This document shows, piece after piece, positions 1 to 64,000 of a DNA stretch of 64,000 nt (positions within the stretch are counted from its first letter, which is position 1; every line of letters starts with the position of its first letter). The DNA is from Escherichia phage phiWec190. The position numbers were made by a program, and so were the translations under genes. The stretch is taken from sequence record LC739539.1, one strand, 5' to 3'. Under the pieces are notes generated by a model that was not told the origin of the DNA, ran no database searches, and saw only the letters and a program-made list of their open reading frames with translations.

Positions 1-2361
1 CTTCTGCTCTTTCTCATCATCCACTTTAACCCAGCCCAAAGATTCTTTAGAGAACCATTTAAATTCTACCAGGTTACGAGATACTTCAAGCTGCGCTTCA
101 TCGTGGTAAGCAATCATTTGCTGAACGAAGTCTTTATTCTTCCAGTCATCAACGAAGAAGTCAACAGCCAAACCCTCCTCTTCGATCATATCGTCATAAA
201 TCACCATTGCACGTTTAGCACAGATAACCCCGCCACTTTGGAACAGTGAGTTTAAGATTGCATGTGCAGATCGTGTTGGTACTTTACGTCCATCAATACC
301 AAGAACATACTGCTTACCAGTGTTAACCCAGAAAGCATTCAACTTCTCTTTAAGTTGTGCTAACGGGAAAGCTGCTTCCCAGAATGCATCAAACACCAGT
401 TGCCCTGTGTACTTATCACTACCAATTGTCTTAGCAACCTTGTCTGCCTGTGCTCCATATGTAATCCCGTACTTAACAGATTTAGCTGGACTACGTTCAA
501 ACTTACGTCCAATAGTTTCTGTGATACGCCTTGCCATCATGGTATGAACATCGTTAGGCTTCTCTAACAAGAGGGCGTTACAGTATTCATGAGGCTCCGG
601 CTCGTAGCGCCAACAATAATGCGACTCAATCTTTGCTTCCAAGGAGTCAAAGTCATAACCGATCTGGAAGTAACGTGGTGTTTCTACCCCAAACAAGTTA
701 CGCATTTCGTACCCAAACAACGATGTAACGCGAGGAACGTTCGCAACAGAGCGATGCTTCATACGAGACGTTGCAGCGTCACACGTAGCCGCTGGAGTCG
801 ATATACGACCATCGGCACGAACTGCTGCTAAGAAGCCTTTATCGTATTCTTGATCTTCCTCATCGTCTTCCCAATCTGCACCACCGCCCAAAATAGAGTT
901 TCGACGATGTTTGTACGTCAGGTACTGCACAATCTGCGTGGCATACGGGAACTTCTCGCCCAGTGCTTCAAGATTAGGACAAATCTCTTTCTCCTGTCCC
1001 TTCGTGAAGCATGGGTTGGTCAGCACTTTAAGACCACGACCTTTCCCTTTAGCCAGACGTTCACGGATTCTAAGCTCCAATGTTTCAGCATCAGCTTGTA
1101 AGTGTTCGCAACGATCATTACAGAAGTTGCTTTCCAGAGTTTGTTTGACATAAGACAGAATACCTTTCTCTAAGTCGTCAGGATCTTTCTTGATCTTCGA
1201 ACCAGATTTAAGCGTCAAGTCTTTGTCTTTATATTCAGACGGAACCCAACCCAAACCTACAAGCCAGTTTTTAATGTGTGTCGTATCATTCAGTGTAGAC
1301 GGAATGGTAGGTTCACAAATAGGTTCTTCACTTGAGATCGGTAACTTAAACTCTTTATCTAAAACAAGCAGCCACCAATCACCTTCACGTTCTTCAAGGC
1401 TACCGCCATGTTTCTCCGCAAACCTGATGATATGGTTTGTTGGCTCACCGTTCTTCTTGATCTGAAGTTTCGGTGGAATAAAATCTTTCAGATAACCTTT
1501 AGTTGCTGGCTTAGGTGGAAGAATAGGCTCTACCAACAAACGTAGACGTTCCATTTCTTTGTCCAAGAATTCCAGGTTCTGTTCAGCTTGTTGCATGTTG
1601 AACTTAAAGCCACGGTGTTCTTGACGGGTGATGATATCCGCAATACGTTGCTCCAAGTCGAACGGCTCTTGCCACTTCTTATAATCACCCCATTCTTCCA
1701 TGAGGTAATAATATACTGCTGTAGTTGCCTTGTTGTCGTAGATACAGTAGTACAACATATCTGCGGCGAACGTCTTGAATCGCTCTCCTTCTGGAATCTC
1801 TTTACGGAAATCGATCTTAACATCCCCGCCAGCTTTTTTAGAAAGGGCGTTCAAGTTGTGTCCAGGTTTACCATCAACCTTGCGATCAGGGTTCAATACT
1901 TTACTAAGGATTAAGGTATCAATAATCTTAACTTTCGAATCACCCCAAGTGTTGTATTTAACGCTGTAATTCAGCCCGTAGTAAAGCTTAACTGCCAAGT
2001 GGTCATAGTTGATGCCGTTATGGGCTACAGCCATTTCTACGAGGTATTCAGGCTTATCTGCGAACTTACCTGTATGGTTGACAAAATCTGGAAAATCTGC
2101 CAGAGGGAAGTGTGTGTATTCCTGTGCCACATACTCCTTCAGTACATAAGTGTACTTACCGTCAGACTCTTCATAAGGACGACCATCGAAAATGTACTTA
2201 GGACCATCGTGAAAAGCAATGATCTCTCCTGTTTCGTGGTTTTCCAGACAAATACAATGCATACCAAAAGTGTCTTTCAATCGATAAGGGCTTGCCAGGT
2301 AATCAATTGTGTCATTGTTCAGTAATGCGGTTGCTTCAATATCCCATGTAAACTTACTCAT
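1..2361 (-). CDS. DNA polymerase, family A (Pol I/T7-like); about 787 codons in window, C-terminus beyond left edge
   Basis: Absent from ORF track (no stop inside window) but minus frame is open 2361->1. Hand translation starts MSKFTWDIEA, contains exo-like DTLILSKVL and Pol A-like DFDSLEAKIESHY and KSVKYGITYGAQADKVAKTIG. GGAGG RBS just upstream. Confidence 0.7.
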   Translation of the reverse strand, partial: MSKFTWDIEATALLNNDTIDYLASPYRLKDTFGMHCICLENHETGEIIAFHDGPKYIFDGRPYEESDGKYTYVLKEYVAQEYTHFPLADFPDFVNHTGKFADKPEYLVEMAVAHNGINYDHLAVKLYYGLNYSVKYNTWGDSKVKIIDTLILSKVLNPDRKVDGKPGHNLNALSKKAGGDVKIDFRKEIPEGERFKTFAADMLYYCIYDNKATTAVYYYLMEEWGDYKKWQEPFDLEQRIADIITRQEHRGFKFNMQQAEQNLEFLDKEMERLRLLVEPILPPKPATKGYLKDFIPPKLQIKKNGEPTNHIIRFAEKHGGSLEEREGDWWLLVLDKEFKLPISSEEPICEPTIPSTLNDTTHIKNWLVGLGWVPSEYKDKDLTLKSGSKIKKDPDDLEKGILSYVKQTLESNFCNDRCEHLQADAETLELRIRERLAKGKGRGLKVLTNPCFTKGQEKEICPNLEALGEKFPYATQIVQYLTYKHRRNSILGGGADWEDDEEDQEYDKGFLAAVRADGRISTPAATCDAATSRMKHRSVANVPRVTSLFGYEMRNLFGVETPRYFQIGYDFDSLEAKIESHYCWRYEPEPHEYCNALLLEKPNDVHTMMARRITETIGRKFERSPAKSVKYGITYGAQADKVAKTIGSDKYTGQLVFDAFWEAAFPLAQLKEKLNAFWVNTGKQYVLGIDGRKVPTRSAHAILNSLFQSGGVICAKRAMVIYDDMIEEEGLAVDFFVDDWKNKDFVQQMIAYHDEAQLEVSRNLVEFKWFSKESLGWVKVDDEKEQK

Positions 2362-2411
2362 TAGTCCTCCATATTATGTAACTCAACCTGAAGGGTATCA
2401 CATTCCTCAAT

Positions 2412-2433
2412 CAAAAGTCAAGAGGGGCTTGCG
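2412..2433 (-). other. GC hairpin (GGGGC-TTGC-GCCCC) between polymerase and primase-helicase genes
   Basis: Inverted repeat read directly; no clear U-run, so terminator role uncertain. Confidence 0.3.
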
Positions 2434-2444
2434 CCCCTTCTGAA

Positions 2445-4226
2445 TCAATACGCGCCTTCTGCACCACCTGCATTATCAGGGTTAGCAAAATACTGTGCTT
2501 TGTCGTGTAGCGTGGCAGTTTTAATATCGTAATAAAACTCCCCAGCCGGACCAGTTTCCGAAAATTCTCGGTTTTTGAGGATGTAGCACATAGTGGTGTT
2601 TCTCATAACGGGGTCTTCATGACTCTTATCTCGTTCCAGTGCCAGTGTAATACCTGCCCCTTTAGCCAAGAAGCTACTACCCATTGCATCATCTTCGGTT
2701 AAGTGCTCATTACCATTGTTCGCAGCTTTCTTAACATGGGAGATCACGATGATTGTAATGCCGTATTCTTTCATGATGCGCTTCAACCACGTTGCCAACT
2801 CTTCTTGTTCCTGAACACTCATCCCCGACAACAGATCCGAGTATGGGTCAATTACCAAGATGGTAATGCCAAAGTAGATAATCATCTCCAGCACCTTCTC
2901 CTTGATTGAATCAATGTCTGCACCACGGTCATCACAAACAAAGAAACGAGGAGAGCCATCTTCACGAACGTAGAAGTTATTAATAGCTTCCTTGTTCTCT
3001 TCCAGGATCGCAGCCTTTTCTTCCTTAGTCTTACGATGCAAAGGAATATGCAGGAACGAAGAAAGAAGGTTACGTGAGTATTTCTTATACGTTGCTTCCA
3101 GGGACAGAATACCCAACACATGTTCTGGATGGGCTACGATAATGTGTTTGGTGATCTCATTCACCATCAACGTCTTACCGATACTCGTTTTAGCCAGAAT
3201 AACTGTGATCTCTTCTTCTACCAGACCACCACCCAACATGTTCGCAGCAGTACGCATGAACGGAGGAAGGGTGATCACTTGTGCATCCAGACAGTCCATT
3301 GCAGCTTCATAGAGTTCGTTCGAAGCATAAACACCCGCTGGGGTATAAAGTTTTGCAGCCCAATAAGCCTTCACAAAATCTTTTGCTTTATCTTGCAACA
3401 GGTATTCATTGGCATCTTTCAGTTCCATCTTCATCAGGTAAACTTTATTACGAGGCAACACTTTTACAATGTTCTCAAAAGCTTCCTTACCTGCCTTATC
3501 ATTATCCATGCAGACGATGATCTTCTTGAACTTCTCAAAGAAAGGGTACTGTGCCTGTACCTGTTTATACATACTGGTTTCACCAGTTGTGCCACTAACT
3601 ACCGCTGGTAATTCATATTTTCTGTCAAGACCTTCTGCCAACATTTGATATGCTGCCAAGGCATCATGTTCACCACCAGTAATGATCACGGTGTGGGAAC
3701 GTTCAAGGAAACGAAATTGTCCAAACAAATCTACATCTTTACCTACTTGACCAATGGGCTTGGAGAAGTCTTTAGGATGGATACGACGCTTAAAACCTAC
3801 CAGTTCTTTACCGATAGTTGTTGGATACAAAGTATGTTCCACAACAACACCAGATTCTTCTTGTTTATACTGGTAACGAACACCGTAGAATTTAGAATAT
3901 TCTTCCTTGATCCCACGGTAGCCTCGTGGGTTAGTGCCTGTTTCTTCTACAATCTTACGATGAATCTCTTTATTAAATTCCGAACCCACAATATCCTCCT
4001 CTTCTTCTAAAACTTCACCATTCTCTCTTAACCATTCAACGCTGGGGATTGTGTACTCACACGCAAAGCATTTGGCTCCTTTATGCTCACCGTTAGAATC
4101 CAATCCATAAACCATCAGGTTATTACGAGAGCGATCCTTGCCATTTTTCATGCAGCGTGGACAGCCAGTGTGCCCTTCCCTGCTAAGATCAACATCAAAT
4201 CCATATTTCGTTATAATGTGTGTCAC
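2445..4226 (-). CDS. DNA primase-helicase (T7 gp4-like: Zn-ribbon + primase + DnaB-like helicase)
   Basis: 593 aa; N-terminal CPRC...CFAC zinc ribbon, central ITGGEHDALAAYQ, C-terminal Walker-A-like LAKTSIGKT. Confidence 0.7.
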   Translation of the reverse strand: MTHIITKYGFDVDLSREGHTGCPRCMKNGKDRSRNNLMVYGLDSNGEHKGAKCFACEYTIPSVEWLRENGEVLEEEEDIVGSEFNKEIHRKIVEETGTNPRGYRGIKEEYSKFYGVRYQYKQEESGVVVEHTLYPTTIGKELVGFKRRIHPKDFSKPIGQVGKDVDLFGQFRFLERSHTVIITGGEHDALAAYQMLAEGLDRKYELPAVVSGTTGETSMYKQVQAQYPFFEKFKKIIVCMDNDKAGKEAFENIVKVLPRNKVYLMKMELKDANEYLLQDKAKDFVKAYWAAKLYTPAGVYASNELYEAAMDCLDAQVITLPPFMRTAANMLGGGLVEEEITVILAKTSIGKTLMVNEITKHIIVAHPEHVLGILSLEATYKKYSRNLLSSFLHIPLHRKTKEEKAAILEENKEAINNFYVREDGSPRFFVCDDRGADIDSIKEKVLEMIIYFGITILVIDPYSDLLSGMSVQEQEELATWLKRIMKEYGITIIVISHVKKAANNGNEHLTEDDAMGSSFLAKGAGITLALERDKSHEDPVMRNTTMCYILKNREFSETGPAGEFYYDIKTATLHDKAQYFANPDNAGGAEGAY

Positions 4227-4238
4227 AATCCTCTCCTG

Positions 4239-4517
4239 TTAAAATGATTCGTTAGTTTCCATCATGTACGCGGCTTCTAATGCCTCCATATGTTTTTTGA
4301 ATTGGTATGCGATTTCTGTTACGGTCACGTTAATATCTTCCGCATCAAGTTGTTCCAGACCCGCATAGAAACGGATACCGTCGATCAGTAACCCACCGTG
4401 GTAATCCCAATCACTTTCCCGTGAGTGTGGATCAGGTTCTTCGTAGTAATAATCAACTTCCACCACAACATTAAAACCACTTTTCGTAGTGTACTCAAAA
4501 TCAAAAGTATTCAGCAT
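4239..4517 (-). CDS. hypothetical protein (acidic, 92 aa)
   Basis: ORF track; co-oriented and tightly packed; no recognisable motif. Confidence 0.45.
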   Translation of the reverse strand: MLNTFDFEYTTKSGFNVVVEVDYYYEEPDPHSRESDWDYHGGLLIDGIRFYAGLEQLDAEDINVTVTEIAYQFKKHMEALEAAYMMETNESF

Positions 4518-5467
4518 TATAGCTCCTCAAATAATAATCTACGGCGTTCATTCAGCACATCAATGTGATAATGCTTACGAACATATTTAGCTAAAGCCAA
4601 TCCCTTCTCGATCCCCACATCAGGTTCTTGGATCAGGTAATTAACAATATCTTCCCATTCACTTCTTGATTCTGCAAAGAACAGTAAATCCTTAAACTCT
4701 TCTGTGAAGTAATTCTCACGAGGAGAACAGACCAAAGGCAGACCCTTGGCACCAGCCTCCAGAATCTTAAGGTTACTTTTGGCGTTATTAAACAGGTTAT
4801 CGGTCAAAGGCGCAAGCATTATTTGATGACCATCATAAGATTCCATGTAGCTCTCATATGGTCTAACAGCCTCATAATTGCAGCTTGGAGCCACTTTTTC
4901 ACGTATGTCAGTCCATTGCTGACTACTTAGTACTTCACTATCTCTACGGAATCCGCAGATTGTTAAATCCCTTCCAAAATTCGGCAGTAGAGCTAAATCT
5001 TGTTTATGTGTTTCACTTCCAGCCCATACTATCGGTGATTTGGAATAGCGATCACGAGTTAACGTGAACTGATCCTCATCAAACGGTAAGCCATTTGGAA
5101 TAATATGTACGTTAGGATTGTACTGGGACAGTTCCACCTGGAGAGCAGGTGTTGTTGTCGTCACAAGATCACTACGTTCAAGAAACCATTGCAAGTCTTC
5201 TCGAATACCTGCATCAAAAATGTCTTCCAGCATGTGTCCTTGAGGAATGTTTAAGGAGTCATCCAAATCCATTACCATCTTAAAACCCATGCTCTTAAGG
5301 GCTATGAAACCTTGTTTCCCTTTTGTAGGGACACCGTTAAAGACATATACGTTCTGTGACGGTTGCGCCGAGAACTGCCTTGTGTAAGGCAGCATTACTC
5401 GGTGATAATCGCAGACACTATATTCTTTTCCAGCACGATTGTCAAGAATAATTTGTCCCATAGACAC
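4517..5467 (-). CDS. glycosyltransferase-like protein (GT-B-type), paralog A
   Basis: 316 aa; CDYHRV, LPFDEDQFTL and KSNLKILEAGAKGLPLV (E..A.G.P motif); clear paralog of 5468..6454. Confidence 0.5.
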   Translation of the reverse strand: MSMGQIILDNRAGKEYSVCDYHRVMLPYTRQFSAQPSQNVYVFNGVPTKGKQGFIALKSMGFKMVMDLDDSLNIPQGHMLEDIFDAGIREDLQWFLERSDLVTTTTPALQVELSQYNPNVHIIPNGLPFDEDQFTLTRDRYSKSPIVWAGSETHKQDLALLPNFGRDLTICGFRRDSEVLSSQQWTDIREKVAPSCNYEAVRPYESYMESYDGHQIMLAPLTDNLFNNAKSNLKILEAGAKGLPLVCSPRENYFTEEFKDLLFFAESRSEWEDIVNYLIQEPDVGIEKGLALAKYVRKHYHIDVLNERRRLLFEEL

Positions 5468-6454
5468 CTACAGACTTTCGATCACTTGACGACGCAATTC
5501 GTTTGCATCCTTCAAGTTGTAATGAGTACGAACATGTTCAGCCAAGAACAGTCCACGATCTTCACGGTAGTTTGGATTACGAAGTAGTTTTACAACTTCA
5601 TAGTGCCACTCTGCCTTGCTATCTGCGAAGGTTACTGCACGGGCATCGATCGGGTTGTAGTAAGGTAATACCTTAGAACAAACGATTGGAATACCTTTAG
5701 CACCAGCTTCTAATACTTTTAGGTTGCTCTTGCAATGGTTGAAGTCATTATCAACTAACGGAGCTACAGCCATAGCATGACCATCGTATGCAGACATATA
5801 ATCATTCAAAGAATCTACAGCAGGTTTATACTGCGCATTAGGCAAACTACGGCGGATCTTAACCCACTCTTGCCCTGTCACTGTGCTGCTCGCTTCATAC
5901 CCTGCGATAGACAACAGACTATCATCAAAAGTATTTGAAAGCAAACGTAGATCCGGTTCATGACTTGCACCTCCAGCCCAGATAATAGGCGTACCCGAAG
6001 TACGATCGTTCGACAGAGTGAACTGGTCATCATCGAACGGTAGAGCATTTCGGATCACAACAACATTAGAGTTTAAGTGACGAATTTTATATGCCAAGTA
6101 TTCTGTTGTCACGATAACCACATCTGCCAGTTTAACCATTTCCACAATGGTGCGGGTGTTTGGCGCGTACAGATGCGCCAGGTAGTGCTCTGGATTCAAC
6201 TGATAGAAATCATCCAAATCTACAACAATCTTAACACCTTGACGCTTAAGCTTTGCTACTTCGTCAGCACCTTTCGAGAAGATGCGATTAAAGACCAGTA
6301 CATCGGTACGTGGTTTTATCTCTACATTAGAAAACGGCATAACGACGCGATGATAATCACAACCACTGTTGAATTTGTTGTCACACAGTAGGGTGGGTTT
6401 TTTATTTAGCGCCATATCCTTCAGCCTCTTCAAAAGAGATGTGTGTTTTGCCAT
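5468..6454 (-). CDS. glycosyltransferase-like protein (GT-B-type), paralog B
   Basis: 328 aa; same three motifs as 4517..5467; true start may be the internal Met near 6415. Confidence 0.5.
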   Translation of the reverse strand: MAKHTSLLKRLKDMALNKKPTLLCDNKFNSGCDYHRVVMPFSNVEIKPRTDVLVFNRIFSKGADEVAKLKRQGVKIVVDLDDFYQLNPEHYLAHLYAPNTRTIVEMVKLADVVIVTTEYLAYKIRHLNSNVVVIRNALPFDDDQFTLSNDRTSGTPIIWAGGASHEPDLRLLSNTFDDSLLSIAGYEASSTVTGQEWVKIRRSLPNAQYKPAVDSLNDYMSAYDGHAMAVAPLVDNDFNHCKSNLKVLEAGAKGIPIVCSKVLPYYNPIDARAVTFADSKAEWHYEVVKLLRNPNYREDRGLFLAEHVRTHYNLKDANELRRQVIESL

Positions 6455-7085
6455 TATTGATATCCTCCAAAGACAGTTTGTATTCTTCCCAGTTAACCCC
6501 GATCGCTGCTTCTTTCTCTTCTTTTGTCAGGTTAGCAAAAGGCAGAGGGTTGTCACCGAAAACATCGTCAGGGTGAATATATGCCATAATGCGCATCGGA
6601 CAAGGTACGCCCTGAAGTCCTTTATTCAAACCTGAAGCTTTCAGACGGTTAGTCCATTCTGCATCTTCGAAACCATATCCATGTGTGTACGGACGGAAGT
6701 AGCCCATTGTCTCAACAGTTGCACGAGAATACATTGCAAACTGACACATAGCCAGTTCCCAGAAAACTACTTCTCCCGAACAACCGATCACGGTATCTTT
6801 GAAGTATTCTGGCATACCAAAGAAGTCCCAACCATTTTCAACAGCTTGCTTAACGAAGTATTCTTCCCAACCACGTTTGACTGGATAGCAATCATCATCG
6901 AAAATAAACCAGTAATCAAAACCTTCGTCATAAAACTGTTTCATCAGTTGGTTGCGAGCATAGGCTACACCTTTACGATCTGGATCGTGGAACACTTTGA
7001 AGTCTACACCAGGTGCAACCATGTAATCTTTAAGTGGACGAACGCCTACAGTGATAACGCCAACCCCAATTTTAACATTTTCCAT
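6402..7085 (-). CDS. glycosyltransferase-like protein (GT-A-type, DxD)
   Basis: 227 aa; FDYWFIFDDDCYP acidic DxD-like motif. Confidence 0.45.
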   Translation of the reverse strand: MENVKIGVGVITVGVRPLKDYMVAPGVDFKVFHDPDRKGVAYARNQLMKQFYDEGFDYWFIFDDDCYPVKRGWEEYFVKQAVENGWDFFGMPEYFKDTVIGCSGEVVFWELAMCQFAMYSRATVETMGYFRPYTHGYGFEDAEWTNRLKASGLNKGLQGVPCPMRIMAYIHPDDVFGDNPLPFANLTKEEKEAAIGVNWEEYKLSLEDINNGKTHISFEEAEGYGAK

Positions 7086-7093
7086 CTTTCCCC

Positions 7094-7657
7094 CTAAATA
7101 GTTTTCCTGTGATCATGACAGTGCATGAGGTGTGATATTGCCCGTTGAGGATCTTTTTGACCTAAACGGTAAATGTGGAAGAGATACATCCCACGCATCA
7201 ATCCTAACCTTTTTCCTCGTTCATGTAAAGTGTTTGAGAAGATTATATCGAACTGGATGCTACGTTCTTCAAAAGGGATCTCCTTCCATAATGATTTCCT
7301 GAACAACAGGAAGAAACCTGCCAAGGGAGTGCCTTGCGGGACTTCTTCAATTTCATCGCCATAGTAATCACGAGCAACTTTGGCATGAGAAATATGGTTC
7401 AGAATGTCAGGATCATCATTAATCTTTCCGCCGAGGAGTTGATAACTACTGCCTAAACGGTTACAGGATGCACCTATTACATCGAACGGTGGGTTGGTTG
7501 CTACCAAATCTTCCAACATAGAAGGTTGGTCTGGCAGTAAGAACATGGTGTCGGTATCACGTAAACACACCCAACTATCTTCATGAAGAACGGCAATAGC
7601 ATCGTTAATTGCTTTGCCGATATCTCCAGTCAGATAAGGGGTAATATAATAAATCAT
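7094..7657 (-). CDS. hypothetical protein, possible GT-A-like glycosyltransferase
   Basis: 187 aa; VCLRDTDTMFLLPD DxD-like motif; weak. Confidence 0.35.
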   Translation of the reverse strand: MIYYITPYLTGDIGKAINDAIAVLHEDSWVCLRDTDTMFLLPDQPSMLEDLVATNPPFDVIGASCNRLGSSYQLLGGKINDDPDILNHISHAKVARDYYGDEIEEVPQGTPLAGFFLLFRKSLWKEIPFEERSIQFDIIFSNTLHERGKRLGLMRGMYLFHIYRLGQKDPQRAISHLMHCHDHRKTI

Positions 7658-7666
7658 ACTAACCCC

Positions 7667-7888
7667 TTACTTAGAATCCACTACCATTCCGCGTTTAACC
7701 ATTGCTTGACGAATCTCAAGCACACGATCCCGTGCTTCCATATATTCCTTGAAGGAGTCTTGAAGATGATCCAAAGCTACATCTCGCATTTTAATCAGTT
7801 TGTCGTTTGTTACGTTCTCAAGAGAAAGTTCCCCTGTATTATTTATCCCATTCGTTTTCATCAACAACCCCCTTAATCTGAACAGCAC
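7667..7888 (-). CDS. hypothetical protein (73 aa)
   Basis: ORF track; co-oriented. Confidence 0.4.
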   Translation of the reverse strand: MLFRLRGLLMKTNGINNTGELSLENVTNDKLIKMRDVALDHLQDSFKEYMEARDRVLEIRQAMVKRGMVVDSK

Positions 7889-8069
7889 AAGCTTTACAAA
7901 TGCAACTACCGTTGCTCTTGGAGAGTTCGATATACGGTTCGTTACCGTCTTCGCCCTTTCTTGAATCGTAGATTACACTGTTGAAACAAACAACGCAAAC
8001 ACTTTTCAGTATCGTGTATTTCTCTACTTTCTTCCGAGTACGGAAGTTTACTTCGATGATATCTGCCAT
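7839..8069 (-). CDS. small Cys-rich (zinc-ribbon-like) protein
   Basis: 76 aa; CVVC...CICKAC cysteine pairs. Confidence 0.4.
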   Translation of the reverse strand: MADIIEVNFRTRKKVEKYTILKSVCVVCFNSVIYDSRKGEDGNEPYIELSKSNGSCICKACAVQIKGVVDENEWDK

Positions 8070-8353
8070 TAGTGAATCACTCCTAAAATGTTGTTTTGTG
8101 CCATAACCATTGAAGATTCAACAGCATCGTGACTTCTTGCAAAACGCTCCCACAGAACAGCATCTACTTTAAGAGCTATGCAAGGATAAATACTGTCGTT
8201 GAGCAACTCCACGGAATATTTATCAACATCGCTTTCGTCTTCCATGAAGAGGGTAGCGTAAGCTTCCAAACCTTTACGAATGTAGTACACATCTTCTTCG
8301 GTTAAACCGATAACGAGATAGCTCGCAACAACAACAGTATTATCTTCTCGCAT
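8069..8353 (-). CDS. hypothetical protein (94 aa)
   Basis: ORF track; ATGA-type overlap with neighbour. Confidence 0.45.
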   Translation of the reverse strand: MREDNTVVVASYLVIGLTEEDVYYIRKGLEAYATLFMEDESDVDKYSVELLNDSIYPCIALKVDAVLWERFARSHDAVESSMVMAQNNILGVIH

Positions 8354-8354
8354 A

Positions 8355-8936
8355 TTAGCTCCTTGTCGGTGAGTAGAACTGATGTTCTTTATAACGATAC
8401 ACTAAGACCATATCTTTTGTCCAGTGTGCACGGGTTTTTACTTTCTTAAAAAATGTCGCACCTTTTGTCATGTCCTGGGCTTCTCTAAGTGTAGGGAAGT
8501 TTGTATCCAGGTATATAAGTCGTTTTGCGATAGCTTTAGCTTCTTTCCATCGCTCTGCTTCAGTAACGTTAAACTTCTTCCTGTAAGAGAATTGTCCCCG
8601 TTGGAAGAGAATATCTTTAATATTGTCAGGGAAGTAATCATCACCTTTCCTGTTCAATACTACGTTACCTACAGCATACATTCCACGTTTACCCTGATTA
8701 CGACTTTCAGCGTAAATTGCACAAGCTAAGAGATTTTCTTTAGTATCTTGCTTTGCACATTTGTGAACTACTTTAGCAGTCTTTACGTTTGCAGCTTCGG
8801 CGGTTGCCGTGACAGGTGTAAATGTAAAAGCAGTTAAGGATAGTAACGCAACTGTTACAAAGTTTTTTATCAGCAAATTTTGCCTCCTTTTGGGTGAATG
8901 AACTACCAGTATAACACATGAGAGGCGTTTTTGCAA
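8355..8936 (-). CDS. cell-wall hydrolase, SleB/CwlJ-like (Hydrolase_2-type), with hydrophobic N-terminus
   Basis: ACAIYAESRNQGKRGMYAVGNVVLNR resembles the SleB signature; hydrophobic VTVALLSLTAFTFTPVTATA segment; true start probably internal. Confidence 0.55.
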   Translation of the reverse strand: MQKRLSCVILVVHSPKRRQNLLIKNFVTVALLSLTAFTFTPVTATAEAANVKTAKVVHKCAKQDTKENLLACAIYAESRNQGKRGMYAVGNVVLNRKGDDYFPDNIKDILFQRGQFSYRKKFNVTEAERWKEAKAIAKRLIYLDTNFPTLREAQDMTKGATFFKKVKTRAHWTKDMVLVYRYKEHQFYSPTRS

Positions 8937-8973
8937 TGGGGGATTTCTCCCCCAACAACATTTCAGTTAAATC

Positions 8974-9576
8974 TTACGGGCAATCATACCATTCTTTCTG
9001 ACCACCGAAGGCCATAACCACATCACAGATATCCATACCTGCTTTACCAACACCGTAAGCTTTCAGTTTCCATTCACCGTCTTCACGAACCAAGGAAGCT
9101 ACGTGGCAGATCGTGTTACCAGCTACTTCAGGAGCCAGGAAGTCGAAGTCCAGGATCTCAACGTTACGCTCGGCATCAAAAATCTTCAGCATACCTTCAG
9201 TAGCATGGCCCAGACGTTTCTGGCCCGTTTCATCATCAATAGTCAGGACAAAAGCAATCTCTTCGGCTTTATCGGAGATCTTAGCTAAGGTTACATCAAT
9301 CTGTTCCATTTGACCAGTACCATCACGAACATCATCACCTGCGAATACAGAACGTTCTGGATCAAACTTGTTAGCATAACAAACCAGATGACGTGCAGAC
9401 AGCATTTCAGGGTTGCCAGAAGCGTTGTGTCGGCATACAAGTGCGCTTACATCCAAATCCAGTTTAGAGTTTGATTTCCAGGAGAACTCCAGACGCAGTT
9501 CTTTCAGTGCCGGAGCAACTTTCTTCAGGGAAATCTTGTCAGTGGAACCTTTTTTCAGGGAAATTTTATCGCTCAT
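8974..9576 (-). CDS. terD: TerD-domain protein
   Basis: 200 aa; duplicated N-terminal DKISLKK, DLDVSAL, GDDVRDGTG, GEWKLKAYGVG; matches TerD family layout. Confidence 0.85.
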   Translation of the reverse strand: MSDKISLKKGSTDKISLKKVAPALKELRLEFSWKSNSKLDLDVSALVCRHNASGNPEMLSARHLVCYANKFDPERSVFAGDDVRDGTGQMEQIDVTLAKISDKAEEIAFVLTIDDETGQKRLGHATEGMLKIFDAERNVEILDFDFLAPEVAGNTICHVASLVREDGEWKLKAYGVGKAGMDICDVVMAFGGQKEWYDCP

Positions 9577-9591
9577 TATATGTCTCCTCTA

Positions 9592-9873
9592 TTATTTAAG
9601 TTTAATTTCGTTAACTGTTAACTCTACCTGCACCAACTCTGCCGTATGGTGTATTGAACACAACATTGCATTGTAATTCATTTCTACCGCATTGTATGGG
9701 TGCTTGGTGTCTTCGTCTCGCCGCAATACCATATAAACGATGACTGCTTCTGGGTCAAGACCGTCTTCATCGTAGGCGCTTTTCAGAACAAACAAATCCC
9801 GATGTGTAAGATTTGCAATGCGACAAGTCTGAATCTCTGGTTTGCTATCTTTCTTAATAGCGAAATTTAACAT
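9592..9873 (-). CDS. hypothetical protein, paralog of 10895..11167
   Basis: Shares M.F.IK.DSKP and SAY(D/E)E(D/N)GLD with 10895..11167. Confidence 0.5.
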   Translation of the reverse strand: MLNFAIKKDSKPEIQTCRIANLTHRDLFVLKSAYDEDGLDPEAVIVYMVLRRDEDTKHPYNAVEMNYNAMLCSIHHTAELVQVELTVNEIKLK

Positions 9874-10096
9874 CTTGTCCTCCTGTCGTGATTTCTGGTT
9901 TGTTGATACGCATTATAACAGCTTTATTTGCTTTGTCAATCCATTCTTCATAAAAAGGATACTGATGGATCTCAACGCGTAGCTTGAGTTCTTCCAAAGA
10001 AAGAGTCCCAAAGTAATCTTTAAGACCCTTCATGATGAAAGCTTCTCTCTCGCGCATCACTTGTAACACCGTTTGAGAGATCAGCGTATCGATCAT
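9854..10096 (-). CDS. hypothetical protein (80 aa)
   Basis: ORF track; co-oriented. Confidence 0.4.
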   Translation of the reverse strand: MIDTLISQTVLQVMREREAFIMKGLKDYFGTLSLEELKLRVEIHQYPFYEEWIDKANKAVIMRINKPEITTGGQDVKFRY

Positions 10097-10893
10097 TTCT
10101 TAGCACCAACCTTTTCGACCCACTCACCGAACTCTTCAGACAAGAGTTTATCGTAAAGCTGCTCGTCTGTCAAGGAAAGATCGTTCAGACCAATGAATGC
10201 TACGTTGTCGTAAGCTTCAGCCAAATCTTTCAGGAAAGAGAAACGAGCACTACCAACACCCACCATGAACCAGTAGATAGGTTTACCCTTGTTCTTTTCC
10301 AGTACGGAGAGTACACGGCTCGGATCATCGTTCTCACCATCTGTCTGGAAGAACACAACTGCCGGAGTAACGTCTACACCAGGCACAGCAACGGCTACAG
10401 TTTTTTCTACAACAGCTTCTACAGTTTCAGTTTTACCCAACAGACGGTTGAAGAAACCTTTCTTAGGGATTTCTTTCGTTACTTGAGTTTCTACAGTTTC
10501 ATACTTGGTAGTGCTACCGAAGTAAGAATCGTAGATATCTTGCATAACAGGGGCGTAGCTTGTACCACCCTGAACTGTTACACGACCATTAATGCATTTA
10601 CCAACGTAATCATCATACACATCAGCAGTTGCCGGAGTGATTTCACGAGAGCTATTGTTGAAAGCCCACATATCGATCTGTGCATTATCGTCAAAGATCA
10701 TACCGAAGGGCAGCAGCTTACCTACGAAATCACTGACGGTGCCGTTACGATACAAGCTGGACATACTACCGGAGATATCCAGTGCGCTTGCAACACGCAG
10801 AACGATCTTTTGATCTTCGTTGACGATTTTCTTTTTCTTCAGTGAAATGGTCAGGGTGTCTTGGCGTTTCTTCAGGCTAATTTTATTGGACAT
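10093..10893 (-). CDS. von Willebrand factor A (vWA) domain protein with TerD-like ISLKK N-terminus
   Basis: 266 aa; LDISGSM (DxSxS MIDAS), TSYAPVM, FFQTDGENDD; N-terminal KISLKK...TISLKKK. Confidence 0.65.
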   Translation of the reverse strand: MSNKISLKKRQDTLTISLKKKKIVNEDQKIVLRVASALDISGSMSSLYRNGTVSDFVGKLLPFGMIFDDNAQIDMWAFNNSSREITPATADVYDDYVGKCINGRVTVQGGTSYAPVMQDIYDSYFGSTTKYETVETQVTKEIPKKGFFNRLLGKTETVEAVVEKTVAVAVPGVDVTPAVVFFQTDGENDDPSRVLSVLEKNKGKPIYWFMVGVGSARFSFLKDLAEAYDNVAFIGLNDLSLTDEQLYDKLLSEEFGEWVEKVGAKK

Positions 10894-10894
10894 A

Positions 10895-11167
10895 TTATTT
10901 CTCCTCTGTAAGTGTGATATCGGTAACTACTAAACGAACTGCAACCATCGGTACATCTGGGGATACGGTATGGACACTCCCTCTTGATGAACTATTCAAA
11001 CAAACAGCAGTCGCGCCGCCGCTTTTAATAAATACTAAGTTTGCAAACGTATCCAAACCATTTTCTTCATATGCTGAATAATACATGAAAGTTTCACCAA
11101 TCCCCAACTCTTCGAAACGAAGTGCTACATCTTGGGGTTTTGAATCTTTTATTTTAAAATCAAACAT
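10895..11167 (-). CDS. hypothetical protein, paralog of 9592..9873
   Basis: Shared N-terminal and SAYEENGLD motifs. Confidence 0.5.
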   Translation of the reverse strand: MFDFKIKDSKPQDVALRFEELGIGETFMYYSAYEENGLDTFANLVFIKSGGATAVCLNSSSRGSVHTVSPDVPMVAVRLVVTDITLTEEK

Positions 11168-11729
11168 TCCCTCCTCCTTTACCAGTTTTGAAGCCCAAAT
11201 CGTAAGCTTCTTTGATGATTTTTTGTAACTCGCTTGTAGGCAGTGTTACAAGAGGATCATCTTCTTCAATTCCCATTTTGTCGTCTTCTGTTTCAATGAG
11301 GACATTATGCACTTTATGATAAGGATTGTCAACACGTTTGAAAATATTATTTTCGGTACTGTAGAAATAATCCTCTTCTTCCTCTTCTTCTCCATCTCCC
11401 CAACCTTGATTAGGATCGTCCTCGGATCGCTTTGTAGGGACTTCTCCTGTAAAGTGTTCTGCTAAAACCATAGCAATACCGTCTCCACGGTTTACAGAGA
11501 ACATAAGATCACAAACGTCGCTCCAAGGCATAGTCCATTTAAAGCTTTCTCTGTTCCCGTGAGCATCCTGCTTACTGCTGAAGACACGTCCATAACTATC
11601 ATAGTTGCCATACATCTCTTCAATAACCTTCCCATCTTTCAACAGGAAAAGATAGCAAGGAGAACCATCGAAAGATGTGGAGAGGGCAGCTTTGCCCGAC
11701 TCCTTACACAGAAAACTAAAGCAACCCAT
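11160..11729 (-). CDS. hypothetical protein with poly-Glu tract
   Basis: 189 aa; GDGEEEEEEDYFY. Confidence 0.5.
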   Translation of the reverse strand: MGCFSFLCKESGKAALSTSFDGSPCYLFLLKDGKVIEEMYGNYDSYGRVFSSKQDAHGNRESFKWTMPWSDVCDLMFSVNRGDGIAMVLAEHFTGEVPTKRSEDDPNQGWGDGEEEEEEDYFYSTENNIFKRVDNPYHKVHNVLIETEDDKMGIEEDDPLVTLPTSELQKIIKEAYDLGFKTGKGGGNV

Positions 11730-12127
11730 TACAGACCTGCCTTAATATCATCAATGGCAAGAGTAGTCTCACTACACTCGTCATATTCTTTATGAAGACG
11801 CAGGAAGTCTTCTGGACCACTCCAATCATAGTTTTGAGTCTTCCACCCATCGATAAAAGCATCTTCCATGATGGTGATCAGTTCTTGTCGAGTTAATTGG
11901 ATAATATCAGGATTCTTAACAACCTCTACACGGAAACCTGGTTCTTCGTATTCTCCCAAGGTGATAATAGATACCAACTCATCAGATTCACAGAGATAAT
12001 AACCTTTAAGGAAGCAAGAACCATCCTCGTCTGTGATAACTTCGTAAATTTCACCGCTTGTGAGATTGATGAAAAGAGTCGGATCTGTTACCGTTAATTT
12101 CAAATGTACGTTTGTGTGGTTAATCAT
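11729..12127 (-). CDS. hypothetical protein (132 aa)
   Basis: ORF track. Confidence 0.5.
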   Translation of the reverse strand: MINHTNVHLKLTVTDPTLFINLTSGEIYEVITDEDGSCFLKGYYLCESDELVSIITLGEYEEPGFRVEVVKNPDIIQLTRQELITIMEDAFIDGWKTQNYDWSGPEDFLRLHKEYDECSETTLAIDDIKAGL

Positions 12128-12293
12128 CTTCTTCCTCCCCTAAAATATGGAACCCGTAATTACAATAATCCTGAAATGTTTCTTTTGCAAGATCTTCGAT
12201 ATCTTCTTGAGACATATCGTCTTCAATTTCGATATCCACAACCTCGGTACATCCAGCCCAGGCAGTTTCGATGTTCACACGCAATGTTTTCAT
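12120..12293 (-). CDS. small acidic hypothetical protein (57 aa, not in track)
   Basis: Hand-read ORF MKTLRVNIETAWAGCTEVVDIEIEDD... preceded by GGAGGAAG RBS; fills a gap in the gene string. Confidence 0.35.
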   Translation of the reverse strand: MKTLRVNIETAWAGCTEVVDIEIEDDMSQEDIEDLAKETFQDYCNYGFHILGEEEDD

Positions 12294-12484
12294 TCTTCCT
12301 CCTCATTAAATTCTACGTCTGAAAGAATCTCAAAACCAAAACTATTACAAGCTTCATAAGAATAATCTTTCCGTAAACTTGCTAAGACGCTTGGAGAATA
12401 TACGCTGCACATAGGTGCGAATCGACGTTCCTCGTCATAGCGTACACCAAAATAATCTTCAACTACATAGACACGGATTCTCAT
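12290..12484 (-). CDS. hypothetical protein (64 aa)
   Basis: ORF track. Confidence 0.4.
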   Translation of the reverse strand: MRIRVYVVEDYFGVRYDEERRFAPMCSVYSPSVLASLRKDYSYEACNSFGFEILSDVEFNEEEE

Positions 12485-13593
12485 TTACCAAGCCCCTTCT
12501 TAACAGCGTCAACCATCCCATCTTCGAGAGATTGAACTTCATTGATGTAATCAACACGGGCAGCACGGGCTTCCGTATTGATGCGGTTAGTTTCTTCCAA
12601 CATCTTAACCAAGTTTTCCTGATCGTGACGCAGGGTTTCAATATCCAGTACTTGGCGGTTAGCCAGTGCTGCTGCTTCGATCTGATTCTGTGTGGCAAGA
12701 TCGCTACCCAGTTTGATTGCCAGGTTGAACTCGTCCAGAACGTTGTTCTGTGTTTCTGCTGCTTTCTTCTGGCGCAGACTTTCAATATACATTGAGAAGT
12801 TTGCCGAGTAAGCAGGAATCACATTGTTCACAATATTACGAGCAGAACGCATGAGGCTGGCAGATACTTTCTGCATACCCAATACACGCGGTCCCATTTG
12901 CACGCACAGCAAGCGTAATGCCTTCAAGTCAGCAATACGTATCTCCAAGAGATCAAGCGTGTCACGGACGCGTTGACGGGCTTCTACGTCATCTTCTGGT
13001 GTGGCTTCAAAAGTAGCCAGTTCTTGCTCATAAGCTGCTGTGAGTAATTCCATATCACGATTCAGGCTTGCGGCGTACTGTCCGATCGCCTGGTGCAGCT
13101 TATCCAGGTACACCAGAGAATCTTCTTCTTTACGGATATCCATTTGAAGATTCTTAACGAGTTCTTCGATACGGTTGTTCACGTTATCGAACTCACCGAA
13201 GAGATCTTCTTTCATCCCCATCAGTTTCTTGATGAGTTTACCTACACCTTTACTCTGCTTAATGGAGGCAGGATCAAGCTGTTTGGCTTGTTTAATCAAA
13301 GCTGTAAGGCGTTGACTCATTTCGTCACCTTGATTGCTACGTTGGTGCTTCAGCACTTCAGCATTCAGAGAACGGAGAGTTAAACCTGCTTCTGCACCTA
13401 CTTCTTCAATCTCTTTACGAGACATTGTTGGCAGGGTAGGCACAGCTTTTGGCGCTGCTGGAGCATACACCGGACTTGCATCCAGGACACTCGGAGCGAA
13501 CACGGACTTGCTTGCGTCTGTAGTAGCAGTCAGTACACTCGTTTCAGATTTCTTTTGACCACCAGTTGCCGCTTTCAAAAATGGACTTGTCAT
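12481..13593 (-). CDS. telA: TelA-like (toxic anion resistance family) protein
   Basis: 370 aa, largely helical, in Ter-type context; assignment by family resemblance, needs HMM confirmation. Confidence 0.55.
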   Translation of the reverse strand: MTSPFLKAATGGQKKSETSVLTATTDASKSVFAPSVLDASPVYAPAAPKAVPTLPTMSRKEIEEVGAEAGLTLRSLNAEVLKHQRSNQGDEMSQRLTALIKQAKQLDPASIKQSKGVGKLIKKLMGMKEDLFGEFDNVNNRIEELVKNLQMDIRKEEDSLVYLDKLHQAIGQYAASLNRDMELLTAAYEQELATFEATPEDDVEARQRVRDTLDLLEIRIADLKALRLLCVQMGPRVLGMQKVSASLMRSARNIVNNVIPAYSANFSMYIESLRQKKAAETQNNVLDEFNLAIKLGSDLATQNQIEAAALANRQVLDIETLRHDQENLVKMLEETNRINTEARAARVDYINEVQSLEDGMVDAVKKGLGK

Positions 13594-14180
13594 TCTTCAT
13601 TCTCCTCTTCTATTTCTCTTGTGTAAGGTGAAACACCATATTCTTTAGCTACTTTAACCCAATCTTCCCATTTATACAACCATATTTTTCCTTCTGTCCC
13701 CTCTTTATCACTCTTCAACCAAATATGTGGTTGTTTCCCTGGGGTCATACGGTTAGGTTTACGATTATACCCTCTAACACATCTTGTGGCAAATCTGTCT
13801 ACCAAAACAAGAACATATTTGTATTCATGATTGAACGGTTCTTTGGAAGTAGCTTTAGGATTGGCTCCCAACTCTGCTGCCAGTTTTTGCCAGTGTGGTC
13901 CATGACGACTGAACTTACCCATACAACCATCAATAGCATGAGCAATTTCATGCTTCATTGTGTCCACTATCATATCCCTTGTGGAGTTTTTATGCAAGTG
14001 CCAATTCACAACAACAATCTTTTCTCGGTAGTTGCACCAACCGAAAGAGTTATTCACTTTGTTCCTAACGCAAGCCGTATATCCAGCTTCACGTAGCATG
14101 TTGTAGTAAACAGGGAAATCCTCCTTGATCTCCTGCATCACTTCCCACCACAAGAGTTTTAAATCTCTCTCGGTATTCAT
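13590..14180 (-). CDS. SprT-like zinc metallopeptidase
   Basis: 196 aa; HEIAHAIDGCMGKFSRHGPHWQKLAAELG (HExxH plus HG..W...ELG). Confidence 0.55.
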   Translation of the reverse strand: MNTERDLKLLWWEVMQEIKEDFPVYYNMLREAGYTACVRNKVNNSFGWCNYREKIVVVNWHLHKNSTRDMIVDTMKHEIAHAIDGCMGKFSRHGPHWQKLAAELGANPKATSKEPFNHEYKYVLVLVDRFATRCVRGYNRKPNRMTPGKQPHIWLKSDKEGTEGKIWLYKWEDWVKVAKEYGVSPYTREIEEENEE

Positions 14181-14183
14181 GCA

Positions 14184-15050
14184 TTACACCTTGAAGTTAA
14201 AGCTTGTTGTGGTAGTTTCGAAATCTGGTGCTGTCAAGTGTGCACTGAAATCAGAGATTTGGTTAATAATGAAACTCTTATGTACACCTAAAACAACAAC
14301 ACTTTTAATATCTTCTACAGACATTTCCCACATATTGGAAAAACGGATAAAAGTTTCTCCTTCTTCTGCAACTGTGAAGAACATAAGGTTTCCGCCAGCA
14401 GTGTAACCCACTTCTTTAAAACCTTTGATCGTATATTGCTCACCGCTGGTAAAGAAAACTGTCGCCTTATTTACGGTGCGCTTACGTTCTGGAATACCTT
14501 TGGCACGTTTACCTTTAACCTTTTTAACTTTGGCTACAGGTTCTTCTTTCTTCTTTTTCTGTTCAGCTACGGCATACATTACGCTCATGAAATCTTTAGG
14601 AGATAACAGGAGATAATCCTGCTCTTCTGTCAATTCAGAAACATCATAGTTTACAGCATCCACATAATCGGAAAAACCATGACTTTTCTCTGCTACAAAG
14701 TGAGGGAAATTATCCCCTGCGAAAAGGTTAGATCTCTTTACATCCACATAAGTATCTGCCATAAAAGCAGAGAACCCTTCAAACAAAGGAGATTTTTTAA
14801 GATCGTCAATATTTACCGCAATCTTATACTCGTCTGCCAACGGGCGGAAAGGTTGCTGGAAGCAGCTACGCATCTCTGCATACTGAAGAACTCCGTTAGT
14901 AATACCTTCGAAAACAATTTCATTACATTCTTCTCTTATTTCTTTCACTCGGAAGACGTTCTTGTTAACTTCTAATGCTTCTGGGGAATAACCCGTACCA
15001 GATAAGAAATACAAATCCCCAACTACAGGTAATGGCTGAATATTTTTCAT
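14184..15050 (-). CDS. hypothetical protein (288 aa) with Lys-rich linker
   Basis: ORF track; KKKKEEPVAKVKKVKGKRAKG segment. Confidence 0.5.
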   Translation of the reverse strand: MKNIQPLPVVGDLYFLSGTGYSPEALEVNKNVFRVKEIREECNEIVFEGITNGVLQYAEMRSCFQQPFRPLADEYKIAVNIDDLKKSPLFEGFSAFMADTYVDVKRSNLFAGDNFPHFVAEKSHGFSDYVDAVNYDVSELTEEQDYLLLSPKDFMSVMYAVAEQKKKKEEPVAKVKKVKGKRAKGIPERKRTVNKATVFFTSGEQYTIKGFKEVGYTAGGNLMFFTVAEEGETFIRFSNMWEMSVEDIKSVVVLGVHKSFIINQISDFSAHLTAPDFETTTTSFNFKV

Positions 15051-15059
15051 ATTTTCTCC

Positions 15060-15302
15060 TCATCTTAAGTTATTAAGTAGTGACCACCAATCAAAATCTT
15101 CTCTTGACTTCTGGTGTGGAGTTTCTTCTTTCTGCATATTAACACAGGTGTGTTTGAAATCTCCAGAGAAGCAGTAAATCTGCTCCCCGTCTTTGTATAG
15201 GGATACTTTACTACCATTGATCACGTTTGTCAACACAAAAAGTATGACGAACAAACCTATTGCAAAACAAATATTTTCAAACACAACCCAAACAACTTTC
15301 AT
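15060..15302 (-). CDS. small membrane protein
   Basis: 80 aa; N-terminal hydrophobic helix. Confidence 0.4.
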   Translation of the reverse strand: MKVVWVVFENICFAIGLFVILFVLTNVINGSKVSLYKDGEQIYCFSGDFKHTCVNMQKEETPHQKSREDFDWWSLLNNLR

Positions 15303-15652
15303 TACAGAAATACCTCATCATCTGTCTCATTATCCCAGAAGAATAAATCCCAAGTGTCAGAGTTATCCCATTTAGCGTAAGGAGAGGTCCAGAAGCCATA
15401 CACCTTAATTTCTGTAATAATATCATCGACATTTGCACTTGCTGCTTGTAGTTCGTAACGCAGAACTGGGGTGACTGTACCCTCACCTGAACCACAACAA
15501 GCTTCAACATTAGGTGGAAGATCCATAGGAGGTGTCTGTTTAACTTCTACATAAGCATAAGGAAAAACCTCTTGAATCGCAGCTTCTACCTCTTGGATTG
15601 TGCCAGAAAGACACCAAACATATTCCTGAACATCATCAAAATATACAGACAT
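15302..15652 (-). CDS. hypothetical protein (116 aa)
   Basis: ORF track. Confidence 0.45.
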   Translation of the reverse strand: MSVYFDDVQEYVWCLSGTIQEVEAAIQEVFPYAYVEVKQTPPMDLPPNVEACCGSGEGTVTPVLRYELQAASANVDDIITEIKVYGFWTSPYAKWDNSDTWDLFFWDNETDDEVFL

Positions 15653-15700
15653 AATTCCTCCTATATTAGTAAGAAACCTCCCGAAGGAGGTTCATTGGTA

Positions 15701-16675
15701 TTAAGCGGTAGCTTCTTCTTTTTCAGGGAAGATGAAACTTGCAATCACGCCCAGGGCCAGAGTACCAAGCACGATATACATGCTGATCGTCGGGTCAATA
15801 TGCGCTGGCAGGAAGCTCACTTTTGCGTGCAGCGTTTCTGCAAACGGGTGATACATCAGTTTCACACCAACAAACACCAGGACTGCGATAACTGCTTTCT
15901 CCAGGTGAACCAGATACTTCAGGGCCACACTAAGAACAAAGAACAGAGCACGTAAGCCTAAGATTGCACAGAGCATCGAAGAGAATACAAGCAGTGGTTC
16001 TTGTGTCACTGCAATTACAGCCGGAACCGAGTCTACTGCAAAGATCACATCTACCATTTCCATCACGAACACACAAACCAGAGCCGGAGTTGCTACACGA
16101 ACACCATTCTTAATCGTGAAGAACTTCTCACCATCCATCTGATCCGATACTGGGAACAGTTTACGAACGACGCGGGTAGCCCAATGTTTAGAGTAATCAA
16201 CTGCTGCGTCATCGTCTTGTTTAAACAACATCTTCGCCGCACAAAAAAGAATCACAATACCGAAGAAAATATTAACATACCATCCAATACTTAGCAGATA
16301 AGTCCCTGCTGCTACAAACACACCTCGGAAGACAATCGCACCTGCAATACCCCAGAGTAGAATTTTGTGTTGTAAGTGTGTGCTCTTAATCCCGAAACTG
16401 GAGAACACTGCTACAAACACTACCAAGTTATCTACCGAGAGCGACTTCTCTAACACATACCCGCTCAAGAACAAGTTTGCAAAATCTGCGCCGTGCTGGA
16501 AGTATACAAAACCATAGTAGGCTAAAGACACACCAATCCAGAAGATTGACCAAGCCACAGCAGATTTGAAAGAGATTTCCTTGTTCTCACGATGCCCGAA
16601 AAAGTCAATACCGATGGACAGAACAAGAATACCTACCAACACCACTACATCAATAATGGGGAAACCAAGTTGCAT
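15701..16675 (-). CDS. terC: TerC-family integral membrane protein
   Basis: 324 aa, multi-pass; LSVDNLVVF and AVDSVPAV signature motifs. Confidence 0.85.
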   Translation of the reverse strand: MQLGFPIIDVVVLVGILVLSIGIDFFGHRENKEISFKSAVAWSIFWIGVSLAYYGFVYFQHGADFANLFLSGYVLEKSLSVDNLVVFVAVFSSFGIKSTHLQHKILLWGIAGAIVFRGVFVAAGTYLLSIGWYVNIFFGIVILFCAAKMLFKQDDDAAVDYSKHWATRVVRKLFPVSDQMDGEKFFTIKNGVRVATPALVCVFVMEMVDVIFAVDSVPAVIAVTQEPLLVFSSMLCAILGLRALFFVLSVALKYLVHLEKAVIAVLVFVGVKLMYHPFAETLHAKVSFLPAHIDPTISMYIVLGTLALGVIASFIFPEKEEATA

Positions 16676-16693
16676 TATTTTCTCCTTTCTCTT

Positions 16694-16752
16694 TGCGGGG
16701 AACCACTCCCCGCCTCATGTGATACATCTTACTCTATTCTAAAACTTTGTCA
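16694..16752 (-). promoter_or_regulatory. cassette-type promoter plus leader stem-loop upstream of terC
   Basis: Minus strand reads TTGACA-16nt-TAAGATGTATCACATGAGGCGGGGA-GTGGT-TCCCCGC then RBS and ATG; same architecture as the 35.8-47 kb array. Confidence 0.55.
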
Positions 16753-16756
16753 ACAC

Positions 16757-16978
16757 TTATTTTGAAGAACTTGAGGAAAAGATCCCACGTAGTACAGCCA
16801 TGATAAATGCCACACACACCACAGTCCAGAAGGTGATAGGAACAGTGATATCTGTGTGACCCATCATTTCAACAACGTAGTTATAAGCCAGCAGCAGAAG
16901 CCATGCTGGAATCATACTGATCAGGAAAGCCAGAACAAACACGATAACTACTGCCAGAACACCTGCAACAACACCCAT
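16757..16978 (-). CDS. small membrane protein (73 aa)
   Basis: Almost entirely hydrophobic. Confidence 0.45.
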   Translation of the reverse strand: MGVVAGVLAVVIVFVLAFLISMIPAWLLLLAYNYVVEMMGHTDITVPITFWTVVCVAFIMAVLRGIFSSSSSK

Positions 16979-16991
16979 ATTATTTCTCCTC

Positions 16992-17465
16992 TTAAAGTTT
17001 ATAAATAGTCACATCGTGACCTGTTTTTACTAAAGTTTCTTCAATCATCACTTCGATGATAGCCCAATTACCTCCCGCAAAACCTGCTCCGATCATAGGC
17101 AGACCAATTTTAAGCCCTTTTGCCTGGAGGAGCAAATCATTAGCCATAGCTATCAGTGCGTCATAAAGAGCATCGTAGTCCAACTGACGACCTTTAGCGT
17201 TGTACCCGTAACGATACTGTCCGTACAGGTTATACACCAAAGGATCAGAGGAATTCTCTGGCACCCCTAAACTAAAAGAACCCAGTTTACTTTGATCACC
17301 TGCTGCTGTGTCCAAGTCGGCTGCATATGCATAAGGAAATGCTTTTTTAATCTGTGGAGCAATCCCTTTACCCATATTACACATGCAGTTACAACAGTGG
17401 GCTATAACGTTCACTTCCCCGCTCTTAGCTGCATCGATCAGATTACCAGTAACAACCTTCAACAT
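16992..17465 (-). CDS. Macro-domain protein (ADP-ribose binding/processing)
   Basis: 157 aa; VVTGNLIDAAKSGEVNVIAHCCN, MGKGIAPQIKK, IGLPMIGAGFAGGNW. Confidence 0.7.
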   Translation of the reverse strand: MLKVVTGNLIDAAKSGEVNVIAHCCNCMCNMGKGIAPQIKKAFPYAYAADLDTAAGDQSKLGSFSLGVPENSSDPLVYNLYGQYRYGYNAKGRQLDYDALYDALIAMANDLLLQAKGLKIGLPMIGAGFAGGNWAIIEVMIEETLVKTGHDVTIYKL

Positions 17466-17474
17466 TTTCCCTCC

Positions 17475-18323
17475 TTACAGGATATGTTGGTTAAAGTAAC
17501 GGTTCAGGAAGACGAAGTTTTCAGAATACTTCTCGATCTTGTCATAACCTTCCCCAAGACACCCAAAGAACAGTGCTTCTACATAACGGTGTGGCAGACG
17601 GGAGAGAATGATTTTAAACTCTTCCGGTGCTTGCCCCATCAGATACTTGATAGGACGAACCAAACACTGTGCATCTTGTTCGGTGTTGATCATATTAACG
17701 AAAGCATCTGTCGTGTTAATATAATTGAAGTTCAGTTTAGCTTCTGTGTCTGCTTGATTACCAGTATACTTGGCAAAGTACAGGAAGTAAACATCGTTCG
17801 TAACTTTATTTTCATCCAGGATCTCAATCAGTTTATCTTCATGAGTCCCCGTGATGTTCACATCATCAATGAAGATCAGCTTCTTGTTGCCCCAAAAATC
17901 TTTGTTGCAATAGAATGTGTCCCCATCAATCAGTTTCTTACGGCTTGCTTTGTCCAGGAAACCATAATCGTTAATGTAGCTTACCTTACGGTGAATCGTA
18001 TCCAACTCTACTGCACGACTACCTTTGTGATTCAGCAGCAACAGGTTCAAGAAATTGATGAACTGGTTGGTCATCATGGTTGCTGCGTTATGCACATGGT
18101 TGTAAGGTGAAGGAATCACCACAAACTCTTCTTCCGGCATATTCTTGACTACCAAGTCATAGAAAGAGACTGCCAATGTTTGCCCCATACGGCGTGCCGC
18201 CTGGTTGCTGCCAAACTTCAGTTTGGAATAGTCACGAATATCAAAACGAGCAGTTTCCAGACTATCAAATTTGTGAGCAAAGATTTGAGTTTGATTACGC
18301 ATTAACAAGTTCTCCTTTAGCAA
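17475..18323 (-). CDS. phosphoribosyltransferase (PRTase)-like protein
   Basis: 282 aa; KKLIFIDDVNITGTHEDK PRPP-binding-loop-like. Confidence 0.55.
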   Translation of the reverse strand: MLKENLLMRNQTQIFAHKFDSLETARFDIRDYSKLKFGSNQAARRMGQTLAVSFYDLVVKNMPEEEFVVIPSPYNHVHNAATMMTNQFINFLNLLLLNHKGSRAVELDTIHRKVSYINDYGFLDKASRKKLIDGDTFYCNKDFWGNKKLIFIDDVNITGTHEDKLIEILDENKVTNDVYFLYFAKYTGNQADTEAKLNFNYINTTDAFVNMINTEQDAQCLVRPIKYLMGQAPEEFKIILSRLPHRYVEALFFGCLGEGYDKIEKYSENFVFLNRYFNQHIL

Positions 18324-18951
18324 GTTTATCTAACAAGTCGTTAGGGTTCTTAATATGACAGAAGTTAAATCCTAAGTCAACACATTTTCCATCATATTCT
18401 TCACTATCGCCTACGTGCAATACTTCGTGCCCTAACAAAGGGATGGGAGAATACGTCAGCGTGCGAGCAAAGAATCGCGGATCTGGTTTACAAAGTAAAG
18501 CTTCATCCGAGAAATGGGTGAACTCAAAACAATTCCAACCATCAAACTTACAAGCCCGGCGCAGGATATCCCCTGATATGAAGTTGGTATTACTCTTGAT
18601 GCTCAAATCATAACGCCCCGAAAGATACAGCAAGTGCATCGGTAAATCCACAGCCACATGTGGTGGAAACTTAAGGAACCACTGTTCACACTCGAAACGA
18701 AGCTTTGCAGACTTCAAAGGTGTTATCCCAAGTTCGTAACCAAGTCTTTCCCAGGCATATGCTGCACACTCGGCTGTTCCCTGAAGTGCCGCATTATCCA
18801 GTTCCTTTTTGATCTTCTTGTAAGCTGCTCTTGCTTCTACTTCCGAAATATCTCCGTATTTTGCGATAGTCCAAGCTCGCATATCCGCGTAATTTGGGTT
18901 TGCTGTGATCAGTGTGTTCCATACATCAAAAGAGATATGTTTAATAGTCAT
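18295..18951 (-). CDS. HAD-superfamily hydrolase/phosphatase
   Basis: 218 aa; motif I FDVWNTL, motif III CKPDPRFF, motif IV GDSEEYD. Confidence 0.6.
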   Translation of the reverse strand: MTIKHISFDVWNTLITANPNYADMRAWTIAKYGDISEVEARAAYKKIKKELDNAALQGTAECAAYAWERLGYELGITPLKSAKLRFECEQWFLKFPPHVAVDLPMHLLYLSGRYDLSIKSNTNFISGDILRRACKFDGWNCFEFTHFSDEALLCKPDPRFFARTLTYSPIPLLGHEVLHVGDSEEYDGKCVDLGFNFCHIKNPNDLLDKLAKGELVNA

Positions 18952-18952
18952 A

Positions 18953-19555
18953 TTAAGCCCACCATGCGTCTAAGTTAAGATTACTGTCTACTACCACTTG
19001 TTCTACATGGTAGCCCTTTATTTCAACACCATTTGTCAGAAGCATATCATAAGCTTTCTTGAACTGCAACTTATCTTCTTCGGTATACAGACGGGCATTA
19101 TAGAAACGATAATCCACCTCTTCTGCATTAGAAGAGATACGGAAGAAGCCAGTGTCAATCTCCGGCATAGAAGCAGGAGTCTTGATGTGTACCTCTCCGT
19201 AGTGCTCTTTGCTTAGGTTCATCTGCATTACATGTTCTACATCCTTGAACATTTGTTCCAGTTTATAGCGTAACACTTTGAAGCCAGCAGCTTTTAACTT
19301 TGCCACACATTCCAACATCAAGCCTGTGTCAATGCCACCCTGATACTTAGTTAACATACGATCGCGTTGTGATTGCGTGTCACGATGTAGATCGATAGTT
19401 GTGCATTTTGCACCGATAATCTTTGCTGCTCGCATAAGCTCTTCACTACTTACCTCGGCTAAGGTCAGATGAAAGTGTGCTTTCCAAACTTTGTCTACTG
19501 GTACACCAAAAACTTCATTACCAGTGCGAGGCATATTAACGATCAGTTGTTGCAT
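18953..19555 (-). CDS. hypothetical protein (200 aa)
   Basis: ORF track; within Macro/PRTase/HAD block. Confidence 0.5.
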   Translation of the reverse strand: MQQLIVNMPRTGNEVFGVPVDKVWKAHFHLTLAEVSSEELMRAAKIIGAKCTTIDLHRDTQSQRDRMLTKYQGGIDTGLMLECVAKLKAAGFKVLRYKLEQMFKDVEHVMQMNLSKEHYGEVHIKTPASMPEIDTGFFRISSNAEEVDYRFYNARLYTEEDKLQFKKAYDMLLTNGVEIKGYHVEQVVVDSNLNLDAWWA

Positions 19556-19567
19556 TGTTAGTCTCCT

Positions 19568-19801
19568 TTAGAATGGCAGTCGTTGAAGTTCGTCACCGCC
19601 GATGCCAAGTAGATTAGCAATATCTCGATCAGAAAGCAACTCTTTTCTTTGTAAAATATCAATCAGGGTACAAATAACCTCACGAGTGTCTCGATCGCTG
19701 TCCATAATCAGCTTCCCAGCCGTTCCTACTTCGTTTTTCACTGCAAAATACGTAACCATATCACCTCCAAAGAAAAAGGGCGCAGAGAGCGCCCTATGCA
19801 T
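19568..19801 (-). CDS. hypothetical protein (77 aa)
   Basis: ORF track. Confidence 0.4.
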   Translation of the reverse strand: MHRALSAPFFFGGDMVTYFAVKNEVGTAGKLIMDSDRDTREVICTLIDILQRKELLSDRDIANLLGIGGDELQRLPF

Positions 19802-21333
19802 TATTTAGAAAGGAACTGTCGTCCCATCAGCTTACCACCTTTAACGGCAGTACCATCATGACCTTGGTAATCCCAAGAACCGTCGATGTTAGCTAAGAAG
19901 TTATCACGGTGTCCATTCTCTTCAATCACCACCGCGAGAAGCAGATTGCTGTCGATCTCGGAAACAACAGACTCAACAATACCTTCTGCAATATTACGCG
20001 CATATTGGATATACACTTTCTCGCCTGTAACCTGCACACTGTCCACATTCTTAAACATGTAGGTTTGTTGTGTGGTGTAGAGAATACGCACAACTGGCTT
20101 CTTGCCTACAGGAGGTTTTTGGCGAGTCTTGCGATAACGTGGTTTAGGTGCATATACCGGAGCAACCACATCATCTCGAACAGCCCCCACTTTAGCTACA
20201 CGCGGAACAATCATGTATTTCACCAGATCCCAATTATCAGGATGGTTCTCATCGACTCTCCAACCCATGTCGTCGGCTGGGCCTGTGAAAGTTTGCCCGT
20301 TACGGCAGACGATCTTCACGTAAGGATTACCCTCTGGAGGGAACCCAGGGTTCGGAAGGTATTCTTCCACATATTCTTCAACTTCAAAAGTATTCTCTTC
20401 CACTTCTTCTCCTTCTTTTGTTAAGTCAGCAATGATATCTTCCAATGATTTCTCGGTATTGTCAATACCTAAATGTTTCAAAAACATCTCGATAAATTCG
20501 TCAACACCTACTTTTGATCCTTGTGGAGAGTTGTGACCATCAATCCCCGACTTAGAACTATAAAAAGAGTAGTGTTCGGACAGACCACGACTGTAAGATA
20601 GGAAGTGTTCAGCATCTTTCCAATATCCTTCACCAGTAACTAAGCTGAAAATCTTTAAAAGAGACTCCACTTGACTTGTGGAGATCTTTCTGGTAGGTAC
20701 GCACACTTCGTGAATAGATCGCCCTGCCACTTTAGCTAAAATAAGATCTAACATTTCTTCTCCATCAATGATTTCTGGTTTTGTCCCTAAGCGTGGAATA
20801 TTTTCATAGGCGATAGAATCCACCCCTAAAACTTCAGAGAAAATAACAACGTCACGCCCACCACGTCCTTCTTCCCAAGCTTTTTGGAGTTGATCGGCAG
20901 TCCAACCATTACCGTAAAGTTCGGCTACAGCCGTATATAAGCGGGAGTTCCCGTCATACAGGCGACTTGCTGCCATACGAAGCGTATCCTTCATGCAGTA
21001 GTAGATAGGCTTCGAATCACACCAGGCTGTCTCCAAAAGCAGATCAATAAAATGTTCGGTAGTGGTAACAGAAGAAACACCTGCTGGCAGATAATCCTCG
21101 GAGTGTGTAGCATCAATACCATTAGACGGATCAAAGAACAAAAACCCTGTCTCTGCGCCTACATCATTACGAAAATCTTCTTCGTTGTCCCACGGACCTT
21201 GCTGAATCTGCTCGCAAAGATCATAGATCTTGGTAAACTCTGCATCTGTCAGGTCTTCTGTGTGGACATAATATTTAACCAATTCTTCCATCGACTTATT
21301 CATAAATAAACCCCTCTCTGTGGTTAAGAGCAA
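19801..21333 (-). CDS. large hypothetical protein (510 aa)
   Basis: ORF track; no motif recognised by eye. Confidence 0.55.
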   Translation of the reverse strand: MLLTTERGLFMNKSMEELVKYYVHTEDLTDAEFTKIYDLCEQIQQGPWDNEEDFRNDVGAETGFLFFDPSNGIDATHSEDYLPAGVSSVTTTEHFIDLLLETAWCDSKPIYYCMKDTLRMAASRLYDGNSRLYTAVAELYGNGWTADQLQKAWEEGRGGRDVVIFSEVLGVDSIAYENIPRLGTKPEIIDGEEMLDLILAKVAGRSIHEVCVPTRKISTSQVESLLKIFSLVTGEGYWKDAEHFLSYSRGLSEHYSFYSSKSGIDGHNSPQGSKVGVDEFIEMFLKHLGIDNTEKSLEDIIADLTKEGEEVEENTFEVEEYVEEYLPNPGFPPEGNPYVKIVCRNGQTFTGPADDMGWRVDENHPDNWDLVKYMIVPRVAKVGAVRDDVVAPVYAPKPRYRKTRQKPPVGKKPVVRILYTTQQTYMFKNVDSVQVTGEKVYIQYARNIAEGIVESVVSEIDSNLLLAVVIEENGHRDNFLANIDGSWDYQGHDGTAVKGGKLMGRQFLSK

Positions 21334-21859
21334 TAGATGCTCGTGGTTCTGCTATGCCTGTGGCATACATATACGGATGACCTTTCGGAGAATTCCTCAT
21401 TCCGAATGACCCTAATTCTAACCCATATTTGTCTTCCACGTCAAACCCTATTTCAGTTTTTACTATACGTGTTTCCAGACTATAATAGGTCCAAAGAAAA
21501 TTACACATATCCTTTGCATATGCTATAGGTCCATGTTTCGGATAAAACTCAATCAATTCCAGTTTCAGAAAGATGTTAAAATGACTTTCATCAAGAACAT
21601 CTTCTGTGCGATAACATGGGGTCAATGCCATATAAGGGTGTTCTGCTACAAACTCAAAACCATCTTTCTCCATCTGGAGGAAGGATTGTTCTGCGCTGGC
21701 AACATAGAATCTCCCATTAGGATGCCCCAAAGGGCGATCCTCTTTACCTTCTGGTAGTGTGTATGCAAGAATATCTGCATCTACCAGGTAAGGTACTTGA
21801 ATCATTTGTGCGTAGCGTCCGTAATAGTGGATCGCATTGGCAATGACTTCCCCATTCAT
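21296..21859 (-). CDS. hypothetical protein (187 aa)
   Basis: ORF track. Confidence 0.5.
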   Translation of the reverse strand: MNGEVIANAIHYYGRYAQMIQVPYLVDADILAYTLPEGKEDRPLGHPNGRFYVASAEQSFLQMEKDGFEFVAEHPYMALTPCYRTEDVLDESHFNIFLKLELIEFYPKHGPIAYAKDMCNFLWTYYSLETRIVKTEIGFDVEDKYGLELGSFGMRNSPKGHPYMYATGIAEPRASIALNHREGFIYE

Positions 21860-22167
21860 GATCTTCCTCCTGTGCGGAAAGCACGTTTGGTAAGATCTGA
21901 CATAGTGATCAAATCTTGCAACGTCATCCCAGGAAACTGTGTCTCCAGCACACCTTCAACAGCACCCACAATATCAGACAATTCAACCAATTGCATAAGT
22001 CTGCAATCCTGTTCGACAGCATCAAAAAGTTCATAAACTTCTTCTTGAATCTTTTCAATACTGCCGTAAGGTTGTTTCTCAATATCTATTAAATGATAAC
22101 CCGCCATATTAATACTCCTCACATCGAATCTGCTTGATCTTACGAGCCAATGCTGCAACCATCTCAT
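21856..22167 (-). CDS. hypothetical protein (103 aa)
   Basis: ORF track. Confidence 0.45.
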   Translation of the reverse strand: MRWLQHWLVRSSRFDVRSINMAGYHLIDIEKQPYGSIEKIQEEVYELFDAVEQDCRLMQLVELSDIVGAVEGVLETQFPGMTLQDLITMSDLTKRAFRTGGRS

Positions 22168-23740
22168 CTTCTTCAGTCATTTTAGGAGATGTGTCTCCCC
22201 CTAATTGCTGCATGGTTAAGATCTCATGCACTGTCTCATTCCACTGCAAACATTTAATACAACGTGTGTGAGCAACATATAGAAGGTTACGTTCAGATTC
22301 TTCCAGTCCTACCCACTCGCGTGTCTTCTTATCATAGTTCGAAGGGAAGTCATTTGCAACGATAACTTGGTCCCATTCCAAACCTTTCGATTTGTGTGCT
22401 GTGGTCAGCGTCACCTTTGCTGTAGGTGAGTTACGGTGCATACGGAGTGTGTACGCAATGTTGTTAGCTTTACCTGAAACAACAATATTCAGTAGACGTT
22501 TAGCGTCTGGATCTGATTCTGCACAATCCACAAACTCCTGCCAGTCTGCATAAGGGAGGACAGTCTCATGCTTCACTTTATCAATATCTCCGCGACGCAA
22601 TGCATTCACACTGTCCACCATAGCAATAAAATCTTTGGTATCAACGTTAATATTGATATCTTCTCCGTTCGCAATACGATCCATTGCATCCATAAGCAAC
22701 GTCAGGTTTTTACGGAAGATGATTGTGTACGGCTTGGAGAAGTCCACTATATCCGAGTGGAAGCTACCTGTCACCGTGTTATACCCTTTCCCTACCAGCG
22801 GATGGGCCAGCGGAGTTTTATCGCTAAGGATCGCATTAGCAATGTCTGCCACTTTAGGACCAAAACGGAAACATGCTGTCAATGGTAATTCTACACCATA
22901 TTGAGCCGTCTCTTTCATCATGTTCTGACTACCTCGGAACTGATAAATACTCTGGAACTCATCACCTACAACCACAATACGACTGGCCTTTTCTGCGTTA
23001 CGCAGGATAGACAGAAACGCAGGGTTAACATCCTGGAACTCATCCCCAAAGATGATATCATACCCTAAATCTTCGCCCGATAGTTCGAACAGTTTCACAT
23101 AGGTGTCATGAGTCATGATCGTTTCCGAGTTAGGATCAATACGCTCACGCCACAATTGTTTTGCATATTTAACGACTTCTGCGATCAGCTTATTCTCATT
23201 CACATTCTTACGTTTAAGGTCAGAAATGTGCATTTTAGGGAAGTGTTTCAAAGAGATATGCTCATCATCTGAAAACTCATATTTAGCCAAAGTTTGTTTA
23301 ACCATTAAACCGATCATAGCACGAGTGACCAAAGTCTTTCCGTTTTTATCAATAAGGTTTTGGATCTTAAACTTCTTGGCGATTTCGCTACCTGTTCCCG
23401 CCACATTCACATATTTTCCTTCAGGACGTGAGAGTTTGTGACGTAAATTTTGCGGAAGCTTCTGATAGCAGATTGAGTGCAGAGTTCGACACTCTACATT
23501 ACTCGGCATCTTACGACGCGCTTCTTCTGCCATGCTTTTGTTGAATGCCAGGTACAGGATGCTCTTGTCTGTGCCATTTGCCAGCATGTATAGGGTAGAT
23601 GTTTTCCCCGAACCAGATTTTGCTTGAATAGTTACAAAACGGTTTTCCCCGAAAGCACGCTCAATAGCAAATTGCTCTTCGGTTGGAGTGAAACTCAAAT
23701 TATTAGACACTAAATCCTCCTTAGTAAAAACTCTTGACAA
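22109..23740 (-). CDS. SF1 DNA helicase, UvrD/Rep-like
   Basis: 543 aa; Walker A QAKSGSGKTS, motif II FGDEFQDVNP, VGDEFQSIYQFRG, TTAHKSKGLEWDQVIV. Confidence 0.75.
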   Translation of the reverse strand: MSRVFTKEDLVSNNLSFTPTEEQFAIERAFGENRFVTIQAKSGSGKTSTLYMLANGTDKSILYLAFNKSMAEEARRKMPSNVECRTLHSICYQKLPQNLRHKLSRPEGKYVNVAGTGSEIAKKFKIQNLIDKNGKTLVTRAMIGLMVKQTLAKYEFSDDEHISLKHFPKMHISDLKRKNVNENKLIAEVVKYAKQLWRERIDPNSETIMTHDTYVKLFELSGEDLGYDIIFGDEFQDVNPAFLSILRNAEKASRIVVVGDEFQSIYQFRGSQNMMKETAQYGVELPLTACFRFGPKVADIANAILSDKTPLAHPLVGKGYNTVTGSFHSDIVDFSKPYTIIFRKNLTLLMDAMDRIANGEDININVDTKDFIAMVDSVNALRRGDIDKVKHETVLPYADWQEFVDCAESDPDAKRLLNIVVSGKANNIAYTLRMHRNSPTAKVTLTTAHKSKGLEWDQVIVANDFPSNYDKKTREWVGLEESERNLLYVAHTRCIKCLQWNETVHEILTMQQLGGDTSPKMTEEDEMVAALARKIKQIRCEEY

Positions 23741-24230
23741 TATTCATTAAATGAAAGGCCCGACTCGCATACGGCTCTCTCAAGTTTGGTGGGAGATGGG
23801 AACGTATATAACGTTCCTGTTTCTCCCATGACCATTTTGTTTTGACTTTTGGTATTGTATCACCTGCATGGTTATTTTCAACTCTTATTTGCACTGTCCA
23901 ATTGGAAGGAAAATGTTCACCACCTTTTTTGAACGGTATGTAGTGACCCAGGGTAAACTCTTTCTTGTTCTTGAGCCTCCCAGCAAGATTAAGGTTGACA
24001 ATCATATTACGGAATACAAAATACTGATAAAGATTGTCAAGAGTATATACAGCGTAGTATGCCCTAAACGCACTATCCCTGCTCATACCTTTGATATCCA
24101 TACGGCACCAGTTTAGGTTTGTAGGATCATAGTTATGAGCATCAATCCACGCCTCCCTTTCTTCAAACTCTGCGTTAACCGCAGATTGTCCAGCAGTGGC
24201 AACGAATAAGGAATCTACGTCAAAGAACAT
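23721..24230 (-). CDS. hypothetical protein, possible HNH-type nuclease
   Basis: 169 aa; LGHYIPFKKGGEHFPSNWTVQIRVENNHAG resembles an HNH core; weak. Confidence 0.35.
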   Translation of the reverse strand: MFFDVDSLFVATAGQSAVNAEFEEREAWIDAHNYDPTNLNWCRMDIKGMSRDSAFRAYYAVYTLDNLYQYFVFRNMIVNLNLAGRLKNKKEFTLGHYIPFKKGGEHFPSNWTVQIRVENNHAGDTIPKVKTKWSWEKQERYIRSHLPPNLREPYASRAFHLMNIVKSFY

Positions 24231-24241
24231 ACTACCTCCTG

Positions 24242-24616
24242 TTATTTCACATCGTGCAGTGCATTACCTACTTTCAGGACGATCACATCATTAATAGCAC
24301 CTTCTCCGTTCAGATCGCTGAACACAGGGGTGACAAAGGTAATGATATAATACGCGTCAACTTGAATCACTGCAATCTTCCCATCAAGCTTTACATCTCG
24401 TCTGAATTTGAAGCCGTATAGCTTCTCTGTTAAAGGTAGATCACCCTCTTTCAACAAAGCCAAATCAAAGATACGATACTTTTCTGACCCGACATAAATG
24501 TACGTAAGCTTGTCTTCTTCATAGTGGTACAGTAGAGCTTGCTTGTCTTGCAAGACGCTTGCACCAAATACATCCACCGCAACAATGTTCTTCATAGATT
24601 CTCCTCCCAGTTCCAA
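24242..24616 (-). CDS. hypothetical protein (124 aa)
   Basis: ORF track. Confidence 0.45.
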   Translation of the reverse strand: MELGGESMKNIVAVDVFGASVLQDKQALLYHYEEDKLTYIYVGSEKYRIFDLALLKEGDLPLTEKLYGFKFRRDVKLDGKIAVIQVDAYYIITFVTPVFSDLNGEGAINDVIVLKVGNALHDVK

Positions 24617-24960
24617 TACCCATCCACAAACGGTGGATTACGTCTATCGTATTCCCTTCTCGCCCATGTCACGGCTGCAACGAGCACATCTCCGTGGCAC
24701 GGTTGTGGCGAGCAAAAGCAGACTACATCTTTACCTTCCAACTCCAACAAATCTTCAAGAGTTATCTTACCAGAACGAATCTGATCCCACAACCACTCTT
24801 TGTATCTTTGAATGGTAGCACCTCTTGGTTCGTCCTCTTTCAGTTTGAACGGGTTGGCAAACTTTGACGCTTTCAACCCGAAGTGGGGCATCGCGCGTCC
24901 AATGTATGTTGCAGTGTCGGGAACAACTTTACCTAAATGGTAGAAGTTCAAGACTTTCAT
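24592..24960 (-). CDS. hypothetical protein with conserved Cys/His cluster
   Basis: 122 aa; GRAMP...NPF...CFCSPQPCHGDVL. Confidence 0.45.
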   Translation of the reverse strand: MKVLNFYHLGKVVPDTATYIGRAMPHFGLKASKFANPFKLKEDEPRGATIQRYKEWLWDQIRSGKITLEDLLELEGKDVVCFCSPQPCHGDVLVAAVTWARREYDRRNPPFVDGYWNWEENL

Positions 24961-24961
24961 A

Positions 24962-25324
24962 TTACCCCAAACACATACGTGAAATTAGACCTTGAATAAG
25001 TTTATCTGCTTCTTCACGATCATAATCAGTATCTTCTATACCGCCATCTTCGTCACGATAAACTTTACCCTCCAGGTAGCCAGCATCGATCAAACCGATA
25101 ATCAAATCGAACTGCCAGCAAGAGTTACCAAAAGGTCGTTTTCCACTGAAACTGTCTTCTTCTTCCCAAAGTGTAGAGAGCAGTCGTCTGAAATATTCAC
25201 GTACAGTAACAGTGCCAAGATCATCATCCTCAAAGACAACATCTAAAGCGTCTGGTTCAGCTTTCTCTACAACAGGCACATAACGTTGACCATTAATAAC
25301 AACATCTACGATTGTTTCTCTCAT
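24962..25324 (-). CDS. hypothetical protein (120 aa)
   Basis: ORF track. Confidence 0.45.
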   Translation of the reverse strand: MRETIVDVVINGQRYVPVVEKAEPDALDVVFEDDDLGTVTVREYFRRLLSTLWEEEDSFSGKRPFGNSCWQFDLIIGLIDAGYLEGKVYRDEDGGIEDTDYDREEADKLIQGLISRMCLG

Positions 25325-25683
25325 TTTTCCTCCTTTTTGTATTCAATGAACATATCTGCATAATAAGCTTTACGTTCTTCAAACTTAGCAGGGTTTATCA
25401 CAATAAACAACACTTTTCGGTTATCTTGTGGTTCTTTGACCGTAATGTAGATTTCTTTGGTGCAATAAAAACCTGTTGCTTTATAAGCGTCGCCCCAATT
25501 ATCTACTCCACGATCTATACGATCAAACTTACAGTTATACTTTTTATCATCCACCTGGTAGACAGCTTCACCACCGTACCAAGTGAAGAATTGGCTACCT
25601 TCCACCCCAATCTTGAAACCGTCACGGGCGGCTGTAGCATTGGTGGCAATCATCAACATCAGGACACAAAGTAGCTTTTTCAT
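25321..25683 (-). CDS. secreted/periplasmic protein
   Basis: 120 aa; signal-peptide-like MKKLLCVLMLMIATNATAA. Confidence 0.5.
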   Translation of the reverse strand: MKKLLCVLMLMIATNATAARDGFKIGVEGSQFFTWYGGEAVYQVDDKKYNCKFDRIDRGVDNWGDAYKATGFYCTKEIYITVKEPQDNRKVLFIVINPAKFEERKAYYADMFIEYKKEEK

Positions 25684-25989
25684 TTAGAATTCCTCTTCAG
25701 TCTTCTGTCGGTTTTTGAAGAATACTACGTCATATACATCTCCGTAACCATCGTTTACAGAGAACATGATAAAACGATCATCTTCTGCTGTTGGTGCGCG
25801 ATGTTCAAGTTCAAAACTTTCAATAAAACCACGCGAATTTACGTAGTAGATTTCATCCTCACCAGAGAACATCCAATCCCTGTCTATCAGATAGAAAGCT
25901 AAACTCACAGGCGACAACTCATCCTTCACAGAATCATTGTACAGCATGTGGGCTGCAACTGCCAAACTTAAAGTCGTATTGTACTGCAT
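25684..25989 (-). CDS. hypothetical protein, paralog of 25989..26408
   Basis: Shared E(I)Y..........ELE(H/Y)R.P...D..FIM(F/Y).VN.G.G....VVF.K. Confidence 0.5.
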   Translation of the reverse strand: MQYNTTLSLAVAAHMLYNDSVKDELSPVSLAFYLIDRDWMFSGEDEIYYVNSRGFIESFELEHRAPTAEDDRFIMFSVNDGYGDVYDVVFFKNRQKTEEEF

Positions 25990-26408
25990 TACACCTCCTC
26001 GTCAGACTCATCTGCTTTAGAGAATACAACATTAAACGTTTCACCGCAACCATTATTTACGAAATACATGATAAAGTTTTCATCTTCGTCTACAGGGCCA
26101 CGGTATTCCAGTTCGTAGCTATACAGAGAACTATTGCTTGTGGCTCCCTGCGGATACCAGAAATAGATCTCATCGAAAGATTTAACCCACTTTAAACCTG
26201 TACGATCCTCAAACACTAACGAGGAAGGATTGTCAGCATCTTTGACAGCTTCTTCATAATCCTGGTGAAACTTGACTGCTGTTGATAATGTGCTCATTAT
26301 GCCTCCTCGTAATGTTTGCAAACAACGTGTCTCCACGTCTTCTTGTAATATTCTCGCTTCGTCATAGCTTCTTGATAAGAGGGAATACGCTGTAACAGAA
26401 GTCTCCAT
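25989..26408 (-). CDS. hypothetical protein, paralog of 25684..25989
   Basis: Tandem paralog. Confidence 0.5.
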   Translation of the reverse strand: METSVTAYSLLSRSYDEARILQEDVETRCLQTLRGGIMSTLSTAVKFHQDYEEAVKDADNPSSLVFEDRTGLKWVKSFDEIYFWYPQGATSNSSLYSYELEYRGPVDEDENFIMYFVNNGCGETFNVVFSKADESDEEV

Positions 26409-26489
26409 TCGCAGTCTACGCCCATACGTCCGTACAAAGCATAACGAACATTATTTTTCTTGTCTTGCATACTCCCTCCGATCAGTTAA

Positions 26490-26687
26490 TTACACTTTTT
26501 CCCAAGTGCCGAATGCACACTCAGGGTAAATCCCCACCTGCATATTACCATTGTCATCTTTGAATGTAAAGCTATTGTTCTCTTTATTCAAAGTGGTAGA
26601 GTAGGTTTTACCGATCGTCACACAACCTGCACTGTGCCCCAGTTGAGTCAGTGACAGACATTTCATTTTTTGTTTCTTCGTAGCCAT
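26490..26687 (-). CDS. hypothetical protein (65 aa)
   Basis: ORF track; candidate leftward promoter at about 26700-26735. Confidence 0.4.
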   Translation of the reverse strand: MATKKQKMKCLSLTQLGHSAGCVTIGKTYSTTLNKENNSFTFKDDNGNMQVGIYPECAFGTWEKV

Positions 26688-26765
26688 TTAAATCTCCTTT
26701 TGTTTAGTGAGATTGCATTCTATCAGAATACAACCTCGTGATCAAGACTTATTTGCAGATTAAGA

Positions 26766-27302
26766 TTATTCTCGGATAGGGCTGACAGTCAGATGCGCTT
26801 TCAAGATTTTCCACACACGATCTTGAGAGAAGGTATCTTGCGGAGAAGTGATCCCCGTATCAAACATAACTGCTAAACCGCCATCTACTTTCTGCCAGAT
26901 AGGAGGCTCACCAGAAGCGTCAGCACCGCCATAGACAAAGAAAGTGCCTTCTGGAATATCCCGCAGGAAGTAAAGCTTAGGTGGCTTCTCTGTGTAAGAG
27001 ATGGTATTCAATGTTCCCAATGTATTTGCCAGGTTGCTATCTGACCCACTCTCTTGGTAGTCACGGATTGCTTGCAAGTTGATAATAGAGTGGAACCAAT
27101 CTTCAGCAGTTTCCAAGCTACGTGGCGCTGGGTAGTAATCCAGGAAGTTGCTATCACCCCAACCGTAAGTTGTAACTGGGCCATGATTACGTGGATAGGC
27201 AGAATACAGGTTTAAGGTGCCATCCTGGTTCTGTGTCATGTATTGAGCATCGTCACGAAGCACACTAAGATCCATAACCATCGCATAGTCTAACAATTTC
27301 AT
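26766..27302 (-). CDS. hypothetical protein (178 aa)
   Basis: ORF track. Confidence 0.5.
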   Translation of the reverse strand: MKLLDYAMVMDLSVLRDDAQYMTQNQDGTLNLYSAYPRNHGPVTTYGWGDSNFLDYYPAPRSLETAEDWFHSIINLQAIRDYQESGSDSNLANTLGTLNTISYTEKPPKLYFLRDIPEGTFFVYGGADASGEPPIWQKVDGGLAVMFDTGITSPQDTFSQDRVWKILKAHLTVSPIRE

Positions 27303-27496
27303 TCTTTATCTCCTAAGTTTAAACAGTTTAAGAAGTCACGAAGGATAATCATTTGTTCTGTAGACAATGAGAGCACACCTTCACCATAAATATCACCAGC
27401 CCATTCAGCAGTAAGATCTAATACGCCAGTCCCAGGGAACCAATCCACAGTGATCCTATTACCATTCGAGTCGGGCAGTATACCATTAATTAACAT
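27299..27496 (-). CDS. hypothetical protein (65 aa)
   Basis: ORF track. Confidence 0.4.
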   Translation of the reverse strand: MLINGILPDSNGNRITVDWFPGTGVLDLTAEWAGDIYGEGVLSLSTEQMIILRDFLNCLNLGDKE

Positions 27497-27599
27497 AGCA
27501 CCTCCTCTATATTATGTTCTTGATCTTACGATCATCTAACGATAAGAACAAGATCTAAGTTTCTGTTCTTCGAACAATCTAACGATAGAAACTATAATT

Positions 27600-27670
27600 A
27601 CTACCCTCTACCCTAACGGGAGGGTAACACTTATACCTCGCTCCCGCTCGGCACTTCGTGGGTAGGGTAG
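27600..27670. other. GC-rich structured intergenic element (long imperfect stem enclosing internal hairpins)
   Basis: CTACCCTCTACCC...GGGTAGGGTAG outer arms, inner GGGAGGG/CCTCGCTCCC; within a 200 bp gap that also has direct repeats ATCTAACGATA(A/G)AAC. Confidence 0.35.
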
Positions 27671-27696
27671 CATACTTCGTATATCAAAGTCAACAA

Positions 27697-27993
27697 CTAT
27701 TTTAAATAATTCTCTATGCTGTCTGGATTGTAGATCGATCCGGTAGTTCCATCATAAAAGTGCAACAACCCTGTTTGGATAGTTACTGTGCGTGCAAGCT
27801 TTGTGCCACGGATGTAAGCATCCATTTCAGAGATACGGTTACGAAACTCTTTTAACGTGGCATCAAAGGCTGAATGAGGCATGTAGGCACGATTGATCTT
27901 GTTACGTTTAAAGCTACGGAAATCTTCGATCAAAAGATTACGTTGATTGTTAAATAGTTTGAGCAGTGTTTTGTGCATAGTGGTAAGGCTCAT
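27697..27993 (-). CDS. hypothetical protein (98 aa)
   Basis: ORF track. Confidence 0.45.
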   Translation of the reverse strand: MSLTTMHKTLLKLFNNQRNLLIEDFRSFKRNKINRAYMPHSAFDATLKEFRNRISEMDAYIRGTKLARTVTIQTGLLHFYDGTTGSIYNPDSIENYLK

Positions 27994-28199
27994 TTGTTAG
28001 TCTCCTCTTCATAAGTTGGTAGTTCATGATATGCGATCACAGGTGCCAAGTCAAAATAAAAATGACCATTGATAACAGCTATCGTGCCATTGCGTGTTTT
28101 GTTAACTTCACAGAATCCCTTCTTACCGTTTGCCATGATTACAAACCACTCTCCGACAGGAACATCCTCGGTGCCAGATACTTTAATCCATCCACTCAT
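27990..28199 (-). CDS. hypothetical protein (69 aa)
   Basis: ORF track. Confidence 0.4.
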   Translation of the reverse strand: MSGWIKVSGTEDVPVGEWFVIMANGKKGFCEVNKTRNGTIAVINGHFYFDLAPVIAYHELPTYEEETNK

Positions 28200-28456
28200 T
28201 TTACTTCCCCTTTGTAATCGGACACTATACCAGGTCTTACTTTTGCCTTAAGATGTTTCAACTCTGCCACAGGAGTTGCCACTTGTATAAGGTTAATAAT
28301 TTCAACCTCGTAGATAGTATACTCATAACCCGCATACTTCCCGATGGAATGCAGGTATTTGATAGCATGTTCAGGTGAATCTGCTTCAACATACCCCAAA
28401 TCTTTTGTAGTGCGGCCTTCACAGTCACCTTCTGTAGTTACGTGATAAAGTGTCAT
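28196..28456 (-). CDS. hypothetical protein (86 aa)
   Basis: ORF track. Confidence 0.45.
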   Translation of the reverse strand: MTLYHVTTEGDCEGRTTKDLGYVEADSPEHAIKYLHSIGKYAGYEYTIYEVEIINLIQVATPVAELKHLKAKVRPGIVSDYKGEVK

Positions 28457-28776
28457 AAAACCTCCTTCTTGTTGGCTGCTTCAATCATAGCGTTAAGAGT
28501 CTCCATACCGCTTTCAACTGCTTGAGCAATCTCTTGGAACACAGACTTCTTAAAGATGTATAAAGACCCTGCCTGTAAGCGTTGCACACAACATAAGATC
28601 GCTTGGTGATCCATCAGGAAGTCGCCGTAGGCTGAATCAATCTTACCTGTAATTGGGTTCTCTCGTGAACGAGGATCATACTCTAAAGTAATGTGTGTCA
28701 CGCCTGGTAAGGTAACAAACTGGCAGCGAATATTAACACGCGGTGCGATTGACACGCTAAACAGATTGTTGGACAT
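28453..28776 (-). CDS. hypothetical protein (107 aa)
   Basis: ORF track. Confidence 0.45.
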   Translation of the reverse strand: MSNNLFSVSIAPRVNIRCQFVTLPGVTHITLEYDPRSRENPITGKIDSAYGDFLMDHQAILCCVQRLQAGSLYIFKKSVFQEIAQAVESGMETLNAMIEAANKKEVL

Positions 28777-28923
28777 TTAAACCTCCTCGTAGTAAGGCAG
28801 AGCCTTGATCAATTGTTCTGAAGTCCCATTCTGCACCCATGTAGTCCCGTTGTCAAGCGAAACATAACCTTTCTTATCGACAAACTTACGTAGACAACCA
28901 GTGAACTTGTTTTTGTAGATCAT
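28777..28923 (-). CDS. small hypothetical protein (48 aa, not in track)
   Basis: Hand-read ORF MIYKNKFTGCLRKFVDKKGYVSLDNG... with ATGA overlaps to both neighbours. Confidence 0.35.
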   Translation of the reverse strand: MIYKNKFTGCLRKFVDKKGYVSLDNGTTWVQNGTSEQLIKALPYYEEV

Positions 28924-29336
28924 TTCTTCTTTCCTTTCTTCAGTTTGTTATGACCTTTACCTTTGTAAAGCTTGTGATTACGGGCAGACGGTTTATTTTG
29001 GTTATCGACACGGGACACCGGAGTTTGCCACATTGTATCTCCAGTAGCGAAAGATGCTGCCACAAGAAGTTCCAGGCAATGGTAGTCCAGTTCAGGCATC
29101 TTTGTTTCACGCATTTCGCGTTCTTCCTTATTGTCTTCTTCCTCAATTACAGACCAACCCTCTTCCTGCCAAGCTTCCCCTCTGAACCAAGTTTCCATGT
29201 TATAACCTTGTTCGTCGAGAATAACACCATCTCGCATCTCAAACCATTCGCCACCACAAAAATGGCGGTGCTCCACACGTCTACCTTCCTTCATTGCTTC
29301 TTTAGCTTCGGTCCAAGTCAGTTTGATGTTTTGCAT
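28920..29336 (-). CDS. hypothetical protein (138 aa), first gene of leftward block
   Basis: ORF track; RBS GAGAGGAGAAAACAA then ATG. Confidence 0.5.
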   Translation of the reverse strand: MQNIKLTWTEAKEAMKEGRRVEHRHFCGGEWFEMRDGVILDEQGYNMETWFRGEAWQEEGWSVIEEEDNKEEREMRETKMPELDYHCLELLVAASFATGDTMWQTPVSRVDNQNKPSARNHKLYKGKGHNKLKKGKKK

Positions 29337-29366
29337 TTGTTTTCTCCTCTCATTTGGTATGAGCTA

Positions 29367-29394
29367 ATCATAACAGAACCAAAAAGCTTGTCAA
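29367..29394 (-). promoter_or_regulatory. leftward sigma70-like promoter
   Basis: Minus strand TTGACA (29394-29389), 16 nt, TATGAT (29372-29367). Confidence 0.5.
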
Positions 29395-29397
29395 CAC

Positions 29398-29425
29398 TTG
29401 ACCTGAAATATTTTTAGTGTACAAT
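29398..29425 (+). promoter_or_regulatory. rightward sigma70-like promoter
   Basis: TTGACC 29398-29403, 16 nt, TACAAT 29420-29425; back to back with the leftward promoter. Confidence 0.5.
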
Positions 29426-29453
29426 AGCCCTACATTATTAAGAGAGGTGAACA

Positions 29454-29744
29454 ATGAATATTACATTAGCAACTAAGAACATTTCACAAACTATCAACGG
29501 TTTTGGTGTTATCGTGGCTTTGCACGGGAATAATGAGAAGTGGTTAGCATCTTTCGAAGAAGATGAAAAGCACAATGTTATCCTGAATGCTCCTATCAAG
29601 GTGATGCACATCGTTGGTGAGAGTAAGGTACTTACTTCTTCTCGTTCAGAGGAACAAATTACAAATGAATTAGTAAAACTGCTTGACAACGTTCTTCGGA
29701 TGTTTGATAATGCACCCATCGACACAAAACGTGTCTTAATGTGA
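29454..29744 (+). CDS. hypothetical protein (96 aa)
   Basis: ORF track; GAGAGG RBS. Confidence 0.5.
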   Translation: MNITLATKNISQTINGFGVIVALHGNNEKWLASFEEDEKHNVILNAPIKVMHIVGESKVLTSSRSEEQITNELVKLLDNVLRMFDNAPIDTKRVLM

Positions 29745-29757
29745 GAGGAGAAATACA

Positions 29758-30249
29758 ATGGCTTACCCTGACTACATCGACGAACGTGCTACTGGCTTCT
29801 TCCGTAACTTCTTGGTTGGTCGTTCTCACGGGGATGGTGGTTCCAGTTATAAAACAAGCTGGGATAGTCAATGTGGTGCTAAGGCCACCAAAACTTTGAA
29901 AATGCCAGGTCGTCCATTGTGCGCGTATTGCGGAAATGAAGCCTTATCCCTTCAGCCTGGTATTGAGCATGGGGATTATGATATTAAAGGTTACACTTGT
30001 GTCTGCAAAGGCGCAATGGACGAGGCGGATTGGGTGAAAGAAAAGGCAGAGATGGAGGAACGTCACAGACGAGAAGTTTATGAAATGGAAAAACGTATGC
30101 CTATTCCAGATCTTCAAGTTAAGAAAGATATTGTTGCAAAAATGATGGAAAAAGTTCAGAAAGCAGAGACTGAACAAGAATTAAACCGTGCGATCGAGAA
30201 CTTACGTAATTTTAAAGAAGAAAAAGAGTTGCGCGAGATTATGTGGTAA
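29758..30249 (+). CDS. hypothetical protein with Cys cluster
   Basis: 163 aa; CAYCGNEAL...CVCKGAMD. Confidence 0.5.
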   Translation: MAYPDYIDERATGFFRNFLVGRSHGDGGSSYKTSWDSQCGAKATKTLKMPGRPLCAYCGNEALSLQPGIEHGDYDIKGYTCVCKGAMDEADWVKEKAEMEERHRREVYEMEKRMPIPDLQVKKDIVAKMMEKVQKAETEQELNRAIENLRNFKEEKELREIMW

Positions 30250-30286
30250 GGTATACTACTTCCATCAACTAAGAGAGGAGAACAAA

Positions 30287-30574
30287 ATGTACTATTCACA
30301 AGACGAAGTGGCAAACATCAAATTAGCAGTTGGCGATCTTATTGTATCCCCTAAATATCACTGGGATAACACGGACATGGTTGAAGTAGTAACCCATGTC
30401 GGGGTTGAAGGCGTTGTTCTCTACACTCTGGGCGGAGGTGTTGTTGGGGAAATGGAACGTTATACGACAACGAAGAAACTGGTGAGTTCTTATCGTATGT
30501 TCTTACACAAAGGCTCGGAAGAGTATGCAGCCTTCTTATTGAAATTGGACGCAGAACGAGGAGAAACAAAATGA
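30287..30574 (+). CDS. hypothetical protein (95 aa)
   Basis: Track ORF 30188..30574 trimmed to Met with GAGAGGAG RBS. Confidence 0.45.
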   Translation: MYYSQDEVANIKLAVGDLIVSPKYHWDNTDMVEVVTHVGVEGVVLYTLGGGVVGEMERYTTTKKLVSSYRMFLHKGSEEYAAFLLKLDAERGETK

Positions 30575-30903
30575 AACTTATCCATGATGAATTACAGTTT
30601 GACGTAGAAGATCTGCAAGATTTGGACGATACGTTCTCCGCGATTATCTGTGCTGGACTGTATGCGTTCAAGGCACGTATTGTGGAACGAGGGGATATCC
30701 TTATCCCATCTAAGATTTGGGCTAAATATGTGTCAGATTACCGTAAACTAACAGAAGAGCAGGAGCGGGAAGCTACAGTGGAGTGGTTATCCATTATTGA
30801 TCAAATGATCGAAGGTTTTAAACCTGAATCAGTTATGACCAAAACAGATAAAATGGAAGGTCGTTGCCTGTTTGCTGAATACTTTCATAACTTGTGGAGC
30901 TAA
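30571..30903 (+). CDS. hypothetical protein (110 aa)
   Basis: ORF track. Confidence 0.5.
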   Translation: MKLIHDELQFDVEDLQDLDDTFSAIICAGLYAFKARIVERGDILIPSKIWAKYVSDYRKLTEEQEREATVEWLSIIDQMIEGFKPESVMTKTDKMEGRCLFAEYFHNLWS

Positions 30904-30905
30904 CT

Positions 30906-31082
30906 ATGTCTGAATTTTTTACAGTGGTTTTCTTAGGGATTTATCTGGTTATTAATGCTGTTGGCTTAATCATGTCTCTAATAGAGAATATGGGAATTAA
31001 GTGGGCTTGTACATTCGGTATAGCTCTTATGCTTAGTCCTGTTTGGATTTACATCTGCAAGGCAGTTCAACTAATTAGTTAA
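30906..31082 (+). CDS. small membrane protein
   Basis: Track ORF trimmed to MSEFFTVVFLGIYLVINAVGLIM...; two hydrophobic helices. Confidence 0.4.
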   Translation: MSEFFTVVFLGIYLVINAVGLIMSLIENMGIKWACTFGIALMLSPVWIYICKAVQLIS

Positions 31083-31091
31083 GGAGGGAAT

Positions 31092-31430
31092 ATGTTTAGT
31101 AAAGAAATGAAAGATGTGATTGCTACCCTGGTAGTTGATCACGGTATTGAGGTTGAGCGCCAGGTTTGGAAAGATGAAGCACCTTTCTTTGACTTGGCAT
31201 CACGAGCTAAAAGTCATATGCACCTGTTGGAAGACGGTAATGAGTTTGTTCTCCGTATGCGTTATGATCGAGAATTTCGAATTCCTCTTGACACTGAACC
31301 AGATGGTGTAGTATTGTGGTTGGCAGAACATTTCGCCTACGATGCACTACACGGACGGGGTTTCGGTAGTGAACGTTGGGATGCTGTTTGTCGTAAACAC
31401 CATATTGAACCAGACTACGGGAGTATGTAA
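31092..31430 (+). CDS. hypothetical protein (112 aa)
   Basis: ORF track; GGAGGG RBS. Confidence 0.5.
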   Translation: MFSKEMKDVIATLVVDHGIEVERQVWKDEAPFFDLASRAKSHMHLLEDGNEFVLRMRYDREFRIPLDTEPDGVVLWLAEHFAYDALHGRGFGSERWDAVCRKHHIEPDYGSM

Positions 31431-31681
31431 TGTTAAGCGTTAAGCCTAAGATGATTAGTGAAGACCAGAAAGATTTCATTTATAAGTGTGGACGAATCTG
31501 GAGAGAGTATACCAAGGGTAACGAGGTCGTGGTGGTTACTGAACACCAGATTGAAATCTCTGATCTTTTCGGTGATTATTTGCAAGTGATCAAATTAGGC
31601 ATTGACAGAGGTTTGGTTGAAGTGCTAACCTTATCTCAAGTTGAGGCACACCACTTAGATAAAACTATTGTGGAATTGTAG
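31430..31681 (+). CDS. hypothetical protein (83 aa)
   Basis: ORF track. Confidence 0.45.
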   Translation: MLSVKPKMISEDQKDFIYKCGRIWREYTKGNEVVVVTEHQIEISDLFGDYLQVIKLGIDRGLVEVLTLSQVEAHHLDKTIVEL

Positions 31682-31689
31682 GAGGTAAT

Positions 31690-31851
31690 ATGTTAGATCT
31701 TATTATCAAATCAAGTTTGACAGGTTGTTTGCTAAGTGCGTTGTCTGCACCTATCATAGGCGAATTTCATTCTCAATTAGGAATGTTTATCGCTTTAAGC
31801 GTGGCTACTCTGTTCTTGGTTGTAGCTGCATTGTGTATGTTGTTGGAATAA
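31690..31851 (+). CDS. small membrane protein (53 aa, not in track)
   Basis: Hand-read MLDLIIKSSLTGCLLSALSAPIIGEFHSQLGMFIALSVATLFLVVAALCMLLE after GGAGG RBS. Confidence 0.35.
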   Translation: MLDLIIKSSLTGCLLSALSAPIIGEFHSQLGMFIALSVATLFLVVAALCMLLE

Positions 31852-31863
31852 GAGGAGATCACC

Positions 31864-32223
31864 ATGAAAAAGATTATTTTAGCTGTAGCCCTGCTGTCTG
31901 CAAGTTTCGTAGCATCTGCTGCGCCGTTTGTGGCTGCACAGTCCACAAGCACCGGAGAAGTTGCAGTAACTGCTAAAGGCCACTTTGCTTATACTGATCC
32001 TGATGGCAAGTTCTTTACTTGCACGGATGTAACCCCGTCTGTGGATGTGGATAATTCTAATCGCCCATACGTGGCTATCGGCGCTGTGTGTGGCAACAAC
32101 TTCATCATCATGAAGCAGTATAAGGATGATCAAGGCGGTAGCCTCCTGATCCGTCAAGATGTTCAACAGAAGAAGAAAGCTGTGGTGATGGAAGCTATCA
32201 TCACTAAAGGCGAAGGGATCTAA
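31864..32223 (+). CDS. secreted/periplasmic protein
   Basis: 119 aa; signal peptide MKKIILAVALLSASFVASAAP. Confidence 0.5.
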   Translation: MKKIILAVALLSASFVASAAPFVAAQSTSTGEVAVTAKGHFAYTDPDGKFFTCTDVTPSVDVDNSNRPYVAIGAVCGNNFIIMKQYKDDQGGSLLIRQDVQQKKKAVVMEAIITKGEGI

Positions 32224-32231
32224 AATAAGTA

Positions 32232-32266
32232 TTGACAAGACGTATTAGACAAGAGATAATACGTCT
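32232..32266 (+). promoter_or_regulatory. sigma70-like promoter with overlapping 9-bp inverted repeat (operator-like)
   Basis: TTGACA 32232-32237, 17 nt, GATAAT 32255-32260; GACGTATTA...TAATACGTC flanks the -10. Confidence 0.5.
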
Positions 32267-32291
32267 ATTCCAACAGAAGAGGAGAGATTAA

Positions 32292-33431
32292 ATGAAATAC
32301 ACAGTGTACGGGGATGTTGCTATTGTTAATAAAGACTTCGGTGTAGAGGTTGATAAACTCCCCGCTGGCGTTTGGACTGTCAATTGTGATCCACATGGTA
32401 ACTACTCTCTTAGTCGTGCTGATAAGTTCACGATTCCTGATCGCCTGTACGGGGAAACCAAAGAACGTGCAGCCCACGTTATCCGTACCTTCGCTCGTCG
32501 TAGTAAAGAAGGTAAGAACACAGGTGTCCTGTTGTCGGGTACAAAAGGCAGTGGCAAGACAATGCTGGCAAAACTGATCAGTAACACTCTGTTGGAAGCG
32601 GAAGACCTGGGAATCCCAACTATTCTGGTAACGCAGCCATATTCTGATGCCAACTTCCTGGAGTTCATGAGTAAGATCTCTGAACGCGCAGTAGTACTGT
32701 TCGATGAGTTCGACAAAGTGTATTCCAAGAAGGAAGATCAGGAAGCACTGCTGACTCTGCTGGATGGCACAGGTAGCGGTAACAAACTGTTCATGCTGAC
32801 AAAGAACAGTGGATACATCTCGGAATACTTCGTCAACCGTCCGAGCCGTATCTTCTATAGCTTCAACTACGACAAGCTGTCTATTGAAACTATGCTGGAC
32901 TACTTGGACAAGAATCTGAAGAATCGCAAACATGTTGAAAGCTTCCAACGTTTGTGGGATGTTAGCACTGAACTGTCTTTCGATGTTATTCAAGGGATCG
33001 TAGAAGAGTTAAACTTCTATCCGAAAATGACGTTCAAGACCTGTCTGGAGATGATGGGTATCTCTCTGGGTAACGATGCACGCTGGACGATTAGCTCTAT
33101 TGTTGTCAACGGTAAAGCTATCAAGCCTAACTGGGTCAACAACTGGCATGAGTTCACTCCTACCAAGTTCTTGTCTGGTGCATGTGAACTGAACATCTAC
33201 CTGGAAGCAGTGAAGGACGAAGAACTGGAGCCTCTCGAAGATAGCAGCTACGTCATCCTGGATGATGATGGTGATCCACGCATCGACCTGAAAGCTACCG
33301 CCGAAGGTTTGAAGTGTGACCTGATTGAAGGTGGTAAGATTGTAGTAGTGAGCGATAAACCTGGAGATACGTTCCGCGTGGTTCTGGAACCAACCACTAC
33401 ACGATCTGCAACACTGAGCAGTGTGTTCTGA
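32292..33431 (+). CDS. AAA-type ATPase
   Basis: 379 aa; Walker A LLSGTKGSGKTMLAK, Walker B AVVLFDEFDKV. Confidence 0.6.
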   Translation: MKYTVYGDVAIVNKDFGVEVDKLPAGVWTVNCDPHGNYSLSRADKFTIPDRLYGETKERAAHVIRTFARRSKEGKNTGVLLSGTKGSGKTMLAKLISNTLLEAEDLGIPTILVTQPYSDANFLEFMSKISERAVVLFDEFDKVYSKKEDQEALLTLLDGTGSGNKLFMLTKNSGYISEYFVNRPSRIFYSFNYDKLSIETMLDYLDKNLKNRKHVESFQRLWDVSTELSFDVIQGIVEELNFYPKMTFKTCLEMMGISLGNDARWTISSIVVNGKAIKPNWVNNWHEFTPTKFLSGACELNIYLEAVKDEELEPLEDSSYVILDDDGDPRIDLKATAEGLKCDLIEGGKIVVVSDKPGDTFRVVLEPTTTRSATLSSVF

Positions 33432-33476
33432 TAAAGATGCCCCGCAAGGGGCATTTCTCATATACGGAGGAAAATT

Positions 33477-33842
33477 ATGTTAGTTGATGTTCAAATCATG
33501 CGTAACGAAAAAATGGATTTCTTTGAAGCAGTAGAGAAACATCTGATTCGATGGGACTATGAATTTATTCCTGCTGGGTGTGGACCAGTAGAGCACTTAA
33601 CGGAAGACGATGACGTATACATGATCATCCGTCAAGTGTACCAGACAGACCAATGTGAAGAAACTCCAGAACTGATTTTGTTTGAGTGTAAAGATCTTGC
33701 AAAATATTTTGACTATGGCGGAAAAGAGGGTCATAATCTCTCCAGATACAATAAACGTCTACTTATCTTAGACTACATGCGGAACAACAAACACAAACTC
33801 ATCGACGCAGACGCAGTTTATGGCTACTGGTGGATGGACTAA
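33477..33842 (+). CDS. hypothetical protein (121 aa)
   Basis: ORF track. Confidence 0.5.
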   Translation: MLVDVQIMRNEKMDFFEAVEKHLIRWDYEFIPAGCGPVEHLTEDDDVYMIIRQVYQTDQCEETPELILFECKDLAKYFDYGGKEGHNLSRYNKRLLILDYMRNNKHKLIDADAVYGYWWMD

Positions 33843-33855
33843 CAAAGGAGAAACT

Positions 33856-34044
33856 ATGGCACGTTTAGCAGATCATGAAATCTTTAAACCTATTCTGAAC
33901 CACTATAATGAACTTAAGGCAGTGTTGGATTGTTATAAAGAGGATGAAGAACGCTTGGAAGTCAATCTTAAGATAGTTCTGATGAAAGCTTTTCAAGACG
34001 GGCAAGCTGAAGTCTTAAGAGGTATGAAAAATGCGAATAACTGA
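33856..34044 (+). CDS. hypothetical protein (62 aa)
   Basis: Track ORF trimmed to MARLADHEIF... with AAGGAG RBS. Confidence 0.4.
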   Translation: MARLADHEIFKPILNHYNELKAVLDCYKEDEERLEVNLKIVLMKAFQDGQAEVLRGMKNANN

Positions 34045-34558
34045 TGAATATGTATTCTTCTTTTCACATAAAGATGTGTTTAGCAATTGGTACATTGCGC
34101 CATTTACAGAGACGGAACCAGGGTACAGTGACACTTTCTGTTGTGTAGAGCAATACATGATGTGGCGTAAGGCTTTGCTGTTCAAGGATCAGGTAATCGC
34201 AGCAGCTATCCTTTATCACTCAATGAAGCGTGACGACGAGAAGGGACAGGCGTACTACAAACGTATGGGTCGAGCGGTGTCTGGTTTTAATAATGACGTG
34301 TGGGAAGAGCACCGAGAGCGTATCGTAATGCGAGGCTTATGCTTGAAGTATACACAGAACCCTGATCTTTACTCTGACTTGCGCCTGTATCAATTCAAAA
34401 CATTCGTTGAGGCCAGCCCTTACGATAAGGTTTACGGAATTGGAATGGGTATGTATGAACCAGGGGTGCTTAATCCTGCCAACTGGAAAGGGCAGAATCT
34501 TTTAGGACAATACCACAACAATCTGATTAAAATCCTGTTCCCAGCCAAAATACCATAA
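34031..34558 (+). CDS. NADAR-like (DUF1768/YbiA-type) protein
   Basis: 175 aa; FFFSHKDVFSNWYIAPFTETEPGYSDTFCCVEQYMMWRKALLFKD fits the NADAR N-terminal signature. Confidence 0.55.
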   Translation: MRITDEYVFFFSHKDVFSNWYIAPFTETEPGYSDTFCCVEQYMMWRKALLFKDQVIAAAILYHSMKRDDEKGQAYYKRMGRAVSGFNNDVWEEHRERIVMRGLCLKYTQNPDLYSDLRLYQFKTFVEASPYDKVYGIGMGMYEPGVLNPANWKGQNLLGQYHNNLIKILFPAKIP

Positions 34559-34627
34559 AGGCGATATTCGTGATATTTTGAAAAAATTCGTTTTTAAAAA
34601 GAATACGTCAACTTTGTGCCACAGAAA

Positions 34628-34665
34628 AAGGCTCCTACAACCTCCGTAGAGAGCCTTTTTCTCTT
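34628..34665 (+). terminator. rho-independent terminator
   Basis: AGGCTCCTAC-AACCTCC-GTAGAGAGCCT followed by TTTTTCTCTTT. Confidence 0.65.
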
Positions 34666-35010
34666 TAGCTACACCAACACTCATCTTTTAGAGTTAACCT
34701 CGTTAGACGAGCATTCAGGTAGGTTGTAGGCTGCGTAGCATCTTCAGGAAAGATTATCTCAAATCTTACAAGCAAACTATCTCAAAAATCCCTACAATTA
34801 TTTAAACTTTTTATGAGTTTACAAAAACGAGAATCCAAAACCAAATTCTAAAGTTTACACACATTATCTCAAATGGGTGGACCAGATTGCAAAACAAAAA
34901 ACCGAGAAAAATTTTTAAAAAAGTCGCGCGCACCAGGTATTTAAAGTTTTTTTGCTTTTACAAAAGTGAAAGTTGAAAAGCAAATTCTAAAGTTTGCGTG
35001 AAAATTACCG

Positions 35011-35210
35011 AAATGAGAATTATTCTCACTTAAAATCGAAATACGAATGAGAATGATAATGATTCTCATTTAACATGGTAAATACGAATGATTCGCATTC
35101 AATAGCGTAAATGAGATTTATTCTCACCTTGCGAATGAGATTGATTCTCATTCAACTATCCAAATAAGATTGATTTTTATTCAATAAGGTAAATGATAAT
35201 CATTCTCATT
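35011..35210. repeat. array of about 7 imperfect palindromes resembling Fur-box hexamer repeats
   Basis: AATGAGAAT-n-ATTCTCATT type units about every 30 bp, e.g. GAATGAGAATGATAATGATTCTCATT and AATGATAATCATTCTCATT. Confidence 0.55.
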
Positions 35211-35471
35211 TAGAGAATGACGGGCAGGTCCGGTGATTATCTCGCGCTCCCGTGTCCCCTCGCCATGTAATAAGAATAACAGATCCAGCCAGGAAAGCAA
35301 GCGATTATTTTATCTTTACATTTCTTTACAAATATATAGCGCCCAGCCTCCCGGCGATCGACCTTCCAACCGGTGCCCCTGGTATGTTAGCCCCGCCTTT
35401 ACGCCGTGGGGGGTGGCGCTTCCTCTTCTGTATGTAAAACAGTATAAGCCCGATCCCTGGGCTTGTCAAGA

Positions 35472-35738
35472 CTATTTTTTGTCTTCTTGCCAGGCAAGAA
35501 CGCCTAACCAAAAATACATATCACCCCGCGCCCCTGGCGGTATCTTGTTTTCACCGCCGCCACTGCAAGCCCATAAATAACCATCAGCGAACGGATCAAA
35601 ATGGTCTATATCTTCCACTTTATGATCGCCCAAGGTGAGAACGGTTTCAACCTTTAAGCCCGTTGCGCTTGCTACCTGGTGGACCGTGCCGCCTTGCCAG
35701 CCTAAAGAGTGCATAAGGTGTAATGTAGTAGTTGTCAT
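35472..35738 (-). CDS. hypothetical protein in GC-rich island (uncertain)
   Basis: 88 aa track ORF, opposite orientation to neighbours, in a locally GC-rich 0.5 kb segment. Confidence 0.3.
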   Translation of the reverse strand: MTTTTLHLMHSLGWQGGTVHQVASATGLKVETVLTLGDHKVEDIDHFDPFADGYLWACSGGGENKIPPGARGDMYFWLGVLAWQEDKK

Positions 35739-35847
35739 GGTGTCGCCCTTTCTTTGTTGTGCGCCCTGGTTGGCGCGGTAGAAAGATAATAGCCCTTTCC
35801 TTTATATATAGCAAGCAAAAAAGAAATGAAAAAGATTGAAAAAGTGG

Positions 35848-35904
35848 TTGACGTTCGCCAGGTGGCGGCGTACTATTCATCACGTAGGGCGGCAATGGTG
35901 CTGC
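35848..35904 (+). promoter_or_regulatory. cassette promoter plus leader stem-loop (copy 1)
   Basis: TTGACG 35848-53, 17 nt, TACTAT 35871-76, leader CACGTAGGGCGGCAATGGTGCTGC (stem 35889-35904). Confidence 0.6.
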
Positions 35905-35925
35905 TCACTATCTGGAGTTAAGATC

Positions 35926-36123
35926 ATGGCAACATTGCACATAGTAGCGAAAGCAGGACAAATCAACGTAGTGGTAAACGGCTTTACTGAATTTAGTCAT
36001 CCTCAAGATGATCATGAAACGGTGCTATCTTTCATTGATTCCCTGTTAGAAATGGGAGTCATTACAGAAGACCAACACGCTACTAAATCCGAACGTGTCC
36101 GCCGTATCGCGGGTGAAGAATAA
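35926..36123 (+). CDS. small hypothetical protein (65 aa)
   Basis: Track ORF trimmed to first Met after leader; RBS GGAG. Confidence 0.5.
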   Translation: MATLHIVAKAGQINVVVNGFTEFSHPQDDHETVLSFIDSLLEMGVITEDQHATKSERVRRIAGEE

Positions 36124-36129
36124 AAAGTA

Positions 36130-36190
36130 TTGACAATACGCAACAACCTGATAAGATGTATCACGTAGAGCGGCGGAATGGTCCACCGCT
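36130..36190 (+). promoter_or_regulatory. cassette promoter plus leader stem-loop (copy 2)
   Basis: TTGACA 36130-35, 16 nt, TAAGAT, leader GTAGAGCGGCGGAATGGTCCACCGCTC. Confidence 0.6.
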
Positions 36191-36213
36191 CACAACTAAG
36201 AGAGATTATCATC

Positions 36214-36486
36214 ATGGCATCATATAGCGCAACAATGATCGTAACTGGCACCACTGGCAAACCTATGAGCGGTGGCGGATCTTTCGCTAACATCAATATT
36301 GACGGGCGCTTATCCCTGGACGCAGCGATCGCCGTAGCGCGGGAAACATTTAAGAAAGAATGTAATTTCAACAAGCAAGATTATTTAGGTTTCGCTATTG
36401 AAAAAACCGCGCGCTTTGTGGATTATAAAAGCCCGAAAATGGTTGATACTACATTAACAGCAAGACAAGTAAACTTTTTGCTGTAA
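36214..36486 (+). CDS. small hypothetical protein (90 aa)
   Basis: Track ORF trimmed to MASYSATM... after RBS AAGAGAGA. Confidence 0.5.
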   Translation: MASYSATMIVTGTTGKPMSGGGSFANINIDGRLSLDAAIAVARETFKKECNFNKQDYLGFAIEKTARFVDYKSPKMVDTTLTARQVNFLL

Positions 36487-36496
36487 GGGGGCTAAC

Positions 36497-36757
36497 GTGC
36501 ACTTTCTTAAGGTATGCGGGAAGATCATAGCCTTTCGTAATGAGGAATTTTATAACCTTGCTCGTTATGTTATGATCTACCCTGGCAAGGTATATAAAAA
36601 CAGTCCGACAAGTTACACTATTTACAATGTGCTATCAGGTAAAACCACGGAGATCATAAAAGGAGGGGTGAGAGATTATCGTACATCTTTCTATCCTTGC
36701 CGTGATTCCGCCAGCTTATTTTTTGTGTGTGAAATGATTGTTAAAAGGGGTGTATAA
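36497..36757 (+). CDS. hypothetical protein (86 aa, GTG start)
   Basis: ORF track; RBS AAGGGGG. Confidence 0.45.
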   Translation: MHFLKVCGKIIAFRNEEFYNLARYVMIYPGKVYKNSPTSYTIYNVLSGKTTEIIKGGVRDYRTSFYPCRDSASLFFVCEMIVKRGV

Positions 36758-37314
36758 TGGGGCGCGAATATGTGATCCAGTCCTGGGTAAAACATGACGT
36801 TAATGATCCGCGCATTATACCGGACGACATGATCGATCATGCTCCTGGCTATAGTGGCGAGCAAGTAGGCAACAGATCGGCGCGTAGTCATGGGAATACC
36901 AAAACACGCAGCGATCGCCCTGGTTGGCTGGCAAATGGTAACGCTGACATTGCAAGCGCCGCAGATGATAGCGACGGCGCGAAAGATAATCCGCTGTACA
37001 AGGTAGATCCGGCTTTTCGTGTCCTGGATGAATACCCCAGCAAGATAGCGGCGCTTGATGCCGCGCTCGAAAGTAAGCGCATCACCTGGACGGCGTACAG
37101 TACTGCAAAAAGCGTATTAGATGGTAAGCTGATCCAAGCTGAAAGGAAATTGGCCAAAATTGCAGCCATAGCCCAGGAGGAAGACCAGGAAGAGGAAGAC
37201 GATCACGCGGTTGAGTGCATCACCTTTGATCACTTCCTTCCAGTCTTTGAGGCATCACAAGAAGAGAAGAAAGAAGCCGAAAAAAATTATCTTTATTTTG
37301 ATGATTTAGGTTGA
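36757..37314 (+). CDS. hypothetical protein (185 aa) with acidic C-terminus
   Basis: ORF track; stop/start overlap with upstream gene. Confidence 0.5.
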   Translation: MGREYVIQSWVKHDVNDPRIIPDDMIDHAPGYSGEQVGNRSARSHGNTKTRSDRPGWLANGNADIASAADDSDGAKDNPLYKVDPAFRVLDEYPSKIAALDAALESKRITWTAYSTAKSVLDGKLIQAERKLAKIAAIAQEEDQEEEDDHAVECITFDHFLPVFEASQEEKKEAEKNYLYFDDLG

Positions 37315-37368
37315 CAGGTAAAACGTGATCACTTATAGTTAACTCATAGGGCGGCAACGGTGCCGCTC
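37311..37368 (+). promoter_or_regulatory. cassette promoter plus leader stem-loop (copy 3)
   Basis: TTGACA 37311-16, 17 nt, TATAGT 37334-39, leader CATAGGGCGGCAACGGTGCCGCTCACAAC. Confidence 0.6.
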
Positions 37369-37388
37369 ACAACCGAAAGGATAGAAAA

Positions 37389-37472
37389 ATGTTTACTACT
37401 TCCCTGTTTTTTGCAATCAATTTTATTCCTGGTTTCCGTGCTGCACTTGAAATCATTCTTTGGACACTGTAA
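37389..37472 (+). CDS. micro-ORF hydrophobic peptide (27 aa)
   Basis: Hand-read MFTTSLFFAINFIPGFRAALEIILWTL right after leader and RBS AAAGGA; not in track. Confidence 0.4.
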   Translation: MFTTSLFFAINFIPGFRAALEIILWTL

Positions 37473-37479
37473 GGAAAAC

Positions 37480-37590
37480 ATGATGATCAAGAAAGAAAAC
37501 AGTTTGACAGTTGGAACGATTAACGCTATTATCTTGGTTGTTCCATTTTGGATCACCGTAGCAGTTATCACAACAATCATTTTCAAGTAA
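37480..37590 (+). CDS. micro-ORF membrane peptide (36 aa)
   Basis: MMIKKENSLTVGTINAIILVVPFWITVAVITTIIFK; in-frame tail of track ORF 37360..37590, whose annotated start lies inside the stem-loop. Confidence 0.4.
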   Translation: MMIKKENSLTVGTINAIILVVPFWITVAVITTIIFK

Positions 37591-37600
37591 GGGGCACACC

Positions 37601-37792
37601 ATGTTTAAAAATATCACTGGCAACGTAGCAACATTGAAAGCAGGTGACAAGGTAGAATTGCACCGGATCACAATGACAGTAGCGCACATTGAAAAAGTGC
37701 CACCGCATCACCGCAAGATCTCGCTAACTTGCAACAAGGGGCGTAACATTACCGCCACATTGCACGAAAAAGATAACGTAGTCATTCTATAA
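37601..37792 (+). CDS. small hypothetical protein (63 aa)
   Basis: ORF track; RBS AAGGGG. Confidence 0.45.
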   Translation: MFKNITGNVATLKAGDKVELHRITMTVAHIEKVPPHHRKISLTCNKGRNITATLHEKDNVVIL

Positions 37793-37802
37793 GGCGGACA
37801 CT

Positions 37803-38084
37803 ATGAGCAAGGTAATTAGTCACGAAAAACTAAGCCCTACCCTATCGATCAGTGAATGCAACGATGGTTATTGGCTATACGATGAAACGCGCGGCATGAA
37901 TTTATCGATGCAAGCGAAAACCGAACAAGCGGCATATGTGCAAGCCCTGGAATATTACCAGCGACGACTACAGGAAGTTGAGAACAATTATAAAAGCCTG
38001 AAATCAAAGGTTGATCACTTTATCAGCCAGGCGGCAGATGACGACGATGATCACTATTGCGAGCGGTGCGGATCATACAGTTAA
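37803..38084 (+). CDS. small hypothetical protein (93 aa)
   Basis: ORF track; C-terminal CERCGS. Confidence 0.45.
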   Translation: MSKVISHEKLSPTLSISECNDGYWLYDETRGMNLSMQAKTEQAAYVQALEYYQRRLQEVENNYKSLKSKVDHFISQAADDDDDHYCERCGSYS

Positions 38085-38092
38085 AAATATCC

Positions 38093-38154
38093 TTGACAAC
38101 GTTTCAAAAAGTAGTAAGCTGTATCACATAGGGCGGCGGAATGGTCCACCGCTC
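38093..38154 (+). promoter_or_regulatory. cassette promoter plus leader stem-loop (copy 4)
   Basis: TTGACA 38093-98, TAAGCT, leader CACATAGGGCGGCGGAATGGTCCACCGCTC. Confidence 0.55.
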
Positions 38155-38174
38155 AAAACAGAAGAGAGAATATC

Positions 38175-38420
38175 ATGAAACACTTATCATCTATCACCAA
38201 TCACAATGAAATCTTTGTTAATGAAAAAGGTTACGCCTGGATTCAGTTAAAAGAGATGAAAAATAACCGTCGTGTAACGGTTGTTCGTAAAATTAAAAGC
38301 AAGCCTTTTAGTAACTTCTCGATTGATACCGTGCGGATCAAGAATGAAGAATACTTGATCGATAGCCAAATCACTTGGAGCTTAACGGCATCAGCCGCCG
38401 CACCATATTTCGCAAACTAA
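38175..38420 (+). CDS. small hypothetical protein (81 aa)
   Basis: ORF track. Confidence 0.5.
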   Translation: MKHLSSITNHNEIFVNEKGYAWIQLKEMKNNRRVTVVRKIKSKPFSNFSIDTVRIKNEEYLIDSQITWSLTASAAAPYFAN

Positions 38421-38431
38421 GAAAAAAACGT

Positions 38432-38488
38432 TTGACACTGTTTAAAATTCTGTTATAGTTTATCACGTAGGGCGGCAATGGTGCCGCC
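38432..38488 (+). promoter_or_regulatory. cassette promoter plus leader stem-loop (copy 5)
   Basis: TTGACA 38432-37, 16 nt, TATAGT, leader CACGTAGGGCGGCAATGGTGCCGCC. Confidence 0.6.
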
Positions 38489-38509
38489 AACAATAAAAAG
38501 GTTATCATC

Positions 38510-38689
38510 ATGGCTATCATTGCAAAAACTGAAATCGTGGGCTTAGATTCCATTCTTCTGACATATAAGGAAACGTTAGGAATGTATGTAGTAACCTATG
38601 GGGATTATGTGCATGAATACGAATATATTGATCTTGCTTTCGAATGTTACATTCGTCAGGTCAATCAAGCCTATAATGATTATCGTTAA
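38510..38689 (+). CDS. small hypothetical protein (59 aa, not in track)
   Basis: Hand-read MAIIAKTEIVGLDSILLTYKETLGMYVV... Confidence 0.4.
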   Translation: MAIIAKTEIVGLDSILLTYKETLGMYVVTYGDYVHEYEYIDLAFECYIRQVNQAYNDYR

Positions 38690-38708
38690 AAGTTTTAGTC
38701 TTGTGCTA

Positions 38709-38761
38709 TTGACAATAGGCGATAGTACAAGCATAATAACTTTTATCGGGAATACTTCCCA
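38709..38761 (+). promoter_or_regulatory. cassette promoter with variant leader hairpin (copy 6)
   Basis: TTGACA 38709-14, 17 nt, CATAAT 38732-37, hairpin GGGAA-TAC-TTCCC. Confidence 0.5.
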
Positions 38762-38786
38762 CTAACCAAAAAGAGAGAGTAAGAAC

Positions 38787-39152
38787 ATGGCTAAAAATAT
38801 CAATGTGTCCGCTTATGCTACCCTGGCTAACACTGCTAAAATCGAACTATCCAGCATTGAAGCAGTGCACATTAGCGCCCGTCGCTGGTTTCAACAGTCC
38901 TACGGTAATACATATTTTTCTTTAAGTGTGGACGTCGAGATCTGCGGTAAATTGATTGAAGTGGTTAACGTTCCGTTTCAATATGGCTATGGTGATCATT
39001 TTGATACCGTCGCCCTGGAAGAATTTAGCAAGGTTATCAACCTTGAAGGCAAAGAATTTTCACGCGGCAGCTATCTTTCCCGTTTTTGCCGTGACAATGG
39101 GATCGCTGTATACAGTCATGCAAGCGATGTTAAGCGTAAAAAAGATTTATAA
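38787..39152 (+). CDS. hypothetical protein (121 aa)
   Basis: ORF track. Confidence 0.5.
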   Translation: MAKNINVSAYATLANTAKIELSSIEAVHISARRWFQQSYGNTYFSLSVDVEICGKLIEVVNVPFQYGYGDHFDTVALEEFSKVINLEGKEFSRGSYLSRFCRDNGIAVYSHASDVKRKKDL

Positions 39153-39158
39153 AAGACG

Positions 39159-39220
39159 TTGACAGCACGAATAAAAAGAGTAAACTGTATTACATAGGGC
39201 GCGGGAATAGTTCCCGCCCC
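39159..39220 (+). promoter_or_regulatory. cassette promoter plus leader stem-loop (copy 7)
   Basis: TTGACA 39159-64, 16 nt, TAAACT, leader ACATAGGGCGCGGGAATAGTTCCCGCCCC. Confidence 0.6.
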
Positions 39221-39241
39221 ACTCAAAGAGAGATTAACATC

Positions 39242-39481
39242 ATGGCTAAATCAAAAATGTTCTTAGGTCACAAAAATAAAAATCATTGGAATGTAAGCCT
39301 TTGGATTAACAACGATGAATCATTGTATCGGTTGGCCCTGGACTTTATTAACGATAGCACTAATCGCAATGATGCGGCCCGTCATATGATGCTATTTTTA
39401 CAAGAGACTGGACAAGATAAGACTCCAGACGGTTTCAAATATAGCACTACTGCGATCCGCGCCGCGATGGTCGGAATGTAA
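39242..39481 (+). CDS. small hypothetical protein (79 aa)
   Basis: ORF track. Confidence 0.5.
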   Translation: MAKSKMFLGHKNKNHWNVSLWINNDESLYRLALDFINDSTNRNDAARHMMLFLQETGQDKTPDGFKYSTTAIRAAMVGM

Positions 39482-39490
39482 TAAAAACAG

Positions 39491-39548
39491 TTGACAACGT
39501 TTTAAATTAGTGTAAGATGTATCACATAGGGGCGACAAGCGCCCCGCC
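39491..39548 (+). promoter_or_regulatory. cassette promoter plus leader stem-loop (copy 8)
   Basis: TTGACA 39491-96, 16 nt, TAAGAT, leader CACATAGGGGCGACAAGCGCCCCGCC. Confidence 0.6.
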
Positions 39549-39568
39549 TAACAGAAGAGAGAAAAATC

Positions 39569-39796
39569 ATGGCTATCAATATTGTTCGCGTATCCGGCAC
39601 CGTTGGCACTTCCCAGGTTATAGCCGTTGTAACAAATAAAAAGATTAATGATGTATGTGAGATCTTGAATAAGTGGGCTATTGCTAATTTTGGGGAATAT
39701 GCGAGCGTTGAGTACATCGAATCTTATCAGGTGCCAACCATCAGCCTGACCGATCTCAACGTTGATCGCCTGTTATGCCTGGACGAATTAATCTGA
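39569..39796 (+). CDS. small hypothetical protein (75 aa)
   Basis: ORF track. Confidence 0.5.
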   Translation: MAINIVRVSGTVGTSQVIAVVTNKKINDVCEILNKWAIANFGEYASVEYIESYQVPTISLTDLNVDRLLCLDELI

Positions 39797-39805
39797 AAAA
39801 GATTG

Positions 39806-39862
39806 TTGACACGGGAAAGAAAAAGAGTAAACTGTATTACGTAGGGCGGCAATGGTGCCGCC
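39806..39862 (+). promoter_or_regulatory. cassette promoter plus leader stem-loop (copy 9)
   Basis: TTGACA 39806-11, 16 nt, TAAACT, leader ACGTAGGGCGGCAATGGTGCCGCC. Confidence 0.6.
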
Positions 39863-39881
39863 AGCAAGAAGAGAGATTATC

Positions 39882-40097
39882 ATGATGGCTAATATCCGCA
39901 CACTGTTAAAAAATGCAAGTCGAGTTTTATTTTCCGATCACGATTATTTCAATAAAGACATTACAGGCGTTAAGAACATCAAAGATGTAAAAAGTGTTAT
40001 GGGTATATATTGCAATGTGAAACGTGTTGGAACTTTTAGCAACAAGGTAGTATATCAGGCAGGGGATTACAATTTTACACTAACAATCTTAAATTAA
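39882..40097 (+). CDS. small hypothetical protein (71 aa)
   Basis: Track ORF trimmed to MMANIRT... after leader. Confidence 0.45.
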   Translation: MMANIRTLLKNASRVLFSDHDYFNKDITGVKNIKDVKSVMGIYCNVKRVGTFSNKVVYQAGDYNFTLTILN

Positions 40098-40100
40098 AGC

Positions 40101-40162
40101 TTGCAATCCCCATAAAATAAAGTAAACTGTATTACATCAAGGCGGCGGAATGGTCCACCGCC
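40101..40162 (+). promoter_or_regulatory. cassette promoter plus leader stem-loop (copy 10)
   Basis: TTGCAA 40101-06, 16 nt, TAAACT, leader ACATCAAGGCGGCGGAATGGTCCACCGCC. Confidence 0.55.
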
Positions 40163-40186
40163 TAACAAAGAGAAGAGGAAAACATC

Positions 40187-40354
40187 ATGATTACTTTTAC
40201 TACCCGTGAAGCCGCTCGCAACGTTGCACGTAAAGTTAACGCCGCCAACCTGGGCGCTACGCTTAAAGCCCCTGTAAAAGATACATCAGGCGCGTGGATC
40301 TTCCCTGGTCTGCGTCATGCTGATAACTTGGGCACGTTAAGCCGTAACAAATAA
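40187..40354 (+). CDS. small basic protein (55 aa, not in track)
   Basis: Hand-read MITFTTREAARNVARKVNAANLGATLKAPVKDTSGAWIFPGLRHADNLGTLSRNK. Confidence 0.4.
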   Translation: MITFTTREAARNVARKVNAANLGATLKAPVKDTSGAWIFPGLRHADNLGTLSRNK

Positions 40355-40368
40355 GGTTAGCCCTTCGT

Positions 40369-40396
40369 AATAGCGCCCCGCTCAATAGGCGCTATT
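40369..40396 (+). other. intercistronic 9-bp-stem hairpin
   Basis: AATAGCGCC-CCGCTCAATA-GGCGCTATT, immediately upstream of RBS for 40435. Confidence 0.45.
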
Positions 40397-40434
40397 GAGA
40401 AGAGAAACCACTTATCACAAAGAGAGAAAACATC

Positions 40435-40656
40435 ATGATCACTTTCGCTATTGTCGCCGTTGTCGCTGGTCAAGTTTACGTGAACGATACATTCACCACC
40501 GAAGACAAAGCAGCAGGAGATATCACCGCCGCTTATAACGAGTGCAAGGAAGTAGGAAGGATGTTAGCGCCTTGCTTCCTTATGAGTGAACGCCAGGACG
40601 GGATCACGGTGTTTACTAACATTGAAACAGGATATCAAATGATAGTAGAAAAATGA
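40435..40656 (+). CDS. small hypothetical protein (73 aa)
   Basis: ORF track. Confidence 0.45.
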   Translation: MITFAIVAVVAGQVYVNDTFTTEDKAAGDITAAYNECKEVGRMLAPCFLMSERQDGITVFTNIETGYQMIVEK

Positions 40657-40718
40657 TTGACAAGTTTTAAAAATCCGGTAAGATGTAACACGTAGGGCGG
40701 CAATGGTGCCGCTCACAA
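40656..40718 (+). promoter_or_regulatory. cassette promoter plus leader stem-loop (copy 11)
   Basis: TTGACA 40656-61, 16 nt, TAAGAT, leader ACACGTAGGGCGGCAATGGTGCCGCTCACAAC. Confidence 0.6.
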
Positions 40719-40733
40719 CAGAAGAGAGACACC

Positions 40734-41087
40734 ATGAAAGCACAAAATGCAATTAAACTTTATATTCTGGCCTCAATTGATTATAGCGAGTATAGCATCA
40801 CAGAAGAGAAAGAGAAGATCGCGGAATTGATGCGACGTTTTAAGAATGAGTACTGGTATCCCTATAACCAAGAATACTACAATCATAACGTTATCAGAGC
40901 AATAGCCTCATGGTTACAAGGTTTACCGTCAGATATCAATATCGCTTTCGAATATTGGGAAGTAGATCGGTTGTTAACATCCTGGGGATACATTAGCGAG
41001 CGTAGCAGCGAAAGCAAGATCCAGAAAGAAAGGGAAAACTATTGGCTATACCTTGCAGGAGTGATCCTTGCACTTTCCCACGAATAA
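40734..41087 (+). CDS. hypothetical protein (117 aa)
   Basis: ORF track. Confidence 0.5.
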   Translation: MKAQNAIKLYILASIDYSEYSITEEKEKIAELMRRFKNEYWYPYNQEYYNHNVIRAIASWLQGLPSDINIAFEYWEVDRLLTSWGYISERSSESKIQKERENYWLYLAGVILALSHE

Positions 41088-41103
41088 AAAGTTTTAAAAG
41101 TAG

Positions 41104-41165
41104 TTGACAGGCATCAAACAATAAAGTAAATTTAAACACGTAGGGCGGCAATGGTGCCGCTCACA
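41104..41165 (+). promoter_or_regulatory. cassette promoter plus leader stem-loop (copy 12)
   Basis: TTGACA 41104-09, TAAATT, leader ACACGTAGGGCGGCAATGGTGCCGCTCACAAC. Confidence 0.55.
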
Positions 41166-41183
41166 ACAAAAAGAGGAAACATC

Positions 41184-41330
41184 ATGAATACATCTAATCG
41201 CGCCGAAAAAATCCAATCTTCCAAAACTCGCGCAGCGTGGAATGAAGAAGTGGTCCGCAAGGGCGACAAGCGCAACAAGACTAAGCGCGACCGCACCGAT
41301 AAACGTGCATGGCTGGACCTGGAAGACTAA
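41184..41330 (+). CDS. small highly basic protein (48 aa, not in track)
   Basis: Hand-read MNTSNRAEKIQSSKTRAAWNEEVVRKGDKRNKTKRDRTDKRAWLDLED. Confidence 0.4.
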   Translation: MNTSNRAEKIQSSKTRAAWNEEVVRKGDKRNKTKRDRTDKRAWLDLED

Positions 41331-41338
41331 CAAAACAA

Positions 41339-41361
41339 GGGCGCAAATAGCGCCCTTTCTT
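41339..41361 (+). terminator. rho-independent terminator
   Basis: GGGCGC-AAATA-GCGCCC then TTTCTT. Confidence 0.6.
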
Positions 41362-41386
41362 ATATCTAACGAGAGGATAACAGCAC

Positions 41387-41572
41387 ATGACCTTAAACGA
41401 GATTAAAACCGCCTACAACGCAACGAACAAAGTAGCAGCCCGTTACCGCGACGAATACGGATTTATTGCGCAAGGCGTGATCCTGGGCTTATCTAATGAT
41501 GGTTTGATTTACATTGATGCTTATCATAACCAGGTTAAACCTGAAAATGTTATCAGTATAAAATATCTTTAA
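41387..41572 (+). CDS. small hypothetical protein (61 aa)
   Basis: ORF track; RBS GAGAGGA. Confidence 0.45.
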   Translation: MTLNEIKTAYNATNKVAARYRDEYGFIAQGVILGLSNDGLIYIDAYHNQVKPENVISIKYL

Positions 41573-41578
41573 AAGTGG

Positions 41579-41638
41579 TTGACACCATAATCAGACCTGA
41601 TAAGATGTATCACGTAGGGCGGCAATGGTACCGCGCTC
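41579..41638 (+). promoter_or_regulatory. cassette promoter plus leader stem-loop (copy 13)
   Basis: TTGACA 41579-84, 16 nt, TAAGAT, leader CACGTAGGGCGGCAATGGTACCGCGCTC. Confidence 0.55.
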
Positions 41639-41654
41639 GTTTGAGGATCAAACT

Positions 41655-41939
41655 ATGGTTAAAGCTAACACGGTGCTACTGTTTTCCCTGGTTAATGATG
41701 CCGCTTACTTGTCCAACATGACGCAAGATGATAGCACATTAACGGCAACGTTTACCGATGGACTTAACCGAGTGATCATCGTTTCACTGAAAACAGGGAG
41801 TAAAGGCTTTTACTCGTTGGCTTATCATTGGGTAACAGACAGCGACGAGACAAGCCAGGACTATAGCGCCCCGTTCCCTGAATCAATGGCACGGGAGATC
41901 ATCGCCGCCGTTGTAAACGATGGTTTATTTACTGCATAA
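41655..41939 (+). CDS. hypothetical protein (94 aa)
   Basis: Track ORF trimmed to MVKANTV... Confidence 0.45.
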   Translation: MVKANTVLLFSLVNDAAYLSNMTQDDSTLTATFTDGLNRVIIVSLKTGSKGFYSLAYHWVTDSDETSQDYSAPFPESMAREIIAAVVNDGLFTA

Positions 41940-41958
41940 AAATAATTTAGAAAAAGGT

Positions 41959-42020
41959 TTGCAATCATTTTGAGATAGTGTATATTTAATTCATAGGGCG
42001 GCGGGAATAGTTCCCAAAGC
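41959..42020 (+). promoter_or_regulatory. cassette promoter plus leader stem-loop (copy 14)
   Basis: TTGCAA 41959-64, 16 nt, TATATT, leader CATAGGGCGGCGGGAATAGTTCCC. Confidence 0.5.
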
Positions 42021-42038
42021 AAGCGAGAGGATAACACA

Positions 42039-42158
42039 ATGAACAAATACACAGTAGAATACACGGTAGAGAATCCGGCAGTATCCGAAGGGCGTAAGAC
42101 TACGATCGCCGTTGGTGTTATCGCTTTCGTTATCACTATCTTATCAATCATCTTATAA
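42039..42158 (+). CDS. micro-ORF membrane peptide (39 aa)
   Basis: Hand-read MNKYTVEYTVENPAVSEGRKTTIAVGVIAFVITILSIIL; C-terminal TM helix. Confidence 0.4.
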   Translation: MNKYTVEYTVENPAVSEGRKTTIAVGVIAFVITILSIIL

Positions 42159-42168
42159 GGTGCACACC

Positions 42169-42348
42169 ATGAAAACAGTAAACGTTATCAGATCATCAAA
42201 CATCATTAAAGAGATCGCCCTTGCCACTGGTATTGAGATCGAGGAAGTGATCGCGCTCAATCTTACAGAAAACGATCTGCGCAACTATGAAGCGGAAAGC
42301 GTGAAAGCAAGTGGCGCGGTCCTGGCATATAATCCGGCTAACAAATAG
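42169..42348 (+). CDS. small hypothetical protein (59 aa)
   Basis: In-frame tail of track ORF 42112..42348 from MKTVNV... Confidence 0.4.
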   Translation: MKTVNVIRSSNIIKEIALATGIEIEEVIALNLTENDLRNYEAESVKASGAVLAYNPANK

Positions 42349-42408
42349 TTTGACAAGCTGAATCAACCTGATAAGATGTATCACATAGGGGCGACAAGCG
42401 CCCCGCCT
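42349..42408 (+). promoter_or_regulatory. cassette promoter plus leader stem-loop (copy 15)
   Basis: TTGACA 42349-54, 17 nt, TAAGAT, leader CACATAGGGGCGACAAGCGCCCCGCC. Confidence 0.6.
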
Positions 42409-42428
42409 AACAGAAGAGAGAAAAAATC

Positions 42429-42707
42429 ATGACCATCGTTAAATTAACAACCGAAGAAATGAAAACAATGTTAACCACTAATTTACAAAATTGGAAAATT
42501 GGTGTTGACGTTGAAACAGTGTGCAAGTTGAACGACAAACTAACACCGGACGACATTGAAACGATCATCCGTGCAGATTTCTATGATGCTTTATACGATG
42601 ATTCCACAGTCCTTGAAACGATGTTGGATAACGCTTGGATCAATCCCGATTTGGCGGCTTATGGTCATCTTGCCTTTGAAGCCATCCATAATGTTTATAA
42701 TCGTTAA
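42429..42707 (+). CDS. hypothetical protein (92 aa)
   Basis: ORF track. Confidence 0.5.
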   Translation: MTIVKLTTEEMKTMLTTNLQNWKIGVDVETVCKLNDKLTPDDIETIIRADFYDALYDDSTVLETMLDNAWINPDLAAYGHLAFEAIHNVYNR

Positions 42708-42717
42708 GGGGGATAAC

Positions 42718-42849
42718 ATGAATCCGAAAGATATGCAAGCATGGAAAGGGTACGACGATCTAAGCGCCTTGCGCAATAAGTCAAGCCGTAACCTTAGACG
42801 GTTGGAAGCAAAGAAAAAGAAAAATATTAAGGGGGTGCACCATGTATAA
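42718..42849 (+). CDS. small basic protein (43 aa)
   Basis: In-frame tail of track ORF 42556..42849 from MNPKDMQAWKGY..., RBS AAGGGGG. Confidence 0.35.
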   Translation: MNPKDMQAWKGYDDLSALRNKSSRNLRRLEAKKKKNIKGVHHV

Positions 42850-43069
42850 CAATATCATTGCAGATCGTGCCGCTACTATTCGCCCAGGAGATCGGGCGCG
42901 TTTACAGGTTGGCGTTTATCCGTTCCCGTCTTATGACTTCTGCAAGGTAACGGCTATCGAAAACAATCCGTTTGATCCTGACACCGTGATCATCTGGTAC
43001 GAAGGAAGGGGAAACAGATATGAAGATATCTTGGGGCGTGATGAATCCGTAAACATTTTACGCTATTAA
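42842..43069 (+). CDS. small hypothetical protein (75 aa)
   Basis: ORF track. Confidence 0.45.
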   Translation: MYNNIIADRAATIRPGDRARLQVGVYPFPSYDFCKVTAIENNPFDPDTVIIWYEGRGNRYEDILGRDESVNILRY

Positions 43070-43202
43070 CAGCCTGTAAGCTGTACGGCTGTATTACAGC
43101 CTAAAAGGTGTAAGGCAATGCAATCCCCTACCTGATTTAATTAGTGCGCCCTGGCTTATACTGGGGCGTTATACATTGTAGAAAATAATTTTAAAAATAT
43201 GC

Positions 43203-43263
43203 TTGACGCCTGGAACGTTGGCGCGTATAGTTTATCACATAGGGCGGCGGAATGGTCCACCGC
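43203..43263 (+). promoter_or_regulatory. cassette promoter plus leader stem-loop (copy 16)
   Basis: TTGACG 43203-08, 17 nt, TATAGT, leader CACATAGGGCGGCGGAATGGTCCACCGC. Confidence 0.6.
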
Positions 43264-43283
43264 AAAACAGAAGAGAAAACATC

Positions 43284-43469
43284 ATGACTACTTACAAGAA
43301 AACGAAAGAATTGGTAAAAGGCGATCTGGTTAGAAATATCCTGAATGGTAAGTTTTATGCAATGGTATCTATTGAACGTTATCAAACTGGTTACATTGTT
43401 AAACTTGATAGTCGTGACGATGGTTGCGAGTTTTACACTGAATATAATGATCGTCACATAGTCAAATAA
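43284..43469 (+). CDS. small hypothetical protein (61 aa)
   Basis: Track ORF trimmed to MTTYKKT... Confidence 0.45.
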   Translation: MTTYKKTKELVKGDLVRNILNGKFYAMVSIERYQTGYIVKLDSRDDGCEFYTEYNDRHIVK

Positions 43470-43480
43470 ACCATAAACCA

Positions 43481-43497
43481 GGGGCGACAAGCGCCCC
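43481..43497 (+). other. intercistronic hairpin GGGGCG-ACAAG-CGCCCC
   Basis: Same hairpin as in leaders of copies 8 and 15, here without a promoter. Confidence 0.45.
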
Positions 43498-43517
43498 ATA
43501 ACAAGAAAGGTAACAAG

Positions 43518-43700
43518 ATGAAAAAGATTGATTCTTCCCGTGTATTGTGTGAAATTGATGTTATCATCGGCAACGGCACCGGACACCATAAACTGATTAA
43601 GGGTAAGGCTTATCGCCTGGCAACGCTCAAAGCAGATATGCGCCTAACAGCAAGCCAGATCAAAAAGTTTTTTCGCCCCTTGTTGACAACAGCAAAGTAA
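43518..43700 (+). CDS. small basic protein (60 aa)
   Basis: ORF track. Confidence 0.45.
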   Translation: MKKIDSSRVLCEIDVIIGNGTGHHKLIKGKAYRLATLKADMRLTASQIKKFFRPLLTTAK

Positions 43701-43740
43701 GCGCGTAGTATTCATCTTGTAGGGCGGCAATGGTGCCGCC
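43683..43740 (+). promoter_or_regulatory. cassette promoter plus leader stem-loop (copy 17)
   Basis: TTGACA 43683-88 (inside 3' end of previous gene), 17 nt, TAGTAT, leader TTGTAGGGCGGCAATGGTGCCGCC. Confidence 0.55.
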
Positions 43741-43758
43741 GATGGTGAGGGTAATATA

Positions 43759-43896
43759 ATGAAAACTTTCAATGCAACAGCCTCGACAATTGGTTATATT
43801 ATTACAGTGCAAGCCGTGGACCTGGTAGCAGCAGCAAACAAGATTAAAAGAATGATCCCGCCAGGTAGTGAATTTTCCGTTTGGGAAGTAAAATAA
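43759..43896 (+). CDS. small hypothetical protein (45 aa, not in track)
   Basis: Hand-read MKTFNATASTIGYIITVQAVDLVAAANKIKRMIPPGSEFSVWEVK. Confidence 0.4.
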   Translation: MKTFNATASTIGYIITVQAVDLVAAANKIKRMIPPGSEFSVWEVK

Positions 43897-43898
43897 AT

Positions 43899-43961
43899 CT
43901 TGACAGTATTTTGTTTTCTGGTAAAGTGTATCACGTAGGGCGGGGCAATAAGGCAACGCCC
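43899..43961 (+). promoter_or_regulatory. cassette promoter plus leader stem-loop (copy 18)
   Basis: TTGACA 43899-904, 16 nt, TAAAGT, leader CACGTAGGGCGGGGCAATAAGGCAACGCCC. Confidence 0.55.
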
Positions 43962-43979
43962 ATTAAAGAGGGTAGCATC

Positions 43980-44084
43980 ATGTTAGAGAAAATTTTCACG
44001 GTTGCAATAGTTGGCCTGGCGTTATCGGTTGGAGTGGTTGCAACTATGGCTAATATGATCCTATCTTCTCACGGTATCGGTTAA
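43980..44084 (+). CDS. micro-ORF membrane peptide (34 aa)
   Basis: In-frame tail of track ORF 43881..44084: MLEKIFTVAIVGLALSVGVVATMANMILSSHGIG. Confidence 0.4.
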   Translation: MLEKIFTVAIVGLALSVGVVATMANMILSSHGIG

Positions 44085-44094
44085 GGTGAAACAA

Positions 44095-44310
44095 ATGTTC
44101 ACGAACAAAGCAGGCAAAACGGAATTTTTACGCGGCTTACAAGTTGGTAAGCCTGAGATCTGGCATTGCAGCAAGTCCGCACATAACGAAATGAAAGACT
44201 TTACCGCATCGTTGCAACGTGTTAAAATAACTATCACGCAGAAAAAAGCCCTGATAGTGGCAGAAAACGAGATCCCACAGACCATTATCATAATTGAGCG
44301 CACATCATAA
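44095..44310 (+). CDS. small hypothetical protein (71 aa)
   Basis: Track ORF 44086..44310; ATG at 44095 has AAGGTG RBS. Confidence 0.45.
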   Translation: MFTNKAGKTEFLRGLQVGKPEIWHCSKSAHNEMKDFTASLQRVKITITQKKALIVAENEIPQTIIIIERTS

Positions 44311-44325
44311 TTTTATTTATATTGA

Positions 44326-44387
44326 ATAAATAGTATTGACACAGATCACCAGTGTGATAATATTTACCACGTAGGGCGGCAATGGTG
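44326..44387 (+). promoter_or_regulatory. cassette promoter plus leader stem-loop (copy 19)
   Basis: TTGACA 44326-31, 16 nt, TAATAT, leader ACCACGTAGGGCGGCAATGGTGCCGCTCACC. Confidence 0.6.
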
Positions 44388-44412
44388 CCGCTCACCATTT
44401 GGAGTTATAACC

Positions 44413-44814
44413 ATGAACATTACGATCCTTTCTTATACTGACGTTGTTAACATTGCTAAAACTTTCGGCGCTGAAGCCCTGAAATATGCGGTTTCCAATG
44501 GTAATCTGACAAAGGAACAATGCTACCTGATTGGAGGCTGTAAACGTTGGGCGGTGTCTCGCAACATTGAGATCGAAAACGTCAACGATGGCAACACTGA
44601 ATATAGTGTTGATGCCGTTTTCCAGTCGGTTGATTTAGGCGGGATCTATAACACTAATCTGAATGATGTGCGTATCGTTCGCACTGGTTTCGGTGCTTAT
44701 GATGTACCAGTCCGCGAAGCTATGGAGAAAGGTTATATTAATCCGACCATTTTAAATATGATCATGACTGAGACTAAACAGCGTAACGATGCACGGGCTA
44801 TCTTGGGCCTGTAA
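44413..44814 (+). CDS. hypothetical protein (133 aa)
   Basis: ORF track. Confidence 0.5.
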   Translation: MNITILSYTDVVNIAKTFGAEALKYAVSNGNLTKEQCYLIGGCKRWAVSRNIEIENVNDGNTEYSVDAVFQSVDLGGIYNTNLNDVRIVRTGFGAYDVPVREAMEKGYINPTILNMIMTETKQRNDARAILGL

Positions 44815-44834
44815 GTAAAAACTCCAAAAAACTA

Positions 44835-44896
44835 TTGACACGGATCGTCAATATGATAATATTTACCACGTAGGGCGGGAATAGTTCCCGCTTCCT
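44835..44896 (+). promoter_or_regulatory. cassette promoter plus leader stem-loop (copy 20; near-duplicate of copy 19)
   Basis: TTGACA 44835-40, 16 nt, TAATAT, leader ACCACGTAGGGCGGGAATAGTTCCCGC. Confidence 0.6.
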
Positions 44897-44914
44897 GGAA
44901 AAAGGTAAAACATC

Positions 44915-45160
44915 ATGTACCAGACAACTAAAATTGGCAATATCTACCACGACCCGAAAAATTCGCGCGGTATGGCTTGGATCAAAATGCCTAACAACAT
45001 TTGGTATTATGCGTTAAAAGGGAATACTTTGATGGGTAATCGTTGGACCTGGATCAAAGAGAATAACAACATTATCAACGATGAAAAAATCAGCGAAATG
45101 GTAGCAACAGGTAAGGTTGTAAAGGAAGAAAACACCGATCGCGTAACGCGTCAATTCTAA
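44915..45160 (+). CDS. small hypothetical protein (81 aa)
   Basis: ORF track. Confidence 0.5.
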   Translation: MYQTTKIGNIYHDPKNSRGMAWIKMPNNIWYYALKGNTLMGNRWTWIKENNNIINDEKISEMVATGKVVKEENTDRVTRQF

Positions 45161-45163
45161 AAA

Positions 45164-45178
45164 GGGCGGCAACGCCCC
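45164..45178 (+). other. intercistronic hairpin with GCAA tetraloop
   Basis: GGGCG-GCAA-CGCCC between stop of 44915..45160 and RBS of 45200. Confidence 0.45.
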
Positions 45179-45199
45179 ACTATCAGAAAGGAAAAGATT

Positions 45200-45424
45200 A
45201 TGAGTATTGTTAGAATGTTACAAGCTATTAAACTGGCTGAATTGTCGGATCTCAAGGTAGAAATAACTGAATATGATTATGGGGATCTAAGCGTGCATAT
45301 CTTCCCGCTTCCAGTTGATGGCGCTTATGCCTGGTGCTATGCTGATAACTTCCCGCCGGATGACACAAAGGGCGTAACTGACTTTATTTTAAAGTCGATA
45401 GTAGAAAACAGCCAACGTAATTAA
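45200..45424 (+). CDS. small hypothetical protein (74 aa)
   Basis: ORF track. Confidence 0.45.
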   Translation: MSIVRMLQAIKLAELSDLKVEITEYDYGDLSVHIFPLPVDGAYAWCYADNFPPDDTKGVTDFILKSIVENSQRN

Positions 45425-45429
45425 TCAGC

Positions 45430-45445
45430 GGGGCGGCAACGCCCC
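45430..45445 (+). other. intercistronic hairpin with GCAA tetraloop
   Basis: GGGGCG-GCAA-CGCCCC upstream of 45476. Confidence 0.45.
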
Positions 45446-45475
45446 ATTAAACGCAATAGGAAGAGGATAGACAAC

Positions 45476-45766
45476 ATGAAAAAGATGATCGCAGTAGTTG
45501 CCCTGGTTGTTGGTATTAACGCGCCTGTAATGGCTAACGATTTGCCTGAATCGATCACGTTAACCGATATCAACGCAGTAAACCGGATCGGGGTTAATTA
45601 TCGCCTATGCCTTGCCGCTAAAACTTTTAAGGACGGGGAAACAGAATACCACGGATTCGAGGGTGTCCGGTGCGGTGAGCTTGCACGCGACCTTAAGGAA
45701 GATCCAGACCTTGAGGCCATACCGATGACCGTAAACGGTAAAGCTTACGTAAACCGCCAACAATGA
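45476..45766 (+). CDS. secreted/periplasmic protein (96 aa)
   Basis: Signal peptide MKKMIAVVALVVGINAPVMA. Confidence 0.5.
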   Translation: MKKMIAVVALVVGINAPVMANDLPESITLTDINAVNRIGVNYRLCLAAKTFKDGETEYHGFEGVRCGELARDLKEDPDLEAIPMTVNGKAYVNRQQ

Positions 45767-45777
45767 GAAAGGTAATC

Positions 45778-45897
45778 ATGACAATGGGGATCATAGTAGC
45801 AACGCTGGCGCTAATCCCCTTCCTGGTTAAATATGTGCTAATCGGTGTTGTTCTGGTAGTCAGTGACCTATTGGAAACGGTTGGCACCTGGTTTTAA
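45778..45897 (+). CDS. micro-ORF membrane peptide (39 aa, not in track)
   Basis: Hand-read MTMGIIVATLALIPFLVKYVLIGVVLVVSDLLETVGTWF. Confidence 0.4.
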   Translation: MTMGIIVATLALIPFLVKYVLIGVVLVVSDLLETVGTWF

Positions 45898-45909
45898 GGA
45901 GTAATAAAA

Positions 45910-46101
45910 ATGAATGCAGAACAAGTTAGAAAGGTATTAGCAGCGTTGCGTTATCACAACCATAGCAAGGTAAAGAATGATCCTGATTATGTGGATTCAA
46001 GCCTGGAAGAAGACACATTGCAAGCTATAAGCCATATGCAGGAATTGCTTAAGCGTATGACAGAGAAGAACAGATCTGATTATATAGGTGACGAAGTATA
46101 A
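45910..46101 (+). CDS. small hypothetical protein (63 aa)
   Basis: ORF track. Confidence 0.45.
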   Translation: MNAEQVRKVLAALRYHNHSKVKNDPDYVDSSLEEDTLQAISHMQELLKRMTEKNRSDYIGDEV

Positions 46102-46105
46102 AATA

Positions 46106-46168
46106 GCTTGCATGATGTGCCGGATAGTGTAAGATGTATTTCGTAGGGCGGCAATGGTGCCGCTCACA
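46106..46168 (+). promoter_or_regulatory. cassette promoter plus leader stem-loop (copy 21)
   Basis: TTGCAT 46106-11, 16 nt, TAAGAT, leader TCGTAGGGCGGCAATGGTGCCGCTCACAAC. Confidence 0.6.
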
Positions 46169-46186
46169 ACTGGAAGGAAAAACACC

Positions 46187-46390
46187 ATGACTACAGCTAA
46201 CCGCCTGATCGCCGTCCTGAATAAAGCAAAGGCTAACCGCCTGGATGTTCAAATCAAAGAGCAAGCAAATGGCGAGATCCTTGCTACGGTGTCCGATGGC
46301 GGTTATGTATCGGAATCATTTTTATCAGGGAGCTTAGATCATCTTGTTTGGAAATTAGAAATTATCGTGGAGGATATGCAGATCATCTAA
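46187..46390 (+). CDS. small hypothetical protein (67 aa)
   Basis: Track ORF trimmed to MTTANRL... Confidence 0.45.
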   Translation: MTTANRLIAVLNKAKANRLDVQIKEQANGEILATVSDGGYVSESFLSGSLDHLVWKLEIIVEDMQII

Positions 46391-46400
46391 TCTTTACAAA

Positions 46401-46430
46401 ACAGGGCTTGTTTTTGTCCTGTTTTTTGTT
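46401..46430 (+). terminator. rho-independent terminator
   Basis: ACAGGG-CTTGTTTTTG-TCCTGT then TTTTTT. Confidence 0.55.
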
Positions 46431-46564
46431 ATGCTTATTGAACGGGCGGCACTGGCAACGGGGGAGGTAATCACCGGACGACCCCGCTATATATTGATAG
46501 CTAACACCTATCAAACAACAAAACATCAAAGAGATAAACTATCAAATCTTTACAATTCTACCTA

Positions 46565-46623
46565 TTGACACCGGATCACGCTTATATTATTATTTATCAC
46601 GTAGGGCGGGAATGTTTCCCGTC
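46565..46623 (+). promoter_or_regulatory. cassette promoter plus leader stem-loop (copy 22)
   Basis: TTGACA 46565-70, about 17 nt, TATTAT, leader CACGTAGGGCGGGAATGTTTCCCG. Confidence 0.55.
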
Positions 46624-46641
46624 TAATATAGGAATAACACC

Positions 46642-46875
46642 ATGATCGGACAAATTAAAAGCACTAAATCGAACGTTAACGGCAATGTTTCACACTTTAT
46701 CGGTGATAATGAGAGAGGTACACCCTACGCCGCCGTAACCGTTCAACCTGACGGGGATTATTGGTTTACCGTTTATGGATCTTATTCCTTTGGACGTCCG
46801 GCGCATGATAAGATCTTGCAAGCGGTTAAGCCTACAGGGAAGAATATCACAGCAGAAAAATTTTATAAAAAATAG
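46642..46875 (+). CDS. small hypothetical protein (77 aa)
   Basis: ORF track. Confidence 0.5.
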   Translation: MIGQIKSTKSNVNGNVSHFIGDNERGTPYAAVTVQPDGDYWFTVYGSYSFGRPAHDKILQAVKPTGKNITAEKFYKK

Positions 46876-46936
46876 CTTGCTTTATACACCCTGTTAACTT
46901 ATAGTTATTGCGTAGGGCGAGCAATACAGCAAGCCC
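46876..46936 (+). promoter_or_regulatory. cassette promoter plus leader stem-loop (copy 23)
   Basis: TTGCTT 46876-81, 17 nt, TATAGT, leader GCGTAGGGCGAGCAATACAGCAAGCCC. Confidence 0.5.
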
Positions 46937-46953
46937 ACAAAGAGGAAAAGAAG

Positions 46954-47322
46954 ATGAGCAAATCAGCAATTAAAGCAGTTGAAAAAGCGCAAGAAGTGAT
47001 CGCAACGTCCACCACTGGCGCAAAGGTTGATCTCGTTGGTTATCTGAAAGATGAAACTATCCGTAAAAATTGGCGCAACGCTGATCTACTGGCTTGCTTA
47101 TTGATTAATAGTGTCGCTGATGCTTTCCAGTGTGAAACAGCCGAGAGCCTGGAGGCAAACTTGTTCGACAATATGGATCAAGCCATTGAAACCTATATTC
47201 AATCAAATTTAGATAGCTGGAACAATAAAACATGGCCTGACAGCTTACGCGATACAACTGATCAACTGATCCGCCTTGCCTTGATGGTTGAACGCGATAA
47301 CGTTTACAACCGCACAAAGTAA
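46954..47322 (+). CDS. hypothetical protein (122 aa)
   Basis: ORF track. Confidence 0.5.
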   Translation: MSKSAIKAVEKAQEVIATSTTGAKVDLVGYLKDETIRKNWRNADLLACLLINSVADAFQCETAESLEANLFDNMDQAIETYIQSNLDSWNNKTWPDSLRDTTDQLIRLALMVERDNVYNRTK

Positions 47323-47333
47323 GATTGTACAAG

Positions 47334-47353
47334 GGCGCACTAAGCGCCCTTTA
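47334..47353 (+). terminator. terminator-like hairpin
   Basis: GGGCGC-ACTAA-GCGCCC then TTTAA. Confidence 0.45.
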
Positions 47354-47387
47354 ACGTAAAGAAATGTAAATAATGCGCTATCCCCTA

Positions 47388-47416
47388 TTGACAGGGGATC
47401 GGCGTTATATTATATT
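47388..47416 (+). promoter_or_regulatory. sigma70-like promoter (no leader stem-loop); -35 inside palindrome CCCCT-ATTGAC-AGGGG
   Basis: TTGACA 47388-93, TATATT about 47411-16. Confidence 0.45.
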
Positions 47417-47461
47417 TAACTCACTGGCAGCAAACAACGAAACGAAACAAAGGACAACACC

Positions 47462-47881
47462 ATGAACATTAAATCAAATAATCCAGCTTACTCCTTCGAC
47501 AACGCTTTTTGTCACGGTAGCGCCGCTAAAGGCTTCGAAATTGATGGTAAACTGGTTATCGTGAACGTTGACGGGGAAGAGGTTGCAGTATATCCGGTGG
47601 CAGACGTTAAAAGCCGTTTACAATGCCGCATGGATGTTACCGCGTATCAGCTTGATCCGATCCGTGTAGTTGCCCTGGTCCTGGAAGAAGAGATCAAAGC
47701 AATGCATCATAGCAATAAGTTTATTGGTGACGCGCAGGACAATATGAAAGTATGCCGCAGTAAAGTTAACGAAGCATTGAAAGAATGCGGTTTTAAGGAT
47801 CTGATGATTAAACGTGATGAAAAATTCCGCTTTCGTAATGACCTGGCGAACCGGATATACTCAATCTATGAAGCTTTATAA
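47462..47881 (+). CDS. hypothetical protein (139 aa), last gene of array
   Basis: ORF track. Confidence 0.5.
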   Translation: MNIKSNNPAYSFDNAFCHGSAAKGFEIDGKLVIVNVDGEEVAVYPVADVKSRLQCRMDVTAYQLDPIRVVALVLEEEIKAMHHSNKFIGDAQDNMKVCRSKVNEALKECGFKDLMIKRDEKFRFRNDLANRIYSIYEAL

Positions 47882-47896
47882 TCGACAACAAAACAA

Positions 47897-47924
47897 GGGG
47901 CGCACTAAGCGCCCTTTCTTTTTG
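47897..47924 (+). terminator. strong rho-independent terminator closing the array
   Basis: GGGGCGC-ACTAA-GCGCCC then TTTCTTTTTG. Confidence 0.7.
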
Positions 47925-48039
47925 TCCAAATAATGTTGATAGCTTCCGCCTATGAAAAACCGACACAGAACAAAAATGAATAAATCGCGGTATCGAGCTA
48001 ATCAACCAGCAAACGAATAACCATACCTCCCAGGGCAAC

Positions 48040-48420
48040 AGGCTGTTAGAGAGCTATTTAGAGCGGTTAAAATCGATCAACAACCAACAACAAACAACCG
48101 AAAAAGGCTGTTTTCCTCCTTTCCAGTGCAATGATAACCATTATCATCTAACCTTGCGTATCTATGCAATATAAGTGCATAACTATAATGTTGATAATAG
48201 TTCGCAACAACTAACCAACCAACAACCTAAAACAATAAGCAAACTAATCATAATCAAAGGAATAATAGAAAGATGATTGATAACGACAAACAATCAAACC
48301 ATGATGAATACTAAGCAAGATAACGATAACACGACAAAACAACCAACTAACTAACGATAACAAATGAAATCATTAAAATAACAACTATTAGTAAAATAGT
48401 GCCTATTGCCGAAATAGTGA
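48040..48420. repeat. A+C-rich, G-poor low-complexity tract with CAACAA/ACGATAAC-type short repeats
   Basis: Read directly: strong strand compositional skew, no plausible ORF. Confidence 0.5.
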
Positions 48421-48463
48421 AGACTGTAATAATTGTAAAATGAATCATTCCAAGCCTCATCAT

Positions 48464-48496
48464 TAGCACGCTACGCCGGACACGTAGCGAGCTAAT
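48464..48496. repeat. 13-bp-arm hairpin/palindrome
   Basis: TTAGCACGCTACG-CCGGACA-CGTAGCGAGCTAA (one mismatch). Confidence 0.5.
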
Positions 48497-48560
48497 AATA
48501 AGCCAACTACACCCCCACAATCATAACTATCGGTGATAGTTATTTCTTGTGATTATGTAG

Positions 48561-48577
48561 CTTGCAATTATTGCAAG
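48561..48577. repeat. perfect 17-bp palindrome CTTGCAATTATTGCAAG
   Basis: Read directly. Confidence 0.55.
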
Positions 48578-48655
48578 CGTATTACGCTTACACTAATTAC
48601 GCTGGCTTATTATTAGCATTGTATGTAAGAATAGTTAAGCGTAATATAATAATCA

Positions 48656-48670
48656 ATGTAATTATTACAT
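48656..48670. repeat. perfect 15-bp palindrome ATGTAATTATTACAT
   Basis: Read directly. Confidence 0.55.
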
Positions 48671-48913
48671 GAGTTATCACTATCGTTCAGTGTGATCATC
48701 ATTAGCATGGTGAAGGATTAGCACGTAGCAACATGAGCGAATAGCGACAGGTTGCATAGTGTACAGATATACAGAAAGATGAAAGATAAAGGCTTAATGT
48801 TTGCGGGGGAAAGATAGCCGCCTATGGCGGATATGTTGAGCACGTTCTCTTAAACGTAAATAAAATCAGAAAAATCTTGATTTATTGGTCGATTTGTTGT
48901 AAGAATTGTCTGA

Positions 48914-48932
48914 ATAATAATCATTCTCATTT
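48914..48932. repeat. Fur-box-like palindrome copy
   Basis: AATAATAATCATTCTCATT, same unit as 35011-35210 array. Confidence 0.5.
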
Positions 48933-49083
48933 ATTTTATAGGTAGTCTGTTATGGGCGGCACCTTTACACCGTAGTAATCATATGTTTAGGTTGTTAAGT
49001 AGTTGATTGATAAAGGATTGTTTAAAAAGTAGTGCTTAAGTTAGGCCCAACCTTATAGCAGGGGAAAAGATCGCCTAAGTTAT

Positions 49084-49116
49084 TGAATGCGAATGATAAT
49101 GATAATTATTCTCATT
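49084..49116. repeat. Fur-box-like palindrome copy
   Basis: GAATGCGAATGATAATGATAATTATTCTCATTG. Confidence 0.5.
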
Positions 49117-49462
49117 GATATTTGAAGATTCCGGCGCGCAGAAGTGGAGGGGCCGGAAAATTCGCGTTCAGCAGTCCTGACGTACTCGCCATAAATCCTT
49201 GCTACCAAAGGCTTTTCTGTCTCTTTGCCGATGATATTCTTGCCGATAAATCGCAGGAACAGAGGGTATCGAAATAATCTCTCCCCCCAGATATTTTGCC
49301 GATTAATATTTGACCAAAGGGGTGTCAAAAATAACAGGTATATATGGAATAATTGATAGGGAATACCAATGATAAATGAATTGTAATTGCCGAGGATTGA
49401 TCGTAAGATGTTCCTCGTTGAGAGTTACGATGTTTGTCATGAAACCAAGAGAGGAGATTATC

Positions 49463-49843
49463 ATGCAAGAGAGTAAAAATGTTCCGTTGAGTAGTCCAAT
49501 GTTGTTAGCCTTCTATGAAAGTTGGCTTGCTGATCATCATACCAAAGAGCGCACAAGGAATGGGTTATGTGTATGCTTGGATACCTTTATCTGGGATGAG
49601 ATGTGGGACCGTAATTTCAGTGAGGAACAGGCAAAACAGCTTTGTGCCATAAGTGATGCAACATTAAAAGAAATGAAGAAACAATTCCGTTGCGCAGGAT
49701 TGTCTGTCAGTGTTCCCTTTAATGTGAACTACGAAGAATATGTGCGAGAGTATAACCACAGCAGAGCGCATGAAAACAAGCTTCGTGTAGAGTGGGTGCA
49801 AGAACGAGTGAAAGATTGTTTGCATAATCGTAAAGGAGCCTGA
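49463..49843 (+). CDS. paralogous small-protein family X, member 1
   Basis: Track ORF trimmed to MQESKNV... (RBS AGAGAGGAG); motifs FY..W...NGLCVCL, VPFN, LRVEWV. Confidence 0.55.
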   Translation: MQESKNVPLSSPMLLAFYESWLADHHTKERTRNGLCVCLDTFIWDEMWDRNFSEEQAKQLCAISDATLKEMKKQFRCAGLSVSVPFNVNYEEYVREYNHSRAHENKLRVEWVQERVKDCLHNRKGA

Positions 49844-49844
49844 T

Positions 49845-50207
49845 ATGAAAAATATTCCCTTGAGTAGTGATACTCTTCTGATGTTCTATAAGAATTGGAT
49901 GGCTAACCGTAGTGAGTTGGCGAACACAGCGAATGGCTTGTGCGTATGTTTAGGCAATTTTGCATGGGAAGTATTATATCCGAAGCATGGGGCTGATGTG
50001 GATATGTTCTGGGAGATGCGTGAAGCTTTAGGTGATGAAATGATGATACAGTTTATCTATGCAGGGTTGTCTAAAAGCACACCTTTCAATACTGACTTCT
50101 TCGACTACGAGGAAGAATGTGAAAACAGAAAATGTCATCTCAACAAACTGCGTGTGCAATGGGTGGAAGATCGTATCGAAGATGTAAATAATGCTTGCAT
50201 TGAATAA
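49845..50207 (+). CDS. family X, member 2
   Basis: FYKNWMA...NGLCVCL...TPFN...LNKLRVQWV. Confidence 0.55.
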   Translation: MKNIPLSSDTLLMFYKNWMANRSELANTANGLCVCLGNFAWEVLYPKHGADVDMFWEMREALGDEMMIQFIYAGLSKSTPFNTDFFDYEEECENRKCHLNKLRVQWVEDRIEDVNNACIE

Positions 50208-50266
50208 AAATGTCTGTATAGTGGTTTGCATACCGCGCATAACAGATAGCCAATGAGGAGATTGAA

Positions 50267-50476
50267 ATGTCAAATATGAAAACTGTATCCTTGTATTTAG
50301 CTAACACTGATCGTGTGCACACCCTTGCTAACGCAAGTCGTGTACTCGTGCAGTTCCGAAACTTCGCACCGTCCGTTGTGACAGGCAGTGAAACGTGTGT
50401 GATCGATTTCATCAATGAATATTTCTACGGGAATCCTGTTGCTCGTCACTTCGTGGAGAATATGAAAGATGCATAA
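50267..50476 (+). CDS. small hypothetical protein (69 aa)
   Basis: ORF track; RBS GAGGAG. Confidence 0.45.
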   Translation: MSNMKTVSLYLANTDRVHTLANASRVLVQFRNFAPSVVTGSETCVIDFINEYFYGNPVARHFVENMKDA

Positions 50477-50699
50477 CATGAAACGTATGAAAATTCGTAT
50501 TGAAACCGCTTGTGGGTATGTAGGTCTGATTGGTGCAGAGTTACCCGTTGTGCTGAATGCACAAATAGGGTATAGTGGGCTGGCCCATGTGCGCTTTTCG
50601 AAGATGATTGAGATACCAGGTTTCTTCTGGGATGAAGAAGATGCAGGTGAAGGGGAAGATTATGTTTTCCTTCCTCATGAATATGAAATTGTTCACTAA
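50469..50699 (+). CDS. small hypothetical protein, paralog of 55526..55747
   Basis: Shared MKI.I......GYVG...LP.V and DYVF motifs. Confidence 0.45.
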   Translation: MHNMKRMKIRIETACGYVGLIGAELPVVLNAQIGYSGLAHVRFSKMIEIPGFFWDEEDAGEGEDYVFLPHEYEIVH

Positions 50700-50708
50700 G
50701 GAGGGATT

Positions 50709-50948
50709 GTGATCACTGCAAAGCAGAATGAGAGAGCAAACAATTATCTGAACAATCTGTACTTCGATGCAGGGCACGACTGTCGTCCTGAACATAATTG
50801 CCAGTCTCTGCAAGAGAAGACACTGGCGTTGGTATTGACAGATCGTTTGTTCGATGGCTACGAAGAAGCCAATCGTATGTTAGCATCTCGTGCACGACGC
50901 GCTTCCATCTTTAATAAAATGGTGGCATTATGGGGAGGTAGAAAATGA
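50709..50948 (+). CDS. small hypothetical protein (79 aa, GTG start)
   Basis: ORF track; RBS AAGGAGGG. Confidence 0.45.
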   Translation: MITAKQNERANNYLNNLYFDAGHDCRPEHNCQSLQEKTLALVLTDRLFDGYEEANRMLASRARRASIFNKMVALWGGRK

Positions 50949-51403
50949 GCGAAAAACCAGTGAGAGCTTCCACAATATTGGGAGCATATGTGCAATGTGT
51001 TACAGATTATGTCAAGAGAAACTCCAGCCTACTGGAAGTGTATAGTGTAATTTCAGAAGATACTGGTGCTGTCTGTGTGAAACACATTCTATCCGAAACA
51101 CGTTATGAAGTGTTCCGTGCCACTTTGTTAGAATGTAATCGTGTTCGTGTGAACTACATGGACCCCAATTATCGCCGTGCCTTGGAAGATATTGAAGACT
51201 ATCTTCCTCGCTGCCCGACAGGTAATGTAAAAGTGGCAGAAGAAGCACCACAAGGTGTTGATTATCGTGTAGCCTTGTGGAAAAAGGCACGTCAACTACA
51301 AGTGCTGAATGAAATGAAAGAGGAGTTGGAGCAGGAACTGCTCAACGACTTCGATAAATCTCCAGAAGAGGCTTTAGCGTGGTTGCGTGAAGTAGAACAA
51401 TAA
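50945..51403 (+). CDS. hypothetical protein (152 aa)
   Basis: ORF track. Confidence 0.5.
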   Translation: MSEKPVRASTILGAYVQCVTDYVKRNSSLLEVYSVISEDTGAVCVKHILSETRYEVFRATLLECNRVRVNYMDPNYRRALEDIEDYLPRCPTGNVKVAEEAPQGVDYRVALWKKARQLQVLNEMKEELEQELLNDFDKSPEEALAWLREVEQ

Positions 51404-51425
51404 TTTAACATAAGAGGAGACACTA

Positions 51426-51944
51426 ATGTTTAAACCAGGTAATATCTATCGTTTCAGACAAGGCACGTACCAAGAGTTGTTTCAATCAATTTCTAAAAAG
51501 TTGGCTGAAGCGATCGGAGAGTTTTGGTTTGAAGTAGTCAAAACAGACGCTTACGGGAATGTCCTATCTCTTATCATCTTCGTAGAAGATAAGAAGCTGT
51601 TCTGGGATCAGGGAGTAGGTGATGCTCAAATGGATCGCTTCCTTATTGGGCACGATGAGATCGGATATTTCTTTGACGGAGGTCCGTTGTTAATGGTGGG
51701 CTTGCCGCCGCTGGCACCGCAGCCAGGCAAGGAGGTTTCCGCACACGACGATCGCCCTGATGCAGATATTGTGCCTAAAAAGTTTGCAGTTATTGTTGAC
51801 TACGTAGTAGTGCATACTGTATCATCTTTTTCAGAGGCGCAAGAAAGAGCCACGAAAGCGAAGAAAGAGAGTCCAGGGAAGCTTGTGGAGATTTATACTC
51901 TGCGTAGCACAGCGAAACTCGTAAGTAATGTGATATTTGACTAA
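51426..51944 (+). CDS. hypothetical protein, paralog of 51957..52469
   Basis: Similar N- and C-terminal segments. Confidence 0.5.
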   Translation: MFKPGNIYRFRQGTYQELFQSISKKLAEAIGEFWFEVVKTDAYGNVLSLIIFVEDKKLFWDQGVGDAQMDRFLIGHDEIGYFFDGGPLLMVGLPPLAPQPGKEVSAHDDRPDADIVPKKFAVIVDYVVVHTVSSFSEAQERATKAKKESPGKLVEIYTLRSTAKLVSNVIFD

Positions 51945-51956
51945 GAGGAGACTATT

Positions 51957-52469
51957 ATGTTTATTCAAGGGCATTCCTATAAATTCAAAAATACAAAAGA
52001 GTACAATGCGTTCCGTGAAGCTGTCAATCTGAACCGTAAGATTTCAGATCTGCTGGGTCCAAAACACTTCCTGGTGTTGGAGACAACAGAAAAAGGGGAT
52101 GTGGTTAAGTTCCAAACATTTGAAGGACATGTCTTTGAAGCTAATGCAGGTGCTTTCGTTGATTGTGGTATGTTGCTGTCCAAACATGAGTTAAAGCATT
52201 TTAACGATATCACTTGGTTTGACTCTTATGTTGAGGCAGAGGTTGGTTTGCCACCAGAACCAAAGGAAGAGCCAGTACAAGAGCCTTCTCAAGAGAGTCC
52301 AGAAGATAAAAAATATCTTGTAATGGTGGATCTTGTTCTCGTGGGTGTTGCCGGAAATATCCGAGATGCGGAAGATCTGGCACAATCCTATAAAGAAGAT
52401 AACGCTAAAGCCGTGGTTGAGATTTACAATCGCTACAGCACGGCACAAGTTAAAGTTTATTTTGAATAA
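51957..52469 (+). CDS. hypothetical protein, paralog of 51426..51944
   Basis: Tandem paralog. Confidence 0.5.
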   Translation: MFIQGHSYKFKNTKEYNAFREAVNLNRKISDLLGPKHFLVLETTEKGDVVKFQTFEGHVFEANAGAFVDCGMLLSKHELKHFNDITWFDSYVEAEVGLPPEPKEEPVQEPSQESPEDKKYLVMVDLVLVGVAGNIRDAEDLAQSYKEDNAKAVVEIYNRYSTAQVKVYFE

Positions 52470-52474
52470 ATAGC

Positions 52475-52503
52475 TTGACATAAGGATCACGTTGGTAGAT
52501 AAT
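52475..52503 (+). promoter_or_regulatory. sigma70-like promoter
   Basis: TTGACA 52475-80, 17 nt, GATAAT 52498-503. Confidence 0.5.
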
Positions 52504-52534
52504 CATTGCATACACAAATGAGAGGAGAAATGAA

Positions 52535-52834
52535 ATGAATTTGACTGATCAACTGCGCCGTATTGCAAAAGAGGCTTCCTTCCAATTCCCTATTGAAGAG
52601 GTGATTGAAACCTGTTTTTCTGAAGCACGGGCGGGAAACTTCTCAAAGAATTTCACGCCCTCTGATTTTGGTTTGGCTAATTCGCCTATCCATCCAGAGG
52701 CGATCTCCAATCAAGTGAAGTGGATGGATGAAGCAGTAGCAATTCTTCGTGAGCGTGGGCTTGTTGTTTATAGAGAAATGGACTCTGATGGAGCATATGA
52801 GTGGATCACTGTTGATTGGTCGGAGGTGAAATAA
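52535..52834 (+). CDS. hypothetical protein (99 aa)
   Basis: ORF track. Confidence 0.5.
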   Translation: MNLTDQLRRIAKEASFQFPIEEVIETCFSEARAGNFSKNFTPSDFGLANSPIHPEAISNQVKWMDEAVAILRERGLVVYREMDSDGAYEWITVDWSEVK

Positions 52835-53067
52835 TGAAAGGTAACAAGATGAAAGTTAATCAAGTGCCGAGCGCATACACTTTGTGGCTTGCGCGAGCGT
52901 TAAACCAGACGATCAAAGATCCTAAGAAGCCAATGAAGAGTGGGAAGAAGTTTATGTCTAAGGGCAAAAAAACCTTTGGCTTCACTCGTATGTCTGTTAA
53001 GATGAAAAGGCTGGGGTATAAGCCAAACTATGCGCGTTACCCTTCCGAATATAACTGGTTCGACTAA
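52834..53067 (+). CDS. small Lys-rich basic protein
   Basis: Track ORF trimmed to MKGNKMKV...; KKPMKSGKKFMSKGKK. Confidence 0.4.
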   Translation: MKGNKMKVNQVPSAYTLWLARALNQTIKDPKKPMKSGKKFMSKGKKTFGFTRMSVKMKRLGYKPNYARYPSEYNWFD

Positions 53068-53079
53068 AAGGAGAAAGCA

Positions 53080-53553
53080 ATGGCAGGTTTGAAACTGGAA
53101 ATGTTGACAAAGCAAGAATTTGTTCCCGAACATGGTGAAACTTACATTGCTTTCTTGATCAGTGATTTTTATGGGGATTTAGAGTACGTTGAACTGGGAT
53201 GTGAATTTCACTACCAAATGATCGACGCAGAAACTGGCTATTGCCTTCCTACTTCCGCAGTGTATAATGGGGATAACGGTATTCCTTTTAACACAGCAAT
53301 GCGTTGGGAAGGAAAGAATCGCTTCAAACTTCTCACCGAAGAAGAGAAAGAGGCATACAGGTATCACGAAGAAGAGGATCAACGCTTCTGGTGGGAGAAA
53401 ACTTGGTTCCTGTCTGATCGCCGTAATCTCCAGATCCACCCAGAAGAACTGGATGAAATGTCCATCGGGATTATGAAGAAGAAAGACTTCATGTTCCAGG
53501 TGAGAGAAGCTAATAAGTTCCGTGTTGCAACTAAAGAGGAGAACAAAACATGA
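53080..53553 (+). CDS. hypothetical protein (157 aa)
   Basis: ORF track. Confidence 0.5.
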   Translation: MAGLKLEMLTKQEFVPEHGETYIAFLISDFYGDLEYVELGCEFHYQMIDAETGYCLPTSAVYNGDNGIPFNTAMRWEGKNRFKLLTEEEKEAYRYHEEEDQRFWWEKTWFLSDRRNLQIHPEELDEMSIGIMKKKDFMFQVREANKFRVATKEENKT

Positions 53554-53747
53554 AAACATCTATTCGCGTAAAACATGATCCGAACACCAGTTACCCATAC
53601 GCATATGTTGAACGTCATGCAGGGGACTATTACACCATAACACGTAAAGTACCAACTGATACAGGGTTTAACTTTGATGTTATTGCACTGGATGATCAAG
53701 GTGTTGATAATCTGGTGAACGCACTAATCGCACTGAAGGAGGCATGA
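53550..53747 (+). CDS. small hypothetical protein (65 aa)
   Basis: ORF track. Confidence 0.45.
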   Translation: MKTSIRVKHDPNTSYPYAYVERHAGDYYTITRKVPTDTGFNFDVIALDDQGVDNLVNALIALKEA

Positions 53748-53748
53748 T

Positions 53749-53940
53749 ATGAAAATCCGACTGATTGAAAAGGGTGATACCATCTTCGAAACCCGTAAAG
53801 GGGAGATCACAGAGATTCCAGAAGAAAGATCAACAATCCTTGTGGACGGTGTTTTGAAATATTGCTGTAGTGTCTACAAATCTTACGAGAAGGATCAGTA
53901 TGGCGATCCAGAAATCTGGTTTGTAGGTGATGTGTATTAA
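53749..53940 (+). CDS. small hypothetical protein (63 aa)
   Basis: ORF track. Confidence 0.45.
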   Translation: MKIRLIEKGDTIFETRKGEITEIPEERSTILVDGVLKYCCSVYKSYEKDQYGDPEIWFVGDVY

Positions 53941-53949
53941 GGAGAGAAA

Positions 53950-54222
53950 ATGATCGGACATTTCTGTAAGGTGAAAGATATCTCCCTCTTCGAGGGAGAC
54001 GTTGTTAAGTTCGACTGTTTCACCTTGGTCTTTGAAAGATTTTTAGGTGGGGACATGGTGATCTTCAAGGTAGAAGGGACTGTTGACAATTACACAGCTT
54101 ACGGGGTGCATTCTGAAGTTTATTTTCATGGTTATGTGGAAAGACCTCTTGTAACTAAGATGTGGGAGGAGTATCATATAGACATTACAGACAAACGTGG
54201 TGTTTTCTGGAACGTTGAATAA
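53950..54222 (+). CDS. small hypothetical protein (90 aa)
   Basis: ORF track. Confidence 0.45.
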   Translation: MIGHFCKVKDISLFEGDVVKFDCFTLVFERFLGGDMVIFKVEGTVDNYTAYGVHSEVYFHGYVERPLVTKMWEEYHIDITDKRGVFWNVE

Positions 54223-54234
54223 GAGGAGAGAACA

Positions 54235-54393
54235 ATGGAGAGTAAGAACGCATTCGATAAAGGCTACGCACAGGGTTATAAATTCGGTATGTTTTGCCGC
54301 CACAATCCTTACGATCCCAATAAACATCCTGAAAAGTTTCAAGAGTGGGAAGAAGGGTTTTCTAAAGGTTATCAAGATAAGGGGTGGTTATGA
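54235..54393 (+). CDS. small hypothetical protein (52 aa, not in track)
   Basis: Hand-read MESKNAFDKGYAQGYKFGMFCRHNPYDPNKHPEKFQEWEEGFSKGYQDKGWL after GAGGAGAGAA RBS. Confidence 0.35.
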   Translation: MESKNAFDKGYAQGYKFGMFCRHNPYDPNKHPEKFQEWEEGFSKGYQDKGWL

Positions 54394-54701
54394 AAACATT
54401 AGAAGGGTATTACAAGGCATACGCAGATTGGTTAGATAATGGCGCTCCGCCTTACCGACCTTTCTCCCGTGGTGTAGGGCTGTGTAGCAATCTTCGATAT
54501 TACACTGGCGCTGACAATATCTCGATACTTACTCGCTTAGAGCGTCAACTTGCCGATCAGTTTGAAGATGCGGGACTCTCTGCTGCCTATCCTTTCGGGG
54601 AAGAAGCTTTTGATTTATGTTTGGACCAAAACAACATGCACCTTGACCTTAATCGTATTGCTTGGGTAAGAAACCACTTAGAAAAAGGAGAAAACCAATG
54701 A
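54390..54701 (+). CDS. family X, member 3
   Basis: Track ORF trimmed to MKTLEGYYKAYADWLDNGAP...GLCSNL...LNRIAWV. Confidence 0.55.
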   Translation: MKTLEGYYKAYADWLDNGAPPYRPFSRGVGLCSNLRYYTGADNISILTRLERQLADQFEDAGLSAAYPFGEEAFDLCLDQNNMHLDLNRIAWVRNHLEKGENQ

Positions 54702-55054
54702 AAACATTAGCTTACTACGAAAACCTACGTGATGCTTATATGAGCCTCTCAAATCCATCGGTCACTGCACAGCTTTTAATTGAAACCCTGGAAGACCTGA
54801 TCGCTCTTTATCAAGAACCTGCGAAGGATCTGCCATTGTTTCTCGGCGTTCCTGTAGATTTGCCGCCAGGTTGGAGGATTCTGATCGATGATATTAAGGT
54901 TATCCGTCTGATTGATAACTACGATCTGATTCGTGGGGTCATTCACCCTTGTATTCAGGGCGGTTACAATATAAATTGGGATAAAGAGTACCTGGATCAC
55001 CGTCAAGACCAGGCAGAGGCTATCAAATTTTTGATGGAGAACATTAAACGATGA
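54698..55054 (+). CDS. hypothetical protein (118 aa), possibly a divergent family X relative
   Basis: Track ORF trimmed to MKTLAYYENL... Confidence 0.45.
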   Translation: MKTLAYYENLRDAYMSLSNPSVTAQLLIETLEDLIALYQEPAKDLPLFLGVPVDLPPGWRILIDDIKVIRLIDNYDLIRGVIHPCIQGGYNINWDKEYLDHRQDQAEAIKFLMENIKR

Positions 55055-55338
55055 AAACATTACGAGAGTTCTATCAAGCTTACGCAGATTGGGTGGACGC
55101 GGGAGCGCCAGACGGCAATCCTTTCCGCCGTGAATGGGGTTTATGCACTAATCTCTATTTCTTCGGTTATTGTGATGATGATTTGCTATATGAAATGTCA
55201 AAGCAGTTCGAAGCTGCGGGGTTGGACCCAGAACTCCCGTTCAATAAAGATTGGGATGATTACGCGAGAGAGTATAAGGAAGATGGTTCTCATCTCAATG
55301 CTGTCCGTATCCAATGGGTAAGGGATCATCTCAAATGA
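55051..55338 (+). CDS. family X, member 4
   Basis: MKTLREFYQAYADWVDAGAP...GLCTNL...LPFN...VRIQWV. Confidence 0.55.
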   Translation: MKTLREFYQAYADWVDAGAPDGNPFRREWGLCTNLYFFGYCDDDLLYEMSKQFEAAGLDPELPFNKDWDDYAREYKEDGSHLNAVRIQWVRDHLK

Positions 55339-55529
55339 TTATAGAGATTAAACTGGAGTACGCCGGAGCGGTAGCTTTAGTTGCACAAATGCTTGACGCA
55401 AAGATCAACGAAGTGTATATTAATGCTTGGAGTGTGGAGATAGACGTGTCTATGGACAATCAAGCTAACCGTCTATTGGTTGCGGAATGTGAACTAAGAG
55501 GTTTACTTTATAAAGGAGAACCCTCATGA
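55335..55529 (+). CDS. small hypothetical protein (64 aa)
   Basis: Track ORF trimmed to internal Met. Confidence 0.4.
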   Translation: MIIEIKLEYAGAVALVAQMLDAKINEVYINAWSVEIDVSMDNQANRLLVAECELRGLLYKGEPS

Positions 55530-55747
55530 AGATTAAAGTTATCGATGTTACAGGTTACGTAGGTTTTGAAAATGTTCAACTTCCTTTTGTTGTTGAAGCA
55601 CACCTTTTCAGCGATGATTTGCAAACATTCTTCGTTTCCCAAGAGGAGATGGCTAAAGTGGAAGGTTGTGAGATCCTGGAAGATGATGTTTGGGAAGGTT
55701 GCGACTATGTATTCTTCTCTTGGGATGTGGAAGTGATCGAGGAATAA
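55526..55747 (+). CDS. small hypothetical protein, paralog of 50469..50699
   Basis: Shared motifs. Confidence 0.45.
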   Translation: MKIKVIDVTGYVGFENVQLPFVVEAHLFSDDLQTFFVSQEEMAKVEGCEILEDDVWEGCDYVFFSWDVEVIEE

Positions 55748-55751
55748 CGCG

Positions 55752-55907
55752 ATGACAGTACAAGAAGCTATGAAACTTACAGATAAAGAGTTGATAGCCC
55801 TTGGTAGAGAAGAACTCCAAAAGTGGTCAACAGCTTACGTCCACTTCCAGTCTACACGAGAGTTTGCCTTAAGGTGTAAAGAATTAATTAATCAAGCAGA
55901 AGGATAG
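55752..55907 (+). CDS. small hypothetical protein (51 aa, not in track)
   Basis: Hand-read MTVQEAMKLTDKELIALGREELQKWSTAYVHFQSTREFALRCKELINQAEG. Confidence 0.35.
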   Translation: MTVQEAMKLTDKELIALGREELQKWSTAYVHFQSTREFALRCKELINQAEG

Positions 55908-55910
55908 GAA

Positions 55911-56123
55911 ATGTCTTACTTTACAAGAGTTATTTCGTTGTGTGAAAAGCAATATGAGAGTGATTATGGGCTTTTTGATGTTCCTCTGGACCTAACAGGG
56001 TATTGTTCATGTGGGAATAAGTTGAAAGAAGCCTTGATTTACGCAGAATGTAGTGATAATCTTGTTAAAGTGAAAGTGTGCAGGAAGTGTCACTCGATTC
56101 TTCCTGCTTCTATGAATAAGTGA
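55911..56123 (+). CDS. small zinc-ribbon-like protein
   Basis: 70 aa; CSCGNK...CRKCHS. Confidence 0.45.
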   Translation: MSYFTRVISLCEKQYESDYGLFDVPLDLTGYCSCGNKLKEALIYAECSDNLVKVKVCRKCHSILPASMNK

Positions 56124-56204
56124 GAATGTGGTATGATAGAGACTATTATTTTCGTTGTCCTGATTATTATTTTAGGTTTCTTAATGTACGAGTAGGAGGT
56201 TTAA

Positions 56205-56651
56205 ATGAGTAAAGTGAAACATTATGGTGTAAATCCCAACGACGCTTGGCTTATGTGTTCGGATGATCCGACAGAAGGGACATATGTGAAGTATGAAGAT
56301 TATGAAACCCTGTCGAAGGCAGTGATCGCACTGTTAACAGATATTCGCTCCCGTTATCCAGGGCAAGACTTCACTTGTCCACATATTCAGCTTCTTGCCC
56401 TTCTGGTGGAAGGGGAGGAACAAGTGGAAGATGGCTTCAAGCGTGTAGAGTATCAAGGTGAAACTTTAGATGTGCCAGAGTTTGTCAATTACATCGCAAC
56501 AGACTCAAGTGGTGATCGCTATGGCTACAGCCATAAGCCGGAGGTTCCTGATTGGATTCATGCTTGGCGTACTTCTGTTAGTACCTCAGACTATTACTTC
56601 CTTGGCGTGGGTAGCAGTAAAGATTGGCGTGATTCCTTGGTTCAGGTTTAA
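56205..56651 (+). CDS. hypothetical protein (148 aa)
   Basis: ORF track; RBS GGAGG. Confidence 0.5.
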   Translation: MSKVKHYGVNPNDAWLMCSDDPTEGTYVKYEDYETLSKAVIALLTDIRSRYPGQDFTCPHIQLLALLVEGEEQVEDGFKRVEYQGETLDVPEFVNYIATDSSGDRYGYSHKPEVPDWIHAWRTSVSTSDYYFLGVGSSKDWRDSLVQV

Positions 56652-56655
56652 TACT

Positions 56656-56937
56656 ATGAAAGAAACATTACCAGCAGCATATCGTCTGAATGATGAACGT
56701 GTTTGGGAGTGGACTGACGTTTCTTGTTTTTACCCTGAAATAGTTCAGTATTGGCGAGCAAAAGGGTGTGTTGTAGTTATCAATCCTTGTGGACCAGTAG
56801 ATGAAGATTGCCTCTACTTGGATGGAAAGTGGCATAGCTATTGTCGCTGGCCTTTTGAGTGGATGCTTAACGAAGATCTCCCAGAGGGTTGGGAGTATCC
56901 CAAAGCAAAGGAGAGAAAGAATGTCTTACGGAAATAA
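56656..56937 (+). CDS. hypothetical protein (93 aa)
   Basis: In-frame tail of track ORF 56470..56937 from MKETLPAAY... Confidence 0.4.
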   Translation: MKETLPAAYRLNDERVWEWTDVSCFYPEIVQYWRAKGCVVVINPCGPVDEDCLYLDGKWHSYCRWPFEWMLNEDLPEGWEYPKAKERKNVLRK

Positions 56938-57166
56938 AACCCGTTTATTCCATGTAGTACGTTTCCTGGATACAAAGAAAGAATACCTTCTGCCTTTCAT
57001 TACCGAACCGGATCAAGAAGTGTTTCGCCTTACCGAAGATGGTGATTTTGCCACTACCAGTTTGGTAAGTTATATGATTAACGAAGCTATTGACGAGGGG
57101 CGAGCAATCTCTGTAGGTTTAGCTACGCTCTCTTTGTCTGTAATCTCCAATGAGGAGGTAGAATGA
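56921..57166 (+). CDS. hypothetical protein (81 aa)
   Basis: Track ORF trimmed to MSYGNKT... (RBS GGAGAGAAAG). Confidence 0.4.
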   Translation: MSYGNKTRLFHVVRFLDTKKEYLLPFITEPDQEVFRLTEDGDFATTSLVSYMINEAIDEGRAISVGLATLSLSVISNEEVE

Positions 57167-57687
57167 GCAAGGTATTCGCTGTTTACTGTAGTCTCTCTAA
57201 GCATTCCTTTGTTACCACTGGTAAAACTTACGAGGCTGAATGGGAGGACAAGGAAGGAGAGGTATTCCGATTTACTTGTGACGATGGGGACTATGCGTGG
57301 GATACATTGAAAGATAGTAAGCTGGGGCGTTGGTCTATTGTGGGAGAGAAAGAAGAACCTTTCATTCTTGTTCCTGCTGACACTTCTGTGAACTGGGAAG
57401 TATCTAAGGCTGAACAGGAGAAAGCTACCCTTCTCCGTAGTCTGGAACATGCCGTTGAACAATGGAAGGAAGCGCAGCGCAACTACGATATTTCTCGTAA
57501 ACACAACCGTGTGCTTGAAGCACGTATAGAATTGCTGGCTCTTAGTTTGCGAAGCCTTATTCTCACTATTGAGCAAGGACTTTCCAGTCCTGATGGGTTC
57601 CCGATCAGCGATGTAGAACACGAAGTGTATCTGGCACGGGGTGCCTATTATCATATTAAGCAAGAATCTGTAGAAGGAGAGAAATGA
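57163..57687 (+). CDS. hypothetical protein (174 aa)
   Basis: ORF track. Confidence 0.5.
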   Translation: MSKVFAVYCSLSKHSFVTTGKTYEAEWEDKEGEVFRFTCDDGDYAWDTLKDSKLGRWSIVGEKEEPFILVPADTSVNWEVSKAEQEKATLLRSLEHAVEQWKEAQRNYDISRKHNRVLEARIELLALSLRSLILTIEQGLSSPDGFPISDVEHEVYLARGAYYHIKQESVEGEK

Positions 57688-57884
57688 TGGAAGAAAAACT
57701 GGAACGTATTATCGAGTTAGCCATGTCTATCGGCTACGACGATTGTTTTCTCCAAACCATTGGGGAAACACAGAGTGATTACGACTCTTGGGTGAAAGAG
57801 TTGGAAGAACTCAAAACTTCCTTGATTGCTGACTTTGCTGAAGCAGAGGATAAAGCAGATCGTTACAACTATCTGTGTCGATAA
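57684..57884 (+). CDS. small acidic protein (66 aa)
   Basis: ORF track. Confidence 0.45.
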   Translation: MMEEKLERIIELAMSIGYDDCFLQTIGETQSDYDSWVKELEELKTSLIADFAEAEDKADRYNYLCR

Positions 57885-57887
57885 AGC

Positions 57888-57915
57888 TTGACACCTGATT
57901 TCTGTATGGTATGCT
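57888..57915 (+). promoter_or_regulatory. sigma70-like promoter (extended -10)
   Basis: TTGACA 57888-93, 16 nt, TGgTATGCT. Confidence 0.4.
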
Positions 57916-57944
57916 TACCACATCAAGACAATAAGGAGAGAAAA

Positions 57945-58289
57945 ATGACTAAACTTTTGTGCGTATCATCTTCCGTTCCATATTTCACTGTTGGTAAGCA
58001 ATACCCTGTGACAAATACGGACGAGGATGTAGATTACTACTGGATCAATAGTGATGACGGAACAGATTGTGTTATTGAGTTGAGAATGGGGTGCGCCACT
58101 TTTGAGGTGGTAGCTGAAGATGTGATGCGTCTCTTCGAAATCCGATATACAAAAGATAACGGCAGTATTAAAACTTATCAGATCCCAGCCCTTTCTATCT
58201 ACGACGCATGTGTACGTTTGGGTCAGATTTACGGGGATGATAAATACTACCGTGACGATGTGTCCATTCATGTGGTAGAGGTGGTGTAA
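57945..58289 (+). CDS. hypothetical protein (114 aa)
   Basis: Track ORF 57888..58289 begins on the -35 TTG; trimmed to MTKLLCV... after AAGGAGAG RBS. Confidence 0.45.
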   Translation: MTKLLCVSSSVPYFTVGKQYPVTNTDEDVDYYWINSDDGTDCVIELRMGCATFEVVAEDVMRLFEIRYTKDNGSIKTYQIPALSIYDACVRLGQIYGDDKYYRDDVSIHVVEVV

Positions 58290-58290
58290 C

Positions 58291-58542
58291 ATGAATAAAG
58301 ATCGGTTTCTTTCTTTAGTCGCGGAAGCGCCTTTTGATGTTGTTGGGGTCAGATTATGGAAAGACAGAAACTACGGGTTAGATGTTCAAACATATTCTCT
58401 TTGGTTGGTCGGGGAGCACAGTTTAGATGAAAGCTTGTGCATGGGTATGGATACTCTTTCCCTTTGTTCAAAGTTTAGAAGCTTAGAACGCGCAAACAAA
58501 GAGCAAGAAAAACTGACGAGGTGGCTAAATGAAAACAAGTAA
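58291..58542 (+). CDS. small hypothetical protein (83 aa)
   Basis: ORF track. Confidence 0.45.
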   Translation: MNKDRFLSLVAEAPFDVVGVRLWKDRNYGLDVQTYSLWLVGEHSLDESLCMGMDTLSLCSKFRSLERANKEQEKLTRWLNENK

Positions 58543-58855
58543 AGATCTGATGAAGTTTTACAAAAAGTACCTTGCCTGGATCGAAGATGGTGCCCCTTAC
58601 GGTAGACCGTTTCTGCCAAATTGTGGTTTGTGTGCCAATTTGTTCGATTACGTGCACAGAGATAATTACAATCCTATTATAACAACCTTATCAGATGAAA
58701 TGCACGCGCAGTTCCACTATAAAGGGTTGAGTCAAGAACTCCCTTTCAATGAGAACTATGATGCATATGTTTTAGAGTCAGACGCAGATGCCTGTCACCT
58801 GAACGTGGACAGGATTAATTGGGTGAGAGATCGTATTGCAGAGGAGGATGAATAA
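58529..58855 (+). CDS. family X, member 5
   Basis: FYKKYLAWIEDGAP...GLCANL...LPFN...HLNVDRINWV. Confidence 0.55.
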   Translation: MKTSKDLMKFYKKYLAWIEDGAPYGRPFLPNCGLCANLFDYVHRDNYNPIITTLSDEMHAQFHYKGLSQELPFNENYDAYVLESDADACHLNVDRINWVRDRIAEEDE

Positions 58856-59082
58856 TGGCTGCTTATAATTGGTATGAACTTGAAGCTGTTTGTCAGTTTT
58901 ATGATTCAATAGTGTTGCGCGACCCGATCTGTCAAGAATTGAGTCGTCGTGCAAGTGCATTGGCGATCAATGTTAAAGTGCATGATTGGAACGCAGATCT
59001 GGAAAAAGAATTGGAATTCCTTTTGGAAACAACCCGTGTCTTCCGTAAAGTGTTCCCTGAATGGTTTGAGATGGAGGAATAA
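58855..59082 (+). CDS. small hypothetical protein (75 aa)
   Basis: ORF track. Confidence 0.45.
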   Translation: MAAYNWYELEAVCQFYDSIVLRDPICQELSRRASALAINVKVHDWNADLEKELEFLLETTRVFRKVFPEWFEMEE

Positions 59083-59084
59083 GC

Positions 59085-59297
59085 ATGTGGATTGTCCGTC
59101 TTAAGTATGATGGCAAGTTTCCGTGGGAGAAAGATGTTTGTGCCTGTGATTCGGCAGCACATGCCAAAGCAGCGGGTCAGGCAGTAGTTGACATATATAA
59201 CAACACTTCCGTTGATCCAGAAATGGGAGGTGTTACAATGAGCATGTTCACTTACTATTCTTTTGAGGTTTACTATCACGAAGGAGAGTGGAAATGA
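59085..59297 (+). CDS. small hypothetical protein (70 aa)
   Basis: ORF track. Confidence 0.45.
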   Translation: MWIVRLKYDGKFPWEKDVCACDSAAHAKAAGQAVVDIYNNTSVDPEMGGVTMSMFTYYSFEVYYHEGEWK

Positions 59298-59614
59298 GCG
59301 AAGAACTATTAACATTTTACCGCACGTATTTGGCATGGTTGGAAGCTGGTGCTCCTGAAGGTAAACCGTTCACCCGTTGCACAGGTTTGTGCACGAACCT
59401 CTATGATTTTTACGATATGGGAGAAAGCGAACGATACGAACCTGTACTGGATGAAATGCATGAGCAGTTCTACCACAAAGATTTGGTTATGGTGTTGCCT
59501 TTCAATAGTAATTTTGGAAAGTACACCTTAGAAGCGGAAAAAAGCCGTTGTCATTTGAATGTGGATCGTGTGAACTGGGTAAAAGAACGTGTAGCAGAAG
59601 AAATAATTGGTTGA
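59288..59614 (+). CDS. family X, member 6
   Basis: FYRTYLAWLEAGAP...GLCTNL...LPFN...HLNVDRVNWV. Confidence 0.55.
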   Translation: MEMSEELLTFYRTYLAWLEAGAPEGKPFTRCTGLCTNLYDFYDMGESERYEPVLDEMHEQFYHKDLVMVLPFNSNFGKYTLEAEKSRCHLNVDRVNWVKERVAEEIIG

Positions 59615-59639
59615 CAGAAGGATCTGTCTTTGGCATAAT
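59611..59639 (+). promoter_or_regulatory. sigma70-like promoter with inverted repeat GACAGA-AGGA-TCTGTC over -35/spacer
   Basis: TTGACA 59611-16, 17 nt, CATAAT 59634-39. Confidence 0.5.
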
Positions 59640-59668
59640 CATCTCATCGAAACAGAGAGGAGAAAATC

Positions 59669-60223
59669 ATGAAACAGTTTATCTGCACCCGTTCCACCAA
59701 CAGCGATATCCAGAGAGGCAAGGTTATCAAAGGAGAACTCTTCCACGCAAATGGTAAGAAATACATTTTGCTGAAGGACTCTTTCAACGGGGAACTTCCA
59801 CGTTGCACCTTCTTCAACTACAACACCACGTTTGCTTTAGAGGGAGATGTTTGGGAGTGGGCTGAACTTCATCCTTTTTACGAAGAAGAGCAGGAAGAAG
59901 GTCAGGAAGCGTATGTGGGAAGTTTACGTGATAAACTGCGTAATAAAGCACTGCAAGCAAATTCTCATTTTACAGAGATGGTAGACTCCGTTCTGTTAGA
60001 GATCGAAGATTGTGCGGAGCAAGGGAAGTTTGAAAAATACTTTGAACCTTCCAGTTTTGGTTTGTGCAATAGCCCTTCTTCTTATGAGCAGATAAGTGAA
60101 CAGAAAAGAGGGGTAAATGTTGTAGCTACAATGTTACGTGCAAAAGGTTTGGATGTAACGTTGGCAAACGCAGAGCACAGTATTTTTGGGATTATCAAAC
60201 ACATCATTATAAGTTGGAACTAA
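59669..60223 (+). CDS. hypothetical protein (184 aa)
   Basis: ORF track. Confidence 0.5.
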   Translation: MKQFICTRSTNSDIQRGKVIKGELFHANGKKYILLKDSFNGELPRCTFFNYNTTFALEGDVWEWAELHPFYEEEQEEGQEAYVGSLRDKLRNKALQANSHFTEMVDSVLLEIEDCAEQGKFEKYFEPSSFGLCNSPSSYEQISEQKRGVNVVATMLRAKGLDVTLANAEHSIFGIIKHIIISWN

Positions 60224-60235
60224 GAGGAGATAAAA

Positions 60236-60451
60236 ATGCAAATCGAAGAGTCGGAAGAAGAACTGATGTTCATGGGTTTGAATATGTATCGTGTAGATTA
60301 CACCATGTGTGGTGTGGAATACTCTGTCCGAGTGGGAGCTTCGTCCAAATTCCAAGCCCCTTTCCGAGCAGGTCTTATCTTAGGGACTTGTCTTGCAAAC
60401 ATTGATGATGTGCAGATCCAGAGAGTAGTACTGGAAGCAGAAAACATTTGA
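60236..60451 (+). CDS. small hypothetical protein (71 aa)
   Basis: ORF track. Confidence 0.45.
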   Translation: MQIEESEEELMFMGLNMYRVDYTMCGVEYSVRVGASSKFQAPFRAGLILGTCLANIDDVQIQRVVLEAENI

Positions 60452-60476
60452 CAGAGAGTGTCAGACATATTATAGT
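60448..60476 (+). promoter_or_regulatory. sigma70-like promoter with inverted repeat TGACA-GAGAG-TGTCA over -35
   Basis: TTGACA 60448-53, 17 nt, TATAGT 60471-76. Confidence 0.5.
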
Positions 60477-60506
60477 GATTGCATCAACAACAAGAGGAGA
60501 GAGAAC

Positions 60507-60821
60507 ATGCAAATAGAAGAATTAGAAGTGATCCTGAAAGCGGCTGTTGAGAAAGGTGCAATCGCTAAGTATGAGCGTCAGAAAGAGAAGCACGACACCC
60601 ATTTCGCTCGTGAGTTTTACATCACAGGTGTAGACGGCACAGAAGTGACGCTGGAATGGTATGTAAACATTATGACCTTACATATCGGCAGTTTCGAGAT
60701 GTGGGTGAAGAATGTGGGGATCTCTGATACCCACCCTGGCTTCCGAGTGAGTTTGGATTTCACCTCTTATGAAGGTGATCGCTGTGCCCGTATTGGTCGT
60801 CGCAATTCATTTCAAGGCTAA
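60507..60821 (+). CDS. hypothetical protein (104 aa)
   Basis: ORF track. Confidence 0.5.
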   Translation: MQIEELEVILKAAVEKGAIAKYERQKEKHDTHFAREFYITGVDGTEVTLEWYVNIMTLHIGSFEMWVKNVGISDTHPGFRVSLDFTSYEGDRCARIGRRNSFQG

Positions 60822-60842
60822 CCAAAGGTTACTGGAGGGTTT

Positions 60843-61082
60843 ATGAAAAAGGCATTACTGATCGCATTGTTTCTGGTGACTCCTGCTGTTATGGCAGACA
60901 CTGTGCCGGAAGTTAACGGCTTCTCGGACTCAAAAGTTGTAACCAAGGATCGCTTTGTTCAAACTGGCATGACTGGGGCTTTAGATTACATCATCACAGA
61001 CACAAAGACAGGGTGCCAGTTTGCTATCGTCTATAATGGCGGGGTCATCTCTTTGGGTTGCTTTTCGGAGTTTAAGAAATGA
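60843..61082 (+). CDS. secreted/periplasmic protein (79 aa)
   Basis: Signal peptide MKKALLIALFLVTPAVMA. Confidence 0.5.
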   Translation: MKKALLIALFLVTPAVMADTVPEVNGFSDSKVVTKDRFVQTGMTGALDYIITDTKTGCQFAIVYNGGVISLGCFSEFKK

Positions 61083-61465
61083 AAAACATTCGTGTGAAGT
61101 TTCTTGCCTCTAAGTTTATTAATGTCCGAGACTATTTGACCATAGGTCGGATTTACAACGCCAAAGTAGCAGATGAGAACTGTTTCATTGTCGTGGATGA
61201 TGAAGGATCTGAACTCTATTGTTTGTTCGAGAATTGCAGCTACGGAGTGTGGCAAGTTATGTCGGAAGAAGCTGAAAAGAAAGCGAGTGGAATGTGTATC
61301 CCAGAAGGGTATGTCTTGGTCCCGAAAGAGCCTACCCCAGAAATGTTGGAGGCAGCGAAGGACTGGACGGGGCTAACCCGAACAGCCGAAGTTGTCTATA
61401 AGTCGATGATCGCGGCTTCGCCGCTTATTGGAAAAGGGGGAGGGGAAGAAAATGAGGTCAAGTGA
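61079..61465 (+). CDS. hypothetical protein (128 aa)
   Basis: ORF track. Confidence 0.5.
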   Translation: MKNIRVKFLASKFINVRDYLTIGRIYNAKVADENCFIVVDDEGSELYCLFENCSYGVWQVMSEEAEKKASGMCIPEGYVLVPKEPTPEMLEAAKDWTGLTRTAEVVYKSMIAASPLIGKGGGEENEVK

Positions 61466-61796
61466 AGCTTTACTGGAATTTTATGAGTGGTGGTTGGATC
61501 AGGCTATGAGCCAAGATCCGAACGAAAACATCAAAGCTTGCGGTTTGTGTCATGCAGTGGAAGTGTATTGCGGGGAAGACCAAGATTTGTATCTTTCCCT
61601 CTCTGATGAAATGGTAGAGCAGTTTGAAGCGGAAGGTTTAGAATGGAACTATCCGTTCGATGGCGAGTGGGATCTGTCAGGTTGGATTCCTTGTTATTGG
61701 ATTGAGAAGAAGTCCGGCACCCAACACAAAAACTTCGATCGTCTTGCTTGGGTGTATGACCGTCTGGAGGAGGTGCAGCATGGCGAAGAAGAATAA
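61452..61796 (+). CDS. family X, member 7 (divergent)
   Basis: Track ORF trimmed to MRSSEALLEFYEWWLD...CGLCHAV...YPFDG...FDRLAWV. Confidence 0.5.
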   Translation: MRSSEALLEFYEWWLDQAMSQDPNENIKACGLCHAVEVYCGEDQDLYLSLSDEMVEQFEAEGLEWNYPFDGEWDLSGWIPCYWIEKKSGTQHKNFDRLAWVYDRLEEVQHGEEE

Positions 61797-62034
61797 AATG
61801 GGGCATAGTCAAGAGGGAGAACCGCACTATTTACACCCGTTTGACCCCAAAAACAAGGCAACGATTCATCGTCAATGGGTTGAGACACGTATGACAAAGT
61901 GTCCGATCCCAGCAGCGGAGCAATACAACAAAAAGTATACAGCGGAGTTCATAGAATACACTTTCATCAATAACAAAGGTAAAGAGGTTTACGTTGAAGA
62001 AATGATTCTGTGGATCAAATGGGAGGATGTATGA
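61780..62034 (+). CDS. small hypothetical protein (84 aa)
   Basis: Track ORF trimmed to MAKKNKMGH... Confidence 0.4.
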   Translation: MAKKNKMGHSQEGEPHYLHPFDPKNKATIHRQWVETRMTKCPIPAAEQYNKKYTAEFIEYTFINNKGKEVYVEEMILWIKWEDV

Positions 62035-62237
62035 GTTTTCAAACTTTCTTTAATCTGTTATTGATGTTGGTCTTTTTTGGATTTCTGATCCTCTTTGCTA
62101 ATGCGGTATCAGACGTGCAGAATGAGCAGATAGCCCTTAAAGAACAATGCACCGTTTGGAAACAGGAAAAAGATGCCAATAAATTCCTTGACAATAACTG
62201 CTTCAAGTTTGTAAAATGGAATCCTGATAACGATTGA
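62031..62237 (+). CDS. small protein with N-terminal membrane anchor
   Basis: Track ORF trimmed to MSFQTFFNLLLMLVFFGFLILFANA... Confidence 0.4.
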   Translation: MSFQTFFNLLLMLVFFGFLILFANAVSDVQNEQIALKEQCTVWKQEKDANKFLDNNCFKFVKWNPDND

Positions 62238-62247
62238 GGAGTTGATC

Positions 62248-62922
62248 ATGAAAAAGTTTGTTGTTTACAGCCGTTTGTCTAAACAGAAGAAAGGTGAAGC
62301 CCAGTATGGTATGCAGAGCCAGGAAAACGATATCCGTTATTTCTTGGAATCTGTGCCGGAGGCTGAAGTGATCGGAGAGTTTTCTGAATTTTATTCAGGT
62401 AAAGGCGACTGGAAGCAACGTAAAGAACTTGTCAAGGCTGTTGAGATGTGTAAAGCTACAGGAGCAACGCTTTTGGTAGCTAAAGTGGACCGTTTAGGTC
62501 GTAACAACGCCTCGGTAGCAATCCTCTTGGAAATGATTGACGTTAAGATTGCGATCATGCCGGATGCAGACAAGATGGTTATTCAGCTTCTATCTGTCCT
62601 TGCAGAACAGGAAGTACGTGGTATGGCAGATCGTATCAAAAAAGGTTTGGCAGTAGCTAAGAGCAAAGGTATTCTCTTAGGATCTGCATCTCCAAAATAT
62701 AAAGAGTCTCGTAAAGATTACAGACAATCTCGAAAAAATGATAAAAGCACCTTGTATGCCGAGAAGCTTCGTGATAAAGTTACGTTAATGAGGAAAGCAG
62801 GAGCATCTCTGACTCGAATCGCAGAGATCTTTACTGAAGAGAAAATTGAAACTGTTCGTGGCAGTACCACATGGCACCCTTATACGGTTCAACGTCTGCT
62901 TAACAAACTGAACATTAAATAG
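62248..62922 (+). CDS. serine recombinase (resolvase/invertase family)
   Basis: VVYSRLSKQKKG (Y.R.S..Q with catalytic-Ser position), LLVAKVDRLGRN, LLSVLAEQEVRGMADRIKKGLAVAKSKG, C-terminal HTH-like tail. Confidence 0.75.
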   Translation: MKKFVVYSRLSKQKKGEAQYGMQSQENDIRYFLESVPEAEVIGEFSEFYSGKGDWKQRKELVKAVEMCKATGATLLVAKVDRLGRNNASVAILLEMIDVKIAIMPDADKMVIQLLSVLAEQEVRGMADRIKKGLAVAKSKGILLGSASPKYKESRKDYRQSRKNDKSTLYAEKLRDKVTLMRKAGASLTRIAEIFTEEKIETVRGSTTWHPYTVQRLLNKLNIK

Positions 62923-62930
62923 GAGCTAAA

Positions 62931-63260
62931 ATGACAAAGAACGAAGTGATTATCCAACAATTTCTTAAGGCATGGTTAGCCTGGGCTGAAGTGGCTCCGA
63001 AAAGAGAGAATGTCAAACCCTTCAGCACACTTGTTGGGCTTTGCGACTCTTTGTCTTACTGGTTACTGGAACAAGGGTTTTCATTAAAAGAAATTGACGA
63101 AGTTACCGAAGCATTTGCAGAAATGCTTTTCAAAGATTTCCAAGACACCTTGTACCCATTTGGTGACTTAGCTTATATGCAGGATTATGAGCACGGCACG
63201 CAACATATGAACAAAGAACGGTTGGCATGGGTTAAATCAAAACTGAAAGGGGGTAAATAA
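62931..63260 (+). CDS. family X, member 8 (divergent)
   Basis: FLKAWLAWAEVAP...LVGLCDSL...YPFGD...NKERLAWV. Confidence 0.5.
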   Translation: MTKNEVIIQQFLKAWLAWAEVAPKRENVKPFSTLVGLCDSLSYWLLEQGFSLKEIDEVTEAFAEMLFKDFQDTLYPFGDLAYMQDYEHGTQHMNKERLAWVKSKLKGGK

Positions 63261-63262
63261 CA

Positions 63263-63592
63263 ATGAGTGCAATTCTACAAGAACTCTATTTTAACATTGT
63301 GGTTGTTGCTGTAGCGGTATGTGTCATAGGAAGCATCTACGCCTTAGACCGCACTTTTAAGAAGCGTAACAAACATCAAAAACTCTCCTACAATACGGTT
63401 TTTGTGTACAACTACAGGCCGAGGGAGGGTAAGAGTCTGGGTGTGGGGAATATTGATGTACAATTTACAAATTGGCCTCCCACTCTGGATGATATTCGGG
63501 AAGTAGAGACTCAAATTAACGATACTTATGATTATAACGGTGTAGTTATGATCAACATCCTTCCAGTATCCAAAAACAAGGAGAAAACATGA
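63263..63592 (+). CDS. membrane-anchored hypothetical protein (109 aa)
   Basis: N-terminal TM helix ILQELYFNIVVVAVAVCVIGSIYAL. Confidence 0.45.
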   Translation: MSAILQELYFNIVVVAVAVCVIGSIYALDRTFKKRNKHQKLSYNTVFVYNYRPREGKSLGVGNIDVQFTNWPPTLDDIREVETQINDTYDYNGVVMINILPVSKNKEKT

Positions 63593-63924
63593 CAGAATAT
63601 GGAGTAATGAGTGATTTTGAAATCAACAAGCGTGTGTTTGCAGCAGTCCACGGTGTCAAGCCTTTAGGTTATCCGCACAATGCAGATGGACGATCAGTGG
63701 GAAATGACTGCAACGGCAATTACACTTGGTATGATTACTGCAATGATCCAGCAGATGCTTGGGCTATCATAGTAAAACACAGGATTTGTATCAGTCCTGT
63801 AACAGGGGAAGATGGTTTTCCTCGCGGTTGGCTTGCGAAAACAGAAGGTGTACCGTCCCGTGGAGACGATAAGCCCCTGCGTGCAGCTATGATTGTATTT
63901 TTAATGAAACTCGATCGTTCTTGA
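63589..63924 (+). CDS. hypothetical protein (111 aa), tentatively NinX-like
   Basis: WYDYCNDPADAWAIIVKHRICISPV recalls NinX-type phage proteins; unverified. Confidence 0.4.
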   Translation: MTEYGVMSDFEINKRVFAAVHGVKPLGYPHNADGRSVGNDCNGNYTWYDYCNDPADAWAIIVKHRICISPVTGEDGFPRGWLAKTEGVPSRGDDKPLRAAMIVFLMKLDRS

Positions 63925-63933
63925 GGAGGTAAC

Positions 63934-64000
63934 ATGGACGCATATTCTTTACACGCTTTGGCAGACTCTGTGAACTTTGAGTATATCCAACGAGCAAAAA
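63934..64000 (+). CDS. hypothetical protein, N-terminal fragment (runs off right edge)
   Basis: ATG at 63934 after GAGGAGG RBS; open to window end. Confidence 0.35.
   Translation, partial: MDAYSLHALADSVNFEYIQRAK

Follow-up and report, generated by a model that had tools for sequence, protein, structure and literature searches.

The 64,000-nt stretch of Escherichia phage phiWec190 DNA analysed here (sequence record LC739539.1; hereafter the window) belongs to a phAPEC8-like myovirus of the Stephanstirmvirinae and carries two copies of a small gene, one directly upstream of a gene for a vWA-TerF-like protein (small A) and one directly upstream of a gene for a TerD-domain protein (small B). The best joint explanation of these data, which we consider probable, is that the small gene alone was copied or moved within the fixed vWA-TerD frame of a phage Ter module and that its products serve as accessory subunits of that module. 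The doubled ISLKK leader with which both larger proteins begin, and which had been taken as a remnant of a duplicated gene pair, is instead found throughout the families to which these proteins belong.

The locus is an abbreviated phage Ter module of an already known kind, with the order TerC ... TelA ... vWA-TerF-like - TerD - endolysin (Table 1). Anantharaman, Iyer and Aravind reportedly described in 2012 a Ter stress-response/defence system as the co-location of TerC, TerD, TelA and a vWA component, and all four are found together here on the minus strand, between 8974 and 16675. The same criterion is said to include genes for the biosynthesis of a nucleoside-like metabolite (PRTase, ATP-grasp, HAD, TerB); none of these was present among the ORFs examined from 5.4 to 16.7 kb, and a bacterial homologue locus (L021) does have such biosynthesis genes. 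In every related phage locus the vWA gene is preceded by TelA, directly in L004, L005 and L007 and with a few short ORFs in between in the others, and the endolysin-like gene is a conserved downstream neighbour of TerD (L001-L004, L006, L008, L012, L015 and L018, with one ORF intervening in L006). Eight cluster proteins gave no match in PADLOC-DB v2 at E<=0.01, and neither the small proteins nor the 80-aa ORF had a match in Pfam, NCBIfam or PADLOC; nor did the 189-aa ORF, for which Pfam gave no credible match.

Table 1. Features of the Ter locus in the window (positions in nt from the first letter of the window)
Feature	Position	Strand	Evidence and remarks
Cell-wall hydrolase, endolysin-like	8355..8936	-	Pfam PF07486 E=4.6e-17
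TerD-domain protein, 200 aa	8974..9576	-	Pfam PF02342 E=2.1e-29, 102.8 bits vs cut-off 25.3
Small B, 93 aa, acidic, pI 5.5, paralogue of small A	9592..9873	-	phrog_11278 E=7.4e-15
80-aa ORF	9854..10096	-	phrog_22387; 59% identical to phAPEC8 gp064
Perfect sigma-70 consensus with extended -10, TTGACA-16-TG-TATAAT	9912..9939	-	within 80-aa ORF, 39 nt upstream of small B ATG
vWA-TerF-like protein, 266 aa	10093..10893	-	Pfam PF10138 E=2.5e-37, 129.4 bits vs cut-off 29.4
Small A, 90 aa, acidic, pI 4.6, predicted SH3-like beta-barrel	10895..11167	-	phrog_11278 E=1.3e-28
Conserved 189-aa protein	11160..11729	-	phrog_14928 E=5e-107; kept in phAPEC8 and VEcB
Sigma-70-like promoter match, TTGACA-17-CATAAT, 11/12	11304..11332	-	inside 189-aa gene, ~137 nt upstream of small A
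TelA-like protein, 370 aa	12481..13593	-	Pfam PF05816 TelA E=1.1e-34; phrog_5890 'tellurite resistance' E=6.6e-133
TerC-family integral membrane protein, 324 aa, upstream in the phage Ter module	15701..16675	-	Pfam PF03741 TerC E=1.7e-39; phrog_7180

The MIDAS of the vWA protein is complete (D39-x-S41-x-S43, T111 and D185) and invariant in an alignment of 63 homologues. Its AF2 model has the vWA fold (pLDDT 92.8), with a long beta-hairpin arm (residues 127-171) carrying GFFNRLLGK at its tip, and Foldseek matched the model to vWA/MIDAS domains, including that of the copine BON1. Only ~30 residues precede the vWA domain, and no Pfam TerD match was found in the 266-aa protein at E<=0.1, which sets it apart from a TerF fusion. 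The TerD protein aligns over residues 5-180 to positions 3-178 of the 187 in the PF02342 profile and matches PDB entries 3IBZ (E=3e-14) and 2KXT (E=5e-14), the alignment beginning at ISLKKG / VSLSKG. At the place of the acidic Ca2+-binding loop motif (GDN-x-TG-x-G-x-GDDE type), the alignment with 3IBZ sets aGDDVR-DGTGQMEQI against tGDNITgEGEGDDEQI, several acidic residues being kept and others replaced.

The two small proteins are paralogues, as the preliminary description had proposed: they align over their full length in BLASTP with 31 of 95 positions identical (33%, E=1e-9), small B differing by a 7-residue insertion in one loop, and both belong to phrog_11278, whose 92-position profile covers residues 1-90 of small A (positions 1-92) and 1-93 of small B (positions 1-89). 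Their shared motifs are also present (MFDFKIKDSKP / MLNFAIKKDSKP and SAYEENGLD / SAYDEDGLD), and in a six-frame translation of the 64-kb window they were the sole matches to the family HMM. A tentative prediction gives both an SH3-like beta-barrel fold. All four ORFs of the two pairs lie on the minus strand at the positions in Table 1, and the claim that each small ORF stands directly upstream of an ISLKK-leader protein holds as well, with 1 nt between the end of small A and the vWA ATG and 15 nt between the end of small B and the TerD ATG. Each of the four genes is preceded by its own Shine-Dalgarno sequence, and the final codons of small A (GAG GAG AAA TAA) are that of the vWA gene; at its other end, small A overlaps the 3' end of the 189-aa gene by 8 nt. 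Closely packed genes are the rule in phages, and such spacing counts as weak evidence of a partnership. The preliminary description had not included the 80-aa ORF that separates the vWA gene from small B; it is present only in phages that also have small B and is not related to the small family. A larger duplicated block, with this ORF as the counterpart of the 189-aa protein that precedes small A, was rejected, as the two proteins have no similarity.

The presence of a doubled ISLKK at the start of both larger proteins was likewise borne out, and the N-termini of vWA and TerD (MSNKISLKKRQDTLTISLKK and MSDKISLKKGSTDKISLKK, respectively) agree at 14 of 20 positions (E=0.007, one comparison). 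Six-frame translation of the window yielded five occurrences of [IV]SL[KR]K, four of them at these two N-termini, and no similarity between vWA and TerD was found past the first 20 residues. We defined for the present analysis a repeated hydrophobic-x-hydrophobic-x-K/R segment, a feature that is not one of Pfam's, and found that 72 of 74 distant vWA-TerF-like homologues have at least two such motifs immediately ahead of the MIDAS strand, at a mean density of 2.86 per 42 aa (vs. 0.064 in control windows). The window vWA protein has two copies 11 residues apart, and L7, K9 and L18 are conserved at >=90% in the vWA alignment; the doubled ISLKK of TerD falls inside the TerD domain model. The motif also occurs in Firmicute proteins and in a protein of a classical bacterial Ter biosynthetic operon (L021), and in real TerF fusions (P0121, P0122 and P0124) the motif segment stands between the TerD and vWA domains. 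Because it is family-wide, in bacterial proteins and TerF fusions alike, the motif predates the present phage locus. Together, these comparisons show the doubled ISLKK to be an ancient signature of TerD N-termini and of the pre-domain segment of vWA-TerF-like proteins.

The leaders of the two proteins are related in a further way. Their N-terminal motifs co-vary within genomes, with 10.2 of 14 positions identical in the same genome vs. 9.2 of 14 between genomes; none of 20000 permutations came up to the observed same-genome value. Both tags are lysine-rich and strongly basic, and in the AF2 model the vWA segment is a confidently predicted helix (residues 7-20) packed on the domain, not an obviously free peptide; in TerD, homology to 2KXT would make the ISLKK-G-x3-ISLKK segment beta-strands. 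Three loci (L004, L006 and L007) keep vWA, TerD, the motif and its co-variation without any small gene; the motif is therefore independent of the small proteins, and the small proteins are dispensable for the core module.

Family members were gathered by alignment-based search and a full HMMER scan, and phrog_11278 is a phage-restricted family of acidic proteins of ~90 residues: core sequence motifs and acidic character are conserved across it, and 35 of 35 members are acidic (pI 4.3-5.5), in contrast to the lysine-rich tags of vWA and TerD. The HMMER scan of 1.84 billion representative proteins returned 19 matches, namely 16 stand-alone proteins (87-93 aa), 2 fragments (54-55 aa) and 1 spurious match; the latter, P0139 (1191 aa, 8 matched stretches), was rejected as an FN3-repeat protein whose repeats inflate the score. 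From small A alone, a k-mer-indexed search recovered no more than a single near-identical protein, single-protein scans for the loci of P0131 and P0135 found nothing, and the loci L009 and L010 (for P0129 and P0130) were rejected, as they contain neither a family member nor a Ter gene. No phrog_11278 member was present in the distant phage and bacterial Ter loci examined. The ORFs of 55-69 aa that L004 and L006 have between vWA and TerD proved on testing not to be degenerate family members, and the ~60-aa N-terminal extension of Firmicute vWA-TerF-like proteins not to be a fused small homologue (hhalign probability 0.35%).

Every placed member of the family, in all readable contexts, adjoins a TerD gene, a vWA gene or both, in several orders: small-vWA-TerD (VEcB, 05F01 and L012/L013), vWA-small-TerD (L008, L014 and L017), vWA-small-small-TerD (L015) and small-vWA-80aa-small-TerD (the window, phAPEC8 and L018). 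The L011 contig starts close upstream of its small gene and shows only small-TerD, and the more distant phages L004, L006 and L007 have TelA-vWA-...-TerD with no family member at all. Since vWA and TerD stay adjacent across these loci while the small gene changes in both number and place, this comparison shows that it is the small gene alone, and not a two-gene unit, that was duplicated or relocated within the fixed vWA-TerD frame. Of the two slots, the one just before TerD is widespread, being used in the most divergent relatives (L008, L011, L014, L015 and L017); a small copy ahead of vWA was confined, among the loci compared, to phages of the Stephanstirmvirinae type. In a neighbour-joining tree with bootstrap, a clade of the A-position genes appeared in 41 of 300 replicates, too weak a support at depth to settle on a single origin of these copies or on an order of duplication and loss events.

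The preliminary description had instead proposed that a unit of a small gene plus a TerD-like gene was duplicated in tandem and that one copy then gained or retained a vWA domain, with ISLKK as the remnant. The paralogy of the small genes and the 14/20 match of the leaders agree with that scheme, each pair may form a separate transcription unit, and some vWA pre-domain segments resemble the TerD N-terminus even past the motif (KEAPQL, P0119, P0121); a very old TerD origin of the vWA pre-domain segment is thus possible. Against a local pair duplication, however, vWA and TerD share only ~20 residues and have no similarity outside residues 1-20, the spacing of the doubled motif differs (11 residues in vWA in 12/12 genomes; 8-10 in TerD, 10 in 9/12), and the serine codons of the leaders are AGC in vWA and TCC in TerD. 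Moreover, the motif is present in 72/74 distant vWA-TerF-like proteins, including bacterial ones without a small gene, it recurs between the domains of TerF fusions, and there are relatives in which vWA and TerD occur together with one small gene or none. We consider the pair duplication extremely unlikely, and comparative data have already largely refuted it.

Promoter-like sites precede both pairs. Across the 64 kb of the window, where 0.04 perfect sigma-70 matches would be expected, the one upstream of small B is the only one; phAPEC8 (L001), L018 and L019 have it at the corresponding place, and it is likely to be the start of a small B-TerD transcription unit. The site inside the 189-aa gene, where an exact match to the TTGACA-17-CATAAT-type pattern also occurs at the homologous place in phAPEC8 (L001, 3836-3864) and VEcB (L002, 3827-3855), may as a consensus match mark the start of a small A-vWA unit. 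Coupling of each small gene to the gene downstream is supported, and the tight spacing, the individual Shine-Dalgarno sequences and the conserved promoter-like site before each pair lead us to infer an accessory role for small proteins made with their downstream neighbours.

As all readable family contexts adjoin TerD and/or vWA, a partner role is plausible, and on the strength of gene context we regard the small proteins as probably module-specific accessory or adaptor subunits. Each would be made together with its downstream neighbour and would bind, or help to assemble, the vWA and TerD parts of a membrane-associated Ter complex, the contact possibly being made via the strongly basic N-terminal tags of these two proteins; the complex would then provide superinfection exclusion or stress tolerance during infection, as published proposals have it. 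A more elaborate version, which we offer as a speculation and hold to be quite unlikely as it stands, is that the hydrophobic-x-hydrophobic-x-K segment is an assembly or recognition tag co-evolving between TerD and vWA, and that the small proteins, as lineage-specific adaptors or chaperones, each bind the tag of one partner. Early in infection, and under the perfect sigma-70 promoter before small B-TerD, they would control how a sub-membrane Ter complex associated with TelA/TerC is built.

Other roles have to be weighed. The small ORFs might be ordinary phage filler with no Ter function, their position being gene order inherited within one phage lineage, and the confinement of the family to one group of related phages, the unrelated 55-80-aa ORFs that other lineages have in the same slot and the three phages entirely without the family all speak for this. 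Yet at least one duplication has occurred, and probably further ones or relocations too, with each copy directly adjoining vWA or TerD; this linkage extends to relatives with a TerD identity of only 42-44%, and the core motifs and acidic character are conserved, for which reasons we judge filler unlikely. Nucleic-acid-binding regulators with an SH3/KOW/L2-like fold, controlling translation or transcription of the gene downstream, are a further reading, in our estimation a very unlikely one. Similarly improbable, we think, is that the small proteins are anti-defence factors aimed at the host, whether at host TerD/vWA proteins or at other host targets. Small acidic phage proteins are often inhibitors, which counts for a host target, whereas many hosts of such phages (e.g. 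E. coli K-12) to our knowledge lack a ter operon. The lack of PADLOC or other database matches also argues against it, as does the fact that the small genes are strictly linked to vWA and TerD of the phage itself, while the inhibition of phages by bacterial and plasmid Ter systems, as cited in passages of PMC8386662 and PMC7824862, favours it. We retain, as probable, accessory subunits encoded by a small gene that was itself copied or moved.

Ter systems occur widely among bacteria, plasmids and phages, and their mechanism is poorly understood, including the assembly of TerD, the TerF-type vWA protein, TelA and TerC. A compact phage version with small accessory proteins could give an experimentally tractable route to the architecture of the complex; another could be the conserved N-terminal segment, with its co-variation between TerD and vWA within a genome. 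The practical outcome is a correction, in that the ISLKK leader is a family signature and not a sign of local pair duplication, and what had not been described before is limited to one small protein family, restricted to phages and linked to Ter.

Among known systems, the abbreviated phage Ter modules of jumbo and other tailed phages (TerC, TelA, TerF-type vWA and TerD; Iyer et al. 2021, PMC7824862), which that article views as anti-superinfection or xenobiotic-tolerance devices, are alike in having the same four core families in one co-oriented cluster with a TerF-like vWA gene beside TerD, and Klebsiella phage phiKp34 has a similar gene set (PMC8386662). In the sections of these two articles that concern such modules it is the four core families that are described, to which the phages of the window type add one or two phrog_11278 copies. 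TerF of the bacterial terZABCDEF operons, a TerD domain with a C-terminal vWA domain, shares PF10138 and the inter-domain motif segment with the window vWA protein, but the latter has no TerD domain and TerD is encoded separately, two genes downstream. In copines/BONZAI, C2 domains are joined to a vWA domain; homologues of the window vWA protein have weak PF07002 Copine matches, and the BON1 vWA domain is one of many that its AF2 model matches. A calcium-binding beta-sandwich together with vWA would be an analogous pairing, the analogy being structural only, as the window TerD is a separate polypeptide and not C2 by sequence. Small barrels of the SH3-like type (FeoA, the DtxR/IdeR C-terminal domain and the like) are tentative counterparts of the small proteins.

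The cluster is an abbreviated phage Ter module in a region of the window that is common to ~130 related phage records, and all genes at 5.4-16.7 kb lie on the minus strand (table). The 2.9 kb that we tested was 100% identical to Escherichia phage phiWec188 (LC739537.1), a phAPEC8-like myovirus of ~150 kb. Other host labels are attached in the records to some genomes that are near-identical to it or close relatives (Pseudomonas phage PsgM04F, 94% identity; Acinetobacter phage ABPW7; Campylobacter phages A150 and A110a), and these labels look doubtful on phAPEC8-like coliphages. The very short ORFs between TelA and the 189-aa gene encode highly acidic products of 57-132 aa, of which one matches DUF7167 weakly, and are conserved in phAPEC8 and the related locus L018.

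Genes of the Ter module in the window, in transcription order
Feature	Position	Strand	Family match
TerC	15701-16675	minus	PF03741, E=1.7e-39
SprT-like protein	between TerC and TelA	minus	
TelA	12481-13593	minus	PF05816, E=1.1e-34
Several short acidic ORFs (TelA to 189-aa gene)	12120-12484 and 11729-12127	minus	
Conserved 189-aa protein	11160-11729	minus	
Small A, 90 aa	10895-11167	minus	phrog_11278
vWA-TerF-like protein	10093-10893	minus	PF10138, E=2.5e-37
80-aa ORF	9854-10096	minus	
Small B, 93 aa	9592-9873	minus	phrog_11278
TerD	8974-9576	minus	PF02342, E=2.1e-29
Cell-wall hydrolase	after TerD	minus	

We found that small A and small B, encoded before the vWA and TerD genes respectively, are paralogous, as the preliminary description had held: their alignment runs from end to end (31/95 identical, E=1e-9), both match phrog_11278 (at 1.3e-28 and 7.4e-15, respectively), and no other family member is encoded in any of the six frames of the window. 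When 1.84 billion representative proteins were searched with a profile, 19 matched: 16 that stand alone and are 87-93 aa long, two fragments (54-55 aa) and a repeat protein, which was discarded as spurious. The family is small and, as far as genomic context shows, confined to phages. The small proteins had no match in Pfam, NCBIfam or PADLOC. AlphaFold2, run on a 20-sequence alignment, gave a confident model (pLDDT 86, pTM 0.76) in which five strands form a barrel beside a single short helix, a predicted SH3-like fold; its Foldseek matches among viral models were limited to the paralogue in phAPEC8 and small phage proteins that lack annotation. All 35 family members examined are acidic (pI 4.3-5.5, net charge -2 to -11).

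The doubled ISLKK motif reported at the N-termini of both vWA and TerD was likewise borne out, with 14/20 positions matching; [IV]SL[KR]K turns up five times when the window is read in all six frames, and four of these lie in the two leaders. However, the history drawn from it, in which a small-partner plus TerD-like pair was tandemly duplicated and one copy then acquired or retained a vWA domain, is rejected, since the motif is family-wide, the vWA protein and TerD show no similarity beyond residue 20, and the small gene varies on its own. We gathered 106 homologues of the vWA protein, 74 of them outside the close phage group, and 72 of these 74 carry at least two hydrophobic-x-hydrophobic-x-K/R motifs within 42 residues before the MIDAS strand (mean per homologue 2.86 vs. 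0.064 in equal-length control windows of the same proteins). Motif-bearing homologues include Paenibacillus and Paraclostridium proteins and one encoded within a classical bacterial Ter biosynthetic operon (L021; with C-C lyase, PRTase, ATP-grasp of the Ter-operon type [Pfam ATPgrasp_Ter], HAD and TerD genes), and in the true TerF fusions of TerD and vWA (P0121, P0122 and P0124) the repeated motif lies between the two domains. Residues L7, K9 and L18 of the window vWA protein are at least 90% conserved in a 63-sequence alignment; in TerD, the motif lies inside the domain model, the alignment beginning at profile position 3 and, for PDB 3IBZ, at VSLSKG. The ISLKK leader is therefore a family signature that long predates the phage locus, not a local relic.

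The vWA and TerD motifs may share a very old common origin or may have arisen by convergence. They differ from each other in a systematic way: in 12 genomes, the paired motifs are 11 residues apart in every vWA protein and 8-10 apart in TerD (10 in 9/12); spacings in bacterial vWA proteins are mostly 7, 11 or 13-14, a helix-like periodicity, and residues 7-20 of vWA are modelled as a confident helix (AlphaFold2, pLDDT 82-95). A TerD-like K-x-AP-x-L is also present in some vWA pre-domain segments. Elsewhere in the same model, the domain is interrupted at residues 127-171 by a long beta-hairpin arm that is capped by a short helix (GFFNRLLGK). A similar peptide (MGFFGFGNK / MGFFKKLFGGKK) stands at the extreme N-terminus in bacterial homologues instead; the peptide, which may serve membrane targeting or interaction, may have been relocated.

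Comparison of gene layouts shows that only the small gene was duplicated, not the two-gene pair. The order is small-vWA-80aa-small-TerD in the window, phAPEC8 and L018; small-vWA-TerD in Justusliebigvirus VEcB, Klebsiella phage 05F01 and L012/L013; vWA-small-TerD in L008, L014 and L017; small-TerD only in L011, a contig that starts just upstream of the small gene; vWA-small-small-TerD in L015 (both family members, E=5e-17 and 9e-27); and TelA-vWA-TerD, with an unrelated ORF or TerC before TerD and no family member, in L004, L005/L006 and L007. Phage database records matched the A type in ~126 cases, 71 of which also hold a B-type copy. From these layouts and counts, the vWA-TerD frame is constant, while the small gene varies in presence, copy number and place. 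All divergent lineages use the slot directly upstream of TerD; among the loci compared, use of the slot upstream of vWA is limited to phages of the Stephanstirmvirinae type. In a neighbour-joining tree, the window-type B clade had moderate support (203/300 bootstraps), but the deeper order had little (41/300 for the A-position clade). In L015, a metagenomic phage contig, the tandem genes (1180-1725; 90 aa and 87 aa, ~34% identical) appear to stem from a separate or earlier duplication of the small gene.

At the level of expression, the small-plus-large "unit" of the preliminary description stands in part, although not at the level of descent. The gap between the end of small A and the vWA ATG is 1 nt, that between small B and the TerD ATG is 15 nt, and a strong Shine-Dalgarno sequence precedes each of the four genes. 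That of vWA is formed by the last small A codons (GAG GAG AAA TAA, 10895-10903 region), so that conservation of x-E-K, the C-terminus of all small proteins encoded upstream of vWA, may reflect an RNA-level constraint. A perfect sigma-70 consensus promoter with extended -10 (TTGACA-16-TG-TATAAT; 9912-9939, minus), the sole such match in the 64-kb window (0.04 expected), precedes small B by 39 nt, within the 80-aa ORF, and is kept at the homologous position in phAPEC8 (L001 5232-5259), L018 and L019; in VEcB, a phage devoid of small B, the vWA-TerD spacer contains a 10/12 promoter-like site. Within the 189-aa gene, ~137 nt upstream of small A, an 11/12 promoter-like TTGACA-17-CATAAT (11304-11332, minus) recurs exactly at homologous positions in phAPEC8 (L001 3836-3864) and VEcB (L002 3827-3855). 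With promoter-like sites before each pair, small A plus vWA and small B plus TerD may be separate transcription units.

The two N-terminal segments also co-vary within genomes, the same motif occurring in vWA and TerD (KISLKK in the window, KLSLKK in L015, INL[TS]K in L007). Across the window, L001-L008, L012, L014, L015 and L018, segment identity was 10.2/14 within the same genome vs. 9.2/14 between genomes, and none of 20000 permutations attained the observed figure, which favours some common constraint on the two segments. The lysine-rich segment would be an attractive candidate contact for the small proteins; that they cause the co-variation, however, is argued against by its holding also in phages without a small-family gene and by the AlphaFold2 model, in which the vWA segment is a helix that packs against the domain. 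The small proteins show paralogy, strict linkage to vWA/TerD across divergent phages, operon-like coupling, a predicted SH3-like fold and acidity. They are plausible, putative partners of Ter components, and we infer that they are probably accessory or adaptor subunits of the phage's Ter complex, with each one adapted to the protein encoded downstream of it.

PMC7824862 proposes superinfection exclusion or chemical-stress tolerance during infection as the role of Ter modules, and the present module may serve one of these. Abbreviated modules in other phages are already on record in PMC7824862 and PMC8386662; the module itself is of this known kind, and what is new here is a small family of predicted SH3-like proteins that is restricted to phages and linked to Ter, together with an N-terminal segment that co-varies between TerD and vWA.

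Follow-up and report, generated by a model that had tools for sequence, protein, structure and literature searches.

The gene terC of Escherichia phage phiWec190 is preceded on the minus strand by a consensus sigma-70 promoter and a GC-rich leader hairpin which, to judge from their sequence, are a true homologous member of the cassette family situated before the small genes at 35.8-47 kb, and not a convergent likeness. The hairpin of this family is selected as an RNA structure. In its most likely role, as far as can be inferred, the cassette combines an early promoter for sigma-70 with a 5'-proximal hairpin which would protect or insulate the mRNA. All positions refer to the window, i.e. the whole stretch of 64,000 nt that was analysed.

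Sequences compared

Read in reverse orientation, the window is a nearly identical variant of phiWec188 (LC739537.1, 149,831 bp; Stephanstirmvirinae, Phapecoctavirus, phAPEC8-like); except for one insertion of 0.8 kb, the identity amounts to 99.95-99.995%. Beyond the window, the element was searched for in the complete genome of phiWec188 (~150 kb), i.e. in a further 86 kb. The 148 bp at positions 20076-20223 of the window align to both ends of the phiWec188 record, which carries a 148-bp terminal overlap representing either a repeat or an assembly artefact. Just past the array of small genes, a stretch of 1.4 kb (47950-49350) contains no sizeable plus-strand ORFs, is AT-rich (GC down to 0.29), and exhibits a sign change of the GC skew near 48.6 kb as well as scattered AATGATAAyyATTcTCAT-like repeats. 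This stretch looks origin-like; a non-coding block is mentioned in the rV5 paper.

Organization of the terC cassette

From upstream to downstream on the minus strand, the cassette and the gene consist of the following parts:

16754..16767, minus strand: A-rich stretch CTTCAAAATAAGTG, directly upstream of the -35 hexamer, UP-element-like, overlapping the stop codon of an upstream 73-aa ORF
16753-16748, minus strand: -35 hexamer TTGACA, read from the sequence and situated inside the phAPEC8 'host dependent promoter' annotation
16731-16726, minus strand: -10 hexamer TAAGAT, after a 16-nt spacer
16725-16714, minus strand: start-site region GTATCACATGAG; the predicted start is an A or C 6-8 nt past the -10 hexamer, at about 16718-16720
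16713-16707, 16706-16702 and 16701-16695, minus strand: leader hairpin (GCGGGGA, loop GTGGT, TCCCCGC), from folding and covariation
16676..16694, minus strand: purine-rich unstructured spacer with the Shine-Dalgarno sequence AGGAG (16686-16682)
15701..16675, minus strand: terC coding sequence, 324 aa, membrane protein of the TerC/Alx family (Pfam TerC, 1.7e-39; NCBIfam TIGR03718 R_switched_Alx, 320 bits)
15675..15692, minus strand: 3' hairpin AACCTCC-TTCG-GGAGGTT, then TCTTACT, beginning 8 nt past the terC stop codon

A promoter and a leader stem-loop upstream of terC had been reported in a first, sequence-only reading of the window, and every part reads so on the minus strand; the interval given there (16694-16752) holds the elements, but ends one base short of the -35 hexamer (16753). 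An A-rich tract precedes the -35 hexamer in most array copies, too, and TAAGAT is common to 7 of the 19 aligned array copies. After the 3' arm of the stem, the leader continues with AAAGAGAA, AGGAG, and AAAATA up to the ATG (16675-16673). When folded, it forms a single 7-bp hairpin (-14.3 kcal/mol, z = -2.96), with the Shine-Dalgarno sequence and the AUG unpaired. Under sigma-70, transcription begins some 7-8 nt past the -10 hexamer, and the start position given above is predicted by this general rule only. Since terC possesses a true copy of the cassette with a consensus sigma-70 promoter, a transcription start downstream of this promoter is a reasonable prediction.

The family name R_switched_Alx marks its members as riboswitch-linked, whereas the phage terC possesses only a hairpin leader of ~45 nt without a riboswitch match. 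No Rfam family matches the terC leader at E-values up to 10, and none is found in the whole window at the gathering score. A riboswitch or another known RNA family, including the yybP-ykoY (Mn2+) and alx PRE elements, was rejected on account of the missing Rfam match and the shortness of the leader.

Membership in the array family

The array to which the terC cassette was compared is situated on the opposite strand:

35836..46955, plus strand: 22 cassettes of promoter and leader hairpin, each before a small ORF, found by motif and covariance-model searches

The motif ATCACRTRRGGCGG, with up to two mismatches, occurs 20 times in the window, where 1.5 matches are expected and none of 100 shuffled sequences reaches 20; 19 of the matches lie on the plus strand at 35.8-46.6 kb, and one at terC. 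For the pattern of promoter plus leader, 12 matches are found in the window compared to 0.02 expected. A covariance model was trained on the 19 aligned array copies with terC excluded, and was run on the window and on the complete genome. It recovers the terC cassette in full length (model positions 1-89) with 56.6 bits (E = 2.3e-10), which bears out the earlier proposal that terC shares the architecture of the array; the training copies score 56.9-90.8 bits, such that terC is about level with the weakest of them. At E<0.01, the array comprises the 19 strong copies and three more at 40089, 41947, and 46865, which were not part of the training set; these 22 come close to the approximately 23 copies given by the model reader.

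When run on the 86 kb beyond the window, the covariance model yields nothing above 20 bits. Over the full 150 kb, the sole strong copy that is situated elsewhere than in the array is the terC cassette, 19 kb away. The suggestion that the element occurs beyond a single strand or region holds insofar as this minus-strand copy exists, but terC constitutes a single strong exception. A hairpin at composite position 113873, after a strong promoter-like site, has a leader of 71 nt and no model score, and was not counted; the sites 15233, 71795, and 118752 were dismissed as further copies, being chance matches in coding regions or true terminators.

Concerning the degree of similarity, the terC cassette and the array copy c39521 are identical at 82% of 45 ungapped nt, with 12 of the 16 positions of the spacer, a part that is normally unconstrained, included. 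The mean identity between terC and the array copies (0.61) is not below that among the array copies (0.58). Both the agreement with c39521, which extends into the spacer, and these means argue for common descent of the terC copy and the array.

The leader hairpin

For the analysis of covariation, 52 copies were collected by model search of the window, phAPEC8, phi92, and three terC loci from IMG/VR. In these copies, 82.3% of the cells in paired columns can pair, compared to 41-67% after displacement of the 3' partners by 1-3 columns. Changes on both sides occur in seven of the eight pairs, in 36 cells altogether. The covariation score amounts to 0.244, versus 0.143 +/- 0.013 in shuffled alignments (none of 500 reaches 0.244); the slid controls do not exceed 0.094. 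The 52-copy alignment was fitted to the model and as such favours structure, but independent folds of single sequences agree with it. About 50 copies, folded singly, form one hairpin of 7-10 bp each, with -11 to -19 kcal/mol. The arms differ widely among copies and include GGGCGGCA/TGCCGCTC, GAGCGGCGGA/TCCACCGCTC, GGGGCG/CGCCCC, GCGGGAA/TTCCCGC, and GGCGGGAAA/TTTCCCGCC, among others.

The position of the hairpin within the leader was determined in the 23 copies of the window. The first paired base is situated at a median of 7 nt past the -10 hexamer (12 nt at terC), and the end of the stem is separated from the ATG by a median of 18 nt; the region of the Shine-Dalgarno sequence and the AUG is unpaired to a median of 95%. 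The 8 nt past the stem contain at most three T (median 1), and none at terC. In a terminator scan, none of the cassette hairpins was called. An intrinsic (Rho-independent) terminator was ruled out, as no copy possesses a T-tract and the scan detected none of them.

These features bear on a comparison with PeSL (promoter-early stem-loop), a repeated composite motif of ~90 bp in the T4-like phages RB49/phi1, PST, and nt-1 (Arbiol et al. 2010, PMC2839356; Comeau et al. 2014, PMC4122927). The PeSL stem-loop separates the promoter hexamers, overlaps them, or directly precedes them, and is read as a terminator (PMC2839356, PMC4122927). By analogy, the hairpins described here might act as attenuators or terminators of incoming upstream transcription, which would insulate each gene, terC included, while the adjacent promoter restarts transcription. 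The stem-loops of RB49 and phi1 PeSL cut the expression of a downstream lacZ about as much as rrnB T1 does (PMC2839356); furthermore, promoters follow each other at intervals of 300-500 bp in the array, where canonical terminators are very rare, and the scan revealed no terminator between 19777 and the terC cassette, such that read-through from genes upstream may, in addition, transcribe terC. However, apart from the missing T-tracts, a hairpin downstream of its own start would attenuate its own transcript equally, and in true PeSL the stem-loop lies upstream of or inside the promoter. We regard an attenuator role as unlikely.

Not all consensus promoters of the phage are followed by a hairpin. 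Those at 57888, 60448, and 62188 on the plus strand, and at 29394 and 9939 on the minus strand, lack it and have leaders of about 29-38 nt, most of which read (C)ATCAAC...GAGGAG...ATG. Two of the short leaders without hairpin start from consensus promoters that overlap back to back at 29394 (minus strand) and 29398 (plus strand), where the early blocks of the two strands diverge. The conserved ATCAC was rejected as part of the RNA element and is taken as the context of the start site, since promoters without hairpin share ATCA(A/C) past the -10 hexamer. The existence of such promoters also marks the hairpin as a separable add-on, and it implies that more than the promoter would be needed to define a special regulon. 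That terC belongs to the same temporal regulon as the array genes, as had been supposed, might be presumed from the promoter type alone. The same consensus promoters with and without hairpin provide a natural comparison, by which the share of the hairpin in early expression could easily be tested.

terC loci of related phages

Relatives of terC from IMG/VR and from GenBank phages were compared. Promoter, hairpin, and Shine-Dalgarno sequence precede terC with the same spacing in four diverged lineages, whereas the stems are of five unrelated kinds; two of these are alleles within the Phapecoctavirus lineage. The terC hairpins are:

phAPEC8 and the window: GCGGGGA-GTGGT-TCCCCGC
ESCO13, ESCO5, Schickermooser, and ECO340P2: GCGGGGAA-TAG-TTCCCCGC
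phi92 and the loci L005/L006: GCGGAGGA-TTG-TCCTCCGC
locus L007 (TerC 68% identical): AGGGAGAG-ATAGG-CTCTCCCT
locus L008 (TerC 70% identical): AGAGGGAG-ATAGG-CTCCCTCT

Only in the most distant locus (L009, TerC 60% identical) are promoter and hairpin both absent. In ECO340P2, a different gene is situated upstream of terC, and homology to the window starts at the -35 hexamer; between the window and the phi92-type phages, it starts only at the Shine-Dalgarno sequence. These two borders suggest that the block of promoter and hairpin is an exchangeable module. In phi92, gp172 (a 'putative stress protein') has a related promoter without hairpin in front of it (2983-3056, minus strand, 26.8 bits); this site is found a few kb downstream of terC, near gp178, a 'toxic anion resistance protein'.

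The 3' hairpin after terC is kept with covarying arms in six of six lineages, mostly with UUCG or UCCG loops. It has a T-rich tail, with a T-tract that is weak in this genome, and is either terminator-like or a stabiliser of the 3' end.

The array-type hairpins are more conserved in sequence than would be needed for their pairing only. On the contig that carries L007, the region L022 (13713-19830; flanking ATPase 66% identical) still possesses array hairpins of the form GCGGG...AATGG...CCCGC, and the GGGCGG 5' arm together with an AAUGG-like loop thereby persists in the array of this lineage. The terC hairpin of the same lineage, AAGGGAGAG-ATAGG-CTCTCCCTT, is unlike its own array hairpins. The assumption that the terC hairpin always tracks the array type of its own genome, as expected for a lineage-specific factor, was discarded, as the two differ completely in L007/L022.

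The persistence of the GGGCGG arm and the AAUGG-like loop at such a distance is not explained by a purely structural role. The sequence could be kept beyond structural need by a binding factor, or by horizontal exchange or gene conversion of cassettes. In the former case, the hairpin might be the binding site of a putative phage or host protein that exerts a coordinated control over translation, decay, or antitermination of every early mRNA with such a hairpin, including that of terC. Such a role would agree with the conservation of the GGGCGG arm and of AAUGG-, AAUAG-, or AGUGG-like loops in the window, phAPEC8, phi92, and the L022 lineage, with the fixed position of the array-type hairpin relative to start and Shine-Dalgarno sequence, and with the restriction of the hairpin to a subset of early promoters. 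However, the terC orthologues have unrelated stems with differing loops (GUGGU, UAG, UUG, AUAGG), the terC hairpin of L007/L022 is wholly unlike the array hairpins of that genome, and gene conversion together with horizontal exchange could yield the same conservation; a factor acting in trans seems rather improbable to us. We assign a similarly low probability to a broader reading, by which the hairpin would exceed a passive 5' cap and be the cis-element of a dedicated post-transcriptional regulon (a putative factor reading the GGGCGG/AAUGG type on ~23 early mRNAs and jointly setting their fate, with terC recruited in this lineage by gaining an array-type cassette), or, equally, the cassettes would be a PeSL-like mobile regulatory module outside the T4-like phages.

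Recombination between cassettes

The single large difference between the window and phiWec188 is bounded by two cassettes of the array:

42434..43232, plus strand: 0.8-kb module, present in the window and absent from phiWec188, between the cassettes c42380 and c43234

The module contains ORFs of 92 and 75 aa (42429-42707 and 42842-43069). The cassette that phiWec188 possesses at this site is a hybrid. It is identical to c42380 up to and including the hairpin, and identical to c43234 once the shared AACAGAAGAGA...ATCATG is reached. This places the crossover within the leader, past the hairpin but before the Shine-Dalgarno sequence, and the junction of the indel is situated inside the two leaders. 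Gene indels by recombination between copies are likewise described for PeSL in T4-like phages (PMC2839356, PMC4122927). In the early region of therapeutic coliphages, recombination between cassettes explains one mechanism by which genes are gained and lost.

Since the cassettes demonstrably recombine, and since array copies of one genome are alike (up to 89% identity over 45 nt), the hairpin might be considered a functionless passenger that was copied with the promoter by duplication and gene conversion. This would hardly account for a pairing that survives many changes on both sides of the stem and that is kept at terC in four lineages without a shared stem sequence. Both observations require selection for structure, and a mere passenger appears quite unlikely.

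Proposed function

The reading that we hold to be probable on balance is a joint one: the terC element is a genuine copy of the repeated early-expression cassette and makes terC a self-contained transcription unit, the 5' hairpin would act in cis on its own mRNA, and the cassettes serve as patches of homology. Being downstream of the -10 hexamer, the hairpin should occupy the 5' end of its own transcript or a position close to it. The host sigma-70 RNA polymerase would start 6-8 nt past TAAGAT, and the transcript would open almost at once with the 7-bp GC hairpin. If the start lies 7-8 nt past the -10 hexamer, a predicted unpaired 5' tail of 4-5 nt precedes the hairpin at terC, compared to 0-3 nt for most array copies. 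The unstructured purine-rich stretch with Shine-Dalgarno sequence and AUG would come next, and the conserved 3' hairpin just past the stop codon would end the message. In cis, the 5' hairpin would make the 5' end less accessible to RppH and RNase E, and would prevent interfering structure at the ribosome-binding site; strong early expression independent of the context would be the outcome. The cassettes furthermore act as homology patches for the recombination by which small genes are gained or lost.

Stem-loops at the 5' terminus stabilise E. coli mRNAs, e.g., those of ompA and papA; the primary literature on this is cited in PMC3997798. On the other hand, the scanning of RNase E is hardly obstructed by a simple internal (orthogonal) stem-loop (PMC11194081), such that a role as stabiliser needs an essentially 5'-terminal hairpin. 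The same study speaks against the idea that a non-terminal hairpin could rescue the stabiliser model as an obstacle to scanning. The tail predicted at terC may exceed the length at which the 5' end would really be protected.

Comparison with existing annotations and known systems

A search of the literature on Phapecoctavirus, Stephanstirmvirinae, and rV5-like phages yielded no transcript map and no earlier description of the hairpin. The terC promoter itself is already annotated in phAPEC8 (JX561091.1; region 99.4% identical), where the same 39 nt before TerC are given as 'putative host dependent promoter determined with MEME'; in this respect, the find at terC is one more copy of a repeated element. 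The features designated 'putative promoter determined with PHIRE' in that record correspond to the 20-mers of the array hairpins (e.g., 48257-48276 and 45713-45732, GTAGGGCGGCAATGGTGCCG). The hairpin is not recognised as such there, no PHIRE feature is placed at terC, and the link between terC and the array is not drawn.

Taken literally, the PHIRE features would make the conserved 20-mer a phage-specific promoter, and the record does place them on the hairpin. PHIRE, however, merely reports over-represented 20-mers, and those in question form hairpins with compensatory changes, lie ~10 nt past a consensus sigma-70 -10 hexamer and only 20-25 nt before the start codon, and are not conserved in sequence at the orthologous terC sites. 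A phage-specific promoter is therefore highly improbable. Given the covariation and the position just downstream of consensus sigma-70 promoters, the label is almost certainly a misreading, and the public annotation is to be corrected such that the 'PHIRE promoters' of phAPEC8 are leader hairpins.

In the leader of T7 gene 10, a hairpin comes first and is followed by an unstructured enhancer and the Shine-Dalgarno sequence. Similar to this leader and to those of ompA and papA, the cassettes exhibit a short GC-rich hairpin on or close to the predicted 5' terminus and then an accessible ribosome-binding site; at terC, a 3' hairpin additionally closes the message. Unlike in ompA and papA, the predicted 5' tail at terC would exceed with its 4-5 nt the few nt that are tolerated for protection.

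Morons, a concept of Hendrix and Juhala, are autonomous units of promoter, gene, and terminator in phage genomes. Equally to these, terC has a promoter of its own as well as a 3' hairpin, and the genes next to it on the upstream side vary between relatives. There are, however, differences: the phage is lytic, such that expression from a prophage does not apply; the T-tract of the 3' hairpin is weak; and terC is found in all relatives that were retrieved through homology to this gene or to the region upstream of it.

The organization of the cassettes is in many respects similar to that of PeSL. Both have an AT-rich tract, a consensus sigma-70 promoter, and a GC-rich stem-loop, followed by Shine-Dalgarno sequence and ATG. 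At terC, TTGACA-16-TAAGAT has the AT-rich CAAAATAAG upstream, as is likewise found in the array copies, a stable stem-loop lies inside the repeated motif, and the Shine-Dalgarno sequence and the start codon close the motif at its 3' end. Both are clustered before small ORFans in a hyperplastic early region, in which recombination between copies causes indels; this applies to the 22 array copies, whereas the terC copy is situated before a gene away from the array.

Despite this general similarity, there are fundamental differences. The stem-loop in the phage studied here lies 7-12 nt downstream of the -10 hexamer, in its own transcript, and lacks a T-tract. The phage belongs to the Stephanstirmvirinae and is not T4-like, and one copy serves a conserved metabolic or membrane gene of 324 aa, terC, outside the hyperplastic region. 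PeSL-like cassettes, so far described only in T4-like phages, thus have a counterpart in phages of the phAPEC8/phi92 type, in which the hairpin is situated on the transcribed side of the promoter and one cassette serves the conserved auxiliary gene terC.

Follow-up and report, generated by a model that had tools for sequence, protein, structure and literature searches.

A predicted extended -10 promoter and structured leader in an intergenic gap of Escherichia phage phiWec190

The 64,000-nt stretch of Escherichia phage phiWec190 (LC739539.1) analysed here, referred to as the window, contains a minus-strand block of small genes with no assigned function, which begins at a divergent junction and continues to a DNA helicase gene and past it. 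About 1.7 kb downstream of that junction, a gap at 27497-27696 separates an upstream ORF of 98 aa (27697-27993, stop codon TAG at 27697-27699) from a downstream ORF of 65 aa (27299-27496, ATG at 27494-27496), which is served by the ribosome-binding site GAGGAGG at 27501-27507. All features described below are on the minus strand unless the plus strand is named. The genes around the gap abut or overlap in most cases and the gap itself is intergenic, as the first-pass annotation had stated: no ORF of at least 40 aa occurs between the 98-aa and 65-aa genes. A coding function was rejected, the gap holding only 21-aa ORFs that are not conserved; the one at 27608-27673 shrinks to 3 codons in the aligned relatives. 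Comparison of seven neighbouring proteins with Pfam and PHROG gave matches to families of unknown function only.

The window is 100% identical to phiWec188 (LC739537.1; Phapecoctavirus, Stephanstirmvirinae) over 26700-28500 and 99.95-99.99% identical overall; approximately 800 bp of the window (42434-43232) are absent from the phiWec188 record. The gap is kept in about 70 Phapecoctavirus records, and its principal elements, namely a -35, a TG, a -10, a box, and a leader of about 95 nt, are nearly invariant within the genus (alignments of 6 and 11 sequences). Between phiWec188 and phAPEC8, identity is 88% in the leader, 83% in the downstream gene, and 60% in the upstream gene. The leader is retained while the gene content at the borders of the gap varies among phiWec188, phiWec179, and phAPEC8-type phages. 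Phages of the phiWec179 type lack the 65-aa gene and have the leader fused straight to the next gene, and a 178-aa gene near the gap is swapped for another between close relatives.

The -35 hexamer TTGACT (27688-27693) agrees with the consensus at 5/6 positions and starts 4 nt past the upstream TAG. It is followed by the TG of an extended -10 (27671-27672) and by the hexamer TACCCT (27664-27669), which together form the element TGc TACCCT (27664-27672). Sigma-70 geometry, counting 6-9 nt past the -10, places the predicted transcription start at about 27655-27658. The spacer between the -35 and the -10 measures 18 nt in the gap and 17 nt in most relatives. Scans of IMG/VR and metagenomes yielded 25 distinct variants of the module to which this promoter belongs, drawn from several genera and including both relatives and paralogues. 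Across these variants, the -35 is invariant or nearly so and the spacer varies in sequence with its length held at 17-18 nt, while the TG and TACCCTA stay unchanged from one phage genus to another and in the chromosomal elements. Fixed -35, TG, and -10 elements combined with a variable spacer sequence favour the promoter reading. TACCCT matches TATAAT at T1, A2, and T6, that is at 3/6 positions; a simple promoter scan needs 4/6, so the site goes unlisted. An internal promoter, which had been proposed as one of several candidates, is the best supported option: with the -35, the 17-18-nt spacing, the TG, and TACCCT conserved and the spacer sequence free, the gap is predicted to hold an extended -10 promoter of the sigma-70 type, read on the minus strand. 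Within the spacer, a T-run/A-run inverted repeat was considered as a hairpin and dropped, since it is not universal. The spacing is presumably unsuitable for a sigma-32 reading of the -10, and we take the C at -13 and -8 to be sigma-S-like.

In the coliphage rV5, 33 consensus-like promoters have been reported, 11 of them with an extended -10 (PMC3606486). The gap promoter resembles such sigma-70 extended -10 promoters in its TTGACT, its 17-18-nt spacer, its TGn, and its TAnnnT. It differs from them in the unusual and strictly conserved TACCCTA, in the box with an invariant stem that follows 12-15 nt on, and in forming a class of three boxed copies per genome plus one boxless copy.

Two short elements adjoin the predicted start. 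The inverted repeat CAC-GAA-GTG (27652-27660) spans this predicted start, such that its 5′ arm occupies -6 to -1, upstream of the first position predicted to be transcribed. In phAPEC8-type phages it reads CCC-GAA-GGG, a compensatory C:G to A:U change. The repeat covaries among the 25 variants, with a summed best stem of 84 against 55.3 +/- 3.1 for shuffled sequences (0/2000 as high). A pure RNA-leader model does not account for covariation in a repeat placed in this way.

The second element is the box, C-CGAGC-GGGA-GCGAG-G (27636-27651, with a 14-nt core at 27637-27650), which combines an invariant stem with a variable loop. The stem sequence is identical across the 25 variants and encloses a loop of 3-4 nt; the full loop is GAA in 13 variants, GATA in 7, GCA in 2, and GGGA and GAAT in 1 each. 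The closing pair covaries, being C:G in 16/25, A:U in 8/25, and another combination in 1/25. The distance from the -10 to the box is 13 nt in the gap and in 11/25 variants, which form the commonest spacing class, with a range of 12-15 nt. In 24/25 variants, the box core is GCGAAGC, GCGCAGC, GCGATAGC, or GCGGGAGC and conforms to the mini-hairpin pattern GCGNAGC / GCGNNAGC, which consists of two G:C pairs and a G(N)NA loop; the exception is Citrobacter phage Tr1, with the core GCGAATGC.

Downstream of the box, the leader harbors two tandem stem-loops. Stem-loop A (27559-27592) has the outer stem GUUUC/GAAAC, a side hairpin AUC-GUUA-GAU (27577-27587), and an inner hairpin UGUUC-GAA-GAACA. Stem-loop B (27515-27550) has the outer stem UGUUCUU/AAGAACA, a second side hairpin AUC-GUUA-GAU (27534-27544), and an inner hairpin GAUC-GUAA-GAUC. 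The two form a 37-nt tandem duplication with 70% identity, and the leader continues 8 nt past stem-loop B to reach the ribosome-binding site and ATG. The side hairpins coincide with the direct repeats reported in the first-pass annotation, which are real as a pair although their starts are 43 nt apart and not about 53. The consensus ATCTAACGATA(A/G)AAC given for them had dropped a base, the true copies being ATCTAACGATAAGAAC and ATCTAACGATAGAAAC. On the plus strand, the 11-mer ATCTAACGATA occurs exactly twice in the window, at 27534-27544 (copy 2) and 27577-27587 (copy 1); with up to 2 mismatches, 2 matches are found in the window against 0.33 expected. Hits to the repeats or arms elsewhere in the window, at 16430, 16601, 25595, 38814, 41364, and 48349, all fall within genes and were set aside as chance matches. 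Rather than sites for protein binding, the direct repeats are more readily understood as capping the two duplicated stem-loops.

When the proposed hairpins are checked against 10 distinct Phapecoctavirus rows, pairing reaches 97.6% and no pair is broken; 3 pairs are compensatory and two have gone from G:C to G.U. Sliding the 3′ partners by 1-3 columns as a control lowers pairing to 34-48%. In stem-loop A, 100% of cells are paired, the outer stem has 2 compensatory pairs, and the inner stem one G:C to G.U change. Stem-loop B is likewise 100% paired and shows one C:G to U.G change. The compensatory pairs within Phapecoctavirus all derive from a single lineage split and thus represent few independent events, which makes this evidence for pairing modest. 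The leader alone is not stable beyond shuffled sequences (z = -0.65 in phiWec188 and -0.74 in phAPEC8). An alternative pairing of the 3′ arm of A with the 5′ arm of B is also available, and the data do not separate the two.

Hairpins with at least 3 Watson-Crick pairs and a C:G pair closing a GNA or GNNA loop number seven on the sense strand of the gap and zero on the other strand, compared with a window mean of 0.09 per 200 nt. The gap is the sole cluster of at least four such hairpins in the whole 150-kb genome, and phAPEC8-type phages retain five of those in the gap.

Orthologous leaders of other genera, found in Citrobacter phage Tr1 and in several metagenomic phages, precede a different gene, which encodes a small membrane protein. 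The stem-loop, tandem-duplicated in Phapecoctavirus, is single in these genera: one long hairpin follows the box and is capped by CNNUC-GU(N)A-GANNG. RNAalifold assigns it 16 pairs, 8 of them compensatory, along with two invariant U.G pairs. These compensatory and invariant U.G pairs support the reading of the motif behind the direct repeats as a hairpin that would act as RNA. Comparison between sequences supports base pairing both in the box and in the leader hairpins. An IMG/VR scan for the two repeats at variable spacing returned one true relative, the other nine loci being unrelated tandem repeats.

The gap also contains a GC-rich multi-stem of 77 nt (27598-27674), with outer arms at 27601-27613 and about 27660-27671. 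The arms described earlier, CTACCCTCTACCC (27601-27613) and GGGTAGGGTAG (27660-27670), are present and are paired in the minimum-free-energy folds of both strands, which also reproduce the inner GGGAGGG / CCTCGCTCCC pairing. A folding energy of -33.6 kcal/mol was computed for the 77-nt element (z = -4.07; 0/200 shuffles as stable). Its origin is traced to an indel of about 22 nt (27606-27627 in the alignment, on which the boundaries depend). The indel contains TAGGGTAG, which repeats the -10 region in inverted orientation, together with bases complementary to those of the box. By pairing with the -10 region and with the box, the indel gives rise to the GC-rich multi-stem, whose inner stem is the box paired with the indel. 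The indel is present only in five near-identical phages (phiWec188, phiWec179, phiWec181, phiWec186, and PsgM04F) and one IMG/VR contig, the other Phapecoctavirus members lacking the roughly 22 nt. On this comparison, the GC-rich multi-stem is an addition specific to the phiWec188 lineage.

Since the 5′ arm of the multi-stem is the -10/discriminator region, transcripts from the internal promoter cannot contain that arm, and formation of the full multi-stem would require RNA that reads through from upstream or DNA in single-stranded form. The sequence that follows it is UAAUUAUAGUUUCU, not a U-run. An attenuation site, which had been among the functions proposed for the gap, or a terminator is not supported as a conserved function: the multi-stem is lineage-specific, its 5′ arm precedes the predicted start, and no U-tract comes after it. 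The small structured RNA gene that had been proposed fares no better, as the gap has a promoter but no terminator, its leader runs into a ribosome-binding site and ATG, and Rfam is empty. RNase processing, also on the earlier list of candidates, may still occur here.

The promoter, inverted repeat, and box together form a module of about 50 nt, which is present in three copies in the full phiWec188 genome. Copy 1, at about 142.2 kb of the record, is the gap studied here. Copy 2, at 104.5 kb, is an orphan with no ORF that points against its neighbours. Copy 3, at 64.5 kb, lies at a divergent junction that needs a promoter and, with the same design, heads the leftward unit that includes the tRNA genes. 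Neither copy 2 nor copy 3 has the GNA/GNNA hairpin cluster. A fourth phiWec188 promoter has the same -35 and -10 without the box. Module copies are found across Stephanstirmvirinae, again at about three per genome of approximately 150 kb in the IMG/VR and metagenome scans. A tRNA/tmRNA scan found nothing in the window or at copies 2 and 3, and Rfam 15, at gathering and permissive thresholds, gave no match in these sequences, the best sub-threshold E-values being 2.9 and 5.4.

The module is also found outside phage genomes. In small integrative elements of bacterial chromosomes, it adjoins an integrase gene, directly after it; the carriers are Citrobacter sp. OP27, two Buttiauxella assemblies, one Scandinavium assembly, and a 22.8-kb IMG/VR contig. 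The chromosomal module is 91% identical to a Justusliebigvirus copy over 45 nt, and, by BLAST, the chromosomal elements cease to resemble the phage copies after about 45-55 nt. Beyond the module, every element has a non-coding stretch of several hundred bases, then small genes and a primase/helicase-type gene. No protein of the integrative elements has a homologue in phiWec188. A loose box pattern gave 76 matches in a genome collection, most of these being chance occurrences in G+C-rich genomes. The chromosomal copies show that the module of about 50 nt moves as a functional cassette, and they raise the idea that the integrative elements respond to these phages.

In its association of a short conserved promoter with a stem-loop, repeated within the genome (three copies, several genera), the module resembles the PeSLs (promoter-early stem-loops) of T4-like phages, which are terminator/promoter composites present in many copies (PMC2839356, PMC4122927). 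It further resembles them in lying at the borders of gene swaps (the 65-aa gene present or absent, the upstream gene at 60% identity, the 178-aa gene replaced). In contrast to PeSLs, the gap module has three copies and its hairpins are all downstream of the promoter, in the transcript, with the -35 starting 4 nt after the upstream stop codon.

Taken together, the gap is probably (at a probability of about 0.6) a non-coding minus-strand control region composed of an internal promoter and a structured 5′ leader. On the basis of sequence and conservation, host RNA polymerase with sigma-70 would recognise TTGACT, the 18-nt spacer, and TGc TACCCT and would start transcription near 27655-27658. The resulting transcripts would supplement those that read through from the divergent promoters some 1.7 kb upstream. 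In order, the new transcript would present the box hairpin CGAGC-GNNA-GCGAG, the two tandem stem-loops, and a ribosome-binding site left exposed; the direct repeats would go back to a single stem-loop that was duplicated in tandem. The leader RNA may then act in cis, by affecting mRNA stability or processing or by binding a regulatory protein, and thereby tune expression of the downstream gene block. Such action in cis, as RNA, on the downstream genes is judged the most likely role of the leader.

Structured leaders are known from phage and bacterial mRNAs, such as the 5′-terminal stem-loop of ompA, which contributes to stability, and the RNase III sites in the early mRNA of T7, which direct processing. 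The gap hairpins are comparable in lying between the predicted transcription start and the exposed ribosome-binding site, and in the other genera, where the leader is a single hairpin of roughly 16 bp interrupted by an internal loop, its shape is that of an RNase III site. They differ from the ompA and T7 leaders in that about 6-9 unpaired nt would precede the first gap hairpin and in that the Phapecoctavirus stems are short, at 4-7 bp.

A promoter with a leader is an ordinary kind of phage gene control. What sets this one apart is the atypical, strictly conserved -10 combined with the invariant-stem box, in which the loop bases are the only variable ones. As far as the literature was searched, the design, copy number, and spread of the module are undescribed; searches on promoters and transcriptomes of phAPEC8, rV5, Phapecoctavirus, and Stephanstirmvirinae, and on the box and -10 sequences, returned nothing relevant. 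The three copies recur across a subfamily that includes therapeutic-candidate phages of E. coli and Klebsiella.

A broader role for the module is possible, if tentative. The unit of about 50 nt may be a dedicated control element of Stephanstirmvirinae, serving as a transcription-primed origin or priming signal or as a loading site for a polymerase modifier, and may have been copied by the integrative elements for switch-on or replication upon infection; the gap hairpins would then be part of this machinery. Should the module be a phage-specific switch or origin, it would offer a handle on the transcription and replication programme of rV5/phAPEC8-like phages and a pointer to possible satellites that exploit them.

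The first of these specific roles, a replication or priming signal, is rather doubtful. By analogy with the complementary-strand origins of G4 and St-1, with RSF1010 ssiA, and with the promoter-dependent origins of T4, the promoter would open the DNA or form an R-loop, the displaced sense strand would fold into SSB-resistant G(N)NA hairpins marking a priming site, and the three modules would be origins. The mini-hairpin motif to which the box core conforms in 24/25 variants is that of the priming sites of G4, St-1, alpha3, and RSF1010 ssiA and of the N4 early promoters, and C:G-closed GNA and GNNA loops are exceptionally stable in single-stranded DNA, which would suit a role at the DNA level (PMC13037366). 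The other gap hairpins also have C:G-closed GNA/GNNA caps, and all seven are on one strand in a cluster unique in the genome; the match to the DNA motif is one of sequence pattern. In addition, the start-site inverted repeat is not wholly within RNA from the internal promoter, copy 2 is an orphan promoter directed against its neighbours, and the chromosomal module is located between an integrase and a primase/helicase-type gene block. However, the invariant U.G pairs and the G:C to G.U changes of the leader hairpins suit RNA and not DNA, the hairpin cluster is missing at copies 2 and 3, and copy 1 leads directly into a ribosome-binding site. The GC skew tracks gene direction and provides no independent origin signal. 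We know of no primase or N4-type polymerase link for this phage group.

It is unlikely that an RNA polymerase-modifying factor uses the box as its promoter-proximal site of loading or pausing and thereby protects transcription of long or untranslated units (the tRNA cluster, for example) from termination. The models for such a site would be RfaH at ops, lambda Q at PR′, and the nut and put RNAs. The nearly constant distance between the -10 and the box in every copy (12-15 nt) fits this proposal, as do the positions of the module copies, which head a long operon, a tRNA unit, and an untranslated transcript. The carriage of the module by chromosomal integrative elements likewise recalls P4, which shares helper-responsive promoters. 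The ops element is also a short leader element of long operons that is read on the non-template strand, and the box shares its GCG-NN-AGC hairpin core (GGCGGTAGCGTG), with agreement at 9/11 positions at best in our own alignment to the consensus GGCGGTAGnnTG. In ops, T6 and the pause TG are reported as critical. The corresponding positions of the box are variable or missing: the equivalents of G5/T6 fall in the variable loop, and T11 is A. Furthermore, the box is only about 7-20 nt from the predicted start, no boxA-like U-rich element is present, and the neighbouring proteins are without known function.

It is improbable that the direct repeats TATCGTTAGAT are instead operators, bound as double-stranded DNA by a phage protein in control of the internal promoter or of transcription beyond it. 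Two exact 11-mers spaced by 43 bp, or about four helical turns, would accommodate such a protein, the repeat sequence is nearly invariant in Phapecoctavirus, and repeat copy 1 is partly palindromic (TCTA-TCGT-TAGA). However, the promoter is 70-120 nt upstream of the repeats, the motif was not found elsewhere in the genome, and where the repeats vary it is in the two central bases of the loop (GTTA, GGTA, GTCA). In the homologous motif of the other genera, the stem has changed through compensatory pairs and C-GU(N)A-G has been kept, a pattern predicted by a hairpin and not by a DNA site.

Finally, it is highly improbable that either the multi-stem or stem-loop B is an intrinsic terminator or attenuator between the genes: the multi-stem is very stable, precedes a moderately U-rich stretch, and, with both arms in read-through RNA only, could halt upstream transcripts and spare those from the internal promoter, yet most relatives lack it, and a terminator scan of 27497-27696 predicted none on either strand. 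In the record of phage ASO2A (MZ726793), stem-loop B is annotated as a terminator, called by WebGeSTer; this stem-loop is AU-rich and is followed by AAUAAUAGGAG and not by a U-run, and the annotation is corrected here.

The leader of hairpins that follows the promoter in the gap of module copy 1 travels with that promoter and not with a particular gene, because two close relatives, phiWec179 (L006) and IMG/VR 3300014004_000001 (L007), lack the 65-aa gene and have the conserved leader joined directly to a homologue of the 178-aa gene. The opposite strand of the same gap harbors a perfect TATAAT at window positions 27,593–27,598 (+ strand, antisense) that adjoins the GC-rich multi-stem. It is preceded by a weak −35 element, TTCGAA, at a spacing of 18 nt, and the promoter scan gives no call for it; the site is a possible antisense promoter.

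The other two copies of the module (promoter, inverted repeat, and hairpin box) lie outside the window and are located on the record of phage phiWec188. Copy 3 (LC739537.1 64,580–64,290, − strand) occupies a divergent junction and heads a leftward unit containing 11 tRNA genes. Its AT-rich leader of ~250 nt harbors four GATC sites within a span of 80 nt, as well as a second TTGACT promoter. Copy 2 (LC739537.1 104,545–104,800, + strand; locus L019:4546-4800) sits in a 286-bp gap, oriented opposite to the genes on both sides, and carries a second box-like motif, CACGATAGGGAG. As no convincing ORF or terminator was found for copy 2 at 104,545–104,800, its product may be a non-coding or antisense RNA.

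The module is also found in small integrative elements of bacterial chromosomes, e.g., in Citrobacter sp. OP27 (L074, CP191518.1, ~3,500–4,150, − strand), with similar elements at L110, L124, L071, and L030. The order within these elements is an integrase, a phage-type promoter with the box, ~0.5 kb of non-coding sequence harboring GAA-capped covarying hairpins, small genes, one of them endonuclease VII-like, and a primase/helicase-type protein (DUF5906). These elements may be satellites of Stephanstirmvirinae phages.

A scan identified an array of sixteen near-identical early-type promoters on the + strand of the window at ~35,800–45,700 (LC739537.1 124.2–134.1 kb), each with TTGACA, a spacer of 16–17 nt, and a TAAGAT-like −10 element. 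Downstream of every promoter (16/16) are CACGUAGGG and a G+C-rich hairpin, with covarying stems such as GGCGGCA/UGCCGCC, GCGGGAA/UUCCCGC, and GGGGCG/CGCCCC. A small gene, preceded by a ribosome-binding site, comes next in each case. This arrangement of promoter and hairpin resembles the PeSL-type cassettes of T4-like phages. A 17th match of the scan falls outside the window, at the head of a tRNA gene.

Within the array, ~800 bp of the window (42,434–43,232) have no counterpart in LC739537.1, which has positions 127,476–127,528 there instead; either the phiWec188 record was collapsed in assembly or the indel is real. The same record has ~1.5 kb without an annotated gene at 121,301–122,883 (window ~47,900–49,500). 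In the genome collection, Phapecoctavirus sequence is present in assemblies labelled Proteobacteria or Lysobacteraceae (L066, L092, and L122), probably reflecting phage contamination of bins. Near-identical phages have also been deposited under Pseudomonas, Campylobacter, and Acinetobacter phage names, e.g., OR584014.1 (H2) and MG065650.1 (H8).
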